DNA of 64,000 nt from an uncultured bacterium (GCA_963729625.1 CAVSOU010000007.1:1-64000), one strand, 5' to 3'; counted from the stretch's first letter, positions 1-64,000 are shown. Notes: generated from the letters alone by a model not told the origin. A program made the numbers and translations.

Positions 1-383
1 CCAGCGAGATGTTCGACATCTTGGTCGGAGCCTCCTCGCGCGATATTCGCCTTCATGTGTCATTGCGCGTGGAGTCCGCGCATCCACTGCCGGTTAGGCT
101 GGATATGCTGAGTCCGCTTCGCGACTGGCTACGGCATCCGGTCGGCCGGGCACGGCTACTGCCGTTAGCCACCAAGGTGAGCCACCAGCTGTTTGGCGCC
201 AATGCCGGAGCAGCTGCCGGCAAAGCAACGCCGGAGCTGGAGGAGACCTTCTTGACGGATATGCCGATTGCCAAGCTGGTGATGCTCAGCGATCTGACCG
301 AGAGCGACCTGGCGGCACTGGTTGACGAGGTGCGAAGCTCGAGCCGGGGCGCGCCGGCCCCACTCCGGGAGACGCTTGCTTGA
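1..383 (+). CDS. C-terminal part (Fn3-like domain) of a GH3 beta-glucosidase; runs in from the window edge
   Basis: FDILVGASSRDIRL is the typical GH3 C-terminal Fn3-like motif; frame is open to the left edge. Confidence 0.75.
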   Translation, partial: SEMFDILVGASSRDIRLHVSLRVESAHPLPVRLDMLSPLRDWLRHPVGRARLLPLATKVSHQLFGANAGAAAGKATPELEETFLTDMPIAKLVMLSDLTESDLAALVDEVRSSSRGAPAPLRETLA

Positions 384-590
384 CCATTGTGCCTCCGTGC
401 CTTTCGTTCCGGGGCGGTTGCCCGGCTCACGCTCAACGTGAAAGTAACTCTCCATCATTGGTCCCTACTTCGCAAGATCCTCTGCAAAGAAACGACGCGT
501 TGAACCGTCGGTGCCTCCGGCTGCCCTGTTGAGTACGGCGGCGCCGCCATCGGCTTGCACAGGCCGCGCACGCCAATGGCAGCTACAGGT

Positions 591-1614
591 CTACGGGTTG
601 ATGATCACTTGTTGCGATCTGGACTGTCCATCACCTCGAGGGCCTCGTGGATGTCCTTGAGCGGGAAACGGTGGAGATGATTTTCTCCGATATCCACCAG
701 TCCGTCTCCATCAGCATGTCGCCCTGCATCGCCAGCGGCGTGGTGCCGAAGCTGGCGTCCATGCGGCCTTCGAGAAAGTGCGTCGTGCCGCCGTCCAACT
801 CGAACTTCTCGTGCGTCGTGATCCCGAACACATTCCAGCGGGTTCCGCGGCGGAGCAGGTCGACCATGAGGTTGACGGCTTGGATGGGACCGGCGGCCTC
901 GACAACCAGGTCCGGGCCATTGGGGATGATGTCGTAGATCTGCCGCTTGGCGTCCGGGACGGGATCTACGGCGTGCGTGGCGCCGAGCTACAGGGCTTCC
1001 GGCGCGCATGGGGACTGGGGTCCACGGCGATCAGCCGGCCGGCGCCCGCGGCCCTGGCCACCATCAGGCACAGAAGCCCGATGCTGCCGACGCCGATGAC
1101 CACGACGTCTTCGCCCACCTGCATCTGGCTGTACTGGATGACGCCTTTCCACGCGCCGGACAACGGCTCGGTCAGCGCGGCTTGATCGAAGGTGACGGAC
1201 GGCGGTTTCCGGAACAGGCAGCTCTCCTTGGTCAGCATGTACTCGGCGAAGGCGCCGGACCGGACGTCCTCCGGGCCGTCGCCGCCGGTCGTGAAGGCTG
1301 CCCGCAGTAATGGGGATTGCCCGTGCGGCAGTGCTCGCAGAAGCCGCAGAAGCCGGAAGGCTTGCAGATGACTTCGTCGCCGACCTTGAAGTGGGTCACG
1401 CCCGGGCCGACCTCGGCCACCACGCCGCTGGGCTCATGGCCGGGAATGAAGGGGAACTTCACGTTGCGGCGCATGCCCTTGATGGCCTTGAAATCGGTGG
1501 CGCAGATGCCGCACGACTTGATCCTCACCACGCCGATCCCGTCGCGGTCGGCTGGGGCAGCGGGACCTGTTCCAGGCGAAGATCATCAAAATCGTGCAAC
1601 ACGGCGGCAAGCAT
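591..1614 (-). pseudogene. Zn-dependent (MDR) sugar/polyol dehydrogenase, multiply frameshifted
   Basis: Consecutive pieces lie in different frames: MLAAVLHDFDDLRLE (ATG 1614, RBS GAAAGGG); CGICATD..GHE..CGFCEHCRTG; GVGSIG Rossmann motif; VEAAG; HRFPLKDIHEALE..(V)IINP*. At least 4 frameshifts. Confidence 0.85.
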
Positions 1615-1908
1615 TGTTATCCCTTTCACGCTCGAGGTCAAATGCCGGCAAGACCTCCGCGTCGTCCGGCACCCTCGATACATCATCATACCGCCGGACG
1701 GCACGGTTTCTCTCTCTCGCTCGCCTGCCATGCTCGTTGCGAATCGGCTACGTCCAGGTGCGGCGCGGGATTGAGTTAGCTGGCCCTCCATTGGCTTGAC
1801 CCGATTTCGCACGCATGCTGGTCACTTTGGCCGACAACTATGCACGCTACACGATACGATTGATAGTGACCATCGACCAGTATTGCTGTGATCAGGGAAG
1901 GGGCGCTC

Positions 1909-2811
1909 GTGAAGCTGCGGCTGTTTCGGCATCTCTGGGGCATAGGGCGACCATGGGAAGAAGTATTTCCGCGGATCAAGGCCGCCGGCTACGAAGGCAT
2001 CGAGACAGGGTTGCAGGCCCCTGCCGACGAGCGCAGATTCATGACGCTCATGCGGGAGTATGGGTTTGCCTACATTGCTCAGATCGTGACGTCCGGCAAT
2101 TCTGTCGATGAACATCTCAAGTCATTCGCCGGTCACCTTCAACAGGCAACGACACTCAACCCACTGTTTGTCAATGCCCATAGCGGTCAGGACTCCTTCA
2201 GCGAAGAGGAATCGCACTCGTTCTTCGCGCAAGCACTGCGCCTCGAGGAGGAACCGGTATAGGTGCGCGAGACACATCGCGGCCGCATTCTCTATAACCC
2301 CTGGGTCACGAAGCGGTTGCTGGAACATTTCCCGAGCATGCGTCTGTGTGCCGAATTCAGCCACTGGGTTCTGGTCGGCGAGCGGCTGCTGGACGATCAG
2401 GCGGACGTTATCCGCCTCTGTGCTGCTCGTACGCTGCATATCCATGCGCGCGTCGGGTATGAAGAGGGCCCGCAAGTGCCAGATCCGCGCGCTCCGGAGT
2501 ACCGGGCGCACCTGAATCACGAGCGCTGGTGGGAGTGGGTATGGGCGGCGCAAACAGCGCATGAGGTTGCCAGCAGCACGCTCACGCCCGAGTTTGGGCC
2601 GCCGGGATACATGCATACCCTGCCCTACACAGCCATGCCTGTAGCGGATCTTTGGGCGATCTGCGATTGGCAGGCGCATCGCCAGGCATCGCGATTCGCC
2701 CTCTCGGCTACGCGGGGTAGCCTCCGCCCGACGACCGCAACTGCTTGCTCAACACGTGCAGGTCCTGGGCCGGCAGCCGGGCATCGCCGTGCCACGGGTC
2801 GGTCCAGGTAG
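1909..2811 (+). pseudogene. Sugar-phosphate isomerase/epimerase (xylose-isomerase-like TIM barrel) with an internal stop
   Basis: ORFs 1888-2262 and 2263-2811 share a frame and are split by TAG at 2260-2262; motifs ETHRGR, FSHW, HIHARVG, GPQVPDPRAPE, TPEFGP. Confidence 0.8.
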
Positions 2812-3177
2812 TTCAGAGCGTATTGTTCTGGACTCGTATGCAAGCGAGCATGATTGCTCTGCGGCCGCTTCACAGCCTTGCTAACATGCGCCGCATCGGC
2901 AAGTCGGCGCATCGGCGCGCAGGACCTCACGGCACTCCGCATAGCGATCCTCCATGAGCCTCACGATAGGCTCCCTCCGCACCGACGGTGACGTGGGCCT
3001 GGCGTCACGCCGGCGTCGCCGGCGATGTCGCACTTAGCGAATGCTCGATGTCCTCTTTGCATCCTCTTGGCTTGCGCTCTTTGGGCTCTTAACTCGCTGC
3101 CTTAGTGTGGAAACGTGGGGTCCGAGCCACATCGTTCAGCCTGAACCAAGCGGTCGGGCGCGGCATACGCCGCGCCC

Positions 3178-3560
3178 GTGTCGCCCGATCTGTCTGACCA
3201 TGGCACCGCCGGCGTTCTACCGGCCCGAATCGTCCGGCTGCTCACACCACATGCGAGCGCTTCTCCTCCAATTCCGGCACGCACCTTGCTGTATCTCCGC
3301 TTGGTCGTTTACGGCCTGATTCTCGTCCTGTCCGCATGCCTGGAGTTTATCGGACTCGACCAGGAAGGATATGCGAACACGCACTACGCAGCCGGCGTCA
3401 AGAGCATACTTACCAGCTGGCACAACTTCTTCTATGTCTCCTTCGACAGCGGCGGCTTCGTCACGCTCGACAAATCTCCGCTTGGCCTGTGGATCCAGGC
3501 TGCGAGTGCCAAGCTCTTCGGGCTCTCGGACTGAGCTTGCTCGTGCCTGAAGCCCTGGCT
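3178..3560 (+). pseudogene. N-terminal fragment of a GT39/ArnT-like (YkcB-type) membrane glycosyltransferase
   Basis: GYANTHYAAGVKSILTSWHNFFYVSFDSGGFVTLDKSPLGLWIQAASAKLFG matches the family N-terminus; frameshifts into LSLLVPEAL and then ends. Confidence 0.75.
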
Positions 3561-3657
3561 CTCCGTTGCTTCCCTCCCCTCCTTTTCCCCCCCGCGACCC
3601 CCGGAAGACGGACCGCGGCACCGGCGCCGGCGCCTTCACGTCCACTGCAAGCAAGAA

Positions 3658-4830
3658 TCAGAGTGGGTACCGTCCGAAATCTTCCGCGGCCCGGAAGAAG
3701 GCGACCACATTGCCGGGCGGAGCTTCCGGAGGAATGTTGTGAATGCTCGCGTAGAGATAGCCCCCTCCGACAGCAAGCGCTCGGATCTGTCGGGCGGCAT
3801 CGCGCCGGACAGCCTCCACGGAGTTGCCGGTCAAGATCGCGTTGTCGATGCCTCCGCCGAAAAAGCCCAAATGCTGACCAAATTCGTGTTTCAGACGATC
3901 GGCGTCCATGCCGCGGGCAGTGTATTGCACCGGATTGATGCCATCGATTCCAGCATCGATCAGGTCGGGAATGATACGGTAGATAGCGCCATCGGAGTGG
4001 ATGTAGACGCGTGCATCAACCAAGGAGTGAATGAAGTCTACCAGGCGACGAAGGCGGGGCTTGAAAATCCTCCTGAACATATCCGGGGAGAAGAGGAGGC
4101 CCTGCTGGCTGCCGTAGTCGTCGCTGATGATCACCAACTGCACGTACGGCCCCACTTCCGCCAGGAGCAATTGATAGTAGGGCTTCAAATGCTCCTCAAG
4201 AACGCGTTCGGCGAGATTAGCCGCATAGTCCGGACTGAGTGCGAGGTCGGTGAAGTACGCTTCGGTGCCGCGAAGGCTGCTTGCGATTTCGTAGATACCC
4301 CAGGCTCCGTCGGCGACAAGCCCGTAACCTTCCCCGTAGAGCGCTCTCGCCCGCTCACGCAACCCTTCGACGCTGGCGTAGCGCGAGACCGCGGGGAATG
4401 TGTAGGCACGCAGCTCGGAATACGACCCCTCATGCAGCGGCTGGTCCACCTGATTGTAGAACCCGCCACCCGCTTGGAAGCGCCGCCCGAACTGGTCAAC
4501 AAAGGCCCCACGATCGCTGTCCCACGCCAGTGGGCCCTCTCGCGGAACGAGAAACCGCGCATCGACGTCCAGCGCGTCTGTGAGCTGCGCATCCGGTTCC
4601 ACGATTTGCAAGATGCTATCCATGATTGGTGCGTCGGAAACGGGTGTACAGCCCAGATGCGCGAGTAAGTTCGCGTGTGCCAGCCTGTGGATCGAGCACG
4701 AAGGCCCACCAAACAGGACCGGTATGCGATCGGGTTCCCGGTGTGCCAGCGCCTCGACAAGGCGCGTTCGCCGCACCGGCGATCCATTAGGACGTGACGC
4801 TGTTGGTTCTGACGTGCTACTGCCTGGCAC
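3658..4830 (-). CDS. Uroporphyrinogen-decarboxylase (UroD/MtaA-CmuA) family protein
   Basis: REPDRIP N-terminus, SDDYGSQQG, HSDG, NPVQ, HNIPPEAPPGNV; GTG 4830 preceded by GAGAGGAGG. Confidence 0.85.
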   Translation of the reverse strand: MPGSSTSEPTASRPNGSPVRRTRLVEALAHREPDRIPVLFGGPSCSIHRLAHANLLAHLGCTPVSDAPIMDSILQIVEPDAQLTDALDVDARFLVPREGPLAWDSDRGAFVDQFGRRFQAGGGFYNQVDQPLHEGSYSELRAYTFPAVSRYASVEGLRERARALYGEGYGLVADGAWGIYEIASSLRGTEAYFTDLALSPDYAANLAERVLEEHLKPYYQLLLAEVGPYVQLVIISDDYGSQQGLLFSPDMFRRIFKPRLRRLVDFIHSLVDARVYIHSDGAIYRIIPDLIDAGIDGINPVQYTARGMDADRLKHEFGQHLGFFGGGIDNAILTGNSVEAVRRDAARQIRALAVGGGYLYASIHNIPPEAPPGNVVAFFRAAEDFGRYPL

Positions 4831-4901
4831 CGACAAACCTCCTCTCGAAAGCTGGCGAGCGCCGGTACGGCGACTCGACTTGCGCACGGACCCGCCAACA
4901 G

Positions 4902-5765
4902 CTACTTGACCGCACCAGCTACCAGCCCACGCACGAAGAAACGCTGGCCGACGATATAGACAAGCAACATGGGGACCGTGGCGATGAGCGCGCCGGTCAT
5001 GATGAGCGGCTGATTGAGAAAGTAACGCCCCTTGAACTCGGTCAGTCCAGCCATCAAGGTCCGCACCGAATCATCTTGCAAGAAGGTCAGCGCGATCAGT
5101 AACTCGTTCCAGACAAAGAGCGCGTTCACGATCACCAGTGTGATCAGCGCCGGCATGGAGAGCGGAAGGATTATTGCCGTGAAGGTGCGAAACTGCGAAC
5201 ACCCATCAATCGTAGACGCATCGATAATCTCCGCGGGGACGGTCCGAAAGAAGTTCGTCAACAGATAGACGGAAAATGGAATCATCAGGCCGGAATATAT
5301 GGCGATCGCGCTCCAGTAGGTGTTCACCATGTTGATATTCACCATCATGACGAACAGCGGGATGATCAGGATTACTGGCGGGATCACCATGAGAGCGATA
5401 AAGATGTTGAGCACGGTATCACGTCCGGGGAAACGCATTCGGGCCAGGGGATAGGCGGCGATGGCACTGAGCGCCGTGCAAAGCCCTACCGAGAGCACGG
5501 TGACGAGCACGCTATTCCACATCCAGCCCATCAACCGCCCGTCGGAAAAGGCCGTGGAGAAATTGCCGAGCGTTGGATGCCGCGGCAACCCCCACATGTT
5601 GACGAGGTACTCGTCCTTGCTCTTCAAGCTGGTCACGATAAGAAAATAGAGCGGCATGGCGGCGCCGACGCAGGCGACCAGGAGCACCGCCTGTCTGAGC
5701 GTGCCGGCCGTGGTGAAGAGAGTGCCGAATGGAGAGCGGCGACGTGGCGCCAGCGTGCTACTCAT
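4902..5765 (-). CDS. Carbohydrate ABC transporter permease (MalG-like)
   Basis: About 6 TM segments, EAA loop EIIDASTIDGCS, WNE motif, QRFFVRGLVAGAVK end. Confidence 0.93.
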   Translation of the reverse strand: MSSTLAPRRRSPFGTLFTTAGTLRQAVLLVACVGAAMPLYFLIVTSLKSKDEYLVNMWGLPRHPTLGNFSTAFSDGRLMGWMWNSVLVTVLSVGLCTALSAIAAYPLARMRFPGRDTVLNIFIALMVIPPVILIIPLFVMMVNINMVNTYWSAIAIYSGLMIPFSVYLLTNFFRTVPAEIIDASTIDGCSQFRTFTAIILPLSMPALITLVIVNALFVWNELLIALTFLQDDSVRTLMAGLTEFKGRYFLNQPLIMTGALIATVPMLLVYIVGQRFFVRGLVAGAVK

Positions 5766-6705
5766 CGCCGATTGCCTCCCCGCGCCGGACCGTGAATTGC
5801 AGCCCCACGAAAACCACGGTCACGCCAAGCAGCAGCACTGCGGCCGCCGCGGCGATGCCCTGCTGCCGGAAGGCGAACGCGTTCTGCCAGATGTAGTACT
5901 CCATGACCTGCGATGCGAATCCGGGGCCGCCGTTGGTCATCACATAGATGTAATTGAAGACACCGCTCATCATGTTGATGACCTCGACGACCACGAAGAA
6001 CTGGATCACACCACGCAGCTGAGGAAGAGTGACATGCCAGTGGATGCGCCACCAGCTCGCGCCGTCGATGCGCGCCGCCTCGAAAAGCTCTTCCCGGACT
6101 GACATCAGGCGCGCCAAGAACAGAACCGTGCCGAAGCCCAGCTCGTGCCAAATAATGACACTCATCACCGACGGGATCGCCAGGTCGGCCCTGCCAAGCC
6201 AATCCAGCGCCAGGGCCCCGAGGCCCAAAGTTCGAAGTGCCTGGTTGATCGGACCATTGTATTCGTACAAGAGGCCGAAAACCGTCCCGCCGACCGTGAT
6301 CGCAATGATGTACGGCACAAAGATCAGCGTGCGATACAGGCGCCAGCCGCGCACCCGCTCGAAGAGCAGGATCGCAAAGAGCAGCGACAGCACAACCAAG
6401 AACGGGATGGCCAGAAGCAGCTTTGCGTTGTCGCCGATGGCCTGCCAGAAGACAGGGTCCGTGAACACCAGGTTAAAGTTGGCGGAGCCCACGTACTGCG
6501 ACTCTCCGACACCGCCCGTCTGGGTGCTTTCCTGGAAGATGACAACCAGAGGGTATCCCAGGACCAGCCCCACTACACTCGCGGCCGGCAGGATGTAGAG
6601 GTACGGGAAGAGGGCGGCGCGTACGCCCCGCCCTCGCCTGCGCGGGGCATTGACCGAGATCGCACGGTCCGAAGCCGGACCCACGTGCGCTGCAGCCCGG
6701 GGCAC
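5758..6705 (-). CDS. Carbohydrate ABC transporter permease (MalF-like)
   Basis: YLYILPA, EAA motif ELFEAARIDGAS, TNGGPG; start placed at the in-frame GTG just after the SBP stop (uncertain). Confidence 0.92.
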   Translation of the reverse strand: MPRAAAHVGPASDRAISVNAPRRRGRGVRAALFPYLYILPAASVVGLVLGYPLVVIFQESTQTGGVGESQYVGSANFNLVFTDPVFWQAIGDNAKLLLAIPFLVVLSLLFAILLFERVRGWRLYRTLIFVPYIIAITVGGTVFGLLYEYNGPINQALRTLGLGALALDWLGRADLAIPSVMSVIIWHELGFGTVLFLARLMSVREELFEAARIDGASWWRIHWHVTLPQLRGVIQFFVVVEVINMMSGVFNYIYVMTNGGPGFASQVMEYYIWQNAFAFRQQGIAAAAAVLLLGVTVVFVGLQFTVRRGEAIGDE

Positions 6706-6707
6706 AG

Positions 6708-8054
6708 CTAGGAGCCGGATCCGATCCAGGCGGTAAACTGCTTCATCTCCGTCGGGTTGGATGCGCGCCACTGCCGCGCCGTGCGCTCCCACAGCTGGGC
6801 AGCCGCCGCCGGAGTGCCGCCGCTGGTGACGGTCTCGCCGGCGACCTGATCGCCATTAAGGTCGATCTGAGTAGGCACGAAGTTCTCGAGCCAGACACTC
6901 TTCATGCCAAGGTCCCATGCCAGCATTTGTCGCTGCAGAGGATCCGTGATCGATTTGGTGTTGAATCTGTCGTCGGCAGGGAAAGCGCCGGTAGTTTGGT
7001 TGAGCGCGGCGAGGCGTTCAGGCGTGTGCATGAACATGAGGAACATCGCGGCCTCGGTTTTGTGCGACGACCACGAAGTGATCATCTCACTGGACGACTG
7101 CGTCACGTCGTACCACGAGCTGAGCTTGCCGTTGCCGATTGGAGGCTCGCGGAAGACCCCTACGTTAGCCTCGCCGAGCACCTTGGCGAAACTGACGACG
7201 GTGGCGTCGGTGGTGAAGGTCATGGCAGCCTGTCCCTTCGCGAACGGCGTCGTGCCGTCGTTCAACTGAAGCGAAGCCACGTCGTCGTTGAGGTAGCCCG
7301 AGGTTCGCATCGTCTGCAGGGCGGTAAGCCAGTCGGTGAACTTCGAGTCGGTAAAGTGTGTCTGCCCAACGACCGCACGCTTCAAGTCGTCGATCGAGTT
7401 CAAGCTCCCCTTGCCGAAAGTACCCCAGAACCAGGCGCCGCCATACCCATCCTTATTGCCCATGGTAAACGGTGTGATCCCTTGGGCCTTGAGCTTGGCG
7501 CAGGCGCTCAGGAACTGTGCCCAGGTCGTCGGGGGGTTGTTTGGATCGAGGCCCGCCTTGCGGAACAGTGCCTTGTTGTAGACTACCGGGATGCCCATCA
7601 GATAGAGCGGCATACCCCACACTTTTCCGCCATAGAGGTTCTCCGAGGTGCCGACCCAATGCTTGATCTCGGACGCCGGGATAAGACCGCTCAGCGGCGC
7701 GATGGCGCCTGCCCAGGCCTGGGATACGACTGGAATCGTGGCCCATTGCGTTGCGATGTCAGGGCCGCGGTGCGCCGCGGCAGCGGCCTGGAAATTGCTG
7801 ATCAGAGCGTCGGTGCTTTGGATTTCGAGCTTGATCTGAATATTCGGATGAGCCTTCTCGAAGAGCGCGATCGTCTGGCGCATCCACTTGTCGGCGCCAG
7901 GGACGTCGCTTTCGGCCCACCAATAGTAGGTCACTGTGACAGTTGCGCTGGCACTTGAGTGCGCTGTAGCAACCATCGGCGATTGAGGACGAACAACGAC
8001 GGGAAGAAGCAGGAGCAACGCAGGTAGAAGATGCTTGAGTCGCGAGCTGATCAT
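6708..8054 (-). CDS. Sugar ABC transporter extracellular solute-binding protein
   Basis: Signal peptide; GPDI; VVYNKALFRKAGLDPNNPPTTWAQFL family-1 SBP motif; FAKGQAAM. Confidence 0.92.
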   Translation of the reverse strand: MISSRLKHLLPALLLLLPVVVRPQSPMVATAHSSASATVTVTYYWWAESDVPGADKWMRQTIALFEKAHPNIQIKLEIQSTDALISNFQAAAAAHRGPDIATQWATIPVVSQAWAGAIAPLSGLIPASEIKHWVGTSENLYGGKVWGMPLYLMGIPVVYNKALFRKAGLDPNNPPTTWAQFLSACAKLKAQGITPFTMGNKDGYGGAWFWGTFGKGSLNSIDDLKRAVVGQTHFTDSKFTDWLTALQTMRTSGYLNDDVASLQLNDGTTPFAKGQAAMTFTTDATVVSFAKVLGEANVGVFREPPIGNGKLSSWYDVTQSSSEMITSWSSHKTEAAMFLMFMHTPERLAALNQTTGAFPADDRFNTKSITDPLQRQMLAWDLGMKSVWLENFVPTQIDLNGDQVAGETVTSGGTPAAAAQLWERTARQWRASNPTEMKQFTAWIGSGS

Positions 8055-8194
8055 CGAAGCCCCCTACTGCTCGTGCGCGACGAGCACAGCTAACACACCA
8101 CTCCGGAATGAATGCCAAAAGGGACAATAACGGAAACCTACTCCTCGTTGCCTCAAACCTGGTTCTGCACCTCCCTATGTGGCTGATCCCGTCT

Positions 8195-8223
8195 ACTCTA
8201 GCACCGGCATCGCGCCTTGGCAA
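8195..8223 (-). promoter_or_regulatory. sigma70-type promoter of the ABC operon
   Basis: TTGCCA-17 bp-TAGAGT with an extended TG. Confidence 0.6.
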
Positions 8224-8341
8224 CAAATTCCGCACCTATCAATGCAGCGAATCGATCCGTGCCGCCCACGCTCGCCACGGTGGCAGCGACTTGTGCCAGG
8301 TCGTGCTAACGAGCCGGTACTCTTCGATTGTGCCAACGCCC

Positions 8342-9724
8342 TCACAGCGCGAGTGCAGTGATACCGGTGAGCTCGCAGAACGCCAGCAACTCTTCGTAGA
8401 GGTGCGCCCCGTAGCCTAGAACGGCATATTCGCTGGTCCAGTGCTCGATCAGTGACTCTATGTCGCAACGGGCGGTGACAAAAGCGTGGGGCCAGTGAGG
8501 GATGCCGCATTCTCGCCGGCGCTGCTCCACGTGCTCGGCAGCGGGCTCAAACACCGTGCAGCGCGCGAACAGCAGCTCGAACGCGCCGTCCGTCCGGCCC
8601 AGGTGAGCGAGCACTCCCTCGCCCGCCTTGCAGACAAGGTCGACAGACAGGCCGCCGGCCCCACCCTCGGTCGGGATGCCGTGGACGCCGAACCTGGCCG
8701 GCGCAGTCTTGCCGGCCAGCGAAGGCGGGCAGGCCCCGTCGCCGATGATCTTGATCTCGTTGTTGCTTTTGTCAATGTGCTGGAGGTCGCCGTAATACAC
8801 AGGTTCATCGCCCAGGTCATTCAGCAGCTTGACCGTCATCAGCGTGTTAAAGTCGCTCAATGTGGAGGTCGCCACGCGCCGGTCCAGCATCATGCTCTGG
8901 GCAAAACACGTGGCGCTGTAGTTGTCGCCCAGCCCGGGCATGGACTGAATGGTATAGGAATCCCAGCCTTCCTCAGCCATCTCTTTCTGCAGCGCCAGAA
9001 GAAGGCGTATGGAGCGGTCCGCCACGTCGTCCTCTGGGATAGGCACTGAGAACAGAGGCTGTATCTCGTTCCGCGCGCGCCGCAGCTCATCTTGAGATAT
9101 ATGCTTTGCAGTCTCCAGCAGCCGCGTCGTATCGCGCGAATCGATGTCCACGCCGAATACCTTCAACCACTGGGAGGGATCGGCCACGCCGCAGGTCTGT
9201 CCCATGCCGCGCCCGCCGAACACACCCACCGTGCTCATGTTCAGAGAATTCTTCACATGACTGGCCCGGCAATAGGCCAGGACGCGCTCGAGTGTGTGAG
9301 GGTCATCGTAGCCGCCGTAGACAAAGCGGTGCGGGATACCCACTTCCTTCAGCCCGCCGTGCATGACCAGGCCGCCCACCGGTCGCCAGCCCTGCGAGCC
9401 TGGGTTGGTCCAGAGCACGAGGCCCTTGCCGCTGAGCGCGAAATCGCGCAATGCCGAAACGAGATGGGCCGCCCACACCCAGGTGCCGGAGAAGAGGACC
9501 AGAGCGTCCAGGTCGTCAACCTTCTTGAAGCGGGCCAGGCACGCCCGGGCCTCCTGCTTGGAAGCGATGACCAGGTCCTCCACGACAAGCTCGGCTCCGG
9601 CGGCCTGGAGAGCCGCCTTGGCGTGCGCAACAATGGCGTCGTCGATGAACGGCTGGCCCATTGTATCCGGGAGTCCGTCCTTGTGGACGCCGTAAACAAC
9701 AAATCCAATCTTGGGTCGAACCAT
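8342..9724 (-). CDS. L-fucose/L-arabinose isomerase-like protein
   Basis: MVRPKIGFV start with RBS AGGAGGA; FGGRGMG, GACPPSLA, GEGVLAHLGR and C-terminal HWPHAF resemble the FucI/AraA fold. Confidence 0.7.
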   Translation of the reverse strand: MVRPKIGFVVYGVHKDGLPDTMGQPFIDDAIVAHAKAALQAAGAELVVEDLVIASKQEARACLARFKKVDDLDALVLFSGTWVWAAHLVSALRDFALSGKGLVLWTNPGSQGWRPVGGLVMHGGLKEVGIPHRFVYGGYDDPHTLERVLAYCRASHVKNSLNMSTVGVFGGRGMGQTCGVADPSQWLKVFGVDIDSRDTTRLLETAKHISQDELRRARNEIQPLFSVPIPEDDVADRSIRLLLALQKEMAEEGWDSYTIQSMPGLGDNYSATCFAQSMMLDRRVATSTLSDFNTLMTVKLLNDLGDEPVYYGDLQHIDKSNNEIKIIGDGACPPSLAGKTAPARFGVHGIPTEGGAGGLSVDLVCKAGEGVLAHLGRTDGAFELLFARCTVFEPAAEHVEQRRRECGIPHWPHAFVTARCDIESLIEHWTSEYAVLGYGAHLYEELLAFCELTGITALAL

Positions 9725-9940
9725 CGTATCTCCTCCTCGTTTGCTTCGTCTCACCGCCCGCGGCCGGCGACGGTTTGGCGTCGCACGTTCTGGCCATCAT
9801 CCTGCCTGGAACGGTGCACCGCCACGCTCGGTCAACTACTGCAGGGCCGGCCCGTCGCCAAGGCCCTCATCCGGCGATAGCGCCCACCGTCCACGAGGCA
9901 CGTCCCGCTGGGTAACCTGGAAGCCTGCAGAACCCCGTCT

Positions 9941-9969
9941 ACACTAGCACCGGCCTTTCGCATTGTCAA
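9941..9969 (-). promoter_or_regulatory. sigma70-type promoter of the isomerase gene
   Basis: TTGACA-17 bp-TAGTGT with an extended TG. Confidence 0.7.
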
Positions 9970-9978
9970 GCAAGGCAT

Positions 9979-10060
9979 GGTACCGGTAACGAGGTGCGCG
10001 ACACACCATTGCAACGGGGAAATCGAGGTGCTAGACTCTGCAGAAGCGGTACCGATACCG
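9979..10060. promoter_or_regulatory. Divergent promoter (TTGCAA-17-TAGACT, 10009-10037) flanked by two LacI-type operators
   Basis: CG-centred near-palindromes GGTACCGGTAAC (9979-9990) and CGGTACCGATACCG (10047-10060). Confidence 0.6.
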
Positions 10061-10130
10061 TGCGAAGTGAATCGCGGAGCGTGGCCGCGCATAGCCGCGC
10101 ACCGGTGAGCGTAGACACAAGAGGTATGAC

Positions 10131-11021
10131 ATGTCCGCCGTGACGCCACAGGATCTCTACAATTGGTGCAGCATTCCGGTTGAGCAGTTAATGCAGCACA
10201 ATGACCGGCGTGTTCCGTTTCGCCTTGTGCAGGATTCGGCTGAGATGGGTCGCGTCATGGCCCAGGACTTCGTCGACCTTATCGCGCGCAACGTTGCCCA
10301 GGGAGCGCCAACCACGGCAATCGTGCCGTGCGGGCCAAATGCGTGGTACGAGCCATTCACAGACATGGTGAATGCGCGTGGGCTGTCGCTGCAGGATCTC
10401 CATGTGTTCCATATGGACGAATGCCTGGATTGGCAAGGGCAGGAGCTTCCCAAACGGCACCCGCAGAACTTTCGTTCTTTCATGGAAGTGCACTTCTACG
10501 GCGGGATCCGGCCGGATCTCACCGTTCCGGAGGCACAACGCCACTGGTTGCTGCCTTCCACGGCCGACAGCGTGCGCGCCGCCATCGCGGCGGCTCACGT
10601 CGACATCACTCTGGGCGGTTGGGGCCAGGATGGTCACTTCGCCTACAATCAGGCGAGAAGGCATCCGTACAGTCAGGTGACGCTCGAGCAGGTCGCTGCT
10701 AGCACGGTGCGCATCCAGGAGAATAATCTCGATACGGTTCTGGCTCTTGCACATCGCAATTTCGGTGCTGCGTATCAGTTCGTGCCGCCGATGTCGATAA
10801 CCCTGGGCATGCGTGAATGCCTTTCGGCCCGGCAGATTCGCATCTTTAGCGATACCGGCGCATGGAAGCAGACCGCGCTGCGCGTGGCCTTGTTCTCTGC
10901 TCCGACGCCCGAGTATCCGATGACTCTCCTGCAGCGCCATCCTGACGCGCTGATCACCGCCACGCTCGAAACGGCGCGGCATCCGATCAGTGAGCATCCG
11001 GAATGGCAACTGTTCCCGTGA
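10131..11021 (+). CDS. Glucosamine-6-phosphate deaminase/isomerase (NagB)-like protein
   Basis: HVFHMDE, GGWGQDGHFAYN, SITLGMRE, PMTLLQRHPDA. Confidence 0.8.
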   Translation: MSAVTPQDLYNWCSIPVEQLMQHNDRRVPFRLVQDSAEMGRVMAQDFVDLIARNVAQGAPTTAIVPCGPNAWYEPFTDMVNARGLSLQDLHVFHMDECLDWQGQELPKRHPQNFRSFMEVHFYGGIRPDLTVPEAQRHWLLPSTADSVRAAIAAAHVDITLGGWGQDGHFAYNQARRHPYSQVTLEQVAASTVRIQENNLDTVLALAHRNFGAAYQFVPPMSITLGMRECLSARQIRIFSDTGAWKQTALRVALFSAPTPEYPMTLLQRHPDALITATLETARHPISEHPEWQLFP

Positions 11022-12184
11022 ACGCCCTGAATGTCGGGCCAGACGCGCGAACACTGCCGCTTAACCAGTCCTCGCCCTATCGACGAGCCATTGGCGTGGG
11101 GGGGATTGGCACGGGGCTGTTCTTCGCTCTCGACGGTGACCACACGCTGGGACGGAACGAAAGCCGTTCGGCACGACTGCTCGACGTCCGCGACTACTGC
11201 AAGCTGCACATCGTCATGCACTATCTCGCCGTCCTGCTCGGGGCACAGCCGGGTGGCGCACCGTTTCATGCGCTACCGATTGGAAAAGTAGGTGATGATG
11301 AGCCTGGGCGCCGTCTCATTGCTGAAATGTCGGCTGTCGGCATCGATACGCGGTGGGTGGCTAGACTCGGCGAGCGACCGACGCTGACGAGCGCCTGCCT
11401 GCAGTATCCGGACGGGACCGGTGGCAACATCACCGCGCGCGATTCCGCAGCCGACAGCCTGACCGGCACCGACGTTGAACGCTGCGAGCCTATCCTTGCC
11501 CGCGATGGAGCTCGGTCGATCATCCTGGCACTGCCGGAAGTACCGCTGGCGGCCCGCGACCACTTGCTGACACTCGCGACCAAGCATGGTGCGCTGCGCG
11601 TTGCCGCCTTCACGTCCTCGGAGATCGGGCCTGCCGGCGACCTGGGGTTGTTCTCGCGGATCGACTTGATCGCAATGAATGAAGATGAGGCCGCGGTTCT
11701 TGCCGGCGAATACTTTGATAGTCTCAGACCAGCCCGATTTCTCAACTCATGCGCGACCGCGCTGCGCATGCATCAGCCTCGCATTCGTGTAGTGGTCAGC
11801 GTGGGTAAGCACGGCGCGTACGCTGGCGAAGGTGGCGACTGGACATACTGTCCGGCTCCTGCGGTTCGAGCCGCAGGAACCGCAGGGGCGGGGGACGCGT
11901 TGTTAGCCGGTATTGTCTCGGCATTGGCGACCGGCATGCCCTTTCTCGCGCCGAACGAGCCTGGCCGCCAATGGGACATCGCATCAGCAGTTGAGCTCGG
12001 CGTGATGCTGGCTGCCTATTCGGTTACCTCCCCCCACACCATCCACCCACGGGCAAATCTACCGTCTCTCCTGGCGTTTGCGCGCAGCCTGGAGATCGGC
12101 ACACCCAATTTCATGTCGCGGCGCATGATCGAGGCGGTGGGTGGCGCGCCGGCTTCAGCTGATTTGCAGGAACCGCGTCCGTAA
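11003..12184 (+). CDS. PfkB-family carbohydrate kinase
   Basis: GKVGDDEPG, NEDE, GTAGAGDA anion-hole motif. Confidence 0.85.
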   Translation: MATVPVNALNVGPDARTLPLNQSSPYRRAIGVGGIGTGLFFALDGDHTLGRNESRSARLLDVRDYCKLHIVMHYLAVLLGAQPGGAPFHALPIGKVGDDEPGRRLIAEMSAVGIDTRWVARLGERPTLTSACLQYPDGTGGNITARDSAADSLTGTDVERCEPILARDGARSIILALPEVPLAARDHLLTLATKHGALRVAAFTSSEIGPAGDLGLFSRIDLIAMNEDEAAVLAGEYFDSLRPARFLNSCATALRMHQPRIRVVVSVGKHGAYAGEGGDWTYCPAPAVRAAGTAGAGDALLAGIVSALATGMPFLAPNEPGRQWDIASAVELGVMLAAYSVTSPHTIHPRANLPSLLAFARSLEIGTPNFMSRRMIEAVGGAPASADLQEPRP

Positions 12185-12193
12185 AGGTCGCTC

Positions 12194-13405
12194 ATGGATT
12201 ATGTCGGAGAGGAGCGCGCAAGCGCTCAGCAGCAAATGACGTACAGAAAGAAGATCGGCGTCCGCGAGATCGCCAGGCTTGCTCATGTGTCTCCGGGGAC
12301 TGTGGACCGCGCTCTTCACGGCCGCAGAGGCATCACGGAAGATACGCGCGCGCGGATCCTTGCCATCGCGCAAAGCGTGGGATACAGTCCGGATCTGGCC
12401 GCTCGTGCGCTGTCGATTGGCCGGGCACCGGTACAGATCGGCATTTGTATCCCTCGCGAGATTCATCAGTACTTTGACCATTTACTCCAGGGGATGCTGC
12501 TTGAGGCAGGGCGCTTCGAACGCCTGGGCGTGCAGGTCATTCATCACCCCACGGAGCGGTTTCGTGCCGACGAGGTGCTCAAGGTCAAGGAATTGCTGTC
12601 AGCCCAGCCCGATGCGCTGATCATTGCACCGGGAAGTCCGGAGGCGCTTGCGCCCGTGATCGATGAGGCGGAGAGCAAGGGCATTCGCGTCATCTGTGTC
12701 GACACCGACGCGCCGTCCAGCAAGCGGTCGACCTTGGTAGCGGTCGATGCAGGTCTCTGCGGCCGGCTGGCCGCGGAGCTTATGGCCGGCTTGCCCGATC
12801 GGAACGCCGAGGTGGTGGTTATTACCGGCATGATGGATGTAGAGAATCACGCGCGAAGCGCTGGCAGCTTCGCCGCATCCTACGCCGAGTTCCAGCCCGG
12901 CAGCCCGGCAGTTGAGACCATTGAGGCGTTCGACGACGAGGACGAGTCGTTCCGGAAATGTTATGCGCTGCTGAACGAGCACCCTGCGATCGCCGGCATC
13001 TACGTGAATACGGCTAACAGCTTGCCGGTCTGTCGTGCCATAAGTGTGTGCGGACGTTCAGGATCAGTGCGCCTGATCGCGAGCGACATGTTTCAGGACC
13101 TGATTCCGTATTTCGACAAGGGCACGGTATTCGCTTCCATACATGGTCGCCCGTTTGCAGTGGGTGAGACTGCCATGCGCCTCGTAGTGGATCACCTTCT
13201 GAACGGCGCGCCGCTGCCTCCGACGTACCGCCTCATGCCGCACATCGTGCTGCGGTCGAATTGCCGTCACTTTCGCGAAGCTCGCCAACGCAAGGTGGAA
13301 TTCCCGTCTCTGGAGCGCTCAATTGTTGCAAATAGCGACAATGGTCTTCGCCGCGCACTGTCGAATGCTGTCTATCGACGCCTCAGCGATCAGGATGAGT
13401 ACTGA
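12194..13405 (+). CDS. LacI-family transcriptional regulator
   Basis: HTH IREIARLAHVSPGTVDRAL-like sequence, hinge YSPDLAARAL, periplasmic-binding-fold C-terminal domain. Confidence 0.92.
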   Translation: MDYVGEERASAQQQMTYRKKIGVREIARLAHVSPGTVDRALHGRRGITEDTRARILAIAQSVGYSPDLAARALSIGRAPVQIGICIPREIHQYFDHLLQGMLLEAGRFERLGVQVIHHPTERFRADEVLKVKELLSAQPDALIIAPGSPEALAPVIDEAESKGIRVICVDTDAPSSKRSTLVAVDAGLCGRLAAELMAGLPDRNAEVVVITGMMDVENHARSAGSFAASYAEFQPGSPAVETIEAFDDEDESFRKCYALLNEHPAIAGIYVNTANSLPVCRAISVCGRSGSVRLIASDMFQDLIPYFDKGTVFASIHGRPFAVGETAMRLVVDHLLNGAPLPPTYRLMPHIVLRSNCRHFREARQRKVEFPSLERSIVANSDNGLRRALSNAVYRRLSDQDEY

Positions 13406-13508
13406 ATGCGGTGACTGGGCTTCGCGGCACATCGCGCCGATGCAGGGCGCTGGCTGGAGGCACAGATTGCCCATTGCGCCACGCCCGGTTGCTCAGATCG
13501 AGTGCCGG

Positions 13509-13820
13509 CTACGCCGAACGACTATCATGTTCGACCACCGGTGCTTCGAATGCCCCGGCGAGCCACGCAAAGAGCTCGTCGTTGCAGCTTTCGGGTAGCT
13601 CGAACACCCCTGTCTTGAGGTCGCCGCGCAGGCCCGAGGCCGCGGGAAAGGCCCGATAGAGAGCGAGCTGACACGCTCGCCAGCTGGCAGCGTCAGCGGC
13701 GAAGAACTCGACCTGCACCCAGCCGCAGCCCATTCGATATGGGTAGCGCGCAGCGTGGCCCAATCCGCGACGATGCACCTCCGCCCTCGCTATATGCGCG
13801 GCAAACGGTTGGGTTTCCAT
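13509..13820 (-). CDS. Small hypothetical protein
   Basis: Protein-like composition (WVQVEFFAAD..ELFAWLAGAF); no family recognised. Confidence 0.3.
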   Translation of the reverse strand: METQPFAAHIARAEVHRRGLGHAARYPYRMGCGWVQVEFFAADAASWRACQLALYRAFPAASGLRGDLKTGVFELPESCNDELFAWLAGAFEAPVVEHDSRSA

Positions 13821-14441
13821 GGTCGACGATAGTGCGGTCAGCAGGTATGGTCGCACCGTTGGACTCCTTTCACTTGACCGGATGGAGCGCGGTCACCAGT
13901 GGATACGGGCTCGAACTGTCCTCGGCAGCGGCCAGGGATCATTACTCGCTTAGCATGCGCTTCGATGCGCTCACTATACACGCGCCAGGCACCTGTGACT
14001 ATCCCCTAGGTGGCGGGCTCGTCAGGCGTTCACTCTCGCCTGGCGCCTTCACGGGCGACCCTGCCGGTGCGGAGCCTGCGGAACGACATCGGCGGGCTTT
14101 TCCCGTCACGCCCACGCTCCCACGTGCCGGGCTCGAATCGCGGCTCGATCGAGCCCCGTGCAATACACGGTCGATCGGCACTTGACGATGCACGCGGTTG
14201 AATCCACTGGACAGTCGGCGCTCCAGGCCCTAGCATGGACGTACTGGTAGGCGGTCCGTGCGGCTTCGCGCCAATTCAGACCGCATGTTCGATGACTGGT
14301 CGGAACACGTTATGCGATTGCTCCTCCCCGCGCGATGTCGGGCCCAATGAGCGTCGGTGCAACTGTGGCCGTGCAAGATTGGGTCCAGGCACCAGGACAT
14401 CCGCCTAGGGTGGGCTTGAGCGACCGGTCAAGCTAAGCCAC

Positions 14442-15872
14442 ATGCGGTTTCAGGATCTTTTTGCGGCCGTGCATCGGTCGCTCGACGCATCCCTGCAGTT
14501 GGGGCAACGTGGTTCGCGGCTACGAGCCATCGTAGCGTCGATCCTTGTCGTGATCGTGGTGGCAATCATTGCGGTTGTCTTCATGCTCAGCGGCGGGCAC
14601 AGGGCCGCCAATCCACTTCCCACGCGGACCCCGCTGTCAAGCCCAGCGCGGACTGCAATTTCGAGCCCAACGCGGACGCTGACGACGGAGACTGTCACTC
14701 TTCCGACGCCCAGCATCACCCGCGCTGCGACAGTGGTCAGCACGAGGATACCGACGGGCACACGGCTTCCCGTGTCGACGAAGCCCGCCCGGTTGACGCC
14801 AGTACGGCAAGTCACTCCCACCCCCGCCCGTTACGGCCCGCACCGGACTCCTACGCTCATTCCGCGCCGGCCGACGCCCACTCAAACATCCACGCCGAGC
14901 CCCACAGCCACAATGCACCCGTCATTCGTCCCCGGTCCATTGAATGGGGAAAAGACGGCGTGGGCAATCGCTCATCGCCGGCCGATGGCGATCATGGTGG
15001 AAAACTACAGCCCGGACTCTCGGCCGCAGACTGGATTGAGCTCAGCCAGTTTGGTGTTCGAGACGGTGGCGGAGAGTGGAATCACGCGTTTCATGCCCGT
15101 TTATCTCGAAGATATTCCCAAGGAAGTTGGCCCTGTTCGCAGTGCCAGAGTATACTTCAACGCCTGGGCAAACGGTCTGCACGCCATTCTCGTGCACGCC
15201 GGGGGGAACGACGACGCCCTCGCACAGCTGTTCACACTGCACAACATTGTGGACGTCAATGAAGTGGCATGGGAGGACGCCAACTACAATCCCACGGTGC
15301 CCTTCTTTGCCCGATCGCCGGACAGAGTGATTCCTCACAACATGTACACGTTCCCATATAGGGTCCTCCAGTATGAGCGGGGCAAGCATGTCCAGCTCAC
15401 GGGCAACTTTCCGGATGTGCTGCCTCACCACACGCCGAACAACCCCATGCACAATCCGCCCTCCGGCGTGCTGAGTATCAACTTCTCCTGGCCGGAGTAT
15501 GCGGTCCAGTACCAGTACGACCACCATACTGATCGCTATCCCCGCTACATGGGTGGAGCCCCGCACATCGAAGCAAGCTCTGGACACCAGCTTGCCCCGA
15601 GCAACGTCGTGGTCCTTCTGGCATCAATCAAACCCGATCCGTACGGGGGCGTCTCGAATCCCGGCGCGGTATATGTGCAATCCACCGGGAAGAACATTGC
15701 CTATCTGTTCCGCGACGGCAGGGAGTTCAAGGGCACGTGGCACAAACCGCATGGCAGCAGCCACCTCCTCCTGCTCGACGACCACAACCGGCCGTTCTCC
15801 TTCAACCCGGGCCAGACATGGATAGAGGTTCTCCCGGCGACCGGCACCATGAGCTGGACACCGGGGAAGTAG
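14442..15872 (+). CDS. DUF3048 (YerB-like) membrane-anchored protein with a Pro/Thr-rich linker
   Basis: TM anchor, PT-rich stalk, RPMAIMVEN..RPQTGL..GITRF..GPVRSAR, GQTWIEV. Confidence 0.88.
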   Translation: MRFQDLFAAVHRSLDASLQLGQRGSRLRAIVASILVVIVVAIIAVVFMLSGGHRAANPLPTRTPLSSPARTAISSPTRTLTTETVTLPTPSITRAATVVSTRIPTGTRLPVSTKPARLTPVRQVTPTPARYGPHRTPTLIPRRPTPTQTSTPSPTATMHPSFVPGPLNGEKTAWAIAHRRPMAIMVENYSPDSRPQTGLSSASLVFETVAESGITRFMPVYLEDIPKEVGPVRSARVYFNAWANGLHAILVHAGGNDDALAQLFTLHNIVDVNEVAWEDANYNPTVPFFARSPDRVIPHNMYTFPYRVLQYERGKHVQLTGNFPDVLPHHTPNNPMHNPPSGVLSINFSWPEYAVQYQYDHHTDRYPRYMGGAPHIEASSGHQLAPSNVVVLLASIKPDPYGGVSNPGAVYVQSTGKNIAYLFRDGREFKGTWHKPHGSSHLLLLDDHNRPFSFNPGQTWIEVLPATGTMSWTPGK

Positions 15873-16089
15873 CGGTCAGCAAACGTCGTGATTCGGATGG
15901 AAACAGCCGCGCGTCATTCTCCACGCGACGGACGATCCCTTGCGGCAGTGCTTGCCTGAGCCGACCCGGCCCACCTTCACATGCATGCGCTCGCGTTCCG
16001 CGCCGTCTCCATGGCGCCGTGCTCTGGGAACCTTCCAGACACTAGAATGGACGTACGAGCCAGCATTCGGTTAGTGAAGGACTTACATC

Positions 16090-16470
16090 ATGGCGATTAG
16101 CAAAGTGCAGCTCTTCTCCGTCCCGGTGGCCGACCAAACGCGCGCGAGAGACTTCTACGTCGACGTTCTCGGATTCGATCTCGTCGCGGATACGCCGATG
16201 GGACCGGATCAGCGCTGGGTGCAGGTCGCGCCCCACGGCGGCGCCACCTCAATTACGCTGGTTACGTGGTTCACGACGATGCCGCCAGGGTCCATGCAGG
16301 GCATCGTGCTGGAGACCGATAGCCTGGCCGCCGACGTAGAGCGATTCTCCGGGCGAGGCGTGAAGTTCGACGGCGCCATCCAGGAACAACCGTGGGGCCG
16401 CTTCGTGACATTCAGCGATCCAGACGGTAATGGCTATGTCCTTCAAGCTTCTAGCAGTGCCAGAGGCTAA
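16090..16470 (+). CDS. VOC/glyoxalase family protein
   Basis: VPVADQTRARDFYVDVLGF..PWGRFVTFSDPDGN; RBS GAAGGA. Confidence 0.92.
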   Translation: MAISKVQLFSVPVADQTRARDFYVDVLGFDLVADTPMGPDQRWVQVAPHGGATSITLVTWFTTMPPGSMQGIVLETDSLAADVERFSGRGVKFDGAIQEQPWGRFVTFSDPDGNGYVLQASSSARG

Positions 16471-16489
16471 GCGTTAGGCGGCAGTACGG

Positions 16490-17968
<1,479 letters not shown>

Positions 17969-17999
17969 TCAAGCGACTGTCGGTCAAAGGCGAGGCAGC

Positions 18000-18057
18000 T
18001 TGACGGCGAATGCCTGCTCCGCTAGACTCGGCTCGAATCTGCTCGTACAACGCTGTA
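18000..18057 (+). promoter_or_regulatory. Promoter with a LacI-type auto-operator
   Basis: TTGACG-17-TAGACT (18000-18028) followed by the near-palindrome TACAACGCTGTA (18046-18057). Confidence 0.65.
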
Positions 18058-18073
18058 TACTCAGAGCGAAAGG

Positions 18074-19171
18074 GTGGGTGCGTTGGCAAGAGGAACCGGG
18101 CGACCCGCCACAATTCGTGACGTCGCCGCGCGCGCAGGGGTCTCATTCAAGAGCGTTTCCAACGTTGTTAACGATAGGCCGTACGTGTCCGCTGCGCTCA
18201 AAGCCAAGGTGCAGATGGCCATTGACGAACTGGCCTATCGTCCGCACTCAATCGCTCGGAGCCTCGCAAGCAGCCGCAGCAATATTGTAGGTGTCGTGCT
18301 CCGCGCGGCGCCCGTCGACGCGCGCGCCGACCCGTTCTTCTCCCAGTTCCTGCTTGGCGTGTGTGCCACCGCAGGTCCGCAGGGATTTGGCGTGCTCGTA
18401 CAAATCCTTGACAGCGAAGAGCCCGTCTTGCGCTACGCAGATCTGTTCGATCACAGGCAGGTTGACGGCCTTATCATGCATTCTCCCCGAGTGGACGACG
18501 ATCTTGGCGGCGAACCTACCGATAATGATCTGCCGACTGTGCGGGTCGGTCGCGCCCCGCCAGGCACGGATGCGCTGGCGGTCGATGGAGATGACGAACA
18601 GGGTGCGTTCTCAGCCGTGCAGCACCTCATCCGGCTTGGGCACAGGCGCATCGGTATGATCGCCAACGCGAGTCCCGCGTTTACGGTTTCCGTCACGCGA
18701 ACGCAAGGATACAGGCAAGCCCTGGCGGCGAATGGGTTGCCGTTCGACGCAAACCTTCTGATATCCGGGCACTTCACCATGCAAAGCGGGCGCGAGGCCA
18801 TGGCAAGGCTGCTTGATCTGCGCGACCGCCCAACGGCCTGCTTTGTCAGCAGCGATCGCATGGCACTTGGTGCGATGCAGGAGGCACAGCAGCGTGGCCT
18901 CAACATTCCAAATGACGTGGCGATCGTCGGCTACGACGACCTCTTTGTGGCCGGACATACGTGCCCACGTCTGACCTCGGTGAGGGCTCCAATCGACGCA
19001 ATCAGTACGCTCGCGGCACAGATGCTTGTCGACACGATCCGGGGCGCTAAGGTCGAGCCGCGACAGGTCATTCTGCCAACGGAATTGGTCATCCGCGAGT
19101 CCTGTGGCGGCTTGCAGCGCGAATCGGCTCACACCGCGCTGACGCCGAGCGGAACTGCGGAGCGTCGCTGA
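18074..19171 (+). CDS. LacI-family transcriptional regulator
   Basis: TIRDVAARAGVSFKSVSNVVN, HLIRLGHRRI, IVGYDD, LVIRESC. Confidence 0.95.
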   Translation: MGALARGTGRPATIRDVAARAGVSFKSVSNVVNDRPYVSAALKAKVQMAIDELAYRPHSIARSLASSRSNIVGVVLRAAPVDARADPFFSQFLLGVCATAGPQGFGVLVQILDSEEPVLRYADLFDHRQVDGLIMHSPRVDDDLGGEPTDNDLPTVRVGRAPPGTDALAVDGDDEQGAFSAVQHLIRLGHRRIGMIANASPAFTVSVTRTQGYRQALAANGLPFDANLLISGHFTMQSGREAMARLLDLRDRPTACFVSSDRMALGAMQEAQQRGLNIPNDVAIVGYDDLFVAGHTCPRLTSVRAPIDAISTLAAQMLVDTIRGAKVEPRQVILPTELVIRESCGGLQRESAHTALTPSGTAERR

Positions 19172-19391
19172 TTCTCGCCTTCGGTTGCCATAGAAGTGAC
19201 CATGTCACTGTCGGACTCGTACACGGTCTCGGTAGAGTGACCTGGAATCTCCTCCCACGCATGCATCCGCGACGGGGTTCTGAGGAACGCGAATAGCACA
19301 TCTGTGTCTAGCGCGAACGCGACCATCTGGCGTAGGATTGGAACACAACTGGGCGCGAGACCTTCATGACCGCACAGAGGCAGATGACCTG

Positions 19392-21494
19392 ATGATCGAT
19401 GACTCCACACAGCCATCGCCGGCAGAAGTTCGCCCAACCCACAGTGCCCCAGACCTCGAGCGCCAGGTGTCCCTGCCCGAAGAGGACGACAGCGAAGTTG
19501 GCGACGACGAGCCAGCGCCGGCAGCACGTCCAGGGGCACGGAATGCCACTGGCCGGCCAGCTCAGTATGGCGAGACCTCCGGCGACCAGGTGAGGCGCGC
19601 TCGCAGGCGGGCAGACTTTGGGCGTTGCATGGCAAAGATACTCGATCAGCTTCCACCTGGCACGCTGCTGACGGAAAAAGGAGCAACATTCTTTGCCGAG
19701 ATAGCCGCGGATGCCTGCGGAGCGCCTTCAGCCGGCGTGTTTCGGCTCGTCCACGGGTCCGGCGAAGTCCACCGCATCGACTCGGGCCAGATTCGACTGC
19801 TTTCACCGGTTAGTGCGCCGCTTCTCGAGAGAGCGCGGAAGCGGTCGGACGTGTTTAGCACGACGAGGCTGCTGGTCGCGCGAATATGGCCATGGGATCC
19901 TGACGATGTGGCGCGAAGCGCCTTCTTCGTCGTGGTGTCGGCGCCCGCAGACTCGCCGGATATGACAGGCTTCAATTTCACGCAGGTGGATCGACGCCGG
20001 ATCACGACGCTGACAACCCTGATCGGCCTGCGGGAAGCCGCGAACGAGCAGAAGCGGGCCGAACAACTCCTGCGCAAGGGCACCCGTGTCATGGCCGCCA
20101 CATCGCGCGTCGAGAAACGCCTTGCCGACCTCGCGGCCATGATGTCGGAAGCCGCTGGGGCGGAGCACATGGCCATTTGGCTCGCCTCACAAGGTAACAA
20201 CAACATCTTCCGCCTGCGCGCCATCGCGGGAGGACCGGCACTCGCCGATCGGAAGGATGATCTCTCGGCGAGCCCAGCAATGCAGCGCGATATGCTGCGA
20301 CTTGCGCAGGCGCGACCAGTGGCCGTGGCGACCTCGGCGGTAGACTGGCTGCCACGTATTTTCGACGTGGCCCCCGAGCAACTCGGCGATTCTGCTTTGG
20401 TCATACCTGTTCGTCGAGCCGGCGACCTCATCGGCGTCGCTACTGGAATCCCATCTGCAGAGAATGCGGACGGATTGGCGGATATTGGGCGCGAAACGAT
20501 CGTCAGCCTGCTTGAGGCGCTGGCTGATCAAGTCGCTCTCGCGACCGAGTTTGCTCGGTCTGCGCGTGACGCGCAACTGAACGCCCGCCGCTTCGCGCTG
20601 CTTGCGTCGATTGCCGAGATTGCACTGGCAAAGATGGGAGCCGCTGAAATGGTCGATGCGATCCTTGCGCGCGTGCGCGAGCACTTTGATGCGCACAAGG
20701 CGAGCCTGTTTTTGCTGCACGGAGACCGCGGTTCGCTCGGCACCCGATCCGTGCAGCGGCAGGACCAGACGGCTTCACGTCTGCATACGGCACGGATCGC
20801 TGTTGCGTGGGAAGATCAGCTTATTGGCAGTCTGGTCCTCAGGCGCGCGGACCAGCCGTTTGAAGACGGCGAAGAGGAAACGCTTGTTCAGGTGGCGGAC
20901 CAAATTGCGCTGGCACTCAGCGCGTCGGGACGCTTTGAATTCCAGGCGGCGATGGCCATTCTCGATATGCTGACGGACCTTCCCAATCGCAGGTCGGCTG
21001 AGACGACGCTGGACAGCGAGCTTGGACGTACCGCGTGCGACGCCGATTCCTCCTTGATCGTCTGTTTGCTTGACATTGACCTCTTCAAGGCGATCAACGA
21101 CCAGTATGGTCACGAGTGCGGCGACGTGGTGCTCAAGCAGATCGCCGCCATGTTCAGGGCGCAGCTGCGAGGCACGGACTATTTGGCGCGGTGGGGCGGG
21201 GAGGAGTTTCTTCTGCTGTTCAGGACCAACGATCTTGCTCGCGCGCGACAGGTGGCCGAGCGCGTCCGGAGGGCGGCGGGCATGATCAGTCCCAAGACGC
21301 CTCAAGGCAAGAAGATCGTCGTGTCGATGTCACTAGGGGGTGCCGTATGCCCTTTGAACGGTACAACCCGCGACCAGGTTATTGCTGCCGCCGACACGGC
21401 GCTGTATTACGCGAAAGCAGCCGGACGCGACCAATCCGCATGGGCGCCGATCGAGGGAGCCTCGATCGAGGTAGCCCATCTCGAGCTCGGGTAG
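19392..21494 (+). CDS. GAF-domain diguanylate cyclase
   Basis: DMLTDLPNRR, DIDLFKAINDQYGHECGD, RGTD I-site 5 residues before GGEEF, ADTALYYAK; GAF-like segments upstream. Confidence 0.93.
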   Translation: MIDDSTQPSPAEVRPTHSAPDLERQVSLPEEDDSEVGDDEPAPAARPGARNATGRPAQYGETSGDQVRRARRRADFGRCMAKILDQLPPGTLLTEKGATFFAEIAADACGAPSAGVFRLVHGSGEVHRIDSGQIRLLSPVSAPLLERARKRSDVFSTTRLLVARIWPWDPDDVARSAFFVVVSAPADSPDMTGFNFTQVDRRRITTLTTLIGLREAANEQKRAEQLLRKGTRVMAATSRVEKRLADLAAMMSEAAGAEHMAIWLASQGNNNIFRLRAIAGGPALADRKDDLSASPAMQRDMLRLAQARPVAVATSAVDWLPRIFDVAPEQLGDSALVIPVRRAGDLIGVATGIPSAENADGLADIGRETIVSLLEALADQVALATEFARSARDAQLNARRFALLASIAEIALAKMGAAEMVDAILARVREHFDAHKASLFLLHGDRGSLGTRSVQRQDQTASRLHTARIAVAWEDQLIGSLVLRRADQPFEDGEEETLVQVADQIALALSASGRFEFQAAMAILDMLTDLPNRRSAETTLDSELGRTACDADSSLIVCLLDIDLFKAINDQYGHECGDVVLKQIAAMFRAQLRGTDYLARWGGEEFLLLFRTNDLARARQVAERVRRAAGMISPKTPQGKKIVVSMSLGGAVCPLNGTTRDQVIAAADTALYYAKAAGRDQSAWAPIEGASIEVAHLELG

Positions 21495-21501
21495 CCACAA
21501 G

Positions 21502-22050
21502 CTAATCGACGTCAAGCAGCTCCAGCTCAATTCGATGTGGCTCGCGCGCCAGTACCTTGAAGGACCGCTCGTACGCCGCGGAAAGACTGCGGAGCAATCC
21601 CCCTGCGCTACGGCATTGCACACTCACCTGGAGCTTGCCCTGGTGCAATTGGCGGACCCGAATGTTCCCGGCCTCGGGGATGCTGGCCAGTGCTCGTTGG
21701 AAGCCACCAACCTCGCGAAATGATTTGAATGTGGACACAACCAGATCGACAAAGGCATTGTCTGCCGTCGCGCCCGAAACCGCCGATTGCCGCACGGCGC
21801 TCGCTTCGCCGTAGGCGCCGGCTTCGACGAAGTTTGCCAGATCCCTGATTCGCGCAGCCGGGTGCCACGAGGCAAATGCAGTGATGTTCGTTGCAGCACG
21901 GTCGCCGACAGTCTCCACAGCGCTCAGCCCTCCTGGAAGAGCGCGGTCAGGTGCTGCCGCCAGAGCGCCCGATCTCTGCCCCACGGGAAATGAAGGCTGT
22001 CCTCGTTCCTTATCCACTCCGCTTGTCAGGTCATTCATTTCGTACCTCAA
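21502..22050 (-). CDS. Hypothetical protein
   Basis: C-terminal alternating alpha/beta domain (VDLVVSTFKSFREVGGFQRAL..IRVRQL); same strand as the GT cluster. Confidence 0.65.
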   Translation of the reverse strand: MRYEMNDLTSGVDKERGQPSFPVGQRSGALAAAPDRALPGGLSAVETVGDRAATNITAFASWHPAARIRDLANFVEAGAYGEASAVRQSAVSGATADNAFVDLVVSTFKSFREVGGFQRALASIPEAGNIRVRQLHQGKLQVSVQCRSAGGLLRSLSAAYERSFKVLAREPHRIELELLDVD

Positions 22051-22221
22051 AACTGGTCATGCCGTGTGTTGGCTAGGTCGGAACGAGCGCCCCTCCATCT
22101 ACGGTAGCTGGTGGACGCCGCCGACTAGAACATCCAAACGGATAGAGATAGCCGCTCAGGCCATGTCCGACTAGGATATGCCTTACCGGCGGCCGATCTG
22201 GCCCGGATCCTGTTCGCGGCT

Positions 22222-22872
22222 CTAGGCCATCTCCTCGACCGAAGCCAGCGAACCCAGGACGACACGGGCGTGGTCGCCGTCGCGACCCGTATCTAGGGTT
22301 AACTCGACTGGTCCAACTTGCCCAGTCCTCGGGGATCGGCTGAGTCCCGCACGCCCACTGCCACCGGTAGTCGCTAGGGTGCTCGCACTGACGCTCGACG
22401 CGGGCGTAAAGACGAACCGGTTAGCGATGAAGAAGTTACAGGCAAATGCGGCTACGATTCCACCGGCATCAGCTTCCAGGTAGCGCAATCCGGAGCTCAG
22501 CAAGAGCGCAAACACCAGCGCGTTTATGGCGACTCCTGATATTGAGCTGAGTTGCGCTCGCAACGATCTCCAGACCCATTCGACGCCCCGGACGTGTGTC
22601 TGGTCACGGTACGTAAACCGTTGATTTGCATAAAAGTTGATCAGCGCGCTGCACTCGAACGCCATGAGCCACGCGAGCAGTGTATGCACGTGGAGCCCAC
22701 TATGAAAGAGCCAAAGGAAGCCCACGTTGATAGGGATCCCAACCGCGCCTACAAGTGCGAAGCGAACCACTCGGCGAGCCAGGATCGCATGTACTCTGGC
22801 AAGAATGTGAGACGATGGCACAAGAGGCTCCTTTGTAGAGGTCAATCCGTAACGAGTCTGTCCACTATGCAC
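22222..22872 (-). CDS. GtrA-family polyprenyl-P-sugar translocase
   Basis: VVRFALVGAVG..N, NFYANQRFTY, NFFIANRFVF; 4 TM segments. Confidence 0.9.
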   Translation of the reverse strand: MHSGQTRYGLTSTKEPLVPSSHILARVHAILARRVVRFALVGAVGIPINVGFLWLFHSGLHVHTLLAWLMAFECSALINFYANQRFTYRDQTHVRGVEWVWRSLRAQLSSISGVAINALVFALLLSSGLRYLEADAGGIVAAFACNFFIANRFVFTPASSVSASTLATTGGSGRAGLSRSPRTGQVGPVELTLDTGRDGDHARVVLGSLASVEEMA

Positions 22873-22947
22873 TGAGGATCACTTCACTGGGCTCAACCGT
22901 CCGCGATGACACCTGTGAGTTTCCCAGCAGAGCTTGAAGGCGGAGCG

Positions 22948-25900
22948 CTATACTGCCTCAACTTGCTGTGCCAAGGGAGATGGTACGTTCAACACTGACG
23001 TCGATGGCGCTCGGTTGGTAACGTGATACAGGCCGTGAATGGTCTTCTCCCAGTAGAAAGGGTTCGACCACAACTGCAGGAAACCCTTCCAGGCCGCCAG
23101 GCTCATCAGCGCCCAATACAGCGGCGAAAGCAGGGCGAATTTGACTTTGTCGTACATGCCCGGCCGCAGGCAGCCCGCCACATTCAGGTACACGAAAGCT
23201 GTGTTGCCGATGACGAGGCTTAGGCCTCCAAGATAGAACACCGGAGCCGGGAACAGCTCGCGTATGAGATGCGCGTGCGACGAGTACCAAAGCGCGGTGA
23301 GACACCAAAGGATCGGGTTCACTAGCAGGCCGAAAACTGTGCCGCCGATTACCAGGTTGAAGCTGAGAAACGCCTTGAAGCCCATCGTCCTGCACAGTTC
23401 AACAGGATGTCGCATGTGCACGAGGTATGTTTGGATGTATCCCTTCACCCACCGCGAGCGCTGCCGAATCCAGTTGTACACCTCGCTTGTGGCTTCTTCG
23501 TACGTCGTGCTCTCGATCACGGCCGTGCGCCATCCACGGCGATAGAGCCGCACGCCGAGGTCCGCGTCTTCCGTGACGTTATACGGATCCCAGGCTCCAA
23601 GCTCTAGCAAGTTCGAGACTTTGAAGTGATTTGACGTACCTCCCAGCGGAACCGGCGCTCCACTTGCGTCGAGGCCTGGAAGAAACAGATTAAACCACAT
23701 GGAGTACTCAATTGCGAACCACCGGGTCAGCAGATTCTGATCAGCGTTGTAATAGCTGAGTTTTGCCTGCAAGCACACAACGTCGGCAGGTACCTTGCGA
23801 AAGCCAAGCACTGCCTTCTTCAGCTGGTCCGGCTCTGCCACGTCCTCGGCGTCGTAGATAACCACGAACTCACCGCGAGCATGAATGAGGCCATAGTTGC
23901 ACGCCTTTGGCTTGCCGCGAGGTTGGCCCGTCGGCACTACAACAGGGTGCACGTATGCCGGCAGTTGTAGTGATGCTACAGCAGCGAGCGTTTCGCGGTC
24001 GTCTTCTTCGAGCAACAACTTCACGTCGAGCTTTGTCGAGGGATAATCGAGCTGGGCGAGGCCGGCAACCAGACCCGGCAGAACCGATGCCTCGCGATAC
24101 AGGGGAACCAATACTGTATATACCGGGAGGCTGGCCTCATCCAGGCCGGCAAGCTCCTCGGCGCTGACCGGTATCTCGAGGTCATGGGAGAGCGATTGGT
24201 AGATGAGATACACGCGGTAGAATGAGAACGCGGCGTAGAGCAGCGTGCTGGCCGCGGCGATCCCGATTCCGTATACGAGCGGCAGTCGCCAGAGCAGTGC
24301 GAGCGACATGATCCCCACAGCAGCAAATGCCGCGACCTGTGCCCTGGTGATCACCCGCGAGGCGGATTCCTCGGGAGATCGGGTCGCTAGCTCGGCACTG
24401 CTGCGCTCGAGATAGAGATCACGATAGAGCGACTCCAGAGCGGCCTCGAAGTCTTCCTCGGTACAGATCATAGGCTGGATTGTCCGCCCCAACTGAGCCT
24501 CGGCTTCTTCTCGAGCCACAACATCCAGTGGGTCGGGCATGACTGCTACCAGGATGGCGCCAGCCTCATAAAGCGGCAGGACCCCCAGCCGGCGCTCATC
24601 GTGCTCCGGAATGCGCCGCGCCAGTTCCTCGTCAATCCGAATGCCTCTCAGGCCCACAAACGGAAGGTCGAGCTGCTCCGCTAGAAAGTAGGCCAGCTGT
24701 TCCTGAGAGATCAAGTCGAGGTGAATCAGCGCCTGACCGAGACGCACGCCCGACCTCGTGTGAAGTGCCACAGCCCGCTCGAGGTCGGCGTCGGAAACCA
24801 CCCCGCTCAACACCAACCGTTCACCCAACTGGGTGCTGCCGCCTGCCCGTGCAATTGCCGCGAGGATGTCCGGACGAGGCGCTATGAGTAGCCTGCTCAT
24901 CACGGAGCCGAGCGAAGCGACGGTTGTACGGACGTCGGGCGAGCAGGGATCGGCAACCGCGATTACCACGCACGAGCCTGAAACGCTGAGGGACGTTCTG
25001 TTAGCGGACAGGCGATCAACGTCCGAGGACGCGTGCTCTCGACGAATGGGAAGAATACCGTACGCGCGAGCATCGGCAACCGGTATCATCGAGGCCGTCA
25101 AGGGATCGACCGACTCGTGCGGCAGGTCGACGCGAACACGACTTTCGCTCTCAAAGTAGATTTCCTCGAGCCGCCCAGTATGGCGAAGGTTGACCCGAGG
25201 AATGTTGCATTGGCGCGACGCCAGTTCCGCGAACTCCTCGAAATCGAGCACTCCCGCCTTAACCAGAGCCTCGTCGACTGCCGCGCCTGGAGCGTCTAGC
25301 TGCTGGAGCAGGTTAGCCCCGACCAGGCGTCCCTGCTGCTGCAGAAAATCGATAACAGGATGAGCTCGGTACATGTCCAGCGCTCGCGCCGACACGGCGC
25401 ACGCGCGCAGGCGATCGCGTATTGCTTCCTCGGGCGCTGCGACCGCCCTGATCGCCATCCCAGACGCTGACGCCAGAGCCCGGCAAGCACCACCAGTCGG
25501 AGCAGCCATCGCTACCCACAGCACGTGGCCTTCACGCCGAAGCGGAACGGCACAGAAGGCCTCGAGCTGATTGCGCGGAATCAGCTGTATCACATCAGGT
25601 TTGATCGCGTAGTGTTCGAGTCGAATGGACGGCACGGTGTGCCACGACTGAGCCTGGTCGCGCACTCGGTAGCCCTGTACGCTTTCGTCGTTACGACCGG
25701 AGCTTAATTCAACCTCGGCGCCAATTCCGCCGAGCCGGAGCGAGCTCAGCCGCCCCTCATCCGTGTCGCCATAGTGGCGCGCCAGCGCGCCTCGAAGCCG
25801 CTCCTCGCTCATCTCGTGCAAACGGACGCGGCGGGACGTAAGCTGCGCGATTGCCCGGCGAATCGCCTCGGCCTTTGGATTGCCGGTCACGATACCAAGC

Positions 25901-27003
25901 GTCAGTACGTCACGACTGGACATGATGGGAACGATCGACAGGGATCGCGCCAGCGCCAATGGAATTGCCACCATCGGTGCCTGACCCGCGACCGGTTCGG
26001 AATCGGCGGCGGGTCGCACGCGAAACGCAGCGGCGTCCCACCGATTCTGGTTGCGGGTTGATGCGGAAGCGTTGACCGGTGCCTCACCTTGGAAAGCACC
26101 CCGAGGCCGTGAGCGTGGATCGCCCAGAACAGCGCGTGCCGTTTCGCGCATGCGTCCAAAGGGCAAGCTGGCTTCACGTGGGCCTTCGGGTTTCAGCCGG
26201 CCAGACGTGTATGCGTTGACAACGGCGTGCAGCTCCGTCGCGTCACAAAGTATGCAACGTGCTGGCATCCCAGTCCACGATACGATTGCACGGATTGTGG
26301 CTTCATCAGGCCTGTGGACACAACCGACGACGATGTGCCCCTCTTCGAAACCCCATGGAACGACGGGATCGTCATCCCACCTCAACCTGATCGAAGGAGG
26401 CGCAAGTACACACAACGCGGGATCGAAGTCCATTTCGTGCGGGAGCAGATGCGGCAACCCTTCCAGCAAGCCCAATAGCTCGGGCCCCCATCCGTCGGCG
26501 AGGCCGGCTATCGCCGCGGCGACTGTCTTCGCCGCGCTCCGGTCGGCGCTGCCAGCTGCGGCAGAGGGGTCACTCAGCACGTACCTGAGTCCACAATCGT
26601 CGATCAGCGCGCGCAAGCGGAATGCCCGCATCAACTCCGCTCTGGGATCTCCGCGGCTTTCCGCAAGCGCCAGCGCGGCTTCTCCAGGCCCAACCACCTG
26701 TAGCTTCACCGGGCGACCTGTTGCGTTGGACAGTGCCCTGCGGCGCACTTCCCACCCATCGAGGAGCTCCTCACGAGCGCTGATCGCCGCGGCTTTGCCG
26801 CCAACTTGCTCCTGAGTCCCTGGACCAGTTGACACCTTCAGCGATACATCGACCTCGATCTCGCTCGGGTCAGGTGTGGCGATCAACAGACAGTCGCCAT
26901 CCTCTCCGACCACCACCGCCGATTGCTCGCGCGCAAGCGATTCCGGCAAGGTGCGCTGGAGGCTCGGGGTCGCGTGGCAGATGTTCCAGCCACTTTCAAG
27001 CAT
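22948..27003 (-). CDS. Processive GT2 glycosyltransferase with about 6 N-terminal MshEN/T2SSE_N-like repeats
   Basis: C-terminal part: YTVLVPLYRE, KPKACNYG, YDAED, VTEDADLG, QRSRW, WEKTIHG and TM helices. N-terminal part: repeated IP..A....VP......VA..DP modules and the motif QLGERLVLSGVV..RLGQALIHLDLI..AEQ. Confidence 0.9.
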   Translation of the reverse strand: MLESGWNICHATPSLQRTLPESLAREQSAVVVGEDGDCLLIATPDPSEIEVDVSLKVSTGPGTQEQVGGKAAAISAREELLDGWEVRRRALSNATGRPVKLQVVGPGEAALALAESRGDPRAELMRAFRLRALIDDCGLRYVLSDPSAAAGSADRSAAKTVAAAIAGLADGWGPELLGLLEGLPHLLPHEMDFDPALCVLAPPSIRLRWDDDPVVPWGFEEGHIVVGCVHRPDEATIRAIVSWTGMPARCILCDATELHAVVNAYTSGRLKPEGPREASLPFGRMRETARAVLGDPRSRPRGAFQGEAPVNASASTRNQNRWDAAAFRVRPAADSEPVAGQAPMVAIPLALARSLSIVPIMSSRDVLTLGIVTGNPKAEAIRRAIAQLTSRRVRLHEMSEERLRGALARHYGDTDEGRLSSLRLGGIGAEVELSSGRNDESVQGYRVRDQAQSWHTVPSIRLEHYAIKPDVIQLIPRNQLEAFCAVPLRREGHVLWVAMAAPTGGACRALASASGMAIRAVAAPEEAIRDRLRACAVSARALDMYRAHPVIDFLQQQGRLVGANLLQQLDAPGAAVDEALVKAGVLDFEEFAELASRQCNIPRVNLRHTGRLEEIYFESESRVRVDLPHESVDPLTASMIPVADARAYGILPIRREHASSDVDRLSANRTSLSVSGSCVVIAVADPCSPDVRTTVASLGSVMSRLLIAPRPDILAAIARAGGSTQLGERLVLSGVVSDADLERAVALHTRSGVRLGQALIHLDLISQEQLAYFLAEQLDLPFVGLRGIRIDEELARRIPEHDERRLGVLPLYEAGAILVAVMPDPLDVVAREEAEAQLGRTIQPMICTEEDFEAALESLYRDLYLERSSAELATRSPEESASRVITRAQVAAFAAVGIMSLALLWRLPLVYGIGIAAASTLLYAAFSFYRVYLIYQSLSHDLEIPVSAEELAGLDEASLPVYTVLVPLYREASVLPGLVAGLAQLDYPSTKLDVKLLLEEDDRETLAAVASLQLPAYVHPVVVPTGQPRGKPKACNYGLIHARGEFVVIYDAEDVAEPDQLKKAVLGFRKVPADVVCLQAKLSYYNADQNLLTRWFAIEYSMWFNLFLPGLDASGAPVPLGGTSNHFKVSNLLELGAWDPYNVTEDADLGVRLYRRGWRTAVIESTTYEEATSEVYNWIRQRSRWVKGYIQTYLVHMRHPVELCRTMGFKAFLSFNLVIGGTVFGLLVNPILWCLTALWYSSHAHLIRELFPAPVFYLGGLSLVIGNTAFVYLNVAGCLRPGMYDKVKFALLSPLYWALMSLAAWKGFLQLWSNPFYWEKTIHGLYHVTNRAPSTSVLNVPSPLAQQVEAV

Positions 27004-27036
27004 GACCTAACCTCATAGTGCTCGGGAAACCGTGCA

Positions 27037-27324
27037 TTAGGATCGAGTGCGCCGAACGCTCCGGGCAAAGAACACCACGAAGATGAAGGCACCTACGACC
27101 AGCGCGGGAAATGTAAACAGGCCGAAAATTAGCAGCGAAAATATTCCGCTCCACACGGCGACACGCGCCATGACCCCGATCGCCTGGGGTAGCAGAATCC
27201 AGCCCCCTGGCGACCGAGATCCGGCGTCGAGGCTTCCCTTCGCGGCGTCGCCCATCGTGGTCGCCACTGCGGACAGTACCGGAAGCCGCATGCGACGGCC
27301 TCTGGGGGAACTGGAGAACGTCAC
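27037..27324 (-). CDS. Small membrane protein
   Basis: GTG with RBS AAGGAG; long hydrophobic C-terminal half followed by basic residues; sits between two GT genes. Confidence 0.6.
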   Translation of the reverse strand: MTFSSSPRGRRMRLPVLSAVATTMGDAAKGSLDAGSRSPGGWILLPQAIGVMARVAVWSGIFSLLIFGLFTFPALVVGAFIFVVFFARSVRRTRS

Positions 27325-27365
27325 CGAGTCGAGACTCCTTGACTGGAAATGTGATTGACAACAGC

Positions 27366-28172
27366 TCAGTCGACCGCGTGGGCAGCACCGTTTGCGGTCT
27401 CGACCTGCAATGGCATGCCGCCGATCGGCAGCTTTCCGGCATAGCCGTATCCACCCGCGGCGGTCCTGATGCGAATAAGCAGCAGGTCACCTACCATATT
27501 GAGCGTGTCGCGCCCGGCGCGAACTCGGGAGTTGGCATCGAAATACCAGTCGATGGCTATCTCCTCGACGCGATATTCGCGCTTTCGCGCCAGGTAGAGG
27601 ATTTCGACATCAAAGCTGAAGCCGTCGAGTGTTTGTCGTGCGAATAAGTCGTGCGCCACACTGCGCCGGAATGCCTTGAAACCGCATTGCGTGTCTTTGA
27701 GCCCGCCGATGACAAGGCTGCACACGAGAAAATTGAACACCCTGCTCATAATCCGTCGCTTAAGTGGGTCCTCATAGAGATGCGAGTCGGGCATTGCCCG
27801 AGATCCGACTGCCACATCGCAGCCCCGGTCAAGCGCATCGAGCAACCGGTCAAATTGGTTGACGGGCATCGAGAGGTCCGCATCGCACAGCACGACGCGC
27901 TCGAAACGCGCCTGCAGCATACCAGCGCGCACCGCGGAGCCTTTGCCACGGTGGGGGCGCTCAACCAGCGTAAGCCACTGCATCGTGGTTGCGAGTCTTC
28001 GTACCAGGTCTGCCGTGCCATCAACTGAACCATCGTCCACGACGAGGACTTCAAAATCGCGATCGAATTTCGCGCCATACCGTTGGAGTTCGCTTAGAGT
28101 GCGAGGCAGGCGCTGCTCCTCGTTGTAGGCCGGGATAACAATGCTAACGCCTGAGCGCCGTTCAGTACTCAT
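27366..28172 (-). CDS. Dolichyl/polyprenyl-phosphate glycosyltransferase (GT2, DPG-synthase-like)
   Basis: SIVIPAYNEE, VDDGSVD, GKGSAVRAG, DAD, DTQCGFK, FDVEIL. Confidence 0.93.
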   Translation of the reverse strand: MSTERRSGVSIVIPAYNEEQRLPRTLSELQRYGAKFDRDFEVLVVDDGSVDGTADLVRRLATTMQWLTLVERPHRGKGSAVRAGMLQARFERVVLCDADLSMPVNQFDRLLDALDRGCDVAVGSRAMPDSHLYEDPLKRRIMSRVFNFLVCSLVIGGLKDTQCGFKAFRRSVAHDLFARQTLDGFSFDVEILYLARKREYRVEEIAIDWYFDANSRVRAGRDTLNMVGDLLLIRIRTAAGGYGYAGKLPIGGMPLQVETANGAAHAVD

Positions 28173-28554
28173 CAGTCGTGCCCTGGCGACCACCACACGT
28201 GAATCGCCATCTCCTTTCCAATGCCCTCGGCAGCTCAATGTCTCGAAGCGCCTATCACTGCCGACCTCGCCGCACCATGCGCCGGGTCAGCCAGACGGGC
28301 CAAGTATCCAGTTTGAAGCAGAGCCAGCATCGTCGCCCTGAGAAACAGAGTTGCTGCTTGGAGCGTCATCGCTCATCCGTGCCCCAATTTGAATCCTAGC
28401 CGCACGACCGCATTGCCAGTAACATCCAGGCTGTATAGCCAATCGGTCCATTCGGATGCAGTTTGGTACTGCCGAGCCGGGCAAACGGTCGCAATATCGC
28501 GACAGAGGGGCGCGCGGATTACGATGGCTTTCGATTCGAAGCCCGGCAAGAGAC

Positions 28555-29212
28555 TCAGCTGATCAGCCCCAACTGAACGGCGATCGCCGCTGCGTGCGTA
28601 CGGTTAGCGGTTCGCAGGGAACTGACCAGCGCCTGGAACTCCTAGTTTTGCCGCCGGCTCTGGAAGGCCGCGGACCGCGGCGATTTCCCGATTCGTTCGT
28701 CCCTCCGCAAGGAGCTCCGGTAGCCCCGCGTCAGGATCGCTGATCTGGGAACACGCCCAGTCAGTCATGAGCTGTCCGGATGATCGATGGCTTGTCAGTG
28801 CGCCGGACGCCAACGCTTGCCTGAGCACCGCGGCGTCAACCAACAGGCCTCCCGCGGCGACGGCATGGATCGAGTGTGACAGCAAATCGCGAGTAACATC
28901 CTTCAGCAGGAAGCCACTCGCGCCGACTCGGATCGTATCGATCATCAGCGTCTCGTCCTCGTAGTTCGTCATGATTATGACGGAAACGTTAGGCGCTTCA
29001 GCTTTGATTTGGCTTGTGACTTCAAGGCCGCTCGCTCCCGGCATGCGGATGTCCATGAGCACCACATCTGGGTGAAACTGCGCCACCAATTCAAGCGCAT
29101 TTCGCCCATCGCTGGTGTCCCCGACAACGCTGATACCCTTGCACTGCTCAAGCACGCAGCGCAGCCCCTCACGGGCAACTGGGTGATCGTCGACGACAAG
29201 TACGTTGATCAT
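28555..29212 (-). pseudogene. NarL-family response regulator with a +1 frameshift inside the LuxR HTH
   Basis: REC domain intact (VVDDH, MDIRMP, FLLK); after ~28642 the LuxR tail EFQALVSSLRTANRTHAAAIAVQLGLIS* continues in another frame. Confidence 0.8.
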
Positions 29213-29675
29213 CGGTCAGAATTCGCCTTGCCGGTGCATCGTTGGCCACCATATCTGCACGCGATTATCAGTCCAGGAGGGCTCTCTGGCGAAAGGAAAA
29301 ACGCCACCGACGGCTGTTCGCGCGATCCAGCCTTCGCGATTGAACTTCCCGCAGGCAGCGGATTGACCGTTGTCAACCTGATCGCGTTCGGTTATTCAGG
29401 CCCACCCCGAACTGAATATCGAACCCAGTGACACCACGAAGATTGCTCCAGATCCGGCTCAGTGTGGACAGTCCCCCTGAGCCCTGTGCCACATGCCCTG
29501 TTTGTGAGCAGTCGCTCTGAACAAACAGGCGGGCATAGTGCTCACGCTATATGCTAGGCCGCCAACGGTAACCAGGAAACACCCGACTGGCATACGAATA
29601 TCGGTCTACCAGGATAAAAGGTAGGGAAGCGGATCCCTGGAGGCTGATCCTGGGAACGCTTACAGAAGTCACATA

Positions 29676-30431
29676 TCAATCTATGACACCCAAGCGCATC
29701 GCGGTTACAGCGGCGTGTGTTCGGTCAGAGGCATAGAGCTTGGCTATGATCTCCTGCACGTGCTTCTTCACCGTAACTTCGGCAAAGCCGAGTTTGGCGG
29801 CAATCGCCTTGTTCGTCTTTCCCTCCGCCATCAGACGGAGGATGCTCTCCTCCCGAGCAGTCAATGTCTCTATAGGCGGCATCTCGGAGGGAGCGCGCTT
29901 CGAGTCTTTCCTTCCGGCGACCGCTGGATCCAACTGCAGCGCGCGCTTCAATAGGGATGCCTTGATCAAGATGCCTCCGCTCGCCACTGCCATCACCGTG
30001 TGGAGCAGTAGCTCGCGAGAGCTGTCCTTCACCAAATATCCGCCGGCCCCCGCCTGAATCGCGTCAAGCACGATCGCCTCGTCCTCGTACGAGGTCATCA
30101 TCACTACAGAGACCGTAGGGTGCTCGGCCTTGATGCGGCGCGTTGCCTCGAGGCCATCGATGCCGGGCATCTTATAGTCCATGAGAACAAGGTTAGGGTT
30201 AAGGCGGGCGACCATCTCGATGGCTTGCCCGCCGTCGGCGGCCTCACCGACCAGCTTGACGAGCGGACTGCTCTCAAGCATGGACCGAAGGCCTTCCCGC
30301 GCTATCATGTGATCGTCGGCAATCATGACGGTCACTTGCCCTCCCGGGTAGTCCGGGGACGCTCCGGGCACACTACCGACCTGTACCTGCTGGCTCTGCA
30401 AAGATGTCATCAGTGGACTTTCAGGGCTCAA
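29676..30431 (-). CDS. NarL/LuxR-family response regulator
   Basis: IADDH, MDYKMP, YLVK, LTAREESILRLMAEGKTNKAIAAKL..TVKKHV. Confidence 0.95.
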   Translation of the reverse strand: MSPESPLMTSLQSQQVQVGSVPGASPDYPGGQVTVMIADDHMIAREGLRSMLESSPLVKLVGEAADGGQAIEMVARLNPNLVLMDYKMPGIDGLEATRRIKAEHPTVSVVMMTSYEDEAIVLDAIQAGAGGYLVKDSSRELLLHTVMAVASGGILIKASLLKRALQLDPAVAGRKDSKRAPSEMPPIETLTAREESILRLMAEGKTNKAIAAKLGFAEVTVKKHVQEIIAKLYASDRTHAAVTAMRLGVID

Positions 30432-32046
30432 TTGCTAGAAGTGCTAGCGGCAACATAATACGAACCATAGTGCCCCGACCGGGACTGCTCAGCACATCAA
30501 AGCGACCATGCAACAGTTCCGTCCTGCGCCTCATGCTGATCAGACCTACCCCACCTTCCAGGGCATTGGTACGTGCTGGAATCGACGGGAAACCGACACC
30601 GTCATCCTCAACGGACACGACGATACGCTCATTCTCGCGGCGAATTGCAACGCGAACCGTTGTGGCCTGCGCGTGCTTCACGACATTGTTCAGGGCTTCT
30701 TGAATCACCCTGTAGAGTGCCGTCTCCACCGACCCGCTCAGGCACAGTGGATCGGCATCGAACGAGGTCAGCAATCCGGTGCGCTCTCCCAAGTCTCTCA
30801 CGTCGTACCGCAGCGCCGCGACTAGTCCCAACGCGTCGAGGCGAGCCGGGCGCAGAGACGCCACGATTTCGCGTGCCTGGCGGATCCCCTGGCGCACCAA
30901 CTCCCTGCCGCGCTCAAGTCGATCGACCTGCTCACTTCCTCTGCCGGCGCCAAGCTCAACCATGTCGAGGAACTGGTATGCAGTCGCCAGAGTCTGGCAA
31001 ATACCGTCGTGAAGGTCAAGGCAGATTCGCTCGCGCTCTTCTTCTTGTCCGTTGAGAGTCGCTTCGAGGAGGAGGCGCGTCTGCCGCTCCCTGAGGGCCA
31101 CCAGGTCAGTGACATCCTTCGCTGAGATCAGCATTCCTGTTGCGTATTCCGCATCCGGAAGCGTGCTTATCGAAGCTTCAAGGTAACGCCACGAGCCATC
31201 GTAGTGCAGAGCCTGGAACTCGAGAGGCGAGGCGTCCCCGCCGGCATCTCCTTTGCGAAGCCACTCGCGCGCCTTCGCCTCATCGCGCTCATGTACCAAC
31301 GACAGCCATGGACGACCAAACAGGTCGGCTGGCACATAGCCCAGCATCGTCTGCACTGCCGGATTGGCATAGCTGATGTTCAGGCCTCCATCGACAATCA
31401 CGACAAGGTCCGACACGCGGCGCACGACTGCACTGAGGTGCTCTTTGCTGAGCCTGGCTTCCTGCTCGGTACGTATTAGGTCACCGACATCTTGCAGGAT
31501 GCACACGACGGACGTGAGGAGGCCGTTTTCACGGACCGGGAACAGCTGAATCCGCGCCCATATAGGTCTGTTATTCTTGTTGCTCAGCAGGATGGAGACC
31601 GAGGTTGGATACCCTTCGGCAATGGCAGCGTTGAGCTCGGCGCGCGCCTCCGGGGCGGAGGGATCGGACGCGAGCATGCTTATGCTTCTCCCGATCGCTT
31701 CCTCGGCCGTGAATCCCGACAGCCTCTCGAACGCGGTGTTGACCATCACGATCGGCCGTTCAGGAAGCAAGGCGTCAAGGACGACCACGCTAACTCCCGC
31801 GGACGTGATTGCATGCTCGAGAGTCTGCAGAAGTGAAGGTCGAAATTGCCTGCCGGAAAACGTGGCGAAATGATCGGCCAAACGCCCACGAGGAACAGTG
31901 CCCGAAGGCAAAAAACCAAAATCCTGCTTCGCCGAATGGCGCTGTTTGTAGAAGCCTGACACTCCAGTATCCAACGGAAGCGATGTGTCGCTCTTAGGCT
32001 CGTTGAGCGTCTCTGAAGAGCGAGAGGCGGAAGGATCCTGGTACAC
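30421..32046 (-). CDS. Cytoplasmic PAS-PAS sensor histidine kinase (HisKA_3)
   Basis: Two PAS domains, EEERERICLDLHDG H-box, QEALNNVVKHA, DDGVGF, GVGL; no TM segments. Confidence 0.93.
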   Translation of the reverse strand: MYQDPSASRSSETLNEPKSDTSLPLDTGVSGFYKQRHSAKQDFGFLPSGTVPRGRLADHFATFSGRQFRPSLLQTLEHAITSAGVSVVVLDALLPERPIVMVNTAFERLSGFTAEEAIGRSISMLASDPSAPEARAELNAAIAEGYPTSVSILLSNKNNRPIWARIQLFPVRENGLLTSVVCILQDVGDLIRTEQEARLSKEHLSAVVRRVSDLVVIVDGGLNISYANPAVQTMLGYVPADLFGRPWLSLVHERDEAKAREWLRKGDAGGDASPLEFQALHYDGSWRYLEASISTLPDAEYATGMLISAKDVTDLVALRERQTRLLLEATLNGQEEERERICLDLHDGICQTLATAYQFLDMVELGAGRGSEQVDRLERGRELVRQGIRQAREIVASLRPARLDALGLVAALRYDVRDLGERTGLLTSFDADPLCLSGSVETALYRVIQEALNNVVKHAQATTVRVAIRRENERIVVSVEDDGVGFPSIPARTNALEGGVGLISMRRRTELLHGRFDVLSSPGRGTMVRIMLPLALLAIEP

Positions 32047-32741
32047 TGCGATGCTCCAATGTCAACGTCGATGCAGCCCATCCCACAATAGCCCCATGGG
32101 TGGCGCATGGGAATCCGCGCCAAGGTCTAGCTGAGAACACCTGGAACGATCTTCCGCAAGCCTAGCGCCGCCGCAGCGGTCCGCCGCCATCCACGCGCCT
32201 GGGCCGCCACGCTAGAATGCCCCACTATCGCACGATGTCGTTCCAATACGATAGTAGCAGATACCAGCATCGTCGCCGCGTCCGTCAGACTACATTGTCG
32301 CATCGCACCTGACCCGCAGATCTTCAGCGACCTCCCGCAACTGCCTGCATCGAGACACCCGGATAACTTCGGTCATGCAGAGGTTTCACGCCCGGAATCT
32401 ATCCTGGACCGGAGCAACTGGCCTTAAGTTGACTATACGCTACGGATCGATAGTTCGCAAGCCGAAGGCCATTCACCGTTGTACAAAATGCGGGCCCCGA
32501 CCGCCAGTCCGCGGTCATGTCGTGCTGGTGCGCGCTTCACGAGAATGAACGTGCGCCGCACTACCCGGGCTTGCTGGGCCGTTCTCTAGAGAAGCGTGCG
32601 GATAAAGTACACCATCGACAGGGCCACGAGTCGCCTTCGCTTCGAACAACCTGAGGCCGTCAGGCCCGCACCGATCGCCATCGCGCTTGCCCTGACCATG
32701 AACCTGTTGACTGCGTGGCAACCGCTTTCGGCGTGGGCGAA

Positions 32742-33248
32742 TCACGTAGAGTTTGGATCGTGCCCCTTGTCGGTGAGGAACCAAACATCGACGCTTGGTC
32801 CAGGGTAGGCTCGAAGACTGGGGTGCACGCCATCGTACGGCGCGGCAATAGTGCCGCGCACGATGAGGTCGTCACCCACGTTGATAGTAGTCAAATCGAA
32901 CGACGATGGCACGGACAGAATGATCTCTCCCTCTCCAGTTTGACCGTCGTACTGGCCGACATATTCCCAGCATCCTATTACGTTCTTGCCGCTGCCCAAA
33001 GCCTGGCCCAAGAGGTTAGCAACGTTGCACGTCCACGTTACGGCCTGGCCCAGGTAGCGCTTCGGGAGCCTGTTCACCTCGGTGTAGGTGTCATTCGTCG
33101 CCTGGCTATCCCACTGATCGATGGTGACCGTGGGTGTCGGCGGCGCGACAGTGCCCGAGCCACTTCGGCTCTCCATGGACAGCAGCACCAGAACGGCAAG
33201 GATTGCGATGACTATGCCTCCGATAAGCACCATACGCACCTTACCCAT
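32742..33248 (-). CDS. Membrane-anchored/secreted hypothetical protein (OB-fold-like)
   Basis: N-terminal hydrophobic anchor, PT linker, beta-rich domain (YLGQAVTW..VGDDLIVRGTI). Confidence 0.65.
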   Translation of the reverse strand: MGKVRMVLIGGIVIAILAVLVLLSMESRSGSGTVAPPTPTVTIDQWDSQATNDTYTEVNRLPKRYLGQAVTWTCNVANLLGQALGSGKNVIGCWEYVGQYDGQTGEGEIILSVPSSFDLTTINVGDDLIVRGTIAAPYDGVHPSLRAYPGPSVDVWFLTDKGHDPNST

Positions 33249-33611
33249 ATACCGCTCCCTGAGTGCCCAACATCTCAGCACTCAATGGCCATACGGCGGA
33301 CGCATATCTCCATCCACCGGCGGGGACGAGAGCCGCGAGCCTCAGATGCCATGCAGAGCACGTGGCGCGGGGTTCCACACAAACATGGAGTCCCGACAAG
33401 CCGGTATGCTTCGAACTGCCACCTTCGCGGCCACCTACCCCAGAGCAATCGCCCGTGTCGCTGGGGCCGGGCGAGCACGCGCGTGCACCACTGTGCACCT
33501 GCAGCATAGCCTCTCAGTGTGCTCGTGCGAAAGCAAGTTGTGGGCACAGTGCAGGCGCTCATGTGGGTGACATGTGGGCTAGCTGGGCATCGATTCGCCC
33601 ACGCTATGCGG

Positions 33612-34646
33612 TCACATCCTTCCGAGGATTTCCACGAGTGCCGTCGCCAACTCGCGCCGAGTTACCGTCGCCGCGCCGAAGTGCCGGACGACGAGGGCGG
33701 CGGCCGCGTTGCCTATCACGGCTGCATCCGCGAGGGAACCGCCGGCGCAGAGAGTCAGGGTCGCGGTTGAGGCGACCGTGTCACCCGCACCTGTGGCATC
33801 GCGCACCTCCATCAGATTGTATGCCGGCAAAATTGTGAACTCGTCTTGATCATCCAGCGCGACCAGCCCCTGCGCACCGCGAGTGATCAGTATGCCGGAA
33901 GCATCCATCCCTTCGAGAAGCTCCTTGCACGCAGCCCGGAGGTCCGCGGCATCCGCGAGCCTCCTCCCCACGGCCACTTCAGCCTCCGGCTGGTTCGGCG
34001 TAGCAAGCGCGACGCCCTTGAAACGAAACAGATCGCCATGGGCATCCACGGTGCTGACAAGTCCCCGCCGTGCCGAATCTTCGAGACAAAGAGCACAGAC
34101 GTCTGGGTCGAGAACGCCATGCTCGTAATCCGAAAGAATCGTGCCGGTCATTGTTGGCAGAGTTCGCTCGAGAGCTCGCAGGAGCTCGTCCTTGGCTTCC
34201 CCAACAACCGGCGCGGAAACGATGCGATCGACGCGGACAATTTGCTGCTGTACGACCTGAACGCCGCCACCAACAATCCTGGTCGCCGTCGAGGTTGGGC
34301 GACCTGGGTCGACAATCAAGCCACTCGTATTAATGCCGAGAGCGTCAAGCGCGCGACGAAGCTCCGCGCCGGCATCGTCGGCGCCGATGACGCCGACGAC
34401 CGACACGTGCGCCCCGAGCGCGCTGAGATTCACGGCTACGTTCGTCGCGCCACCAGGGACCATAACGCGGTGCGAGAACTCGAGAATCACCACGGGCGCC
34501 TCGCGAGAGATGCGCTGCGGCGAGCCGAAGACGTATTCGTCAGCGACCATATCTCCCACGACCAGGATGCGTTGCTCTGAGAATCCGGCGAGAAGTGCCT
34601 CGAAGCGGTCAGCTTCAGGCACGGCATGCTTCTTCAACCAGTTCAT
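33612..34646 (-). CDS. HldE/RfaE domain-I-like heptose-7-phosphate kinase (PfkB family)
   Basis: ILVVGDMVADEY..RISREAPV, PGGATNVA, LSDY, TPNQPE, DATGAGDTV; start uncertain. Confidence 0.87.
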   Translation of the reverse strand: MNWLKKHAVPEADRFEALLAGFSEQRILVVGDMVADEYVFGSPQRISREAPVVILEFSHRVMVPGGATNVAVNLSALGAHVSVVGVIGADDAGAELRRALDALGINTSGLIVDPGRPTSTATRIVGGGVQVVQQQIVRVDRIVSAPVVGEAKDELLRALERTLPTMTGTILSDYEHGVLDPDVCALCLEDSARRGLVSTVDAHGDLFRFKGVALATPNQPEAEVAVGRRLADAADLRAACKELLEGMDASGILITRGAQGLVALDDQDEFTILPAYNLMEVRDATGAGDTVASTATLTLCAGGSLADAAVIGNAAAALVVRHFGAATVTRRELATALVEILGRM

Positions 34647-34983
34647 TCCCTCAAACGATCGTGCGTCGGCCTCAGCCACGTCCTGCGTTCTGAAACTCGT
34701 TGGGATCCGCAGTCGAAGTCCTCGTCCGTTGCCCCGCCGCCAGCCTAGACTGTACCGTGGCGTATGCCCGCAGAGCAATAGTTGCAAGACGTATGCGCTG
34801 TCTCCGCCTCGTGCCGGCCGAACCTCCCGCGGTCGAGGCACCTTCATAAGCCTGGAGAGCCACATTGGTTGCGTCGTTCTCTTGCGTAGGAACGTGTGCT
34901 ACCATGGGCCATGATCCTCTCCGGGGTAAGGCGGTAGCCAGTGAGCCTGGATCGCCGTCAGGACTGATGTCCAGAATATCTGA

Positions 34984-35733
34984 ATGCCTCTCCCGGACAG
35001 GTCAGGCTCGGAGGTCTGTTCAACGCTGTTCGATACAGGGAGCGAGCAGCGGGCTGCAATGCACGCTGCGCTTGTGCGCGATGTCGCCAAGATCCAACAG
35101 ATCGAGCCCTCGGATCGCTGTTCTGGGGATGCTGCAAGAATGATGGATGTCGGTCTTCTTCCTGGCGGCCAAAAGCGATATGGCTACTTCCTGGGACCTA
35201 TCGGAGCATACCTCGATCTTCTCGTGGCACGAAACGCCACGATCGCCGAGATCGAAGACGGCTTCTTCTGGCACTGCTACAAGCGAGACGCCCCGCTGAA
35301 GCCGGTCACGGGCGTGTTCGCGTTTTCGGAAGTCAAGGACCTCATCGAGTCGATCACGCGCAGCAAAGAGACTATCGCGCGGAATAAGGAAGCGGAGCGA
35401 CTGTCGCGCCGTTCCGGCTGGCTGTTCCGGCGCCATGACAACGAGCCCAAGGAAGAGCCCCCACACCCGCTATTTCCTCTCGGCTATGAAGTTACGCTTC
35501 GGGCCATGGGAAGCAAGCTCGAGGACCAGCGTGCGTATTGCCCGCTCCTTGCCGAGCGAGAAGAGTCCCTTCTTGTCATATACTCACTGCCTCTGCCGAA
35601 CTACATCAAGTTGGATGTGTCGAAGATGGAGACGTTCACTGGCCAGCACGAGGTTGAGTATTCCCGAGATGACCTCGCCGAGATCATCGACATGTACGGC
35701 AATCGACGCGGGGGCTCGCGCTCTCTGGGCTAG
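34984..35733 (+). CDS. Hypothetical protein
   Basis: Long ORF with typical codon use filling the gap between two minus-strand genes; the true start may be near 35140. Confidence 0.65.
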   Translation: MPLPDRSGSEVCSTLFDTGSEQRAAMHAALVRDVAKIQQIEPSDRCSGDAARMMDVGLLPGGQKRYGYFLGPIGAYLDLLVARNATIAEIEDGFFWHCYKRDAPLKPVTGVFAFSEVKDLIESITRSKETIARNKEAERLSRRSGWLFRRHDNEPKEEPPHPLFPLGYEVTLRAMGSKLEDQRAYCPLLAEREESLLVIYSLPLPNYIKLDVSKMETFTGQHEVEYSRDDLAEIIDMYGNRRGGSRSLG

Positions 35734-35801
35734 ATGGCCGTATGGTTACCTGAGATTCTCCTTGAGGGTCGCGAGCGACCGGACGGCGTAGATCCGGACG
35801 G

Positions 35802-36188
35802 CTAGTCCCTGGGCGCTTGGCCGAACCGGTCCACCAGATCCTGCCGAAGAACGGTGGCGCCGCGAAGGTATACGTGATGAACGGCCGACTGCGGCAGATC
35901 GGTATTGTAATGCAGCAGCACGCGAACAACGCGTTTCAGTGCATTGGGAACTGGGATCTCGGTCGTACAAACAAGCGGCACATCTATCCATCCCAGTGCG
36001 CGCGCGGCGTAGGCCGGAAAGGCGGCGTCAAGGTCCGGGGTTGTCGTGAACCACGCCGAGGCGATTTCCTGCGGGTTCAAATTGTTCCGCACCACCATGC
36101 TTCTGAGAAGTTCGCTTGTAGCGTCACCAATAGCATCAGGTGTGTTCGCGTCTGCGGTGATGGCTCCGCGGATGCCTCGTACCGGCAT
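35802..36188 (-). CDS. aroH: Chorismate mutase, AroH class
   Basis: RGIRGAIT, FTTTPDLDAAFPA, HVYLRGA..LR. Confidence 0.95.
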   Translation of the reverse strand: MPVRGIRGAITADANTPDAIGDATSELLRSMVVRNNLNPQEIASAWFTTTPDLDAAFPAYAARALGWIDVPLVCTTEIPVPNALKRVVRVLLHYNTDLPQSAVHHVYLRGATVLRQDLVDRFGQAPRD

Positions 36189-36248
36189 CTGTTCCCCCCT
36201 ACATCTGTGCTCCGTCCATGCGACACGGGCCCGATTCGCATAGAGCGT

Positions 36249-38480
36249 CTAGAGCTTCTCCAGCTTTGCGAAGTTCGTATCGAGAGTCTTGTCGACGATC
36301 TTTCCGTGGGTATCGGTGAACCGCACGACGACGACGTCATGACGTCCCTCGACCTCACCCGAGACCACGGTCCCGACTCCGAAGATCTTGTGCCGCACTC
36401 GTTCGCCGGACACATAGGTCGTTATCGCCGCGCTGTCGGCTTCCTCCCCTTCGGTCCACGACGCAGTCCGGGCCATGGCGGCGACCGGACGGAGACCGAT
36501 ACGCGGAGGGGAAGACTCGTGCCCTGCCTTGCCATCCGTCTTTACAAGACCGACTGGAATGTCCTGGATGAATCGTGAGGGCAGGTTCGTCTGCACGTTC
36601 CCAAACACTGTGCGCCTCCGCGCGTTCACGAGATAGAGGTGCCGCTTGGCACGAGTGATGCCGACGTACGCCAAACGACGCTCTTCCTCCATTTGGCGGG
36701 GATCGTCGAGGCTTCGGCTGTGAGGGAACAGCCCTTCCTCGAGTCCTGTGATGAAGACCACCGGGAATTCGAGGCCCTTCGCGGCGTGCAGGGTGATCAG
36801 CGTCACCCTATCCTGCGCATCCTCTTGGTCCCGCAGGTCGGCCGAAGCCGGGAGACGATCCGTGTCCGCCACAAGCGCAATGTTCTCGAGCAGGGCGGCG
36901 AGCCCGTCAGGCGCAGGCATGGCCGCATATTCAAGAGCGAGCGAGCGCAGCTCCTTTACGTTTTGCCAACGGTCGTCGCCCTCGTTTGTGCCATCGCGCA
37001 GCCATTGCGCGTAGCCTGACGATTCCAGCAGGTCGTCAAGCAGGTCGAGCACATTCGTACAACCGGCCTTTTCCTGAAGCCGTGAGACGAGAGCATCAAA
37101 CTCGACTAAAGCGCGCTGCCCCGCGGGCGGAACGTCCACGAGATCCGCCGCTCTCCCCATAGCTTGGCGCAGCGTAACGTGCTCGGCGGCCGCGAGGTTC
37201 TGCAACGCGCTCAAGACCTTAGGACCAATCTTGCGCGAAGGCACGTTGATGATCCTGGAAAGTGATACCGCATCGTGTGGATTCGCAATCAGTCGTAAGT
37301 AGGCGATGACGTCCTTGATCTCGCGGCGCTCGTAGAAACGAACTCCTCCGATCAATACGTACGGGATGCCCTCTCGTACAAAGGCGTCTTCAATGGCCCG
37401 CGACTGCGCATTGGTGCGATACATGATCGCGCAGTCTTGCAGGCGCGCGTCACCACGTCCTCGCAGGCGCAGAATCTCGTGCGCCACCCATGTGCCTTCC
37501 TGCATCTCGTCGAGGGCAACGTACCGATGGATTGGCAGACCACCGGAGTTTTCAGTCCATAAGCGCTTTGGCTTCCGCCCGAGGTTGAGTGACACTACCG
37601 CGTGCGCGGCGTCCAGGATCGTCTGCGTTGAGCGATAATTCTGCTCGAGCTTCACGACGGTGGCATTTGGGTAATCCTTCTCAAAATTGAGGATATTCCG
37701 AATGTCTGCCCCCCGCCAGCCGTAGATTGACTGATCATCATCGCCCACGACGCAAAGGTTGTGGTGCTCGCTTGCGAGTAACCGGACCAGCATGTACTGC
37801 GCGTGATTCGTGTCCTGGTACTCATCCACCGAGATGTATTTGTAGCGGCGGCTGATCTCCCGTCGGCGGTCGTCAAGCTTCTGGAGATGCAGAACGGTCT
37901 GCATAATAAGATCGTCAAAGTCCAGAGCATTGTTCTCACGCAGCTTTCGCTGGTAGCTATCGTAGATGCGCCGGACGAACTCGTCGATATAGGTCTTCGG
38001 CTCGTAACGCTCGGGCGGTATCAGGTCGTTCTTCGCCTGCGATAGTGCATTTCGAACCGCACCAGGGCTCACCTGCTTCTCCGGTATATGCAACGACGCC
38101 ATGACTGCCTTGATCACGCCATTTTGGTCGTCGTCATCGTAGATCGTGAAGTTGTCGCGCCCTGCAGCCCTCCATTCGCGCCGAAGCAGGCGAACGCAAA
38201 CGCTGTGAAACGTGCCGACTGTCACGTCGCGCCCAGACGGGCCTGCCACCTGGGCCAGCCGCTCCTTGAGCTCCCCCGCCGCCTTGTTTGTGAACGTGAC
38301 CGCGAGCAATTCCCAGGGCCGTGCGTGGCCGTTTTGCAGAAGGCAGCCGATCCGCTGCGTCAGCACACGAGTCTTTCCTGAGCCAGCACCGGCCAGGATA
38401 AGCAGCGGGCCGTCGACGTGCTCGACAGCTGCCCGCTGTGCCGGGTTGAGACTTTCAAGGCCGAGCATAGACACGATCAA
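36249..38480 (-). CDS. pcrA: ATP-dependent DNA helicase PcrA/UvrD
   Basis: AGAGSGKT, DEYQD, VGDDDQSIYGWRGA, YRTNAQSR, HAAKGLEF, EERRLAYVGITRA, Tudor-like C-terminal domain. Confidence 0.97.
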   Translation of the reverse strand: MIVSMLGLESLNPAQRAAVEHVDGPLLILAGAGSGKTRVLTQRIGCLLQNGHARPWELLAVTFTNKAAGELKERLAQVAGPSGRDVTVGTFHSVCVRLLRREWRAAGRDNFTIYDDDDQNGVIKAVMASLHIPEKQVSPGAVRNALSQAKNDLIPPERYEPKTYIDEFVRRIYDSYQRKLRENNALDFDDLIMQTVLHLQKLDDRRREISRRYKYISVDEYQDTNHAQYMLVRLLASEHHNLCVVGDDDQSIYGWRGADIRNILNFEKDYPNATVVKLEQNYRSTQTILDAAHAVVSLNLGRKPKRLWTENSGGLPIHRYVALDEMQEGTWVAHEILRLRGRGDARLQDCAIMYRTNAQSRAIEDAFVREGIPYVLIGGVRFYERREIKDVIAYLRLIANPHDAVSLSRIINVPSRKIGPKVLSALQNLAAAEHVTLRQAMGRAADLVDVPPAGQRALVEFDALVSRLQEKAGCTNVLDLLDDLLESSGYAQWLRDGTNEGDDRWQNVKELRSLALEYAAMPAPDGLAALLENIALVADTDRLPASADLRDQEDAQDRVTLITLHAAKGLEFPVVFITGLEEGLFPHSRSLDDPRQMEEERRLAYVGITRAKRHLYLVNARRRTVFGNVQTNLPSRFIQDIPVGLVKTDGKAGHESSPPRIGLRPVAAMARTASWTEGEEADSAAITTYVSGERVRHKIFGVGTVVSGEVEGRHDVVVVRFTDTHGKIVDKTLDTNFAKLEKL

Positions 38481-38726
38481 TCCACATGAGCAGAGACGAT
38501 TGCCGAGTCTTCAGTGTAGCCGATAGTAGAACAGCCATCCAAAATACGCCAGACGTTCTGGCGAATGGGTCGACAGCTGCAGCCAGCCGGCTTCTGCAAC
38601 GACAAGCCATCGAGTCCAAACCGTCGTCAGGTGATCTGGGGCCCGCCGCCGAACGTGGCGGAAACACTGATGTGACCTGAAGCGCCGAGGCTGTAAGATG
38701 TAAAGACAGAAGGCTGGTGGACCAGA

Positions 38727-39554
38727 GTGAATGCAGATCGCCGGCTCCTAGGCGGGCTGGGTAGAGTGGTTGGGCGCCAAAGTGCTGACGATCGCTCAAA
38801 TGTGCTCGGAATTCCTATCGACGCCCTGACCATGCGCCAGACGGTCGAGCAGTTGCTGGCCTGGATCACGCAGGGCCAGTCACGACACGTTGTCACTGTC
38901 AATCCAGAGTTCATCATGCTCGCACGCAGGAACATGACGTTCCGACACGTGCTGCGAAACGCGGATCTGGTGGTGCCTGATGGAATCGGCACGGTGGTGG
39001 CCGCGCGCATTCTCGGCAGGGCCCTTCCCGAACGAGTTGGCGGCGTCGACCTCGTCGAGCAACTCGCCGTCGCCGCGCCACCCGGCACCCGACTATTCCT
39101 GCTGGGCGCAAGACCGGGTGTTGCCAGGAAGGCGGCCGCTGTGCTGTCGGCTCGCAATAGCGGCCTACGCGTGTCCGGCGTCTTCGCGGGCTCGCCGTGT
39201 TTGGAGCATGAGGACGAGATAGCCCGCAGGATCATCGCCGCGCGTCCAGACGTGCTGCTGGTTGCCTTTGGCGCCCCGGCGCAGGAGTTCTGGATCGCGC
39301 GCAACCGAGAGCACTTGCGTGTGCCCGTGTGCATCGGTGTCGGGGGTGCCTTCGACTTCATTTCCGGTCGCACCGCGCGAGCACCGCGACTGCTGCGGCG
39401 AGCCGGTCTGGAGTGGGCACACCGGCTCATGCGGGAGCCATGGCGATGGCGGCGCATGCTTGCACTACCGCAATTCGCATTGCTCGTGCTTCTAGAGCGC
39501 GCGCGTTTCGCTGTGTCTGCGCGGCGGTGGAAGAGGGCCGACACGAAGTCATGA
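38727..39554 (+). CDS. WecB/TagA/CpsF glycosyltransferase
   Basis: VTVNPE, PDGIG, ERVGGVDL, GAPAQE, GVGGAFD, RAP..GLEW..EPWRWRR. Confidence 0.95.
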   Translation: MNADRRLLGGLGRVVGRQSADDRSNVLGIPIDALTMRQTVEQLLAWITQGQSRHVVTVNPEFIMLARRNMTFRHVLRNADLVVPDGIGTVVAARILGRALPERVGGVDLVEQLAVAAPPGTRLFLLGARPGVARKAAAVLSARNSGLRVSGVFAGSPCLEHEDEIARRIIAARPDVLLVAFGAPAQEFWIARNREHLRVPVCIGVGGAFDFISGRTARAPRLLRRAGLEWAHRLMREPWRWRRMLALPQFALLVLLERARFAVSARRWKRADTKS

Positions 39555-40687
39555 GTCGACCGGCCCGAATCGCAATCGTCCACGACTACCTGCTGCAGAT
39601 TGGCGGTGCGGAACGCGTGCTGGAGGCACTTCACACCCTGTGGCCGGCCGCGCCGATATTCACGACATTCTACGACCGGAAGAAGCTGGCGGCACGCGGC
39701 TTCGGCATCTCACCCGAGACCGTGCGACATCTGATGCCTGATTGGCTTCCGCGCAGACGACTACTTGCCAAAGCCTGTACGTTTGTCTATCCCTACGTCT
39801 GGCGAAGCCTTGATCTCAGTCGCTTCGACCTCGTGATCAGCTCGTCCTCATTCGCGGCGCACCAGATCGCAGTTGGGCCAGACGCGAAACATGTCTGCTA
39901 TTGCCATTCACCGCCGCACTTCCTCTACGGCCTGCACACCGAGCTCGACCACGACAGGATCCGCCGAGTGATGCCATTCCTGCGTCCGGAGTATGACCAC
40001 CTGAGAAGGCTTGACCAAGAAGCTGCCGCCAGGGTCACCCAGTTTGTGGCAAACTCAGAGGTAGTGCGCGGTCGCATCTTCAGGGCCTATGCTCGGCAAA
40101 GCCGTGTCATACATCCTCCCGTCAACACTGATGCCTTCACCCCGGCCAGAGCACCCCTCGACCGCACGTATTTCTTGTCATACGGGCGACTGGTGCCTTC
40201 GAAGCGCGTTGAGATTGCCATACAGGCAGCAAACATCGCGCGCGTTGCGTTGGTCGTCGCCGGCACGGGTCCCGATGCTCCGCGCCTCAGGAAGCTGGCC
40301 GGTGCGACGGTCACGTTCGCGGGTTGGCAACGTCCCTCCGACCTGTCCAGGCTCGTCGCGGGTGCGCGGGCCGTGCTTTTTCCTCCCGAGGAAGACTTCG
40401 GCATAGTTCCAGTAGAGGCCATGGCCGCTGGTACTCCGGTACTCGCGTATCGGCACGGCGGTGCGCTCGAGACCGTCGTCGAAGGCGCCACCGGCGAATT
40501 CTTCGCGCCGCAGACCGGTGCGGCGCTCGCCGAACTGCTCGTTCACTTTGACGACCAGCGCTACGATGCGCGCGCGTGCCGCGATCGCGCTGCCCTCTTC
40601 GACACAGCGGTATTCGTCACGCGAATGCGCCGCCTGGCGAGCGCAGTGCTCGATGGAACCATTGCATCTGAAGCCATGTTCGGGTAG
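39551..40687 (+). CDS. GT4 glycosyltransferase
   Basis: IAIVHDYL..GGAERV, YCHSP, EEDFGIVPVEAMAAG; ATG 39551 overlaps the tagA stop. Confidence 0.93.
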   Translation: MSRPARIAIVHDYLLQIGGAERVLEALHTLWPAAPIFTTFYDRKKLAARGFGISPETVRHLMPDWLPRRRLLAKACTFVYPYVWRSLDLSRFDLVISSSSFAAHQIAVGPDAKHVCYCHSPPHFLYGLHTELDHDRIRRVMPFLRPEYDHLRRLDQEAAARVTQFVANSEVVRGRIFRAYARQSRVIHPPVNTDAFTPARAPLDRTYFLSYGRLVPSKRVEIAIQAANIARVALVVAGTGPDAPRLRKLAGATVTFAGWQRPSDLSRLVAGARAVLFPPEEDFGIVPVEAMAAGTPVLAYRHGGALETVVEGATGEFFAPQTGAALAELLVHFDDQRYDARACRDRAALFDTAVFVTRMRRLASAVLDGTIASEAMFG

Positions 40688-40702
40688 CATAGTGAAAGCC
40701 AT

Positions 40703-40773
40703 TGGGGGATCGTCTAGCGGTAGGACAGCTGACTCTGGATCAGCCAGCCGGGGTTCGAATCCCTGTCCCCCAG
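40703..40773 (+). tRNA. tRNA-Gln (anticodon CTG)
   Basis: Acceptor TGGGGGA/TCCCCCA, anticodon arm GCTGA-CTCTGGA-TCAGC, T-loop GGTTCGAATCC; followed by CCCA rather than an exact CCA. Confidence 0.96.
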
Positions 40774-40780
40774 CCCAGAG

Positions 40781-40818
40781 AAAAGGCCCTCCGAAGTACG
40801 TACTTCGGAGGGCCTTTT
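40781..40818. terminator. Bidirectional intrinsic terminator (perfect 38-bp palindrome)
   Basis: AAAAGGCCCTCCGAAGTAC|GTACTTCGGAGGGCCTTTT directly after the tRNA. Confidence 0.85.
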
Positions 40819-40841
40819 TGCTGCCGATTACTATGAAATTG

Positions 40842-41069
40842 CTAAGGCGCACAGGAAACGGCCCGTTTGCGGGTCGCCAGCGCGCCTGAAAGCAGGTCGA
40901 GTGCATGCGCCCGCTGGTCGCGGTAGGTCTTCGGGTACACGTCGCGCATGATCTGGACGTTGGCATGTCCCACCAACTCGCTCATGGCTTTGAGGTCTGC
41001 GCCCCCTGCCAGAAATAGCGAGACACAGGAGTGCTGCAGATCGTAGCTCGACGCCGCCCGGACGCCGTA
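40842..41069 (-). pseudogene. Tyrosine integrase C-terminal remnant
   Basis: Manual translation YDLQHSCVSLFLAGGADLKAMSELVGHANVQIMRDVY is a decayed HxLRH..LGH..Y box II; in-frame TAA at 41070-41072 upstream; convergent on the tRNA. Confidence 0.8.
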
Positions 41070-41116
41070 TTATGATGGTGCCGGTTGATGTTCCGGCACC
41101 TGAGGGCATGGTACGG

Positions 41117-42646
41117 ATGGCCAGCGAGACGCCGCTCTTCGTGCTCCACGTGATTGGCCTCGCCGGGTTCCTTTGGCTGGGCCTGTATGTCGTAGCGCGC
41201 GGGCAACGCAGCACTGTGTCTGTGCTCACCGGCAGCACGGCGCTTGCCACGGCCCTGTTCTTCCTCTATGGGAGCGTGGAAGAGGCGCTACACGATGGAC
41301 CTGCCAGCGTATGGCTGACACTGGACCGGTTTGGCTGGTTCTGCGATGTGCTTCCCATCACGCTCTGGCTCCACTTGAGTCTCTGTCTGAATCCGCACGC
41401 CGTGTCAGGGCGCTGGCGGCAACCCCTCCTCTGGGCCAACTATAGCGCTGCGGCATTGATCGTGATCCTGGGCACGGGTACCAACCTGGTGCGCGACTAT
41501 ATCGCAATCCACCACGATCCGGCTGGACCCCTCTATGGGCTGTACACCGGCTACCTGCTGATTTGCACCGGCCTCGCGGCAATCAACTTGGTTGCCCTAC
41601 TGCGCGTCACCGCGACCCACCACCAGGAGACCGCAGCGCCGTCACTGACGCCTGTATCTGCCCTGGAGGCACGGCTGCTGGTGGGAGGCGCGCTCTGCTT
41701 TCTGGTCGGCAGCGGCTATGAGTCGCTGCGCGAACTGCAACACGCTGCCTGGCCCGAGTTTGTTACCTACCTGCTGTTGCTGACCGGTCTGGGGGCAGTC
41801 CTGGCGACCGTGGCAGTGCGCAGTGCCCTGCTGCTGGGGATAGATGTGCGCCGCGATTTCCTCTACAGTGCCACGGTGCTGGTTGCCCTCCTGGCGGCAT
41901 TGCTGGGCCTTGCCGGAGGCCTGATTGGCTTCGACGACGCACGCGGCCGCTGGCTCATCATCGGGCTGCTCGCGGTGATCACGCCGTTCAATCCGCTCTC
42001 CGACCGCGTGCGCGAATGGCTGGACAGAGTGTTCTTCACCGACGCTGTGCGCGAGGAGCGCGCGGCAGCACGCGCCTACATCGGGGCCTTGGCCACGCCG
42101 CCGGCTGGGCCCAGCCCGGAGCTGGCCACCTGCAAGCAGTTCAACGACGCCGTGCGCCGTGCGCTGACCCACCTGACCGATCCGACCAGAATGGCTACCA
42201 GTTCGCTGCTCAACCTCACGAGCGTCGCACGCGCCGTGCAGGACCACGCGCTGGAGGACAATCGACTTAATCGCGCGGCAATGCTCGCGGAGACCTTAAA
42301 GGACCTCCTTGAGACGCTCAAGCCCGCCGACGAAAGGCACGGCGTCGTGGCCGAGGCTGCCCGTTTCTATAACTGCCTGTACTACCCATACGTGCGGGGT
42401 ATCGGCCGCCGCCGCTGGCCAGGAGTGCTGCGCCAGCTCCAGGAACGGCGGCAACGAGAAGGCGGGCCGCGAACCGACCTGGAGCGGGTAGTGGAGTGGC
42501 TGCTGCAACTGGATGAGGCCACCTTCCACAAGTGGCAGCGGCGTGCCTCGGATACTCTCGCGGCGGCCCTGCGGGAGCGTGAGCGCGCGGCAGGGGGCCG
42601 GGCGCCGGCAGAGTCCCTGTCCGAGGCCCCCGTATCCCGACAGTAG
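41117..42646 (+). CDS. Multi-TM (HisKA-7TM-like) sensor protein with a cytoplasmic helical/HTH-like C-terminus
   Basis: About 9 hydrophobic segments, then VRRALTHL..L..SSLLNL and TFHKWQRRA; no kinase boxes. Confidence 0.7.
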   Translation: MASETPLFVLHVIGLAGFLWLGLYVVARGQRSTVSVLTGSTALATALFFLYGSVEEALHDGPASVWLTLDRFGWFCDVLPITLWLHLSLCLNPHAVSGRWRQPLLWANYSAAALIVILGTGTNLVRDYIAIHHDPAGPLYGLYTGYLLICTGLAAINLVALLRVTATHHQETAAPSLTPVSALEARLLVGGALCFLVGSGYESLRELQHAAWPEFVTYLLLLTGLGAVLATVAVRSALLLGIDVRRDFLYSATVLVALLAALLGLAGGLIGFDDARGRWLIIGLLAVITPFNPLSDRVREWLDRVFFTDAVREERAAARAYIGALATPPAGPSPELATCKQFNDAVRRALTHLTDPTRMATSSLLNLTSVARAVQDHALEDNRLNRAAMLAETLKDLLETLKPADERHGVVAEAARFYNCLYYPYVRGIGRRRWPGVLRQLQERRQREGGPRTDLERVVEWLLQLDEATFHKWQRRASDTLAAALRERERAAGGRAPAESLSEAPVSRQ

Positions 42647-42717
42647 TGCCGGCCTGACAACCCGGGCGCGCAGGCTAGCGCGTATACCCCTGAAGCTGGC
42701 GGCTACCTCCAGCAGGA

Positions 42718-44040
42718 CTATGTACCATACGCGCCTTCGGCAGTACGGGTATCGCGCTGAACGTGACGCAGGCCGAGTAGGCAGACGATACCGGCGGCCA
42801 GTATCACTGGCGGCAGGGTGAACCCCAACGCATCGGTCAGATGGTGGCCGAGTGTATCCGCGTGCCCCGCGCCGATCAGATCGGAGAGGCCGCCCACCAG
42901 CGATGGGGAGAAGGCATCACCCAGCACATGCGCGGTGACGAGCGAGACGGCTACCGCGACAGCGCGCAATTCTGGCCGCACCACGTCCTGCATCAAGGCG
43001 CTCATCGGCCCGTTGTAGGCCTGCAGGCAAGTGCCGGCGAGGAAGAACAGCGGCAACAAGACGGCAAGGCTGCCGGCAAGGAGTGAGAAGACCAGCAGGG
43101 GGGCGCTGAGCAGGAAGGCCCAGGCAGTGACCAGGAGACGCGCGGAGGGGAAACGCGGTAGCAGCCGATCGGCGAGCCAGCCGCCGCCGAGTGTGCCGGC
43201 AATCCCGGCCAAGACCAGCACGCCGCCGCTGATCAACCCCGCTGTTCCCGAGGACATCTGGAACCGCCGCTGGAGCAAGGTGGGAAACCACAGCACCGCC
43301 GCACCGAGCACGAAGAAATTCAAAGTCTGCGCGGCCACCGCAAAGCGCATAGAGCGCACCTCGAGGACGCGACGCACGGCCGTCAAGTATGGCGGAGCGG
43401 TCATTGCGGGCGTGCGCGCAGGTTCAACTGTCTCGCCGCCGCGTCGAGGCTCGCGGATGCGAAAAGCCAGCAGGGTGCAAACGGCTCCGGGGATTACGGT
43501 GAAGTAGAATGCCCAACGCCAGCCCCAGTGGTCGGCGATCACGCCTCCGGCGGCAAACCCGACTGCTACGCCCAGGCTGGCGCCCACGTTCCACACGCCA
43601 AGCATCCAGGCCCGTTTCTCCTTGGGAAAGAAGTCGACCAACAGCGAGGTGCCGGCCGGATAGTAGCCTGCCTCACCGACGCCGACGGCCGCACGGGCCG
43701 CGAACAGCGCGAGGAAGTTGGCCGCGGCACCGGTCAGGAGCGTGGCCAAGCTCCACAAGCCAACACCGACAGCCACCACATTCTTCCGGATACCGCGATC
43801 CGCCCAGAGGCCAAATGGCAGTGCCGCAACGGCGTAGACAAGGGTAAAGGCCGTGGCGAGCAATCCTGACTGAAAGTCACTGTTATGGAACTCTTTCTGA
43901 ATGTTGGAAAGGGCAGAGGGCAGGATGAAGCGGTCCATGTAGTTGAGAAAGTTGATGGCAAACATAATCCACAACACATGCGATGCATAGGAGCGAGCAT
44001 GTGATGGCGCGGCGTGCCGGGCTCGAAAGGCAATGTCCAC
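42718..44040 (-). CDS. MFS transporter (Spinster-like)
   Basis: INFLNYMDR, G.WADRGIRK, GVGEA, GWRWAF; GTG 44040 with RBS GAGGAGG. Confidence 0.92.
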   Translation of the reverse strand: MDIAFRARHAAPSHARSYASHVLWIMFAINFLNYMDRFILPSALSNIQKEFHNSDFQSGLLATAFTLVYAVAALPFGLWADRGIRKNVVAVGVGLWSLATLLTGAAANFLALFAARAAVGVGEAGYYPAGTSLLVDFFPKEKRAWMLGVWNVGASLGVAVGFAAGGVIADHWGWRWAFYFTVIPGAVCTLLAFRIREPRRGGETVEPARTPAMTAPPYLTAVRRVLEVRSMRFAVAAQTLNFFVLGAAVLWFPTLLQRRFQMSSGTAGLISGGVLVLAGIAGTLGGGWLADRLLPRFPSARLLVTAWAFLLSAPLLVFSLLAGSLAVLLPLFFLAGTCLQAYNGPMSALMQDVVRPELRAVAVAVSLVTAHVLGDAFSPSLVGGLSDLIGAGHADTLGHHLTDALGFTLPPVILAAGIVCLLGLRHVQRDTRTAEGAYGT

Positions 44041-45128
44041 GGGACGACCCTCCTCGATCACTCCAAGTTGCTTCCGTGTTACACCCGCATACTGGCACGG
44101 AATGGCTGTCAGACACAGAGCGAACACTGTAAAAAACTGTCAACGAGCGTTGGCTGCCACCATCACGCGGGCGCTACGTACCCTTGTAATCCGGCAAGCT
44201 GGCCGGCTTGTCTTTCTCTGTGCCTGACACCGCTCGCGCGAAGTCGTCTCGGAGCGGTGGCCCTTGCACGTATGCTCGTTCTGTCTGTACTGAGTGTCTG
44301 CGAGAGGTTAGGCGTCGTCACGACGAACGAAGGAACCTGGCAACCTGCACCAGGCTCTCCTGACGACACATTCCCGTGGGAGCATCCAAAGGAAAGGAAG
44401 CAACCTGAAACGCAGTGGCCGGACGGCGGCGAATCGCCCGAGGTCTCCTCTCCCGACAGCCCGGCAGAGGCGACGGGAACGGCGTACGACAGCTGGCTCG
44501 GCGAGTGGGTGCCAGTCGCGCCTTGTCGACGCAGGGCAAGGAAACGAGCGCAAACTCAGCCTTTGAGTGCTCGGCAAAAACCCGCTCCCGGTTCCAGGAC
44601 TGTCCTGCCTGTGGCGTTGTTATCCCGCAGGCCGACGGCACGTGCCCAGGATGCCGCAGATCCATTGCATCACCACCTGCCGCAGAGGCCGCGCCTCGCC
44701 TGACTACGTGACAGGGTGCGACATTTTCGAGTCCGGCAAGGGCCTGGACATGCTGCAGCCCCACCATATCGACGCCACCCGAACACGTAGAGGTGATAGG
44801 CGCTTATGGGTCGTCCGACTGTCAGTCGCCGTCGTCGAGGACTCGCAGGATGGCCCTTACGTCGTCGCGCCCGCTGCGCCGGCCCTCCACCATAGCTTCC
44901 GATGCTGGCGGGAAGGCGCCTCCTTCTGCGCCGCGTGAGAACTGGCGGCGGTGCCGGGTACATGAATCACCTCCGTCTGGGCGACGCGGCAGCAAATCGG
45001 CAAGAAACTCGCCTAGGTCGCTGCGAGGCGCCAGACTATGACCCGCAATTCTCGTGCTTGAGGCAGCAGAGATTGCCGCGACTGCGTTCCATGGGTGCAG
45101 GATGCGCCGGCCAAGGCACACATAAGAA

Positions 45129-45155
45129 TATGGCCCGCCGTTACGGCGGGCCATA
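45129..45155 (-). terminator. Intrinsic terminator of the S1-domain gene
   Basis: 12-bp stem TATGGCCCGCCG/CGGCGGGCCATA followed on the minus strand by TTCTTAT. Confidence 0.7.
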
Positions 45156-45186
45156 GCACCTTCTGGAAACGACTCGAAGCGGCGCG

Positions 45187-45972
45187 CTACTTGCTCGCAT
45201 CCTTTCGGCCAAAGCGAGCAACCAATTCCTCGGCCGTTGTCGGAGCGGGCTCCTCCTCAGAATCCTCAGAGTAGCTGTAGTAATTGCGCGGATCTCCACG
45301 TACGGCACGCCACTCCTCATCCGCGCTGTCGCGGCCACGACGAGTCCGCTCGCCGACCCTTTTGGGGCGATCCTCGTTCTTCGCCGTGAAGTTGCGATCG
45401 CCGCCCCGGAAACGCCGGTCAGGACGCTGCTCGGGAGTAGTCTCAGGCGTCCAGGAAGTCGTTTGTCCGGTGCTGCCGACAGGTCTCGGCGACCTGGGCG
45501 TGGTCAGAGCCGGTCGATCGCGCTGCAGCGGAGTTGCAGGACGCGGCTCACGCATGCTCAAGCTCACCCGTCCCCGATCCATGTCGACTTCAGCTACGCG
45601 GACGCGAACTACCTGACCGACCTGTACGACGTCCTCGACGCGTTCAACATAGCCGCCTGTACCCAATTGCGATACGTGAACGAGGCCGTCGACGCCACCA
45701 AGGTCTACGAATGCGCCAAAACCTGCTATTCCCGTGACTTTCCCCTCGCGCCACTCTCCGATGACGAGACCGGAAAGCGCTTCACGGCGCCGGCGCTCTC
45801 GTTCCTCTCGCGAGACGTATGGAGCACGCGGCAAAGGAGCACTGCGGTGCAGCGCCTGCGCTACCTGGGCCTGGTCACTTGAAGTTGCTTCCGATGGGGG
45901 GGTTGTGGTTTCCGCTGATACTGTAGGGTCGGACCCGGTCGCCTCGGGATTGTCACCTGGCTGATTGTTCAT
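45187..45972 (-). CDS. Single S1 RNA-binding-domain protein with disordered flanks
   Basis: GKVTGIAGFGAFVDLGGVDGLVHVSQL..VGQVVRVRV..RVSLSMR. Confidence 0.88.
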   Translation of the reverse strand: MNNQPGDNPEATGSDPTVSAETTTPPSEATSSDQAQVAQALHRSAPLPRAPYVSREERERRRREALSGLVIGEWREGKVTGIAGFGAFVDLGGVDGLVHVSQLGTGGYVERVEDVVQVGQVVRVRVAEVDMDRGRVSLSMREPRPATPLQRDRPALTTPRSPRPVGSTGQTTSWTPETTPEQRPDRRFRGGDRNFTAKNEDRPKRVGERTRRGRDSADEEWRAVRGDPRNYYSYSEDSEEEPAPTTAEELVARFGRKDASK

Positions 45973-46124
45973 TTCCGGATTGGACAAGTTCTTCCTTCTT
46001 TGCGCTGCCGCCTCAACACTCGACAAACGTCACTATCGACGAAAGGGGTGTATCATGCCCGCGCTTCAAGTAACGACACCAAGCGGTGATCCACACCCCA
46101 CCGAATCAAGGGACCACTTTCACG

Positions 46125-46135
46125 ATTATACCACA
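46125..46135 (-). promoter_or_regulatory. Extended -10 promoter of the S1 gene
   Basis: TGTGGTATAAT about 150 nt upstream of the ATG. Confidence 0.6.
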
Positions 46136-46509
46136 GGAGTAGGCTCAAATGTCGAGATCCCGCTCCTGATTCGCGAAGGCCGACTGCTGCACAAGTTTGC
46201 GCTCCTGACCCCTGTCAGCCGACCCCGCCTGAGGGCGATTGCGATCCACACGGCGCGCAATGCGCCGGGTAGGCGGTCGCACATGCCACGTGCCGCGCAG
46301 ACCGCCTTCGTCGCGTGCCGGCGCCGCCAAACGTACTAGTACGTGCCCTCAGGAATCTTGCCGAAAGTACGCTATCGGAATAGCTGCCGGATCCAGTACT
46401 CTATGGACTGAAATGCGGTTGGGCTAGGCGATTTGTAGCGGGTGAAGCGGCGACCGGAGCCGTTACAATGGAACCGTGGCGTTTTAGCATAGGACTTTGA
46501 GGCTCTACA

Positions 46510-48570
46510 GTGGTTGAGACATCTCAGGTCGGTTCGTTGGCTGCGCTGCCGGCGCCAATCGAACGACTGTCAGTTTTAGCGCGAAATCTCTGGTGGTGTT
46601 GGAACCCGAAAGCCGAGCTGCTGTTTAGCTCGCTCGACGCCCAAGCGTGGGACGCCATGGCACACAATCCCATCAGAGTGCTGCGATCGATGACCGCGCA
46701 ACGACTAGAAGCGCTCGCCGGCGACCCCATCTTTATGTCGCTCTACAACGGTGTCATGGTCGATTTCGACAAGTACATGCAGTCGCTGCCGAATGCGTGG
46801 TTTCCGAGACGATATCGGCGATCCAAGCTGCTCGTCGCGTACTTCTGCGCCGAGTTTGGATTTCACGAGTCGATGCCGGTCTACTCTGGAGGACTCGGCA
46901 TTCTGGCCGGAGACCACTGCAAGACCGCCAGCGACATCGGATTGCCTTTCGTCGGTGTCGGCCTCTGGTACACCCAGGGATACTTCCGACAGATCATCGA
47001 TGCAACTGGTCAGCAAATAGCTGCGCCCGACCACGCGGGTCAGGACGACGTCCCGCTTCAATTCGCAGGGCCGAATGGCGAAGATATCGTAATCGAAGTC
47101 CCTTGCGCCGAGAGGTCGGTCTTCGCCCGTGTCTGGCGATTGCAGGTCGGGCGTATCGCGGTGTATCTCCTTGACACCGATGTGACGCAGAATTCTCCAG
47201 CGGATCGGGTGCTGTGCTCGCGCCTTTACGGCGGGGACAAAGAAACGCGCATCGCCCAGGAGGTCATACTCGGCGTGGGTGGTGTGCTCGCCCTGCGAGC
47301 ACTCGGCATCGAGCCGACCCGCTGGCATATGAACGAGGGCCACGCCGGATTCATGGCACTGGAGAGGATCCGCGAAATGGTGCGCGATGGTGTGGCGCCC
47401 CAGGAGGCATTGCGCCTCGAAACCGCGTCCACCCTGTTCACAACCCACACGCCCGTTCCCGCCGGGAATGAAGTGTTCACCACAAACCTCGTTCTCCAGT
47501 ACCTTCCGGGCCTGCCCGAAGCCATGGGGCTAACCACGGAGCAGTTTCTTGCCCTGGCAGAGGAGGCGGGCGCCCCGCCTGGCCAGTTCGCAATGACCCC
47601 GCTGGCAATCCGGCTCTCGCAACACGCAAACGGCGTCAGCAAGCTGCATGGCGCGGTTGCTCGTTCGATGTGGGCAAAGCAGTTCCCTGCCCTGGCGATC
47701 GACGACGTACCGATCACATCGGTGACAAACGGCGTGCACGTAGGCACGTGGTTGGCGTCCGAATTGCGAGACCTTTTCACGCGCCACTTCGGCGCGGATT
47801 GGATGCGCGACGTCGACGACCCCGCCGTGTGGGCGAAGCTTGCGACCGTGGCAGACGACGAGCTGTGGTCGGTCCATGTTGCTCTCAAGCAGCGCCTGAT
47901 TGCAGCTGCCACTGCGCTTCAACCCACGTTACGCCCTCTCAATCCTGCCGCGCTAACCATCGGCTTTGCCAGGCGCTTCGCGACATACAAGCGGGCCACA
48001 TTGTTCTTTCACGATAACGCGCGCGCGACTAAGATTCTGAATCACGCCGATCGTCCGGTTCAGCTCGTGTTCGCCGGCAAAGCTCACCCCGCGGATGGAG
48101 GCGGCCAGTGGCTGATCAAGACGCTTTCCGGCTTGTCCCATTCCGAGGACCTGGCCAGTAAAGTCGTATTGCTACCAGGCTACGACATGGGCCTTGCCCG
48201 CGTCCTGGTGCAAGGCGTGGATGTCTGGCTGAACAACCCTGAGCGCCCGCAGGAAGCAAGCGGCACAAGTGGCCAGAAGGCGGCACTAAACGGCATTCCA
48301 AACTGCAGCATCCGCGACGGATGGTGGGACGAGGGATACAACGGGAAGAACGGCTGGGCATTCGGCGGCGAAGTCGGCAACGACGATGTGGACAGCTCTG
48401 AGCTCTACGACGTGCTGGAGAACCAGGTTATCCCCGCGTTCTATGACAGAAGGCGCACCGGCCTTCCGAAGCGATGGATCGCGATCATGAAGGAATCAAT
48501 CAGAACCTGTGCACCAGCATTCAGTTCGCAGCGGATGCTGAAGGAGTACACCGAGCGCCTGTATTTGTAG
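46510..48570 (+). CDS. glgP: Alpha-glucan (glycogen) phosphorylase
   Basis: YSGGLGILAGDH, HMNEGH, FARRFATYKRA, EASGTSGQK (PLP lysine). Confidence 0.96.
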   Translation: MVETSQVGSLAALPAPIERLSVLARNLWWCWNPKAELLFSSLDAQAWDAMAHNPIRVLRSMTAQRLEALAGDPIFMSLYNGVMVDFDKYMQSLPNAWFPRRYRRSKLLVAYFCAEFGFHESMPVYSGGLGILAGDHCKTASDIGLPFVGVGLWYTQGYFRQIIDATGQQIAAPDHAGQDDVPLQFAGPNGEDIVIEVPCAERSVFARVWRLQVGRIAVYLLDTDVTQNSPADRVLCSRLYGGDKETRIAQEVILGVGGVLALRALGIEPTRWHMNEGHAGFMALERIREMVRDGVAPQEALRLETASTLFTTHTPVPAGNEVFTTNLVLQYLPGLPEAMGLTTEQFLALAEEAGAPPGQFAMTPLAIRLSQHANGVSKLHGAVARSMWAKQFPALAIDDVPITSVTNGVHVGTWLASELRDLFTRHFGADWMRDVDDPAVWAKLATVADDELWSVHVALKQRLIAAATALQPTLRPLNPAALTIGFARRFATYKRATLFFHDNARATKILNHADRPVQLVFAGKAHPADGGGQWLIKTLSGLSHSEDLASKVVLLPGYDMGLARVLVQGVDVWLNNPERPQEASGTSGQKAALNGIPNCSIRDGWWDEGYNGKNGWAFGGEVGNDDVDSSELYDVLENQVIPAFYDRRRTGLPKRWIAIMKESIRTCAPAFSSQRMLKEYTERLYL

Positions 48571-48602
48571 CAGCACCGCCATAGTGGCGTTGCCGGTATG
48601 CC

Positions 48603-48633
48603 GAAGGCCTGCACCCAAGCGGAGCAGGCCTTC
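48603..48633. terminator. Hairpin between convergent glgP and infC
   Basis: Inverted repeat GAAGGCCTGC..GCAGGCCTTC. Confidence 0.5.
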
Positions 48634-48670
48634 GCGGAATCGTCCCTGGCGGACACGATAGTCGACGTAT

Positions 48671-49294
48671 CTACATGCTGGGCGAAACCGCCTCGACCTG
48701 CGGACTGGAGGTCTCGCTATGAGCGGCTGCCACTGCCGGCTTGGGCTTCTTGACCGCCAGGGCGCTTGGCGCAAGCACAAGAGTCATCTGGCGACCTTCT
48801 GCCAAAACGTCGCGCTCAATCCGCCCCACGTCGCCAATCTTCGACGCCATCTCGACCAGAACCTTACGCCCCCAATCGGGATGGGCCTGCTCACGCCCTC
48901 GCATGCGCAGTGTTAATTGCACGCGGTCCCCTTCTTGGAGCCACTTGGTAATCGCGCGTAACTTCGTCTCAAGGTCGTGCGGATCGGTCTTGGGGCGAAC
49001 CCGCACTTCCTTGATCACGACTTTGGTTTGGTTCTTGCGAGCCTCGCGCTCTTTGCGAGACTGCTCGTACTGCTGCCGGCCGTAGTCGAGGATCCTGCAG
49101 ACAGGGGGCTGTGCGAGGGGCGAGACCTCCACGAGGTCCAGATTGTGCTCACGAGCGATCCGCAGGGCGTCCACCACCGGCATCTGCCCGAGCTGGCTAC
49201 CATCAGAGTCGATGACCAGCACCACCCGAGCGCGGATCTGTTCATTGATGCGGACCTGATTCCGTGGTCCGCGACGATCTTCGCTCGGCCTCAC
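48671..49294 (-). CDS. infC: Translation initiation factor IF-3
   Basis: RINEQIR, LDLVEVSPLAQPPVCRILDYG, KEVRVRP, RGRE. Confidence 0.96.
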   Translation of the reverse strand: MRPSEDRRGPRNQVRINEQIRARVVLVIDSDGSQLGQMPVVDALRIAREHNLDLVEVSPLAQPPVCRILDYGRQQYEQSRKEREARKNQTKVVIKEVRVRPKTDPHDLETKLRAITKWLQEGDRVQLTLRMRGREQAHPDWGRKVLVEMASKIGDVGRIERDVLAEGRQMTLVLAPSALAVKKPKPAVAAAHSETSSPQVEAVSPSM

Positions 49295-49650
49295 CGGCTA
49301 CCGCTGAAAGACCCCGCCCTGATCTGGGCGAAGCAATCGCTGCAGTACACAGGCCGGTCGCCACGAGGAACAAAAGGTACCTGAGTGGGATTTCCACACT
49401 GGGCACACGTCGCCTCAGTCATCTGCCGAGGTCCGCGCTCGCGCTCATAACCGCCGCCATATCCACCACCCGAGTTACCATAGCTCGACCGCCCACCCTC
49501 GAGCCGACCAGACTTATAAATCCGCCGGCACTCTGGGCACCTACGCGGCGTATTCTCCAGCCCCTTGCTGGCATAGAACTCCTGCTCGCCAACTGTGAAC
49601 GTGAACGTGTTTCCACAGTCACGGCAGGTGAGTTCGCGGTCTTGAAACAT
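49291..49650 (-). CDS. Zinc-ribbon / CxxC-x17-CxxC domain protein
   Basis: LTCRDCGNTFTFTVGEQEFY..PRRCPECR; Gly-rich linker; CAQCG..VPFVPRGDRPVYCSDCF; RBS GAGGAG. Confidence 0.92.
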   Translation of the reverse strand: MFQDRELTCRDCGNTFTFTVGEQEFYASKGLENTPRRCPECRRIYKSGRLEGGRSSYGNSGGGYGGGYERERGPRQMTEATCAQCGNPTQVPFVPRGDRPVYCSDCFAQIRAGSFSGSR

Positions 49651-49796
49651 GCAATGCTCCTCGTGCTTCCGACTTGGCTACCGCCTACTGAGCCTGGGCG
49701 TACCTCGAAATCGTCGATGCTGTCATCTACACCGGCTGGTGGAGGCCGGCAAAATGACAAACACTCCCCATTATTTCAGTCCCCAACTCACTAACC

Positions 49797-49824
49797 ATTA
49801 TACCACACTAGATTTGGCTTCCAA
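49797..49824 (-). promoter_or_regulatory. Promoter of the zinc-ribbon/infC operon
   Basis: TGTGGTATAAT extended -10 with TTGGAA 16 bp upstream. Confidence 0.65.
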
Positions 49825-49870
49825 GAGTACTTCGAGTGAAAGAGGGGGCTCAAGCTGTGAAATCCGCTAC

Positions 49871-50500
49871 TCACACCTGACCATGCAGCGCCGTGGCGAT
49901 CTCTTCGCTGCTCATCGGCCCGAGATGCACCGTTGCAACTCGACCCGCCGGATCGATAACCAACGAAGTGGGAAGCGCCCCAATGTGGTATCGAGTCATA
50001 ACTGTCAGGTTCGAGTCAATCAATATCGGATACGATATATTCAAACGCTCCGCATAGTGGTTCACCACACTGGTCTGATCCAGATCGCCGTCGACACCCA
50101 ACACCATTGGCGCCGATCCTGCAGCTGGACCGCCCCGAGACTGCGCGGCAAACGCCCGTTCCAGCGCGGGCACTTCAGACTGGCAGGGAGGGCAGGTGAC
50201 GCCCCAAAAGTTCAGCAGAATCCATCGGCCACGAAGTCCGGACAACTTGACGGGACTGCCCCGAAGGTCATTCAGCACGAAGTCCGGCGCGGGCGCTCCA
50301 AGCGCGATGCCGGGGATTGACGATGTGTTGGGGGTATCCGACGTCGCTGGCCTCAGGAGCAACAGTGCCACGCCAAGCAGTCCAACCGCCGCGCACAGGC
50401 CGTACAGGTAACGCCGCACTGTGCGCGGCACCACCCTCCTGACCCCGTGCAACAGCGGCTCGCCGGCCGCGGTCGTGCTGTGCATGAGCAATCGCCCCAC
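49871..50500 (-). CDS. TlpA/ResA-like thiol-disulfide oxidoreductase
   Basis: TM anchor, APDFVL, LNFWGVTCPPCQSE, ALPTS. Confidence 0.92.
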   Translation of the reverse strand: MGRLLMHSTTAAGEPLLHGVRRVVPRTVRRYLYGLCAAVGLLGVALLLLRPATSDTPNTSSIPGIALGAPAPDFVLNDLRGSPVKLSGLRGRWILLNFWGVTCPPCQSEVPALERAFAAQSRGGPAAGSAPMVLGVDGDLDQTSVVNHYAERLNISYPILIDSNLTVMTRYHIGALPTSLVIDPAGRVATVHLGPMSSEEIATALHGQV

Positions 50501-50506
50501 TATCGC

Positions 50507-51517
50507 TCAGGACAACGCCACGAGCCTATCAGCCACCATCGCAGCAAAAAGCAGGGCAAGGTACATGTTGGAATACACGAACAGGCTCTTGGCACGCAGC
50601 TGCGATCGGTCGCGAAGCAAAAGCGCAGCTTGAATGACGAACGCCGCGCCAAGAACGATGGCCACGCAAAGGTACAACGGACCCATGGCGCCTGTGGGAA
50701 AGAGGGCCAGCGTGCCAGCCATGAGCAGAACGCTGTAGGCCAGAATGTTCACGCACGTCTTGTCCAGACCCTTGACCACCGGCAGCATTGGAATTGAGGC
50801 ACGTGAATAGTCGCGCCGGGTCAACAGGGACAACGACCAAAAGTGTGGTGGAGTCCACAGCGTGATGATCAGGAATAGCAGAAGCGCCGGCAGCTCGATG
50901 TCGTTGCGCACCGCGGCCCAGCCAACCAGAGGCGGCACCGCTCCGGCCAAGCCGCCGATAACGATATTCTGTGGGGTGGCCCGCTTGAGCCAGCACGTGT
51001 AGACGAGCACGTAAAACAGATTGCCTGACACGGCAAGTCCGGCGCTGAGGTAGTTCACGCCTAGACCGAACACCAGCACGGACGAGGCTGTCAGGGTCAG
51101 CCCGAAGATCAGCGCGGACTGCGGCCTAAGCCTGCCCGCAGGCAACGGTCGGTTCTTCGTGCGGGCCATCAGGGCGTCGATATCGCGGTCCAGGTATTGA
51201 TTGAGGGCACTGGCGCCGCCGGCAGCCAGCGTACCTCCAAGCAGGGTCAACGACACGAGGCGCATCAGCTCGACGCCTCCAAACGGGCGGCTTCCCGCGG
51301 CGATGAGAAATGCCGCCAGCGTGGTTATCAGCAGCAAGACGAGAATGCGCGGCTTGACGAGCGAGATGTAATCCGACAAGACGGATGTTCGTACTCTCCG
51401 TGACCTGGTCGCTTCCTCCGTCATCAGCTCGGGCCCGCGAGGGATAGCCAGCGAATCGAGTGCTGGCCCCGTGTTTGTCATGACGCTGCTGCTTTTCACG
51501 ACTTTTCCTTCAAACAA
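50507..51517 (-). CDS. ctaB: Heme o synthase (protoheme IX farnesyltransferase)
   Basis: [38 protein letters not shown]; start uncertain. Confidence 0.95.
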
Positions 51518-51568
51518 GTAGCCACCCCATCATCTCCCCAGGTACGTCGAAGCGACCGGCGGCCAGCC

Positions 51569-52192
51569 TCACGGCACCGTCAGGTAGAACAAGGCGAAGA
51601 GCACGACCCAAACTGCATCGACGAAGTGCCAGTACAGGGTCGCCGCGTGCGGCACCATCGTGTTTCGCTGGTGGTACTTCCCTTTTAGGGTGCCAGTAAG
51701 CAGCACCAGGAGGAAGATGATTCCCCCGGTCACGTGCGCACCGTGAAGGCCCGTCAGCGTGAAGAATGTCGCCCCATAGGTGTTGCCGCTCATCGTCAAA
51801 GCGTTATTGCCGGTGAGTAGGTTGTGATACTCGTAAGCCTGCCCACCAATAAAGATCGCGCCGAGAATGATCGTTGTCACCAACAGGGTGTACATGGCGC
51901 GCATGTTCGCGCGCCGCAGCGCCTGAAAAGCAAAATGCATGGTGACACCGCTGCTGAGAAGGATGACGGTATTTACCGTGGGGAGTTGCCATTCAAAGGG
52001 CTTGACTCCCGGGAAGTTCGTGGGCGGCCAGTGCGGAGCAGCGCGGCGTTCATACAGATACATGAAGATCAGGCTGCCGAATAGCGCCATCTCGGAGCTG
52101 AGAAAACACATGACGCCCAGAAGTCCGTTACTGAATCCGGTATTGGTCCTGACCGCGTGGTGCTTCGAGATTTCCGTGCTGGTCGTACTCAT
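51569..52192 (-). CDS. ctaE: Cytochrome c oxidase subunit III
   Basis: FLSSE..F, NTVILLSSG, TGLHGAHV, YWHFVDAVW. Confidence 0.95.
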   Translation of the reverse strand: MSTTSTEISKHHAVRTNTGFSNGLLGVMCFLSSEMALFGSLIFMYLYERRAAPHWPPTNFPGVKPFEWQLPTVNTVILLSSGVTMHFAFQALRRANMRAMYTLLVTTIILGAIFIGGQAYEYHNLLTGNNALTMSGNTYGATFFTLTGLHGAHVTGGIIFLLVLLTGTLKGKYHQRNTMVPHAATLYWHFVDAVWVVLFALFYLTVP

Positions 52193-52233
52193 CCGTTTTC
52201 CTTCATCACGTGAGCAACGCAGACTGAGTTCAC

Positions 52234-53919
52234 CTACGAATGGTGCCGAGCCGTTGTATCGGATTCCGACGGGCCGAACCATTGGGCCGGCTGCGCGAAC
52301 TCGTACGGTCCGCAGGAGACTATCGGTGGAGTGGCAAAGTTCCCGTGGCCTGGGGGGGATGGAACGGTCCACTCAAGGGTTCGTCCACCCCATGGATTGG
52401 CAGGCGCCTTTTCCCCGCGCGCCAGGCTTACCGCTGCGTTGTAGAAGAAGATAAGGAACGATGCACCCAACACCATGGCCGAGAGGCTGATGAAAAGGTT
52501 GAGACCCGAGAACTGTGGATCGTAGTCCGCTACTCTCCTGGGCATTCCGAGCAATCCAACGATGTGCATGGGGAAGAACGTGGCATTGAAGCTGACGTAC
52601 ATGAACCAGAAGTGCACTTTTGCCAGGCGCTCGTTGAGCATCCTGCCGGTCATCTTCGGCCACCACATGTAGAGGCCGGCAAAGATGGCGAACACACTGC
52701 CGCCAAACAAGACATAGTGGAGGTGTGCTACCAGAAAGTACGTTCCGTGCTCGTGCAAGTCGACAGGGACCGATGCCAAGAATATGCCCGTAATGCCGCC
52801 CAACGTGAAGGTGGAAACGAAACCGAGAGCAAAAAGGAGCGGCGACTCGAGCCGGAGCTTGCCCTCAAAAAGTGTCGCCACCCAGCTAAATACCTTGATG
52901 CCGGTCGGTACCGCAATGATCATCGTGGCTATCATGAAGTACGTTTCCAGCCACGGCTGGATCCCGCTTGTAAACATATGGTGGGCCCAGACAATGAACG
53001 CAAGCAACCCAATCGCCGCGCTGGAATAGGCAATCGCCTTGTACCCAAAGATGGGTTTGCGCGAGAACACCGGAATCACTTCAGAAATGATTCCCATCCC
53101 GGGCAGGATCATGATGTAGACGGCCGGGTGCGAGTAGAACCAGAACATGTGCTGCCAGAGCAACACATTGCCGCCCTTGGCCGGATTGAAGAACGGAATG
53201 CCGAAAACACTAGCCAGCAGCTGGATGCTGAGCGCGCCTGCCAGAGCAGGTGTGACCACGAGCGTCAACACCACAGTAACAAGCAGCGCCCACACAAAGA
53301 GTGGCATCCGGTGCAGCGTCATGCCTTTGGCACGCATATTGATGATCGTGACCAGGAAGTTGATAGCCGTGATGGTCGACGACATGCCGACCATGATCGT
53401 GCTGATGAGCCAGCAGATCTGGCCATAGTTGTGGGCGAGGCCGACGGGCGCCTGCAGGCTGAGCGGCGCGTACGATGTCCATCCCGCCTGAGCCGCCGCG
53501 CCGGACAGGAAGCCGGCGAACATGATGATGCCGGCTGGAGGGAAGAGCAGGTAGCTGATCAGATTGAGTTTTGGGAACGCCACGTCACCCGCACCGATCA
53601 TGAGCGGCATCAGGAAGTTGCCGAATCCACCCACGAGCATCGGTATCGTGAACAAGAAAATCATCGCGGAGCCGTGCAGCGTGGTGAGCTGGTCGAATAC
53701 GTCCGGCGCCACAACCTTGCTGCCCGGCTGAGCCAGATTCAGTCGAATAACCTCCGCGAAGAGACCGGCCACTATGAAGAACACGATAGACGTGTACATG
53801 TAGTTCAGGCCGATGACCTTGTGGTCGGTGCTGAAGATATAGCGCTTGACCCACGCCTGCCAGCCGCTTTGAGCGTGCGGGTAGAAGTGGGCATCACCCC
53901 CTACGGCTGCCGTTGACAT
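52234..53919 (-). CDS. ctaD: Cytochrome c oxidase subunit I (type A2)
   Basis: [18 protein letters not shown] (YS motif), WAHHMF, VAHLHY, GMPRR. Confidence 0.98.
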
Positions 53920-53967
53920 CCAGTGCCTCCCGCTCTCAAGCTGCTGAGTAGTCGACTGCCAGCCATG

Positions 53968-54999
53968 TCAGTTGTTCTTCGCACCTTGATCTATCCACTT
54001 GGTGATAGTGTCGATCTCATTCGAGGATAAGTACGGCCCGCCCAACGGCATGCGCGCCCCACCGGGCTGCGCCGTGCCCGGCTGGATGATCTTCCACAGG
54101 ACGCTGTCCTTGTGGTCTCCCGCCTTAAAGACCGGGCCTGGAACAATACTGCCTCCGGCCATGAGCCCGCTGTACGAGGCGAGGCTGAGCCCGCCTAGCT
54201 TCTGACTGATATGGCAGGCAATGCAATGGTTCTGGAAGATCGACTCCACATTCTTCTTGAAGGAGATAGTGCCGACAGGCCCGACAGCCGCTGCCTGCTG
54301 CTGCTTGACCCAGGTCTGGAACTGCGCCGCAGGGAGCACATACAGGTTCTCCCGCATGTAGGCGTGTCCAGGACCGCACAATTCCGCGCAGATCAGGTGG
54401 TAGCTTCCTGCCCGCGTGGGCTTGAAGTGCATAGACGTGGGGTACCCCGGAACGGCGTCCTGCTTCACCCGAAACTCCGGTACCCAGAAGGAGTGAATCA
54501 CATCGTTTGAGTGCAAGTTGATCGTAACGTCCTGATTGAGGGGCAAGTGGCAACTGTTGCCTTCGACGATGTTGTATTTAGGATGCTGGCACGTCCACTG
54601 GTATTGCGCCGCGGTCACGTTCACAACATACGCGTCCTTGTGGTTGGCAATAATATCCGAGTAGACTTTGTAGCTCATGCCGGTCAGCACAATGAGGAAG
54701 ATCGCGGGGATTATGGACCAGACGACTTCGAGACGGGTGTTGCCGTGGATGTCTGACCCCAGGGCGTCAGGCTCATCCCCAGGCCGGCGTCGATACCTGA
54801 GCACCAGGTAAAGGAGAAAGCCCTCGACAATCAGGAAGACCGCTACCGCCGCTATGGACATGAACTTGAAAATGAAGTCCACCTCTTGCGCATGGTCGGT
54901 CGCCTCGGGCAGAATGCCCGATATCGGCGTTACGATAATCCACCAGCTCACGGCGATGAAGATGACGAAAAGAATGGCAGAAACTCGAGCTAAGCTCAT
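53968..54999 (-). CDS. ctaC: Cytochrome c oxidase subunit II fused to a C-terminal c-type cytochrome
   Basis: CuA ligands DVIHSFW..CAELCGPGHAYM; C-terminal CIACH..RMPLGG..WIDQGA. Confidence 0.95.
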   Translation of the reverse strand: MSLARVSAILFVIFIAVSWWIIVTPISGILPEATDHAQEVDFIFKFMSIAAVAVFLIVEGFLLYLVLRYRRRPGDEPDALGSDIHGNTRLEVVWSIIPAIFLIVLTGMSYKVYSDIIANHKDAYVVNVTAAQYQWTCQHPKYNIVEGNSCHLPLNQDVTINLHSNDVIHSFWVPEFRVKQDAVPGYPTSMHFKPTRAGSYHLICAELCGPGHAYMRENLYVLPAAQFQTWVKQQQAAAVGPVGTISFKKNVESIFQNHCIACHISQKLGGLSLASYSGLMAGGSIVPGPVFKAGDHKDSVLWKIIQPGTAQPGGARMPLGGPYLSSNEIDTITKWIDQGAKNN

Positions 55000-55406
55000 A
55001 GTCGTGACGTGACCTCTCTCCGACACGGGACCACGCGCAGCAAACTGCAAATAGACAGCCCAATCGCAGGCAACCGAGCACCGGCGGCATACGCGGCGGT
55101 CCGCGGCTGGGGCAACCACGTACCAAGCTCGTCTGCCGGCGGCACATACCGCTTGCCGCCAGCCAGGCCTCGCACACGGGGATTTTGCCCCTGCACCTGC
55201 TCAGTCGGCACGGGTCGCATGCTTACGGCCCGATCCCGCAGCGCGCACAACCCTCCACCCCGCGTAACCAGAAGCCAGGGTGTAGCTACACCCCTGTGCT
55301 GCCTGCGAATATCCTACATGTGGACCTCCATTTAGTCAAATTATAGACAGCGCAATCTATTTATTCCATGGAATACGCGCTCGACAGTAGGTCGTGTACG
55401 CCGTGC

Positions 55407-55441
55407 TTGCGGAACGATCCGCGGAAGCGTAGCATTGCCAC
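55407..55441 (+). promoter_or_regulatory. Probable leaderless promoter of the WYL gene
   Basis: TTGCGG-17-TAGCAT-6 nt-ATG, with no SD sequence. Confidence 0.55.
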
Positions 55442-56413
55442 ATGAATCGTATGGATCGACTGTTTGCGCTGTTGTTGCAGCTACAGGCGCGCGGCATGGC
55501 TCGATCGCAGGACTTGGCACAGATCTTCGAAGTGAGTCAGCGCACGATCTACCGTGATATTCAGGCCCTCTGCGAAGCAGGCGTACCGGTTGTGTCCCTC
55601 CCTGGCCAGGGCTACGCGTTGACCGCCGGATACTTTCTGCCACCGCTCATGTTCACCGGCCTGGAAGGGGCGGCCCTGGCGTTCGGCGCAGAGTACGCTG
55701 CGCGAGTGGTAGACGAACCATTCAGGGCGGCAGCCCAATCGGCTCAGGCGAAGCTCGGCAATGCCCTCACTGCCGAGTCTTCTAGAGCGCTTCGAGAAGT
55801 GCAGGAATCCGTAGCGTGTGTCTACCCAGACGCTGCGCCGGCTCATCACCAGCTTCGCGAACTACGTAATGCCATTTTCGCGCGCTGCGTTCTCAGAATC
55901 ACCTACCACGCTTATGGTCGGCCGCTCGCGGAAGATCGCGATGTCGAGCCCTATGCCCTGCTGCACTTCAGCCAGGCCTGGCAGCTTCTAGCGTATTGCA
56001 GGGATCGTCGCGCACCCCGCATGTTTCGGCTGGACCGCATCGACCAGGTAGTAGCGCTCGACGAGCACTTCGGCCACAGCCATCATGTGCGTCAGCACGT
56101 CGCGGCGTGTGGCTCCCTCGGCGTTGCCGACGTCGTCGAGGTGCGCGTCGACTCGCGAGCCCTGCGCTGGATTCTCGAGGAGATACCGGACGGTCTGGTC
56201 GAAAAGCGCGATGAAGGACGGTTCACGATGTTGAGATTCAACGTGTGCGACCCCGCCTCCACCGTGCGTTGGCTGATGCAGTGGGCCGGTGATGTCGAGA
56301 TCATCGCGCCTCCCGCCTATCGGCGGCGCATTGCTGAACTGGGCGAGCGGATCGTCGCAAGCCACGCCGGAGATTGCTCGGGCGCCGGCAGGAGCCTGCT
56401 CGACAACGGATGA
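55442..56413 (+). CDS. YafY-family HTH-WYL transcriptional regulator
   Basis: MNRMDRL, FEVSQRTIYRDI, GYFLPPLMFT, VEPYAL..WQLLAYCRDR..RMFRLDRI. Confidence 0.95.
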   Translation: MNRMDRLFALLLQLQARGMARSQDLAQIFEVSQRTIYRDIQALCEAGVPVVSLPGQGYALTAGYFLPPLMFTGLEGAALAFGAEYAARVVDEPFRAAAQSAQAKLGNALTAESSRALREVQESVACVYPDAAPAHHQLRELRNAIFARCVLRITYHAYGRPLAEDRDVEPYALLHFSQAWQLLAYCRDRRAPRMFRLDRIDQVVALDEHFGHSHHVRQHVAACGSLGVADVVEVRVDSRALRWILEEIPDGLVEKRDEGRFTMLRFNVCDPASTVRWLMQWAGDVEIIAPPAYRRRIAELGERIVASHAGDCSGAGRSLLDNG

Positions 56414-56432
56414 CTAGCGACATGCACGTCTC

Positions 56433-56546
56433 ATGATTCAGGGCGCGGTTGTCCAGCACGCGATAGCCACACCTGTCCTGGCTATTATGGTGGCGTTCAT
56501 CGTCGCGATAGCCGCGCTCGCCGTGTGGTACGGACGCACGCGCTGA
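56433..56546 (+). CDS. 37-aa single-pass membrane protein (below the ORF-track cutoff)
   Basis: MIQGAVVQHAIATPVLAIMVAFIVAIAALAVWYGRTR*: clean TM helix followed by W/Y and basic residues. Confidence 0.5.
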   Translation: MIQGAVVQHAIATPVLAIMVAFIVAIAALAVWYGRTR

Positions 56547-56612
56547 GCGACTGTCGTCCCGGGCGGGATGTCGGGCCGCGCTCGGCCAAGCACATGGCCG
56601 CCAGATCGGTCA

Positions 56613-56998
56613 CCTCAACCAAGCATGTAAGCCGAGTTCTGTACTCTGGTCGAGACCAGAGTGACGACCATCTCTCTAGGGCGCCGGTTGCCCGGCGTCT
56701 CAAGCAACCAACCCGGGAGACCGGGGGGGAGCCACCCCCGAGCAGCAAGAGTGCCGCTCTGCCCCCTGTTCGGTCTTGCTCCAGATGGGGTTTGCCGCGG
56801 CCAGACGGTCACCCGCCTGCCGGTGAGCTCTTACCTCACCATTTCACCCTTGCCCGGCCCGAAAGCCGTCGGCGGTATGTTTCTGTGGCACTTTCCTTAA
56901 GGTCACCCTCACTGGGCGTTACCCAGCATCTTGGCTCGCTGGAGCTCGGACTTTCCTCACGCGGCGGAGCCGCCCGCGGCCGTCCTGCTTGGTTGAGG
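56613..56998 (-). ncRNA. rnpB: RNase P RNA, type A
   Basis: GAGGAAAGTCC, AGTGCCACAGAAA, GGGTGAAATGG, GGCAAACCCC..GAGCAA, ACAGAACTCGGCTTA; P1 helix CCTCAACCAAGCA/TGCTTGGTTGAGG. Confidence 0.97.
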
Positions 56999-57006
56999 CA
57001 CAGTAC

Positions 57007-57035
57007 AGCCTAGCACCGTGGGTTCTCGCGGTCAA
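57007..57035 (-). promoter_or_regulatory. rnpB promoter
   Basis: TTGACC-17-TAGGCT with an extended TG, 8 nt before P1. Confidence 0.75.
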
Positions 57036-57109
57036 CCGGTCCAACTTGGTCGGGCACGGTCTGCAAATAGTCGGTTGCCGGTTCAACTCCCGACGGCGGT
57101 GCTCGCGTC

Positions 57110-57185
57110 TGACCATGTATGGTCGCGCTTCTGCTATGACCATGTATGGTCAGGTCTGGCGACCATTTTCAGACCGTGCTTGGTC
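57110..57185. repeat. Tandem palindromic repeats GACCAT-GT-ATGGTC
   Basis: Identical 15-mers TGACCATGTATGGTC at 57110 and 57137; degenerate GACCGTGCTTGGTC at 57172. Confidence 0.75.
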
Positions 57186-57323
57186 GGGCGCACCAGGAAA
57201 ATGTGACGGCCGTCGAAACCCCGGCGTTCACGCCGGGGAGCCTCACTGATGGCCTAGCAGTGGCCTTCAGGCCGCCCAAACTCTCGCGCTCCGGGAAAGG
57301 CCATAAACGTGACAAGTGACCCA

Positions 57324-60257
57324 CTAAAGGTCGGCGCGCGGCAGGCTGAAGCTGAACTCACTACCCTGGCCTACGACACTGCTGACCGAAATCGATCCGC
57401 CCATCTGCTCGACAAGCTGCTTGGATATGAACAGCCCCAATCCCGTGCCGACGTGTCCGGCCCGAATCACCTGGTCGATCTTGCCAAAGCGAGTGAACAG
57501 TCGTGGTAGGTCCTGCGACCTGATGCCTTGTCCGCGATCCAGCACGGTGAACTTTACGGAATCTGGCAGTACGGTGCAGCGAAGCGCTATCTCCATGCCT
57601 TCGGGCGAATACTTGACCCCGTTGTCCATCAGATTTACGAGCACCTGTTGCACGCGGTCCGCATCCGCCAGCACCTCAGGCAGTGGCTCGGGTATATCGA
57701 GGTCGACGCGCTGGCCTCTGTATTTCTGTCTGATTTCCTGTACCGCGGGACCGATCAGGTCGTCGAGATGCACGCGCCGGATGGTCAGCGGCAGCATCCC
57801 TCCCTCAACGCGCGAGACAAATAGGAGATCCTGCACCAGTCGCTGGAGCCGCTTGCTGGCACCTAGAACACGCTCTAGATAGCGTTGTTTCCGCTCATCG
57901 TCCAACTGGTCCCAATACGTGAGCAGTGTTTCAGTGAATCCCTTGATGCCGGTTAGGGGTGTGCGAAGCTCATGCGATACAGTAGACACAAAATCCGTGC
58001 GCAGCTGGTCGAGCTCTTCCAGGCGTTTCTTCGCCTCGTGCTCACGCGCATATATACGTGCGTTGCGCACGGCGAAGCTCACTTGCCTGGCGAATTGCGA
58101 GACTGAATCAGCTTCTTGCATGGTGTATGCGCCCGCGTCGACGCTAAACAGGTCCATGAAAACTATGTAGTCACCATCGATCAGCAGCGGTACCGCTATC
58201 CACGATTGAATCGCCTCGTAACCGTGAATGGCTCGCCATAACGGCTCACGATTGGTGTCGTTGACCACGATCGCAGTATCGGAGTCGACCATCTGGCTGT
58301 ACAGGGGCTCCGTAAGGATCGTCGCCTGATGAAGTGGCTCGTAGACCTCGATGCCGCCCTTCGAGAGCGTGACGGCCGCCTCGACCACACCCTGATTCAC
58401 CACGTGCACCGCGGACACATCGCTATCGATCATGGACTCGGCGTAGCGCAGAACCTGGCGCATCACATCCCGAAGCTCGAGAGTGGAGCCAAGTGAGTGC
58501 GTCATGGTCTGTTGTAGCTCCGCAAACTCCCGGCGCCTCAGCTCGAGGGCATAAAGGCGGCCACGCTCGATGGCTACCGCTGCCTGATTGGCGAACGCTT
58601 GCAAGAGCTCCTGGTGCTCGGACTTGTAGTAGCGAGCAACGTCAACGGCAGTCGCCAACACGCCGATTACCTCACCGCTCGCGATAAGGGGCAGCAGTAG
58701 AGCGGACTTGGCATGCGTGGATCGGATCAGTTCTGGAACGGCCGGCTGGCCGCGCGCATCGAGATCGTCAATCAGCTCAGGTTTGCCCAGAAGCGCGCAC
58801 CGCCCGAGCAAGCCCTCTCCAGGCCTGATCGAGGATGGCTGCGCATCCCCATTCGAGAGGCCCGCGCCGGCGACGAACTCAAGCAGGCCAGACTTCTGAT
58901 CGATCAGGTAGATGAGGCACAGCTTGCTCCTGGTAAGCTGAACCGCGGCAGCAGTGATCGTGCGCAGCGTCCCACCGAGATCAAGTGACGAGCTCATCAT
59001 CTGACCGGTTCGGTACAGCGTCGTGAGCTGCTCCGCCCGGGCAGTCGCGTCGGCCAGAGATTTCGCATTTGCCAGCGCGACGCTGACCAACTCGCTCACG
59101 CCGACTGCCACGTCGAAATCCCGCTTCCGAAAGTGGTGGCTGTTCGCGGTCCAGAACACCGCAAACGCATCGCCCGGCCGGTTGGCGATGTTCAGTGGAA
59201 TAATCATGGCCGAACGGAACCCTCGAGCCTGGACAAGTCGGTCCGGCAGTACGCGCGCGATGGCGACTTCTTCGAGGCTGGTGGGCGTCGATCCGCGCAG
59301 CGTCGGTTCCAGCTCTTCAACTCTGCTCGGCGACAGCTTGACCTCGGTCAGCGTTGTGAGCTTACCATCCAGTGCGGCAGGCTCGAGCATACGGAGCTCA
59401 ACCCGCTTGACGTCCAAATAGAGCAAGCCCGCGCACTGTCCGCCGAAGAGGCCTGGCAACACCTGTAGGGTGCGCTCCACCAACTGATCGATGTCTGAAG
59501 TGCCTACAACGCTCGCGACGGTCAGCAGTGACGACGATACGGCCATTGCCTCGCGCTGCATCCAGAACAACTGAATATTCTCGATGAAGGTCGAACCCTG
59601 GCGAGCGAGCAATTCCAAAGCCTGGCGCGTGGAAGCGCGAAGCCTTGAGGTCGTCGCAAGCTTTCCGGCTACGCAAAAGCCTATCGTGCCTTGGCCTGGA
59701 GCCTCGAGAGCGGTCACATAGAGCCTGCGCTTCTCCCGCCATACTTGCGCAGATCCGTTCGAAAGCGGCACGACTCTTGGCGAGGGTGGGAGGCACGCGA
59801 AAAGCGGCGCAAAGCAGGCCGCTACGTCTTGATCCTCCAGGAGCTTCTCGCCTTCGGCGAAAACCACCTCACCGCCGCTGTGGAATGCCCTGCCCAGCAC
59901 GTTATCGTAGACTCGCTTCGGGATCGCTACGGCAAGGACCTCTTGCCACGCGTCCACGGACACGCCCGACATTGCCTCCGCGTAGAAAGCTTCGTCGGAC
60001 GAATCAAAGAAGTAGACCACCGCAAAGCTGAAGACACCAACGTCCGCGTATATGTCCGCAAGCTTGCGCGAAAAACCATCAAGGCTCGTCTCCGGACCGA
60101 CAGTCTGGCTGAGCGCGAGGATTCGTTGCAGAACGCGAGCGGCCACACCGACCTGGCGCCCGCTGTCTTCCACCGGCGCTCGAGGAATGGGCGGAACGGC
60201 GTTATCGGGCCGATTATGCGTCGTTGTCGCGGCGGTCGCAGTATGCACGATCGTCAT
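57324..60257 (-). CDS. Multi-GAF sensor histidine kinase
   Basis: About 4 GAF-like repeats, H-box FVSTVSHELRTPL, QVLVNLMDNGVKYS, DRGQGI, GTGLGL. Confidence 0.94.
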   Translation of the reverse strand: MTIVHTATAATTTHNRPDNAVPPIPRAPVEDSGRQVGVAARVLQRILALSQTVGPETSLDGFSRKLADIYADVGVFSFAVVYFFDSSDEAFYAEAMSGVSVDAWQEVLAVAIPKRVYDNVLGRAFHSGGEVVFAEGEKLLEDQDVAACFAPLFACLPPSPRVVPLSNGSAQVWREKRRLYVTALEAPGQGTIGFCVAGKLATTSRLRASTRQALELLARQGSTFIENIQLFWMQREAMAVSSSLLTVASVVGTSDIDQLVERTLQVLPGLFGGQCAGLLYLDVKRVELRMLEPAALDGKLTTLTEVKLSPSRVEELEPTLRGSTPTSLEEVAIARVLPDRLVQARGFRSAMIIPLNIANRPGDAFAVFWTANSHHFRKRDFDVAVGVSELVSVALANAKSLADATARAEQLTTLYRTGQMMSSSLDLGGTLRTITAAAVQLTRSKLCLIYLIDQKSGLLEFVAGAGLSNGDAQPSSIRPGEGLLGRCALLGKPELIDDLDARGQPAVPELIRSTHAKSALLLPLIASGEVIGVLATAVDVARYYKSEHQELLQAFANQAAVAIERGRLYALELRRREFAELQQTMTHSLGSTLELRDVMRQVLRYAESMIDSDVSAVHVVNQGVVEAAVTLSKGGIEVYEPLHQATILTEPLYSQMVDSDTAIVVNDTNREPLWRAIHGYEAIQSWIAVPLLIDGDYIVFMDLFSVDAGAYTMQEADSVSQFARQVSFAVRNARIYAREHEAKKRLEELDQLRTDFVSTVSHELRTPLTGIKGFTETLLTYWDQLDDERKQRYLERVLGASKRLQRLVQDLLFVSRVEGGMLPLTIRRVHLDDLIGPAVQEIRQKYRGQRVDLDIPEPLPEVLADADRVQQVLVNLMDNGVKYSPEGMEIALRCTVLPDSVKFTVLDRGQGIRSQDLPRLFTRFGKIDQVIRAGHVGTGLGLFISKQLVEQMGGSISVSSVVGQGSEFSFSLPRADL

Positions 60258-60309
60258 GGCCTCGCTACGCGCAACATGCCACGATCACCGCGGCAACGCA
60301 CCACTGTCG

Positions 60310-60466
60310 GCGCCCGCGCGCCGATCCAACCATCATAAGCCGGTCTTTAGAACTCCTAGCACAGCTTCCCACTCGCGTCTGCCGCTCCGGCCTGGATTCA
60401 CACCAGGGAACCCCGTCTACCGAGTCGTAACCCGGCTTGCAACCGATACACTGGCAGAAGGGCTCA
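60310..60466 (-). ncRNA. ssrS: Probable 6S RNA
   Basis: About 157-nt rod: bulged closing stem UCUGC-ca-GUGU-au-CGGU pairing with AUCGGCGCGCGGG; inner helix AAGCCGG/CCGGCUU; central bubble with GAGUUCUAAA; apical CCUGG/CCAGG. Confidence 0.65.
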
Positions 60467-60591
60467 CGCACCGTACGTCCTTACGCCTCAGTGCGTAGTT
60501 GCCGTTCGCTCAAGCATATCACAGGTAAGCGGGCACTTCGGCCGGACTGGTGTATCGCTGGCACTTCCACAGCGAGCCTGGTACGGCGGCG

Positions 60592-61320
60592 TCATCGATG
60601 CTCAGTGCGACTCTCGAGTGCAGAGACATAGGCTTTGAGGTTGTCAATCGATCGCAGGCCTTCGACATAGACCACGAGCGCGTCCGCGCCAAGGTATTCA
60701 CAAGCTGCGGCGGCGTCCGGCGGCACTCCCGGTCCAGCGCGCAACAGCAACGGTTTCTTGAGAACCTCACTGAGGGCACGCAGGCGCAGCGCGTCGGCAT
60801 ACGTGTACTCGGACCGTTCGCTCTCGGCTTCATCGACGAGCACCGCATCAATTGCCAGGCCGTTCAGCCCGTGAGCGATCTGGAGATCGAGCTCGAATGG
60901 AACAGTCAGCACCCGTGCTGGCATATCCCACGCCATGGTAGAGATATGGCCTGTGATTGGTAGCCGAACCCAATCAGCATGCGCCTCTTCTGCGCTGGCC
61001 GCGGCAGCGGCGTTGGCATCCGGCGGCAGAGAGATGCCGTAAGGCACCTTGAGACGCTCCGACAGCTGAAACAGCCGCTGCAGATCCTTGTTGGTCACGG
61101 AGCGGATCTCGACAGCGTCCGCGCCGGCGTCCGCAGCGGCCATGATGGCGTCAAGATCGGCTTCTGAGAACGACGCGACCAGGGCCGTCGTCCGCCTCGA
61201 CGCACCAGCCGCCACCTTGAACCCGAAACCCGGACCACCGTGCGACCCCGAGAAAGACCGCATGATCTCCACCAACCGGCTCTGTTTTCGAGTTGACCCG
61301 GACGCGGAAAACGTGTTCAT
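60592..61320 (-). CDS. Conserved hypothetical protein, probable (beta/alpha)8 barrel
   Basis: Repeating beta/alpha pattern (GADAVEI, ADWV, IDAVLV, KPLLL, GADALVV); N-terminal PGFGF. Confidence 0.7.
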   Translation of the reverse strand: MNTFSASGSTRKQSRLVEIMRSFSGSHGGPGFGFKVAAGASRRTTALVASFSEADLDAIMAAADAGADAVEIRSVTNKDLQRLFQLSERLKVPYGISLPPDANAAAAASAEEAHADWVRLPITGHISTMAWDMPARVLTVPFELDLQIAHGLNGLAIDAVLVDEAESERSEYTYADALRLRALSEVLKKPLLLRAGPGVPPDAAAACEYLGADALVVYVEGLRSIDNLKAYVSALESRTEHR

Positions 61321-61549
61321 GGCACACCCTCGATTCTTGCGTTAGCCTGCCTCCCACGCTCAGCGTATGCTGAAGGGGCCGGGCACAGTAGCGGAAGCCT
61401 CACACGCCTGAAGGTACATGATACGCCCGAACACTGGCAGCTCAATTCGTTCCGGCGCGACGTGGCTCAGGCAGTCACGGATCCATTCCCCATAGCCTTG
61501 CTTCGGGCTTTCGAGCTTTGGTGCGGCGATTCACAGGAACCATCAACGC

Positions 61550-63928
61550 CTAGACAAGAGTAGGCACCTCCAGCTCGGACAGCGGTACAGCGGTCTTGCA
61601 TTTTGGGTAACCAGTGCAGCCAAGAAATGGCTTGCCCGCGTTCGAGCCTTTTCGCGCCAGACGGACAGCCATCGGTTTGCCGCAGTTTGGGCACGTACGT
61701 CCAGCCGCGAGGGCACCTAACTCCGTCGGCACGGAGGGCGCCTCCGATGCAGTACCATCGATAGCGACAATACCTTTGCACGACGGGTACTTAGCGCAGC
61801 CCCAGAACTTGTTCCCGCGGCCACGACCCTTGAAGGCCTGGCGAAGCACCATCGGGCCTCCGCACTGCGGACAGGGCGGCGCTTCCTTGCCATCGGGCGC
61901 TTCAGGCTGCGCCTTCGGAGGCTTGTACTTGCATTCCGGGTAGTTGCTGCACGATACGAATGTACCGAACTGCCCCGCTCGCTTAACGAGATCGCCACCG
62001 CATTGAGGGCACGTATCGCCAGTCGGCTCGGGCGCAGGCCCTGCAACCCGCTTGCGTCCTGCCTCCACTGCCTCCGCTACCGCCGGTAGGAAAACGTCGG
62101 CGAAACGACGAAGCATCGCGCGTGAGTTCTGCTGCCGATCGGCGATGCGGTCTAAGTCCTCTTCGACCCGGGCAGTGAACGCCGGATCGACGAGATCCGG
62201 AATCCGCTCCCGCGCCCAGTCGGTCACCGTGAGCGCAAGAGGAGTCGCCTTAAGTGCGCGACCTTCCCTGACCACGTAACCACGCTCAAGAATGACGTCG
62301 ATTGTCGGAGCAAACGTACTCGGCCGCCCGACACCGCGGTCCTCCAGCGCTTTGACAAGTGAGGCTTCGGTATATCGCGGCGGCGGCTTTGTCTCGTGAC
62401 GCTCTATCGATCCATCCACCGCAACAACGCTCTCACCGTTTGTCAGTTCCGGGAGTTCCTGTCCGCCGTCATCCTCGTCGTCGTCTCGCATGCCTGCGAC
62501 GTCAAGCCAGCCCGCGAAGACAATACGCGAAGACCGCGCTCGCGCGCTGCACTCGCATCCCGCGGCTTCAACATCGGCCCCACGCCTGTCATACACCGCG
62601 TCCACAGCCTGGCAAGCAAGAAAGCGCAGGCGAATGAGGCGGTAAAGACGCCGTGAATCCTCGTCGAGGTCGCTGCCAACCGACTCGATTGCCGGATCTG
62701 TGGGCCGTATACACTCGTGCGCCCCCTGGGCGCCGGCTTTGTTTGCATACTGTCGTGGCTCAGACGGTACATACTGCGCTCCCCAGCTTGCCGCCAAGAC
62801 CGCGCGCGCAGCCGTAACCGCATCTGCTGCAATGGCGACGCTGTCGGTCCTCATATAGGTGATCTGGCCGCGCTCGTACAAGCTCTGGGCGGCAGCCATC
62901 GCTCGCTTTGGACTGAATCCCAGGCTTGAGCCGGCAGCCTGTTGCAACGTGCTTGTAATGAACGGCGGATTCGGTCTTCGCCTGTATTGCGTACGCTCAA
63001 CCTTGTCGACGGACCACATGCTGCCAAGCACGTGCTGCAAGGCACGGCGAGCGGCCCCCTCGTCGGCCAGAACTGGCGGCGTACCCTCAGTGATCTTCAG
63101 GTCCGCGCCGTCGAGTTGGCGCAGATCGGCGACGAATCGGATTCCGTCGCGCTTCTCGAACGTCGCTTGGACGGTCCAGTACTCGCGAATATCGAACGCG
63201 GAAATCTCGCGCTCGCGGTCGGCCACCAAAGCCATGGCAACGCTCTGCACACGGCCCGCGGACAGACCACGACGCACAGTCCTCCAGAGTGCCGGCGAGG
63301 CCTTGTACCCCACCATGCGGTCGAGGACCCGGCGCGCCTCCTGCGCCTCCACAAGGCCGTCGTCGATGTGTCGCGGATGTGCCAGTGCCTCCCGAATAGC
63401 CTTTGGCGTGATTTCATGAAACTCAAGGCGATCGGGGTTCGTGGCTTGGAGGAGACGCGCCACATGCCAGCCAATGGCCTCACCTTCCCGGTCCGGGTCA
63501 GTCGCGATCACGATACGCTGCGCGTCGCGCGCCGCGGACTTCAGGGCAGCAAGATCCTTTGCCTTGCGCGAAGGAACCTCATACACCGGCTCAAAGGTGT
63601 CTTCGTTGTAGCCGAGACCTTTCTCGGGTAGGTCGGCAACGTGACCCCTGCTCGCGATGACTCGAAAGGACGAGCCAAGTATCGTGCTGATCGTCCGCGC
63701 CTTCGTCGGCGACTCGACGATCACCAGGGTGGTGCCTCCACTGTCGCTTCCCTGCCCGGACGAACGGGTGGAGCGCGATCTCGCCACAGGTGGAGCTTCC
63801 TGGACGCCCTGGCGCACTCCTTTGGCGCCGGTGCCGCCCGCTACTGGCGGATCATCTTCAACGACTGCCGATCGCGGGCGGCGCGCCTGCCCACTGCTTG
63901 TCTTGGCCAACGAGTCACCTCTATACAT
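61550..63928 (-). CDS. topA: DNA topoisomerase I with three C4 zinc ribbons
   Basis: LVIVESPTKA, ATDPDREGEAI, SAGRVQS, ITYMRTDS (catalytic Tyr), GRPST; 3 CxxC..C....C repeats. Confidence 0.97.
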   Translation of the reverse strand: MYRGDSLAKTSSGQARRPRSAVVEDDPPVAGGTGAKGVRQGVQEAPPVARSRSTRSSGQGSDSGGTTLVIVESPTKARTISTILGSSFRVIASRGHVADLPEKGLGYNEDTFEPVYEVPSRKAKDLAALKSAARDAQRIVIATDPDREGEAIGWHVARLLQATNPDRLEFHEITPKAIREALAHPRHIDDGLVEAQEARRVLDRMVGYKASPALWRTVRRGLSAGRVQSVAMALVADREREISAFDIREYWTVQATFEKRDGIRFVADLRQLDGADLKITEGTPPVLADEGAARRALQHVLGSMWSVDKVERTQYRRRPNPPFITSTLQQAAGSSLGFSPKRAMAAAQSLYERGQITYMRTDSVAIAADAVTAARAVLAASWGAQYVPSEPRQYANKAGAQGAHECIRPTDPAIESVGSDLDEDSRRLYRLIRLRFLACQAVDAVYDRRGADVEAAGCECSARARSSRIVFAGWLDVAGMRDDDEDDGGQELPELTNGESVVAVDGSIERHETKPPPRYTEASLVKALEDRGVGRPSTFAPTIDVILERGYVVREGRALKATPLALTVTDWARERIPDLVDPAFTARVEEDLDRIADRQQNSRAMLRRFADVFLPAVAEAVEAGRKRVAGPAPEPTGDTCPQCGGDLVKRAGQFGTFVSCSNYPECKYKPPKAQPEAPDGKEAPPCPQCGGPMVLRQAFKGRGRGNKFWGCAKYPSCKGIVAIDGTASEAPSVPTELGALAAGRTCPNCGKPMAVRLARKGSNAGKPFLGCTGYPKCKTAVPLSELEVPTLV

Positions 63929-64000
63929 GAAACATGAAGCTGATGGCTCACCGCGCGACCCGCCTCGGCGGGTGCCCCGGTCGCCCAGCCAGGTTACTTT

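Follow-up and report, generated by a model that had tools for sequence, protein, structure and literature searches.

The gene cluster found in the window (the whole 64,000-nucleotide stretch of DNA analysed) is real. It is one local version of a synthase family that is widespread and already named, though little studied, and does not amount to a new type of system. It is best explained, with moderate confidence, as a c-di-GMP-gated synthase of the XagB/Sfz2 type coupled to a split GtrB/GtrA module, with a diguanylate cyclase and two-component genes as plausible inputs.

Organization of the cluster

Nine predicted genes span positions 19338-32046 (Table 1), and ORF listing together with Pfam searches recovered every member of the gene run described in the original prediction. 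The start codons listed mark the longest ORF extents and are provisional. The cyclase gene is convergent with the minus-strand run, with 7 nt separating the two stop codons, and the best explanation takes five minus-strand genes, encoding GT2_290, the small transmembrane hairpin, the synthase, GtrA and hyp182, as an operon core. No promoter, terminator or riboswitch signals of note were found in the cluster, which counts against this explanation. Complete nine-gene synteny was seen only in one genome of the same genus (G001). The combination of cyclase, GtrA, MshEN-GT2 and GT2 genes, offered in the original prediction as the pattern to look for in other genomes, recurred in the same-genus genome only and at 0 of 160 other related loci.

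Table 1. Predicted genes of the cluster and the putative c-di-GMP-binding motif
Feature	Position	Strand	Evidence
GAF-GAF-GGDEF diguanylate cyclase, 718 aa	19338-21494	+	Pfam, motifs
hyp182, 138-182 aa	21502-22050	-	disordered N terminus and C-terminal ferredoxin-like domain (~98-180), AF2
GtrA-family membrane protein, 216 aa	22222-22872	-	PF04138 (GtrA_DPMS_TM), 80.6 bits, cut-off 26.1
MshEN/GT2 synthase, 1351 aa	22948-27003	-	six MshEN stretches and Glyco_tranf_2_3 / Glyco_trans_2_3 (Pfam)
Putative c-di-GMP-binding motif, 53 residues (725-777), sixth, membrane-proximal MshEN of synthase	24673-24831	-	NF053729, 5htl alignment
Small membrane protein, <=95 aa	27037-27324	-	two C-terminal hydrophobic helices (hydropathy)
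GT2_290, soluble GT-A domain, putative polyprenyl-phosphate glycosyltransferase (GtrB/ArnC/DPMS type)	27366-28238	-	PF00535 (Glycos_transf_2), 100.3 bits
NarL-type response regulator, REC only, truncated HTH	28604-29212	-	Pfam
NarL-type response regulator, REC and GerE	29676-30431	-	Pfam
Cytoplasmic PAS-PAS-HisKA_3-HATPase histidine kinase	30421-32046	-	Pfam

The synthase and its family

The synthase consists of six MshEN-type modules (residues 1-~870), two TM helices, a GT2 domain (~950-1190) and C-terminal TM helices. The catalytic motifs DAED (1051-1054), TED (1144-1146) and QRSRW (1181-1185) are present, and D1051/D1054, T1144-E-D1146 and Q1181-R-S-R-W1185 are invariant across 20 aligned synthase homologues. 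An AF2 model of residues 720-1351 (pLDDT 89.5, pTM 0.89) matched BcsA, hyaluronan synthases and chitin synthases in Foldseek searches (E 1e-13 to 1e-8) and also matched the c-di-GMP-bound MshE structure. Judged by motifs and modelled fold, the protein is a BcsA/hyaluronan-synthase-like, membrane-integrated processive GT2. The earlier identification of a processive GT2 joined to MshEN was borne out by the GT2 motifs, the fold and the NF053729 score given below.

The system had been put forward as undescribed, but the synthase belongs to a very large family, with 2600 representative clusters at E<=1e-30. It is assigned to the XagB/Sfz2 type by its predicted MshEN plus Glyco_trans_2_3 layout and by the JGI names of homologues, 4 of the 120 listed being called "glycosyltransferase XagB". 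We know of no biochemical study of any member of this family. XagB of Xanthomonas (xagABCD) and Sfz2/Sfb2 of the iron-oxidiser stalk clusters (sfz/sfb, bcsB-xagBCD) have the same N-terminal MshEN-type plus Glyco_trans_2_3 synthase. At loci related to that in the window, the synthase is accompanied by the same kinds of partner as are described for xag/sfz clusters (PMC4643136, PMC8250860), namely a BcsB-like protein, a GT-C-like membrane protein and a glycoside hydrolase. Genetic evidence connects xagA/xagB with biofilm and with RpfG, an HD-GYP regulator (PMC3609779).

The window synthase has six MshEN modules, whereas XagB and Sfz2 have one, and its locus lacks the BcsB-like and XagC-like genes of the xag/sfz clusters and carries instead a split GtrB, GtrA, hyp182, a convergent cyclase and two-component genes. 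Across two sets of 80 related loci, a PMT-like GT-C gene was found near the synthase in 49/80 and 43/80. Such a transferase, the commonest neighbour in the family, is absent from the cluster, and the module can thus hardly be called self-contained, as had been proposed. No GT-C (GtrC-type) gene was found in the cluster or among the other window ORFs scanned, and no BcsB-like gene was found in 19338-32046; both absences weigh against the best explanation. BcsB (PF03170) had 0 matches in the genome, which is 87% complete, and the sole close XagC-like gene found in the genome (C7:507304-508941) lies ~480 kb off, beside a short synthase paralogue.

Two other synthases were also compared. NfrB of E. 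coli is a c-di-GMP-activated GT2-MshEN synthase, with DgcJ as the local cyclase in a dedicated-cyclase model (PMC8669469). Like NfrB, the window synthase combines a processive GT2 bearing DxD, TED and QxxRW with an MshEN receptor domain, but the domain order is reversed, NfrB having GT2 first and MshEN last, and in contrast to E. coli the window organism appears to belong to a monoderm-type Chloroflexota lineage. Identity with NfrB was rejected, as NF008411 scored 74.2 bits against a cut-off of 1170 with the MshEN part alone aligned, and no NfrA or YbcH genes were found beside the window synthase. Among solved structures, BcsA-BcsB comes closest in fold to the GT2 and TM part, and BcsB-like partners occur near the synthase at 23/80 and 11/80 of the related loci. 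Identity with the cellulose synthase BcsA was rejected in turn, there being no PilZ among Pfam matches at E<=0.01 and a CelA (TIGR03030) score of 67.8 bits against a cut-off of 699.1.

The c-di-GMP motif of the sixth MshEN module

The c-di-GMP motif is largely kept in the membrane-proximal module only, the five other modules being without it. Its two halves (residues 725-748 and 754-777, with the spacer TRSGV) score 49.4 bits against NF053729, above the cut-off of 38. The sixth module aligns to residues 9-122 of MshE (5htl; E 4.8e-16), and the synthase model superposes on 5htl_B with a TMt of 0.88 and an rmsd of 1.9 Å at 36% identity. Among 14 named key MshEN positions, 11 are kept or conservatively replaced; R9, Q32 and G47 correspond to Q725, H748 and D763.

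These three substitutions raise the alternative, which we consider distinctly unlikely, that in this lineage the sixth module has lost c-di-GMP binding and that the six modules form only a docking scaffold, with control exerted through transcription or partner proteins. Consistent with such a loss, the relaxed published motif has no exact match, the two 24-residue halves agreeing with it at 9/11 and 10/11 constrained positions, a point against the best explanation, and the motif is clearly degenerate in two short members of the clade (L100 and L101). MshEN homologues that have lost binding are known (Wang et al., PMC5013675). On the other hand, the residues most critical for binding are retained: in MshE, binding was lost or fell >10-fold on mutation of G11, G40 or the Leu cluster, whereas changes at R9 and Q32 shifted affinity <5-fold (PMC5013675). 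The binding-critical positions are invariant in an alignment of a 10-sequence subclade, and in a 43-row clade that includes the window sequence G11 is conserved in 43/43, G40 in 42/43, Q61 in 41/43, L25 in 40/43 and R38 in 39/43. Passing the curated NF053729 cut-off likewise favours the retention of binding, and gating by c-di-GMP at the sixth module is kept as the preferred reading.

A putative split GtrB and its partners

The best NCBIfam names for GT2_290 are ArnC, dolichyl-phosphate hexose transferase (DPhHxTase) and PpgS, all under their equivalog cut-offs, and its best solved relatives are Pyrococcus DPMS (5mlz; 1.7e-17), ArnC (2e-16) and GtrB (7e-8). Mycobacterial PpgS has a GtrA-like partner. 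The conserved portion of the small membrane protein, kept also in G001, is a C-terminal two-helix hairpin of ~45 aa. In L100 and L101 the hairpin and the GT2 make up one protein; in L096 the hairpin is a separate 60-aa ORF. Hairpin ORFs related to it also precede synthases at further loci. The fusions suggest that the small membrane protein serves the GT2 as a membrane anchor that has become detached. At the level of families, GT2_290 and the hairpin would then make up a putative split GtrB-type enzyme, resembling GtrB and Pyrococcus DPMS with the two-helix anchor supplied in trans.

In L096, L100 and L101, the gene immediately before the synthase encodes an orthologue of GT2_290 (E 1e-96 to 1e-102). 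In the nearest clade (7 rows, support 100), this arrangement is seen at all five loci with upstream DNA, the window and G001 included, and a putative polyprenyl-phosphate GT2 directly upstream of the synthase is a feature that reaches beyond the genus. GT2 and GtrA domains, fused or adjacent, also occur beside related synthases in L052, L053, L057, L062, L064 and L092. The GtrA protein of the window, with three hydrophobic segments at the threshold applied, is a candidate flippase or membrane partner of a polyprenyl-phosphate glycosyltransferase. The PF04138 match, the relatives of GT2_290 and the GT2-hairpin fusions all point to the GtrA/GtrB-like module that had been proposed. GtrA-like proteins were found near the synthase at 3/80 loci in each related set, which counts against the best explanation.

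In Gtr three-component glycosylation, a GtrA flippase and a GtrB polyprenyl-phosphate glycosyltransferase act with a GtrC-type GT-C enzyme, and the decoration step needs that GT-C transferase. The window resembles these systems in its GtrA-family protein but differs in that its putative GtrB-type enzyme is split over two genes, in that the module is embedded in a predicted synthase operon, and in that its cluster has no GT-C partner. This last difference would suit a reading in which the lipid-linked sugar produced by GT2_290, the hairpin and GtrA is destined for some other part of the envelope, whether a protein, a lipid or a wall polymer, and the genes share no more than a transcription unit with the synthase. 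Modules of this kind are common in the genome, to judge by its seven GtrA-family matches, which also favours this reading. We judge it very unlikely given the position of GT2_290 orthologues directly upstream of the synthase in 5/5 informative clade loci and the recurrence of GT2-GtrA genes beside related synthases in other phyla.

Searches of Pfam and NCBIfam gave no hit for hyp182. Its AF2 model (pLDDT 90.1) has the order beta-alpha-beta-beta-alpha-beta-beta with generic fold matches only, and in other Chloroflexota-type loci a homologue of its C-terminal domain is found within ORFs that come shortly before the synthase.

The diguanylate cyclase and two-component genes

The cyclase ORF begins at a TTG, upstream of the ATG at 19392 chosen in the original prediction. 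Its GAF (259-402, 45.1 bits) and GGDEF (540-699, 144.4 bits, model positions 1-161 of 161) domains are recognized by Pfam, and it aligns with PleD and other solved cyclases (E 1e-25); no TM or hydrophobic segment was predicted. It carries the motifs DIDLFKAINDQYGH and RGTD-YLARW-GGEEF, in which the RxxD of the I-site stands five residues ahead of GGEEF. With catalytic and I-site motifs intact, as had been reported, the enzyme is predicted to be active. The kinase gene overlaps that of the REC and GerE regulator by 11 nt. Of the two NarL regulators claimed, this one has an intact HTH, whereas in the other the HTH is truncated by a 1-nt insertion near 28645 relative to the same-genus orthologue, which counts against the best explanation.

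Adjacency makes the cyclase a plausible local source of c-di-GMP, and the PAS kinase and NarL regulator a plausible transcriptional input. It is unlikely, though by no means negligibly so, that the operon is real while these genes are unrelated neighbours, any c-di-GMP sensed coming from the global pool or other cyclases. The cyclase does lie on the opposite strand and the gene combination is confined to one genus; in the nearest clade, cyclase, two-component, GtrA and hyp182 genes stand beside the synthase in two same-genus genomes only. The closest loci outside the genus (L096, L097, L098, L100 and L101) have no GGDEF or two-component gene on the DNA available there. Proteins like the 718-aa cyclase were found near the synthase at 8/80 and 6/80 related loci, and two-component genes at 4-5/80 and 3-4/80; these counts and the restriction to the genus speak against the best explanation. 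Against mere neighbourhood, each of the genome's two synthase paralogues has a GGDEF gene within 2 kb, in a genome with 22 GGDEF matches above cut-off in 5.41 Mb, for which rough arithmetic gives a chance of ~2% per locus. GGDEF-domain genes, intact or degenerate, also recur near related synthases (13/80 and 17/80 loci).

Proposed mechanism and significance

In the preferred reading, the synthase would polymerise a nucleotide-sugar and thread the chain through its own TM channel. Its motif and fold suggest that activity is most likely gated by c-di-GMP at the sixth MshEN, as in NfrB, and the five upstream MshEN-like modules, having lost the motif, are probably protein-docking. From their families, GT2_290 and the hairpin (split GtrB/ArnC type) would load a sugar onto polyprenyl phosphate, and GtrA would assist or flip the product. 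A GT-C enzyme encoded outside the cluster may use the lipid-linked sugar beyond the membrane to modify the polymer. By their adjacency, the convergent cyclase could plausibly supply c-di-GMP, and the PAS kinase and NarL regulator could plausibly give transcriptional input. A bolder reading, which we regard as a long shot, would hold jointly that the synthase, free hairpin and GtrB-like GT-A form one membrane complex in the clade; that in the window genus, its neighbouring GT-C lost, the synthase is where the polyprenyl-phosphate sugar is used directly, whether to prime the chain or to donate branches within the membrane; and that the five degenerate MshEN modules and the hyp182 domain recruit the neighbouring cyclase into a private c-di-GMP circuit.

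The cluster opens no new class of system. The variant forms a compact test set, combining a synthase with a putative split lipid-sugar enzyme and a single intact cyclase, and the fusion and fission of GT2 and hairpin give tangible reason to suspect a physical link between the synthase and the supply of lipid-linked sugar. For the four Chloroflexi genomes tabulated in the supplement of Wang et al., MshEN proteins are the only c-di-GMP receptors listed, with neither PilZ nor any other known type given, so that c-di-GMP signalling in the Chloroflexota probably has this synthase family among its main outputs.

Organization of the gene cluster

Open reading frame (ORF) listing and Pfam searches of the window, which corresponds to C7:1-64000 of the assembly, recovered every gene named in the original prediction, in the order stated. 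The accompanying interpretation, an undescribed and self-contained module in which a local diguanylate cyclase switches on the synthase, was only partly supported. The cluster is a lineage-specific rearrangement of an XagB/Sfz2-type, putatively MshEN-gated synthase cluster, in which GT-C and BcsB neighbours have been lost, what appears to be a clade-specific split GtrB has been retained, and GtrA, hyp182, an intact cyclase and two-component genes have been gained as neighbours.

Genes of the cluster and their positions in the window
Feature	Position	Strand	Evidence	Remark
GAF-GAF-GGDEF protein (cyclase)	19338-21494	+	ORF listing, Pfam	
PAS-PAS-HisKA_3 kinase	30421-32046	-	ORF listing, Pfam	First in transcription order
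REC-GerE regulator	29676-30431	-	ORF listing, Pfam	
REC-only regulator	28604-29212	-	ORF listing, Pfam	
GT2, 290 aa (GT2_290)	27366-28238	-	ORF listing, Pfam	
Small ORF	27037-27324	-	ORF listing	Two C-terminal hydrophobic helices
Synthase, 1351 aa	22948-27003	-	ORF listing, Pfam	Six MshEN stretches and a GT2 domain
GtrA-family protein	22222-22872	-	ORF listing, Pfam	
hyp182, 182 aa	21502-22050	-	ORF listing	No known family; last in transcription order

The kinase–regulator pair is separated from the second regulator by 463 nt, and the second regulator from GT2_290 by 365 nt. Successive gaps from GT2_290 to hyp182 are only 41, 33, 75, and 171 nt, a spacing that suggests a single transcription unit for these five genes; the stop codons of the cyclase and of the last operon gene lie 7 nt apart. 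An Rfam scan of positions 18500-33500 at E ≤ 1 for riboswitches or other RNA control gave two chance lncRNA matches only. Consensus scans of the cluster yielded nothing usable for promoters (6 promoter-like sites versus 2.8 expected) or terminators (sites rarer than in shuffled sequence). The flanking genes have housekeeping or sugar-uptake functions unrelated to the cluster. About 7 kb past it (39329-42646), a GT4 glycosyltransferase is followed by a 524-aa ORF of high GC3 without a Pfam family.

Two side observations concern the two-component genes. The second NarL-type regulator (28604-29212) carries, relative to its orthologue in the same-genus genome G001, a 1-nt insertion near 28645 in the part coding for the helix-turn-helix, and the original frame past the insertion still runs to the normal C terminus; the insertion is either a real pseudogene mutation or an assembly error. 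Three DNA metagenome runs contained small shares, and the matching contigs were short pieces that all left the insertion site uncovered. The first PAS domain of the kinase (residues ∼95-187) scores against LOV/YtvA-type models, and a LOV photoreceptor kinase was rejected because the motif reads GRSISML, without the photoactive cysteine.

The synthase and its c-di-GMP motif

The GT2 motifs DAED, TED, and QRSRW are invariant among 20 aligned synthase homologues. Residues 720-1351 modelled with AF2 (pLDDT 89.5, pTM 0.89) have BcsA, hyaluronan synthases, and chitin synthases as structural matches, and for the N-terminal part of the model the match is MshE (TMt 0.88). No PilZ domain was found in the synthase with Pfam, and the NCBIfam equivalog cut-offs for NfrB, CelA, and PgaC were missed by a wide margin.

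Residues 725-862 align with the c-di-GMP-bound N-domain of Vibrio cholerae MshE (5htl, E 4.8e-16). Compared with the 14 key binding positions given by Wang et al. (PMC5013675), L10, G11, G18, L25, R38, L39, G40, L54, L58, and Q61 are unchanged, L29 is conservatively replaced by V, and R9, Q32, and the turn glycine G47 are altered to Q725, H748, and D763, respectively. In MshE, binding is abolished by substitutions of G11 and G40, falls more than 10-fold with hydrophobic substitutions, and falls less than 5-fold with changes to R9 and Q32 (PMC5013675). The relaxed published motif has no exact match in the synthase, where 9 of 11 and 10 of 11 constrained positions are satisfied. The 53-position c-di-GMP_motif domain of NCBIfam passes at a single site (49.4 versus a cut-off of 38); each of the remaining five is recognized by the MshEN model of Pfam, which represents the C-terminal subdomain, but lacks the c-di-GMP motif.

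Family breadth and conservation of the layout

A word-index search scored 7998 candidates of 743-2365 aa, of which 3292 were synthase homologues; among the 120 listed, most are ∼1300 aa, those with names come from Chloroflexota MAGs, and 4 carry the JGI label "glycosyltransferase XagB." When the C-terminal 583 aa served as query in an exhaustive search, 2600 representative clusters were returned at E ≤ 1e-30, and single-MshEN forms were found in Actinomycetota, Bacillota, Bacteroidota, and Proteobacteria. The name used in the literature, XagB, derives from the xagABCD operon, which is required for biofilm and up-regulated in an rpfG HD-GYP mutant (PMC3609779), and a second name, Sfz2/Sfb2, from "bcsB-xagBCD" stalk clusters (PMC4643136, PMC8250860). 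MshEN–glycosyltransferase fusions already appear in the lists of Wang et al., in main text and supplement (PMC5013675); the six-module form is absent from the titles and abstracts of the papers retrieved on MshEN in Chloroflexota and on T2SSE_N with glycosyltransferase.

All nine genes recur in identical order in G001. Among the genomes of 40 relatives, the giant synthase form is present only in 2 of 4 from the same genus. To follow the layout further, the nine window proteins were searched against ORFs from all six frames at 80 related genome loci (E ≤ 1e-5), and the usual partners of the synthase were derived by unsupervised clustering of neighbours at 80 genome and 80 metagenome loci. Metagenome relatives were retrieved with alignment A7 as query; a single-protein query retrieved none.

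Cluster proteins and usual partners at related synthase loci; metagenome counts are lower bounds because the gene caller overlooked the synthase itself in 17 of 80 loci
Protein	Genome loci	Metagenome loci
Cyclase	8/80	6/80
hyp182	2/80	4/80
GtrA	3/80	3/80
Small ORF	0/80	3/80
GT2_290	16/80 (two are the synthase's own domain)	18/80
Regulators	4-5/80	3-4/80
Kinase	5/80	4/80
GT-C, ∼540 aa, PMT_2-like, mostly immediately 3' of synthase	49/80	43/80
BcsB-like protein	23/80	11/80
GH5 hydrolases	11 + 8 of 80	
ManC	9/80	
GGDEF-domain proteins	7/80	17/80

None of the GT-C, BcsB, and GH5 partners is present at the window locus, and BcsB has no match anywhere in the assembly (5.4 Mb, 87% complete).

A putative split GtrB-type glycosyltransferase

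In a FastTree phylogeny of 116 synthase C-terminal regions, the window and G001 group with five related loci (L096, L097, L098, L100, and L101) in a clade with support of 100, nested in a 43-member clade (support 96) of mainly six-module forms. In all 5 clade loci with upstream DNA, the gene directly 5' of the synthase operon core is an orthologue of GT2_290 (E 1e-96 to 1e-102). In L096 it is followed, as in the window, by a separate 60-aa hairpin ORF; alignment shows the same hairpin as the C terminus of the GT2 itself in L100 and L101. The solved relatives nearest to GT2_290 are the Pyrococcus dolichol-phosphate mannose synthase, ArnC, and GtrB, and the NCBIfam models that score best on it carry the names ArnC, dolichyl-phosphate hexose transferase, and PpgS, every one under cut-off. 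From the fused hairpin and these relatives and names, the small membrane protein is best read as a putative two-helix anchor detached from a polyprenyl-phosphate glycosyltransferase of the GtrB/ArnC type. Hairpin ORFs of a similar kind, sharing an invariant proline, also stand 5' of synthases at other loci from Chloroflexota and Actinomycetota that lack the GT2, so the hairpin may also touch the synthase. The fused GT2s (L100:610-1581 and L101:748-1728) stand upstream of short synthases (635-649 aa) nested in the window's clade, and these have a degenerate c-di-GMP motif.

Pfam also identified a GT2 with a GtrA domain, fused or adjacent, next to related synthases at six more loci of other lineages. 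Five of the six carry a GT-C gene as well, either within ±7 kb or on the contig, and in L057 an ORF labelled GT-C is directly downstream. L096 and L097 retain a GT-C gene 3' of the synthase, at the place occupied by GtrA and hyp182 in the window's genus. The ORFs 3' of the synthase in L098, L100, and L101 have the look of off-frame artefacts.

The hyp182 domain

No Pfam or NCBIfam family covers hyp182, only 9 near-length homologues were found, and the Atlas clusters closest to it consist of Chloroflexota hypothetical proteins without names. Its C-terminal ∼85 residues are predicted to fold as a ferredoxin-like domain (pLDDT 90.1). Foldseek gave no PDB match at E ≤ 0.001, and the best VIA-align score (Z 7.5) was to generic ferredoxin-like/HMA folds, so that no structural relative is specific to it. 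Longer proteins encoded immediately 5' of hairpin and synthase terminate in this domain at 4-5 genome and 11 metagenome loci of other six-module synthases. It is a recurrent accessory. The N-terminal part of some of these proteins is coiled-coil or DivIVA-like (L131:297-1202, L011:6758-7552, and L109:8189-9274), passing the Pfam cut-off only in L131, which hints at possible spatial targeting of the synthase. A DivIVA link for small coiled-coil ORFs upstream of Bacillota synthases was rejected, with sub-threshold matches only, in 2 of 7.

c-di-GMP context of the synthase loci

All catalytic and I-site motifs are present in the cyclase, which has no transmembrane segment and is one of 22 GGDEF matches over cut-off in the genome. 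The genome's second synthase gene encodes a single-MshEN paralogue of 681 aa at C7:∼505.2-507.2 kb, and the motif of this protein also passes NF053729. A GGDEF-HD-GYP gene lies before this gene, an XagC-like GT-C and a kinase come after it, and a PBP-PAS-GGDEF-EAL gene is situated 5 kb upstream. GGDEF genes adjoin both synthase loci of the genome, which is unlikely by chance; by our own arithmetic, with a 3-kb flank on each side, the chance of this is ∼2% per locus. This argues for a coupling of the synthase family to c-di-GMP in this organism and does not show the local signalling originally proposed. The region of the paralogue (C7:496000-515999) constitutes a second, canonical xag-type locus, and C7:478965-503345 holds six GGDEF-domain matches in five reading frames.

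The GGDEF-domain neighbours of the synthase at five Chloroflexota six-module genome loci (L011, L012, L013, L019, and L044) are ∼290-aa proteins with four transmembrane segments and degenerate motifs, such as GGEKY or EGATF instead of GGDEF, and could possibly be receptors rather than cyclases.
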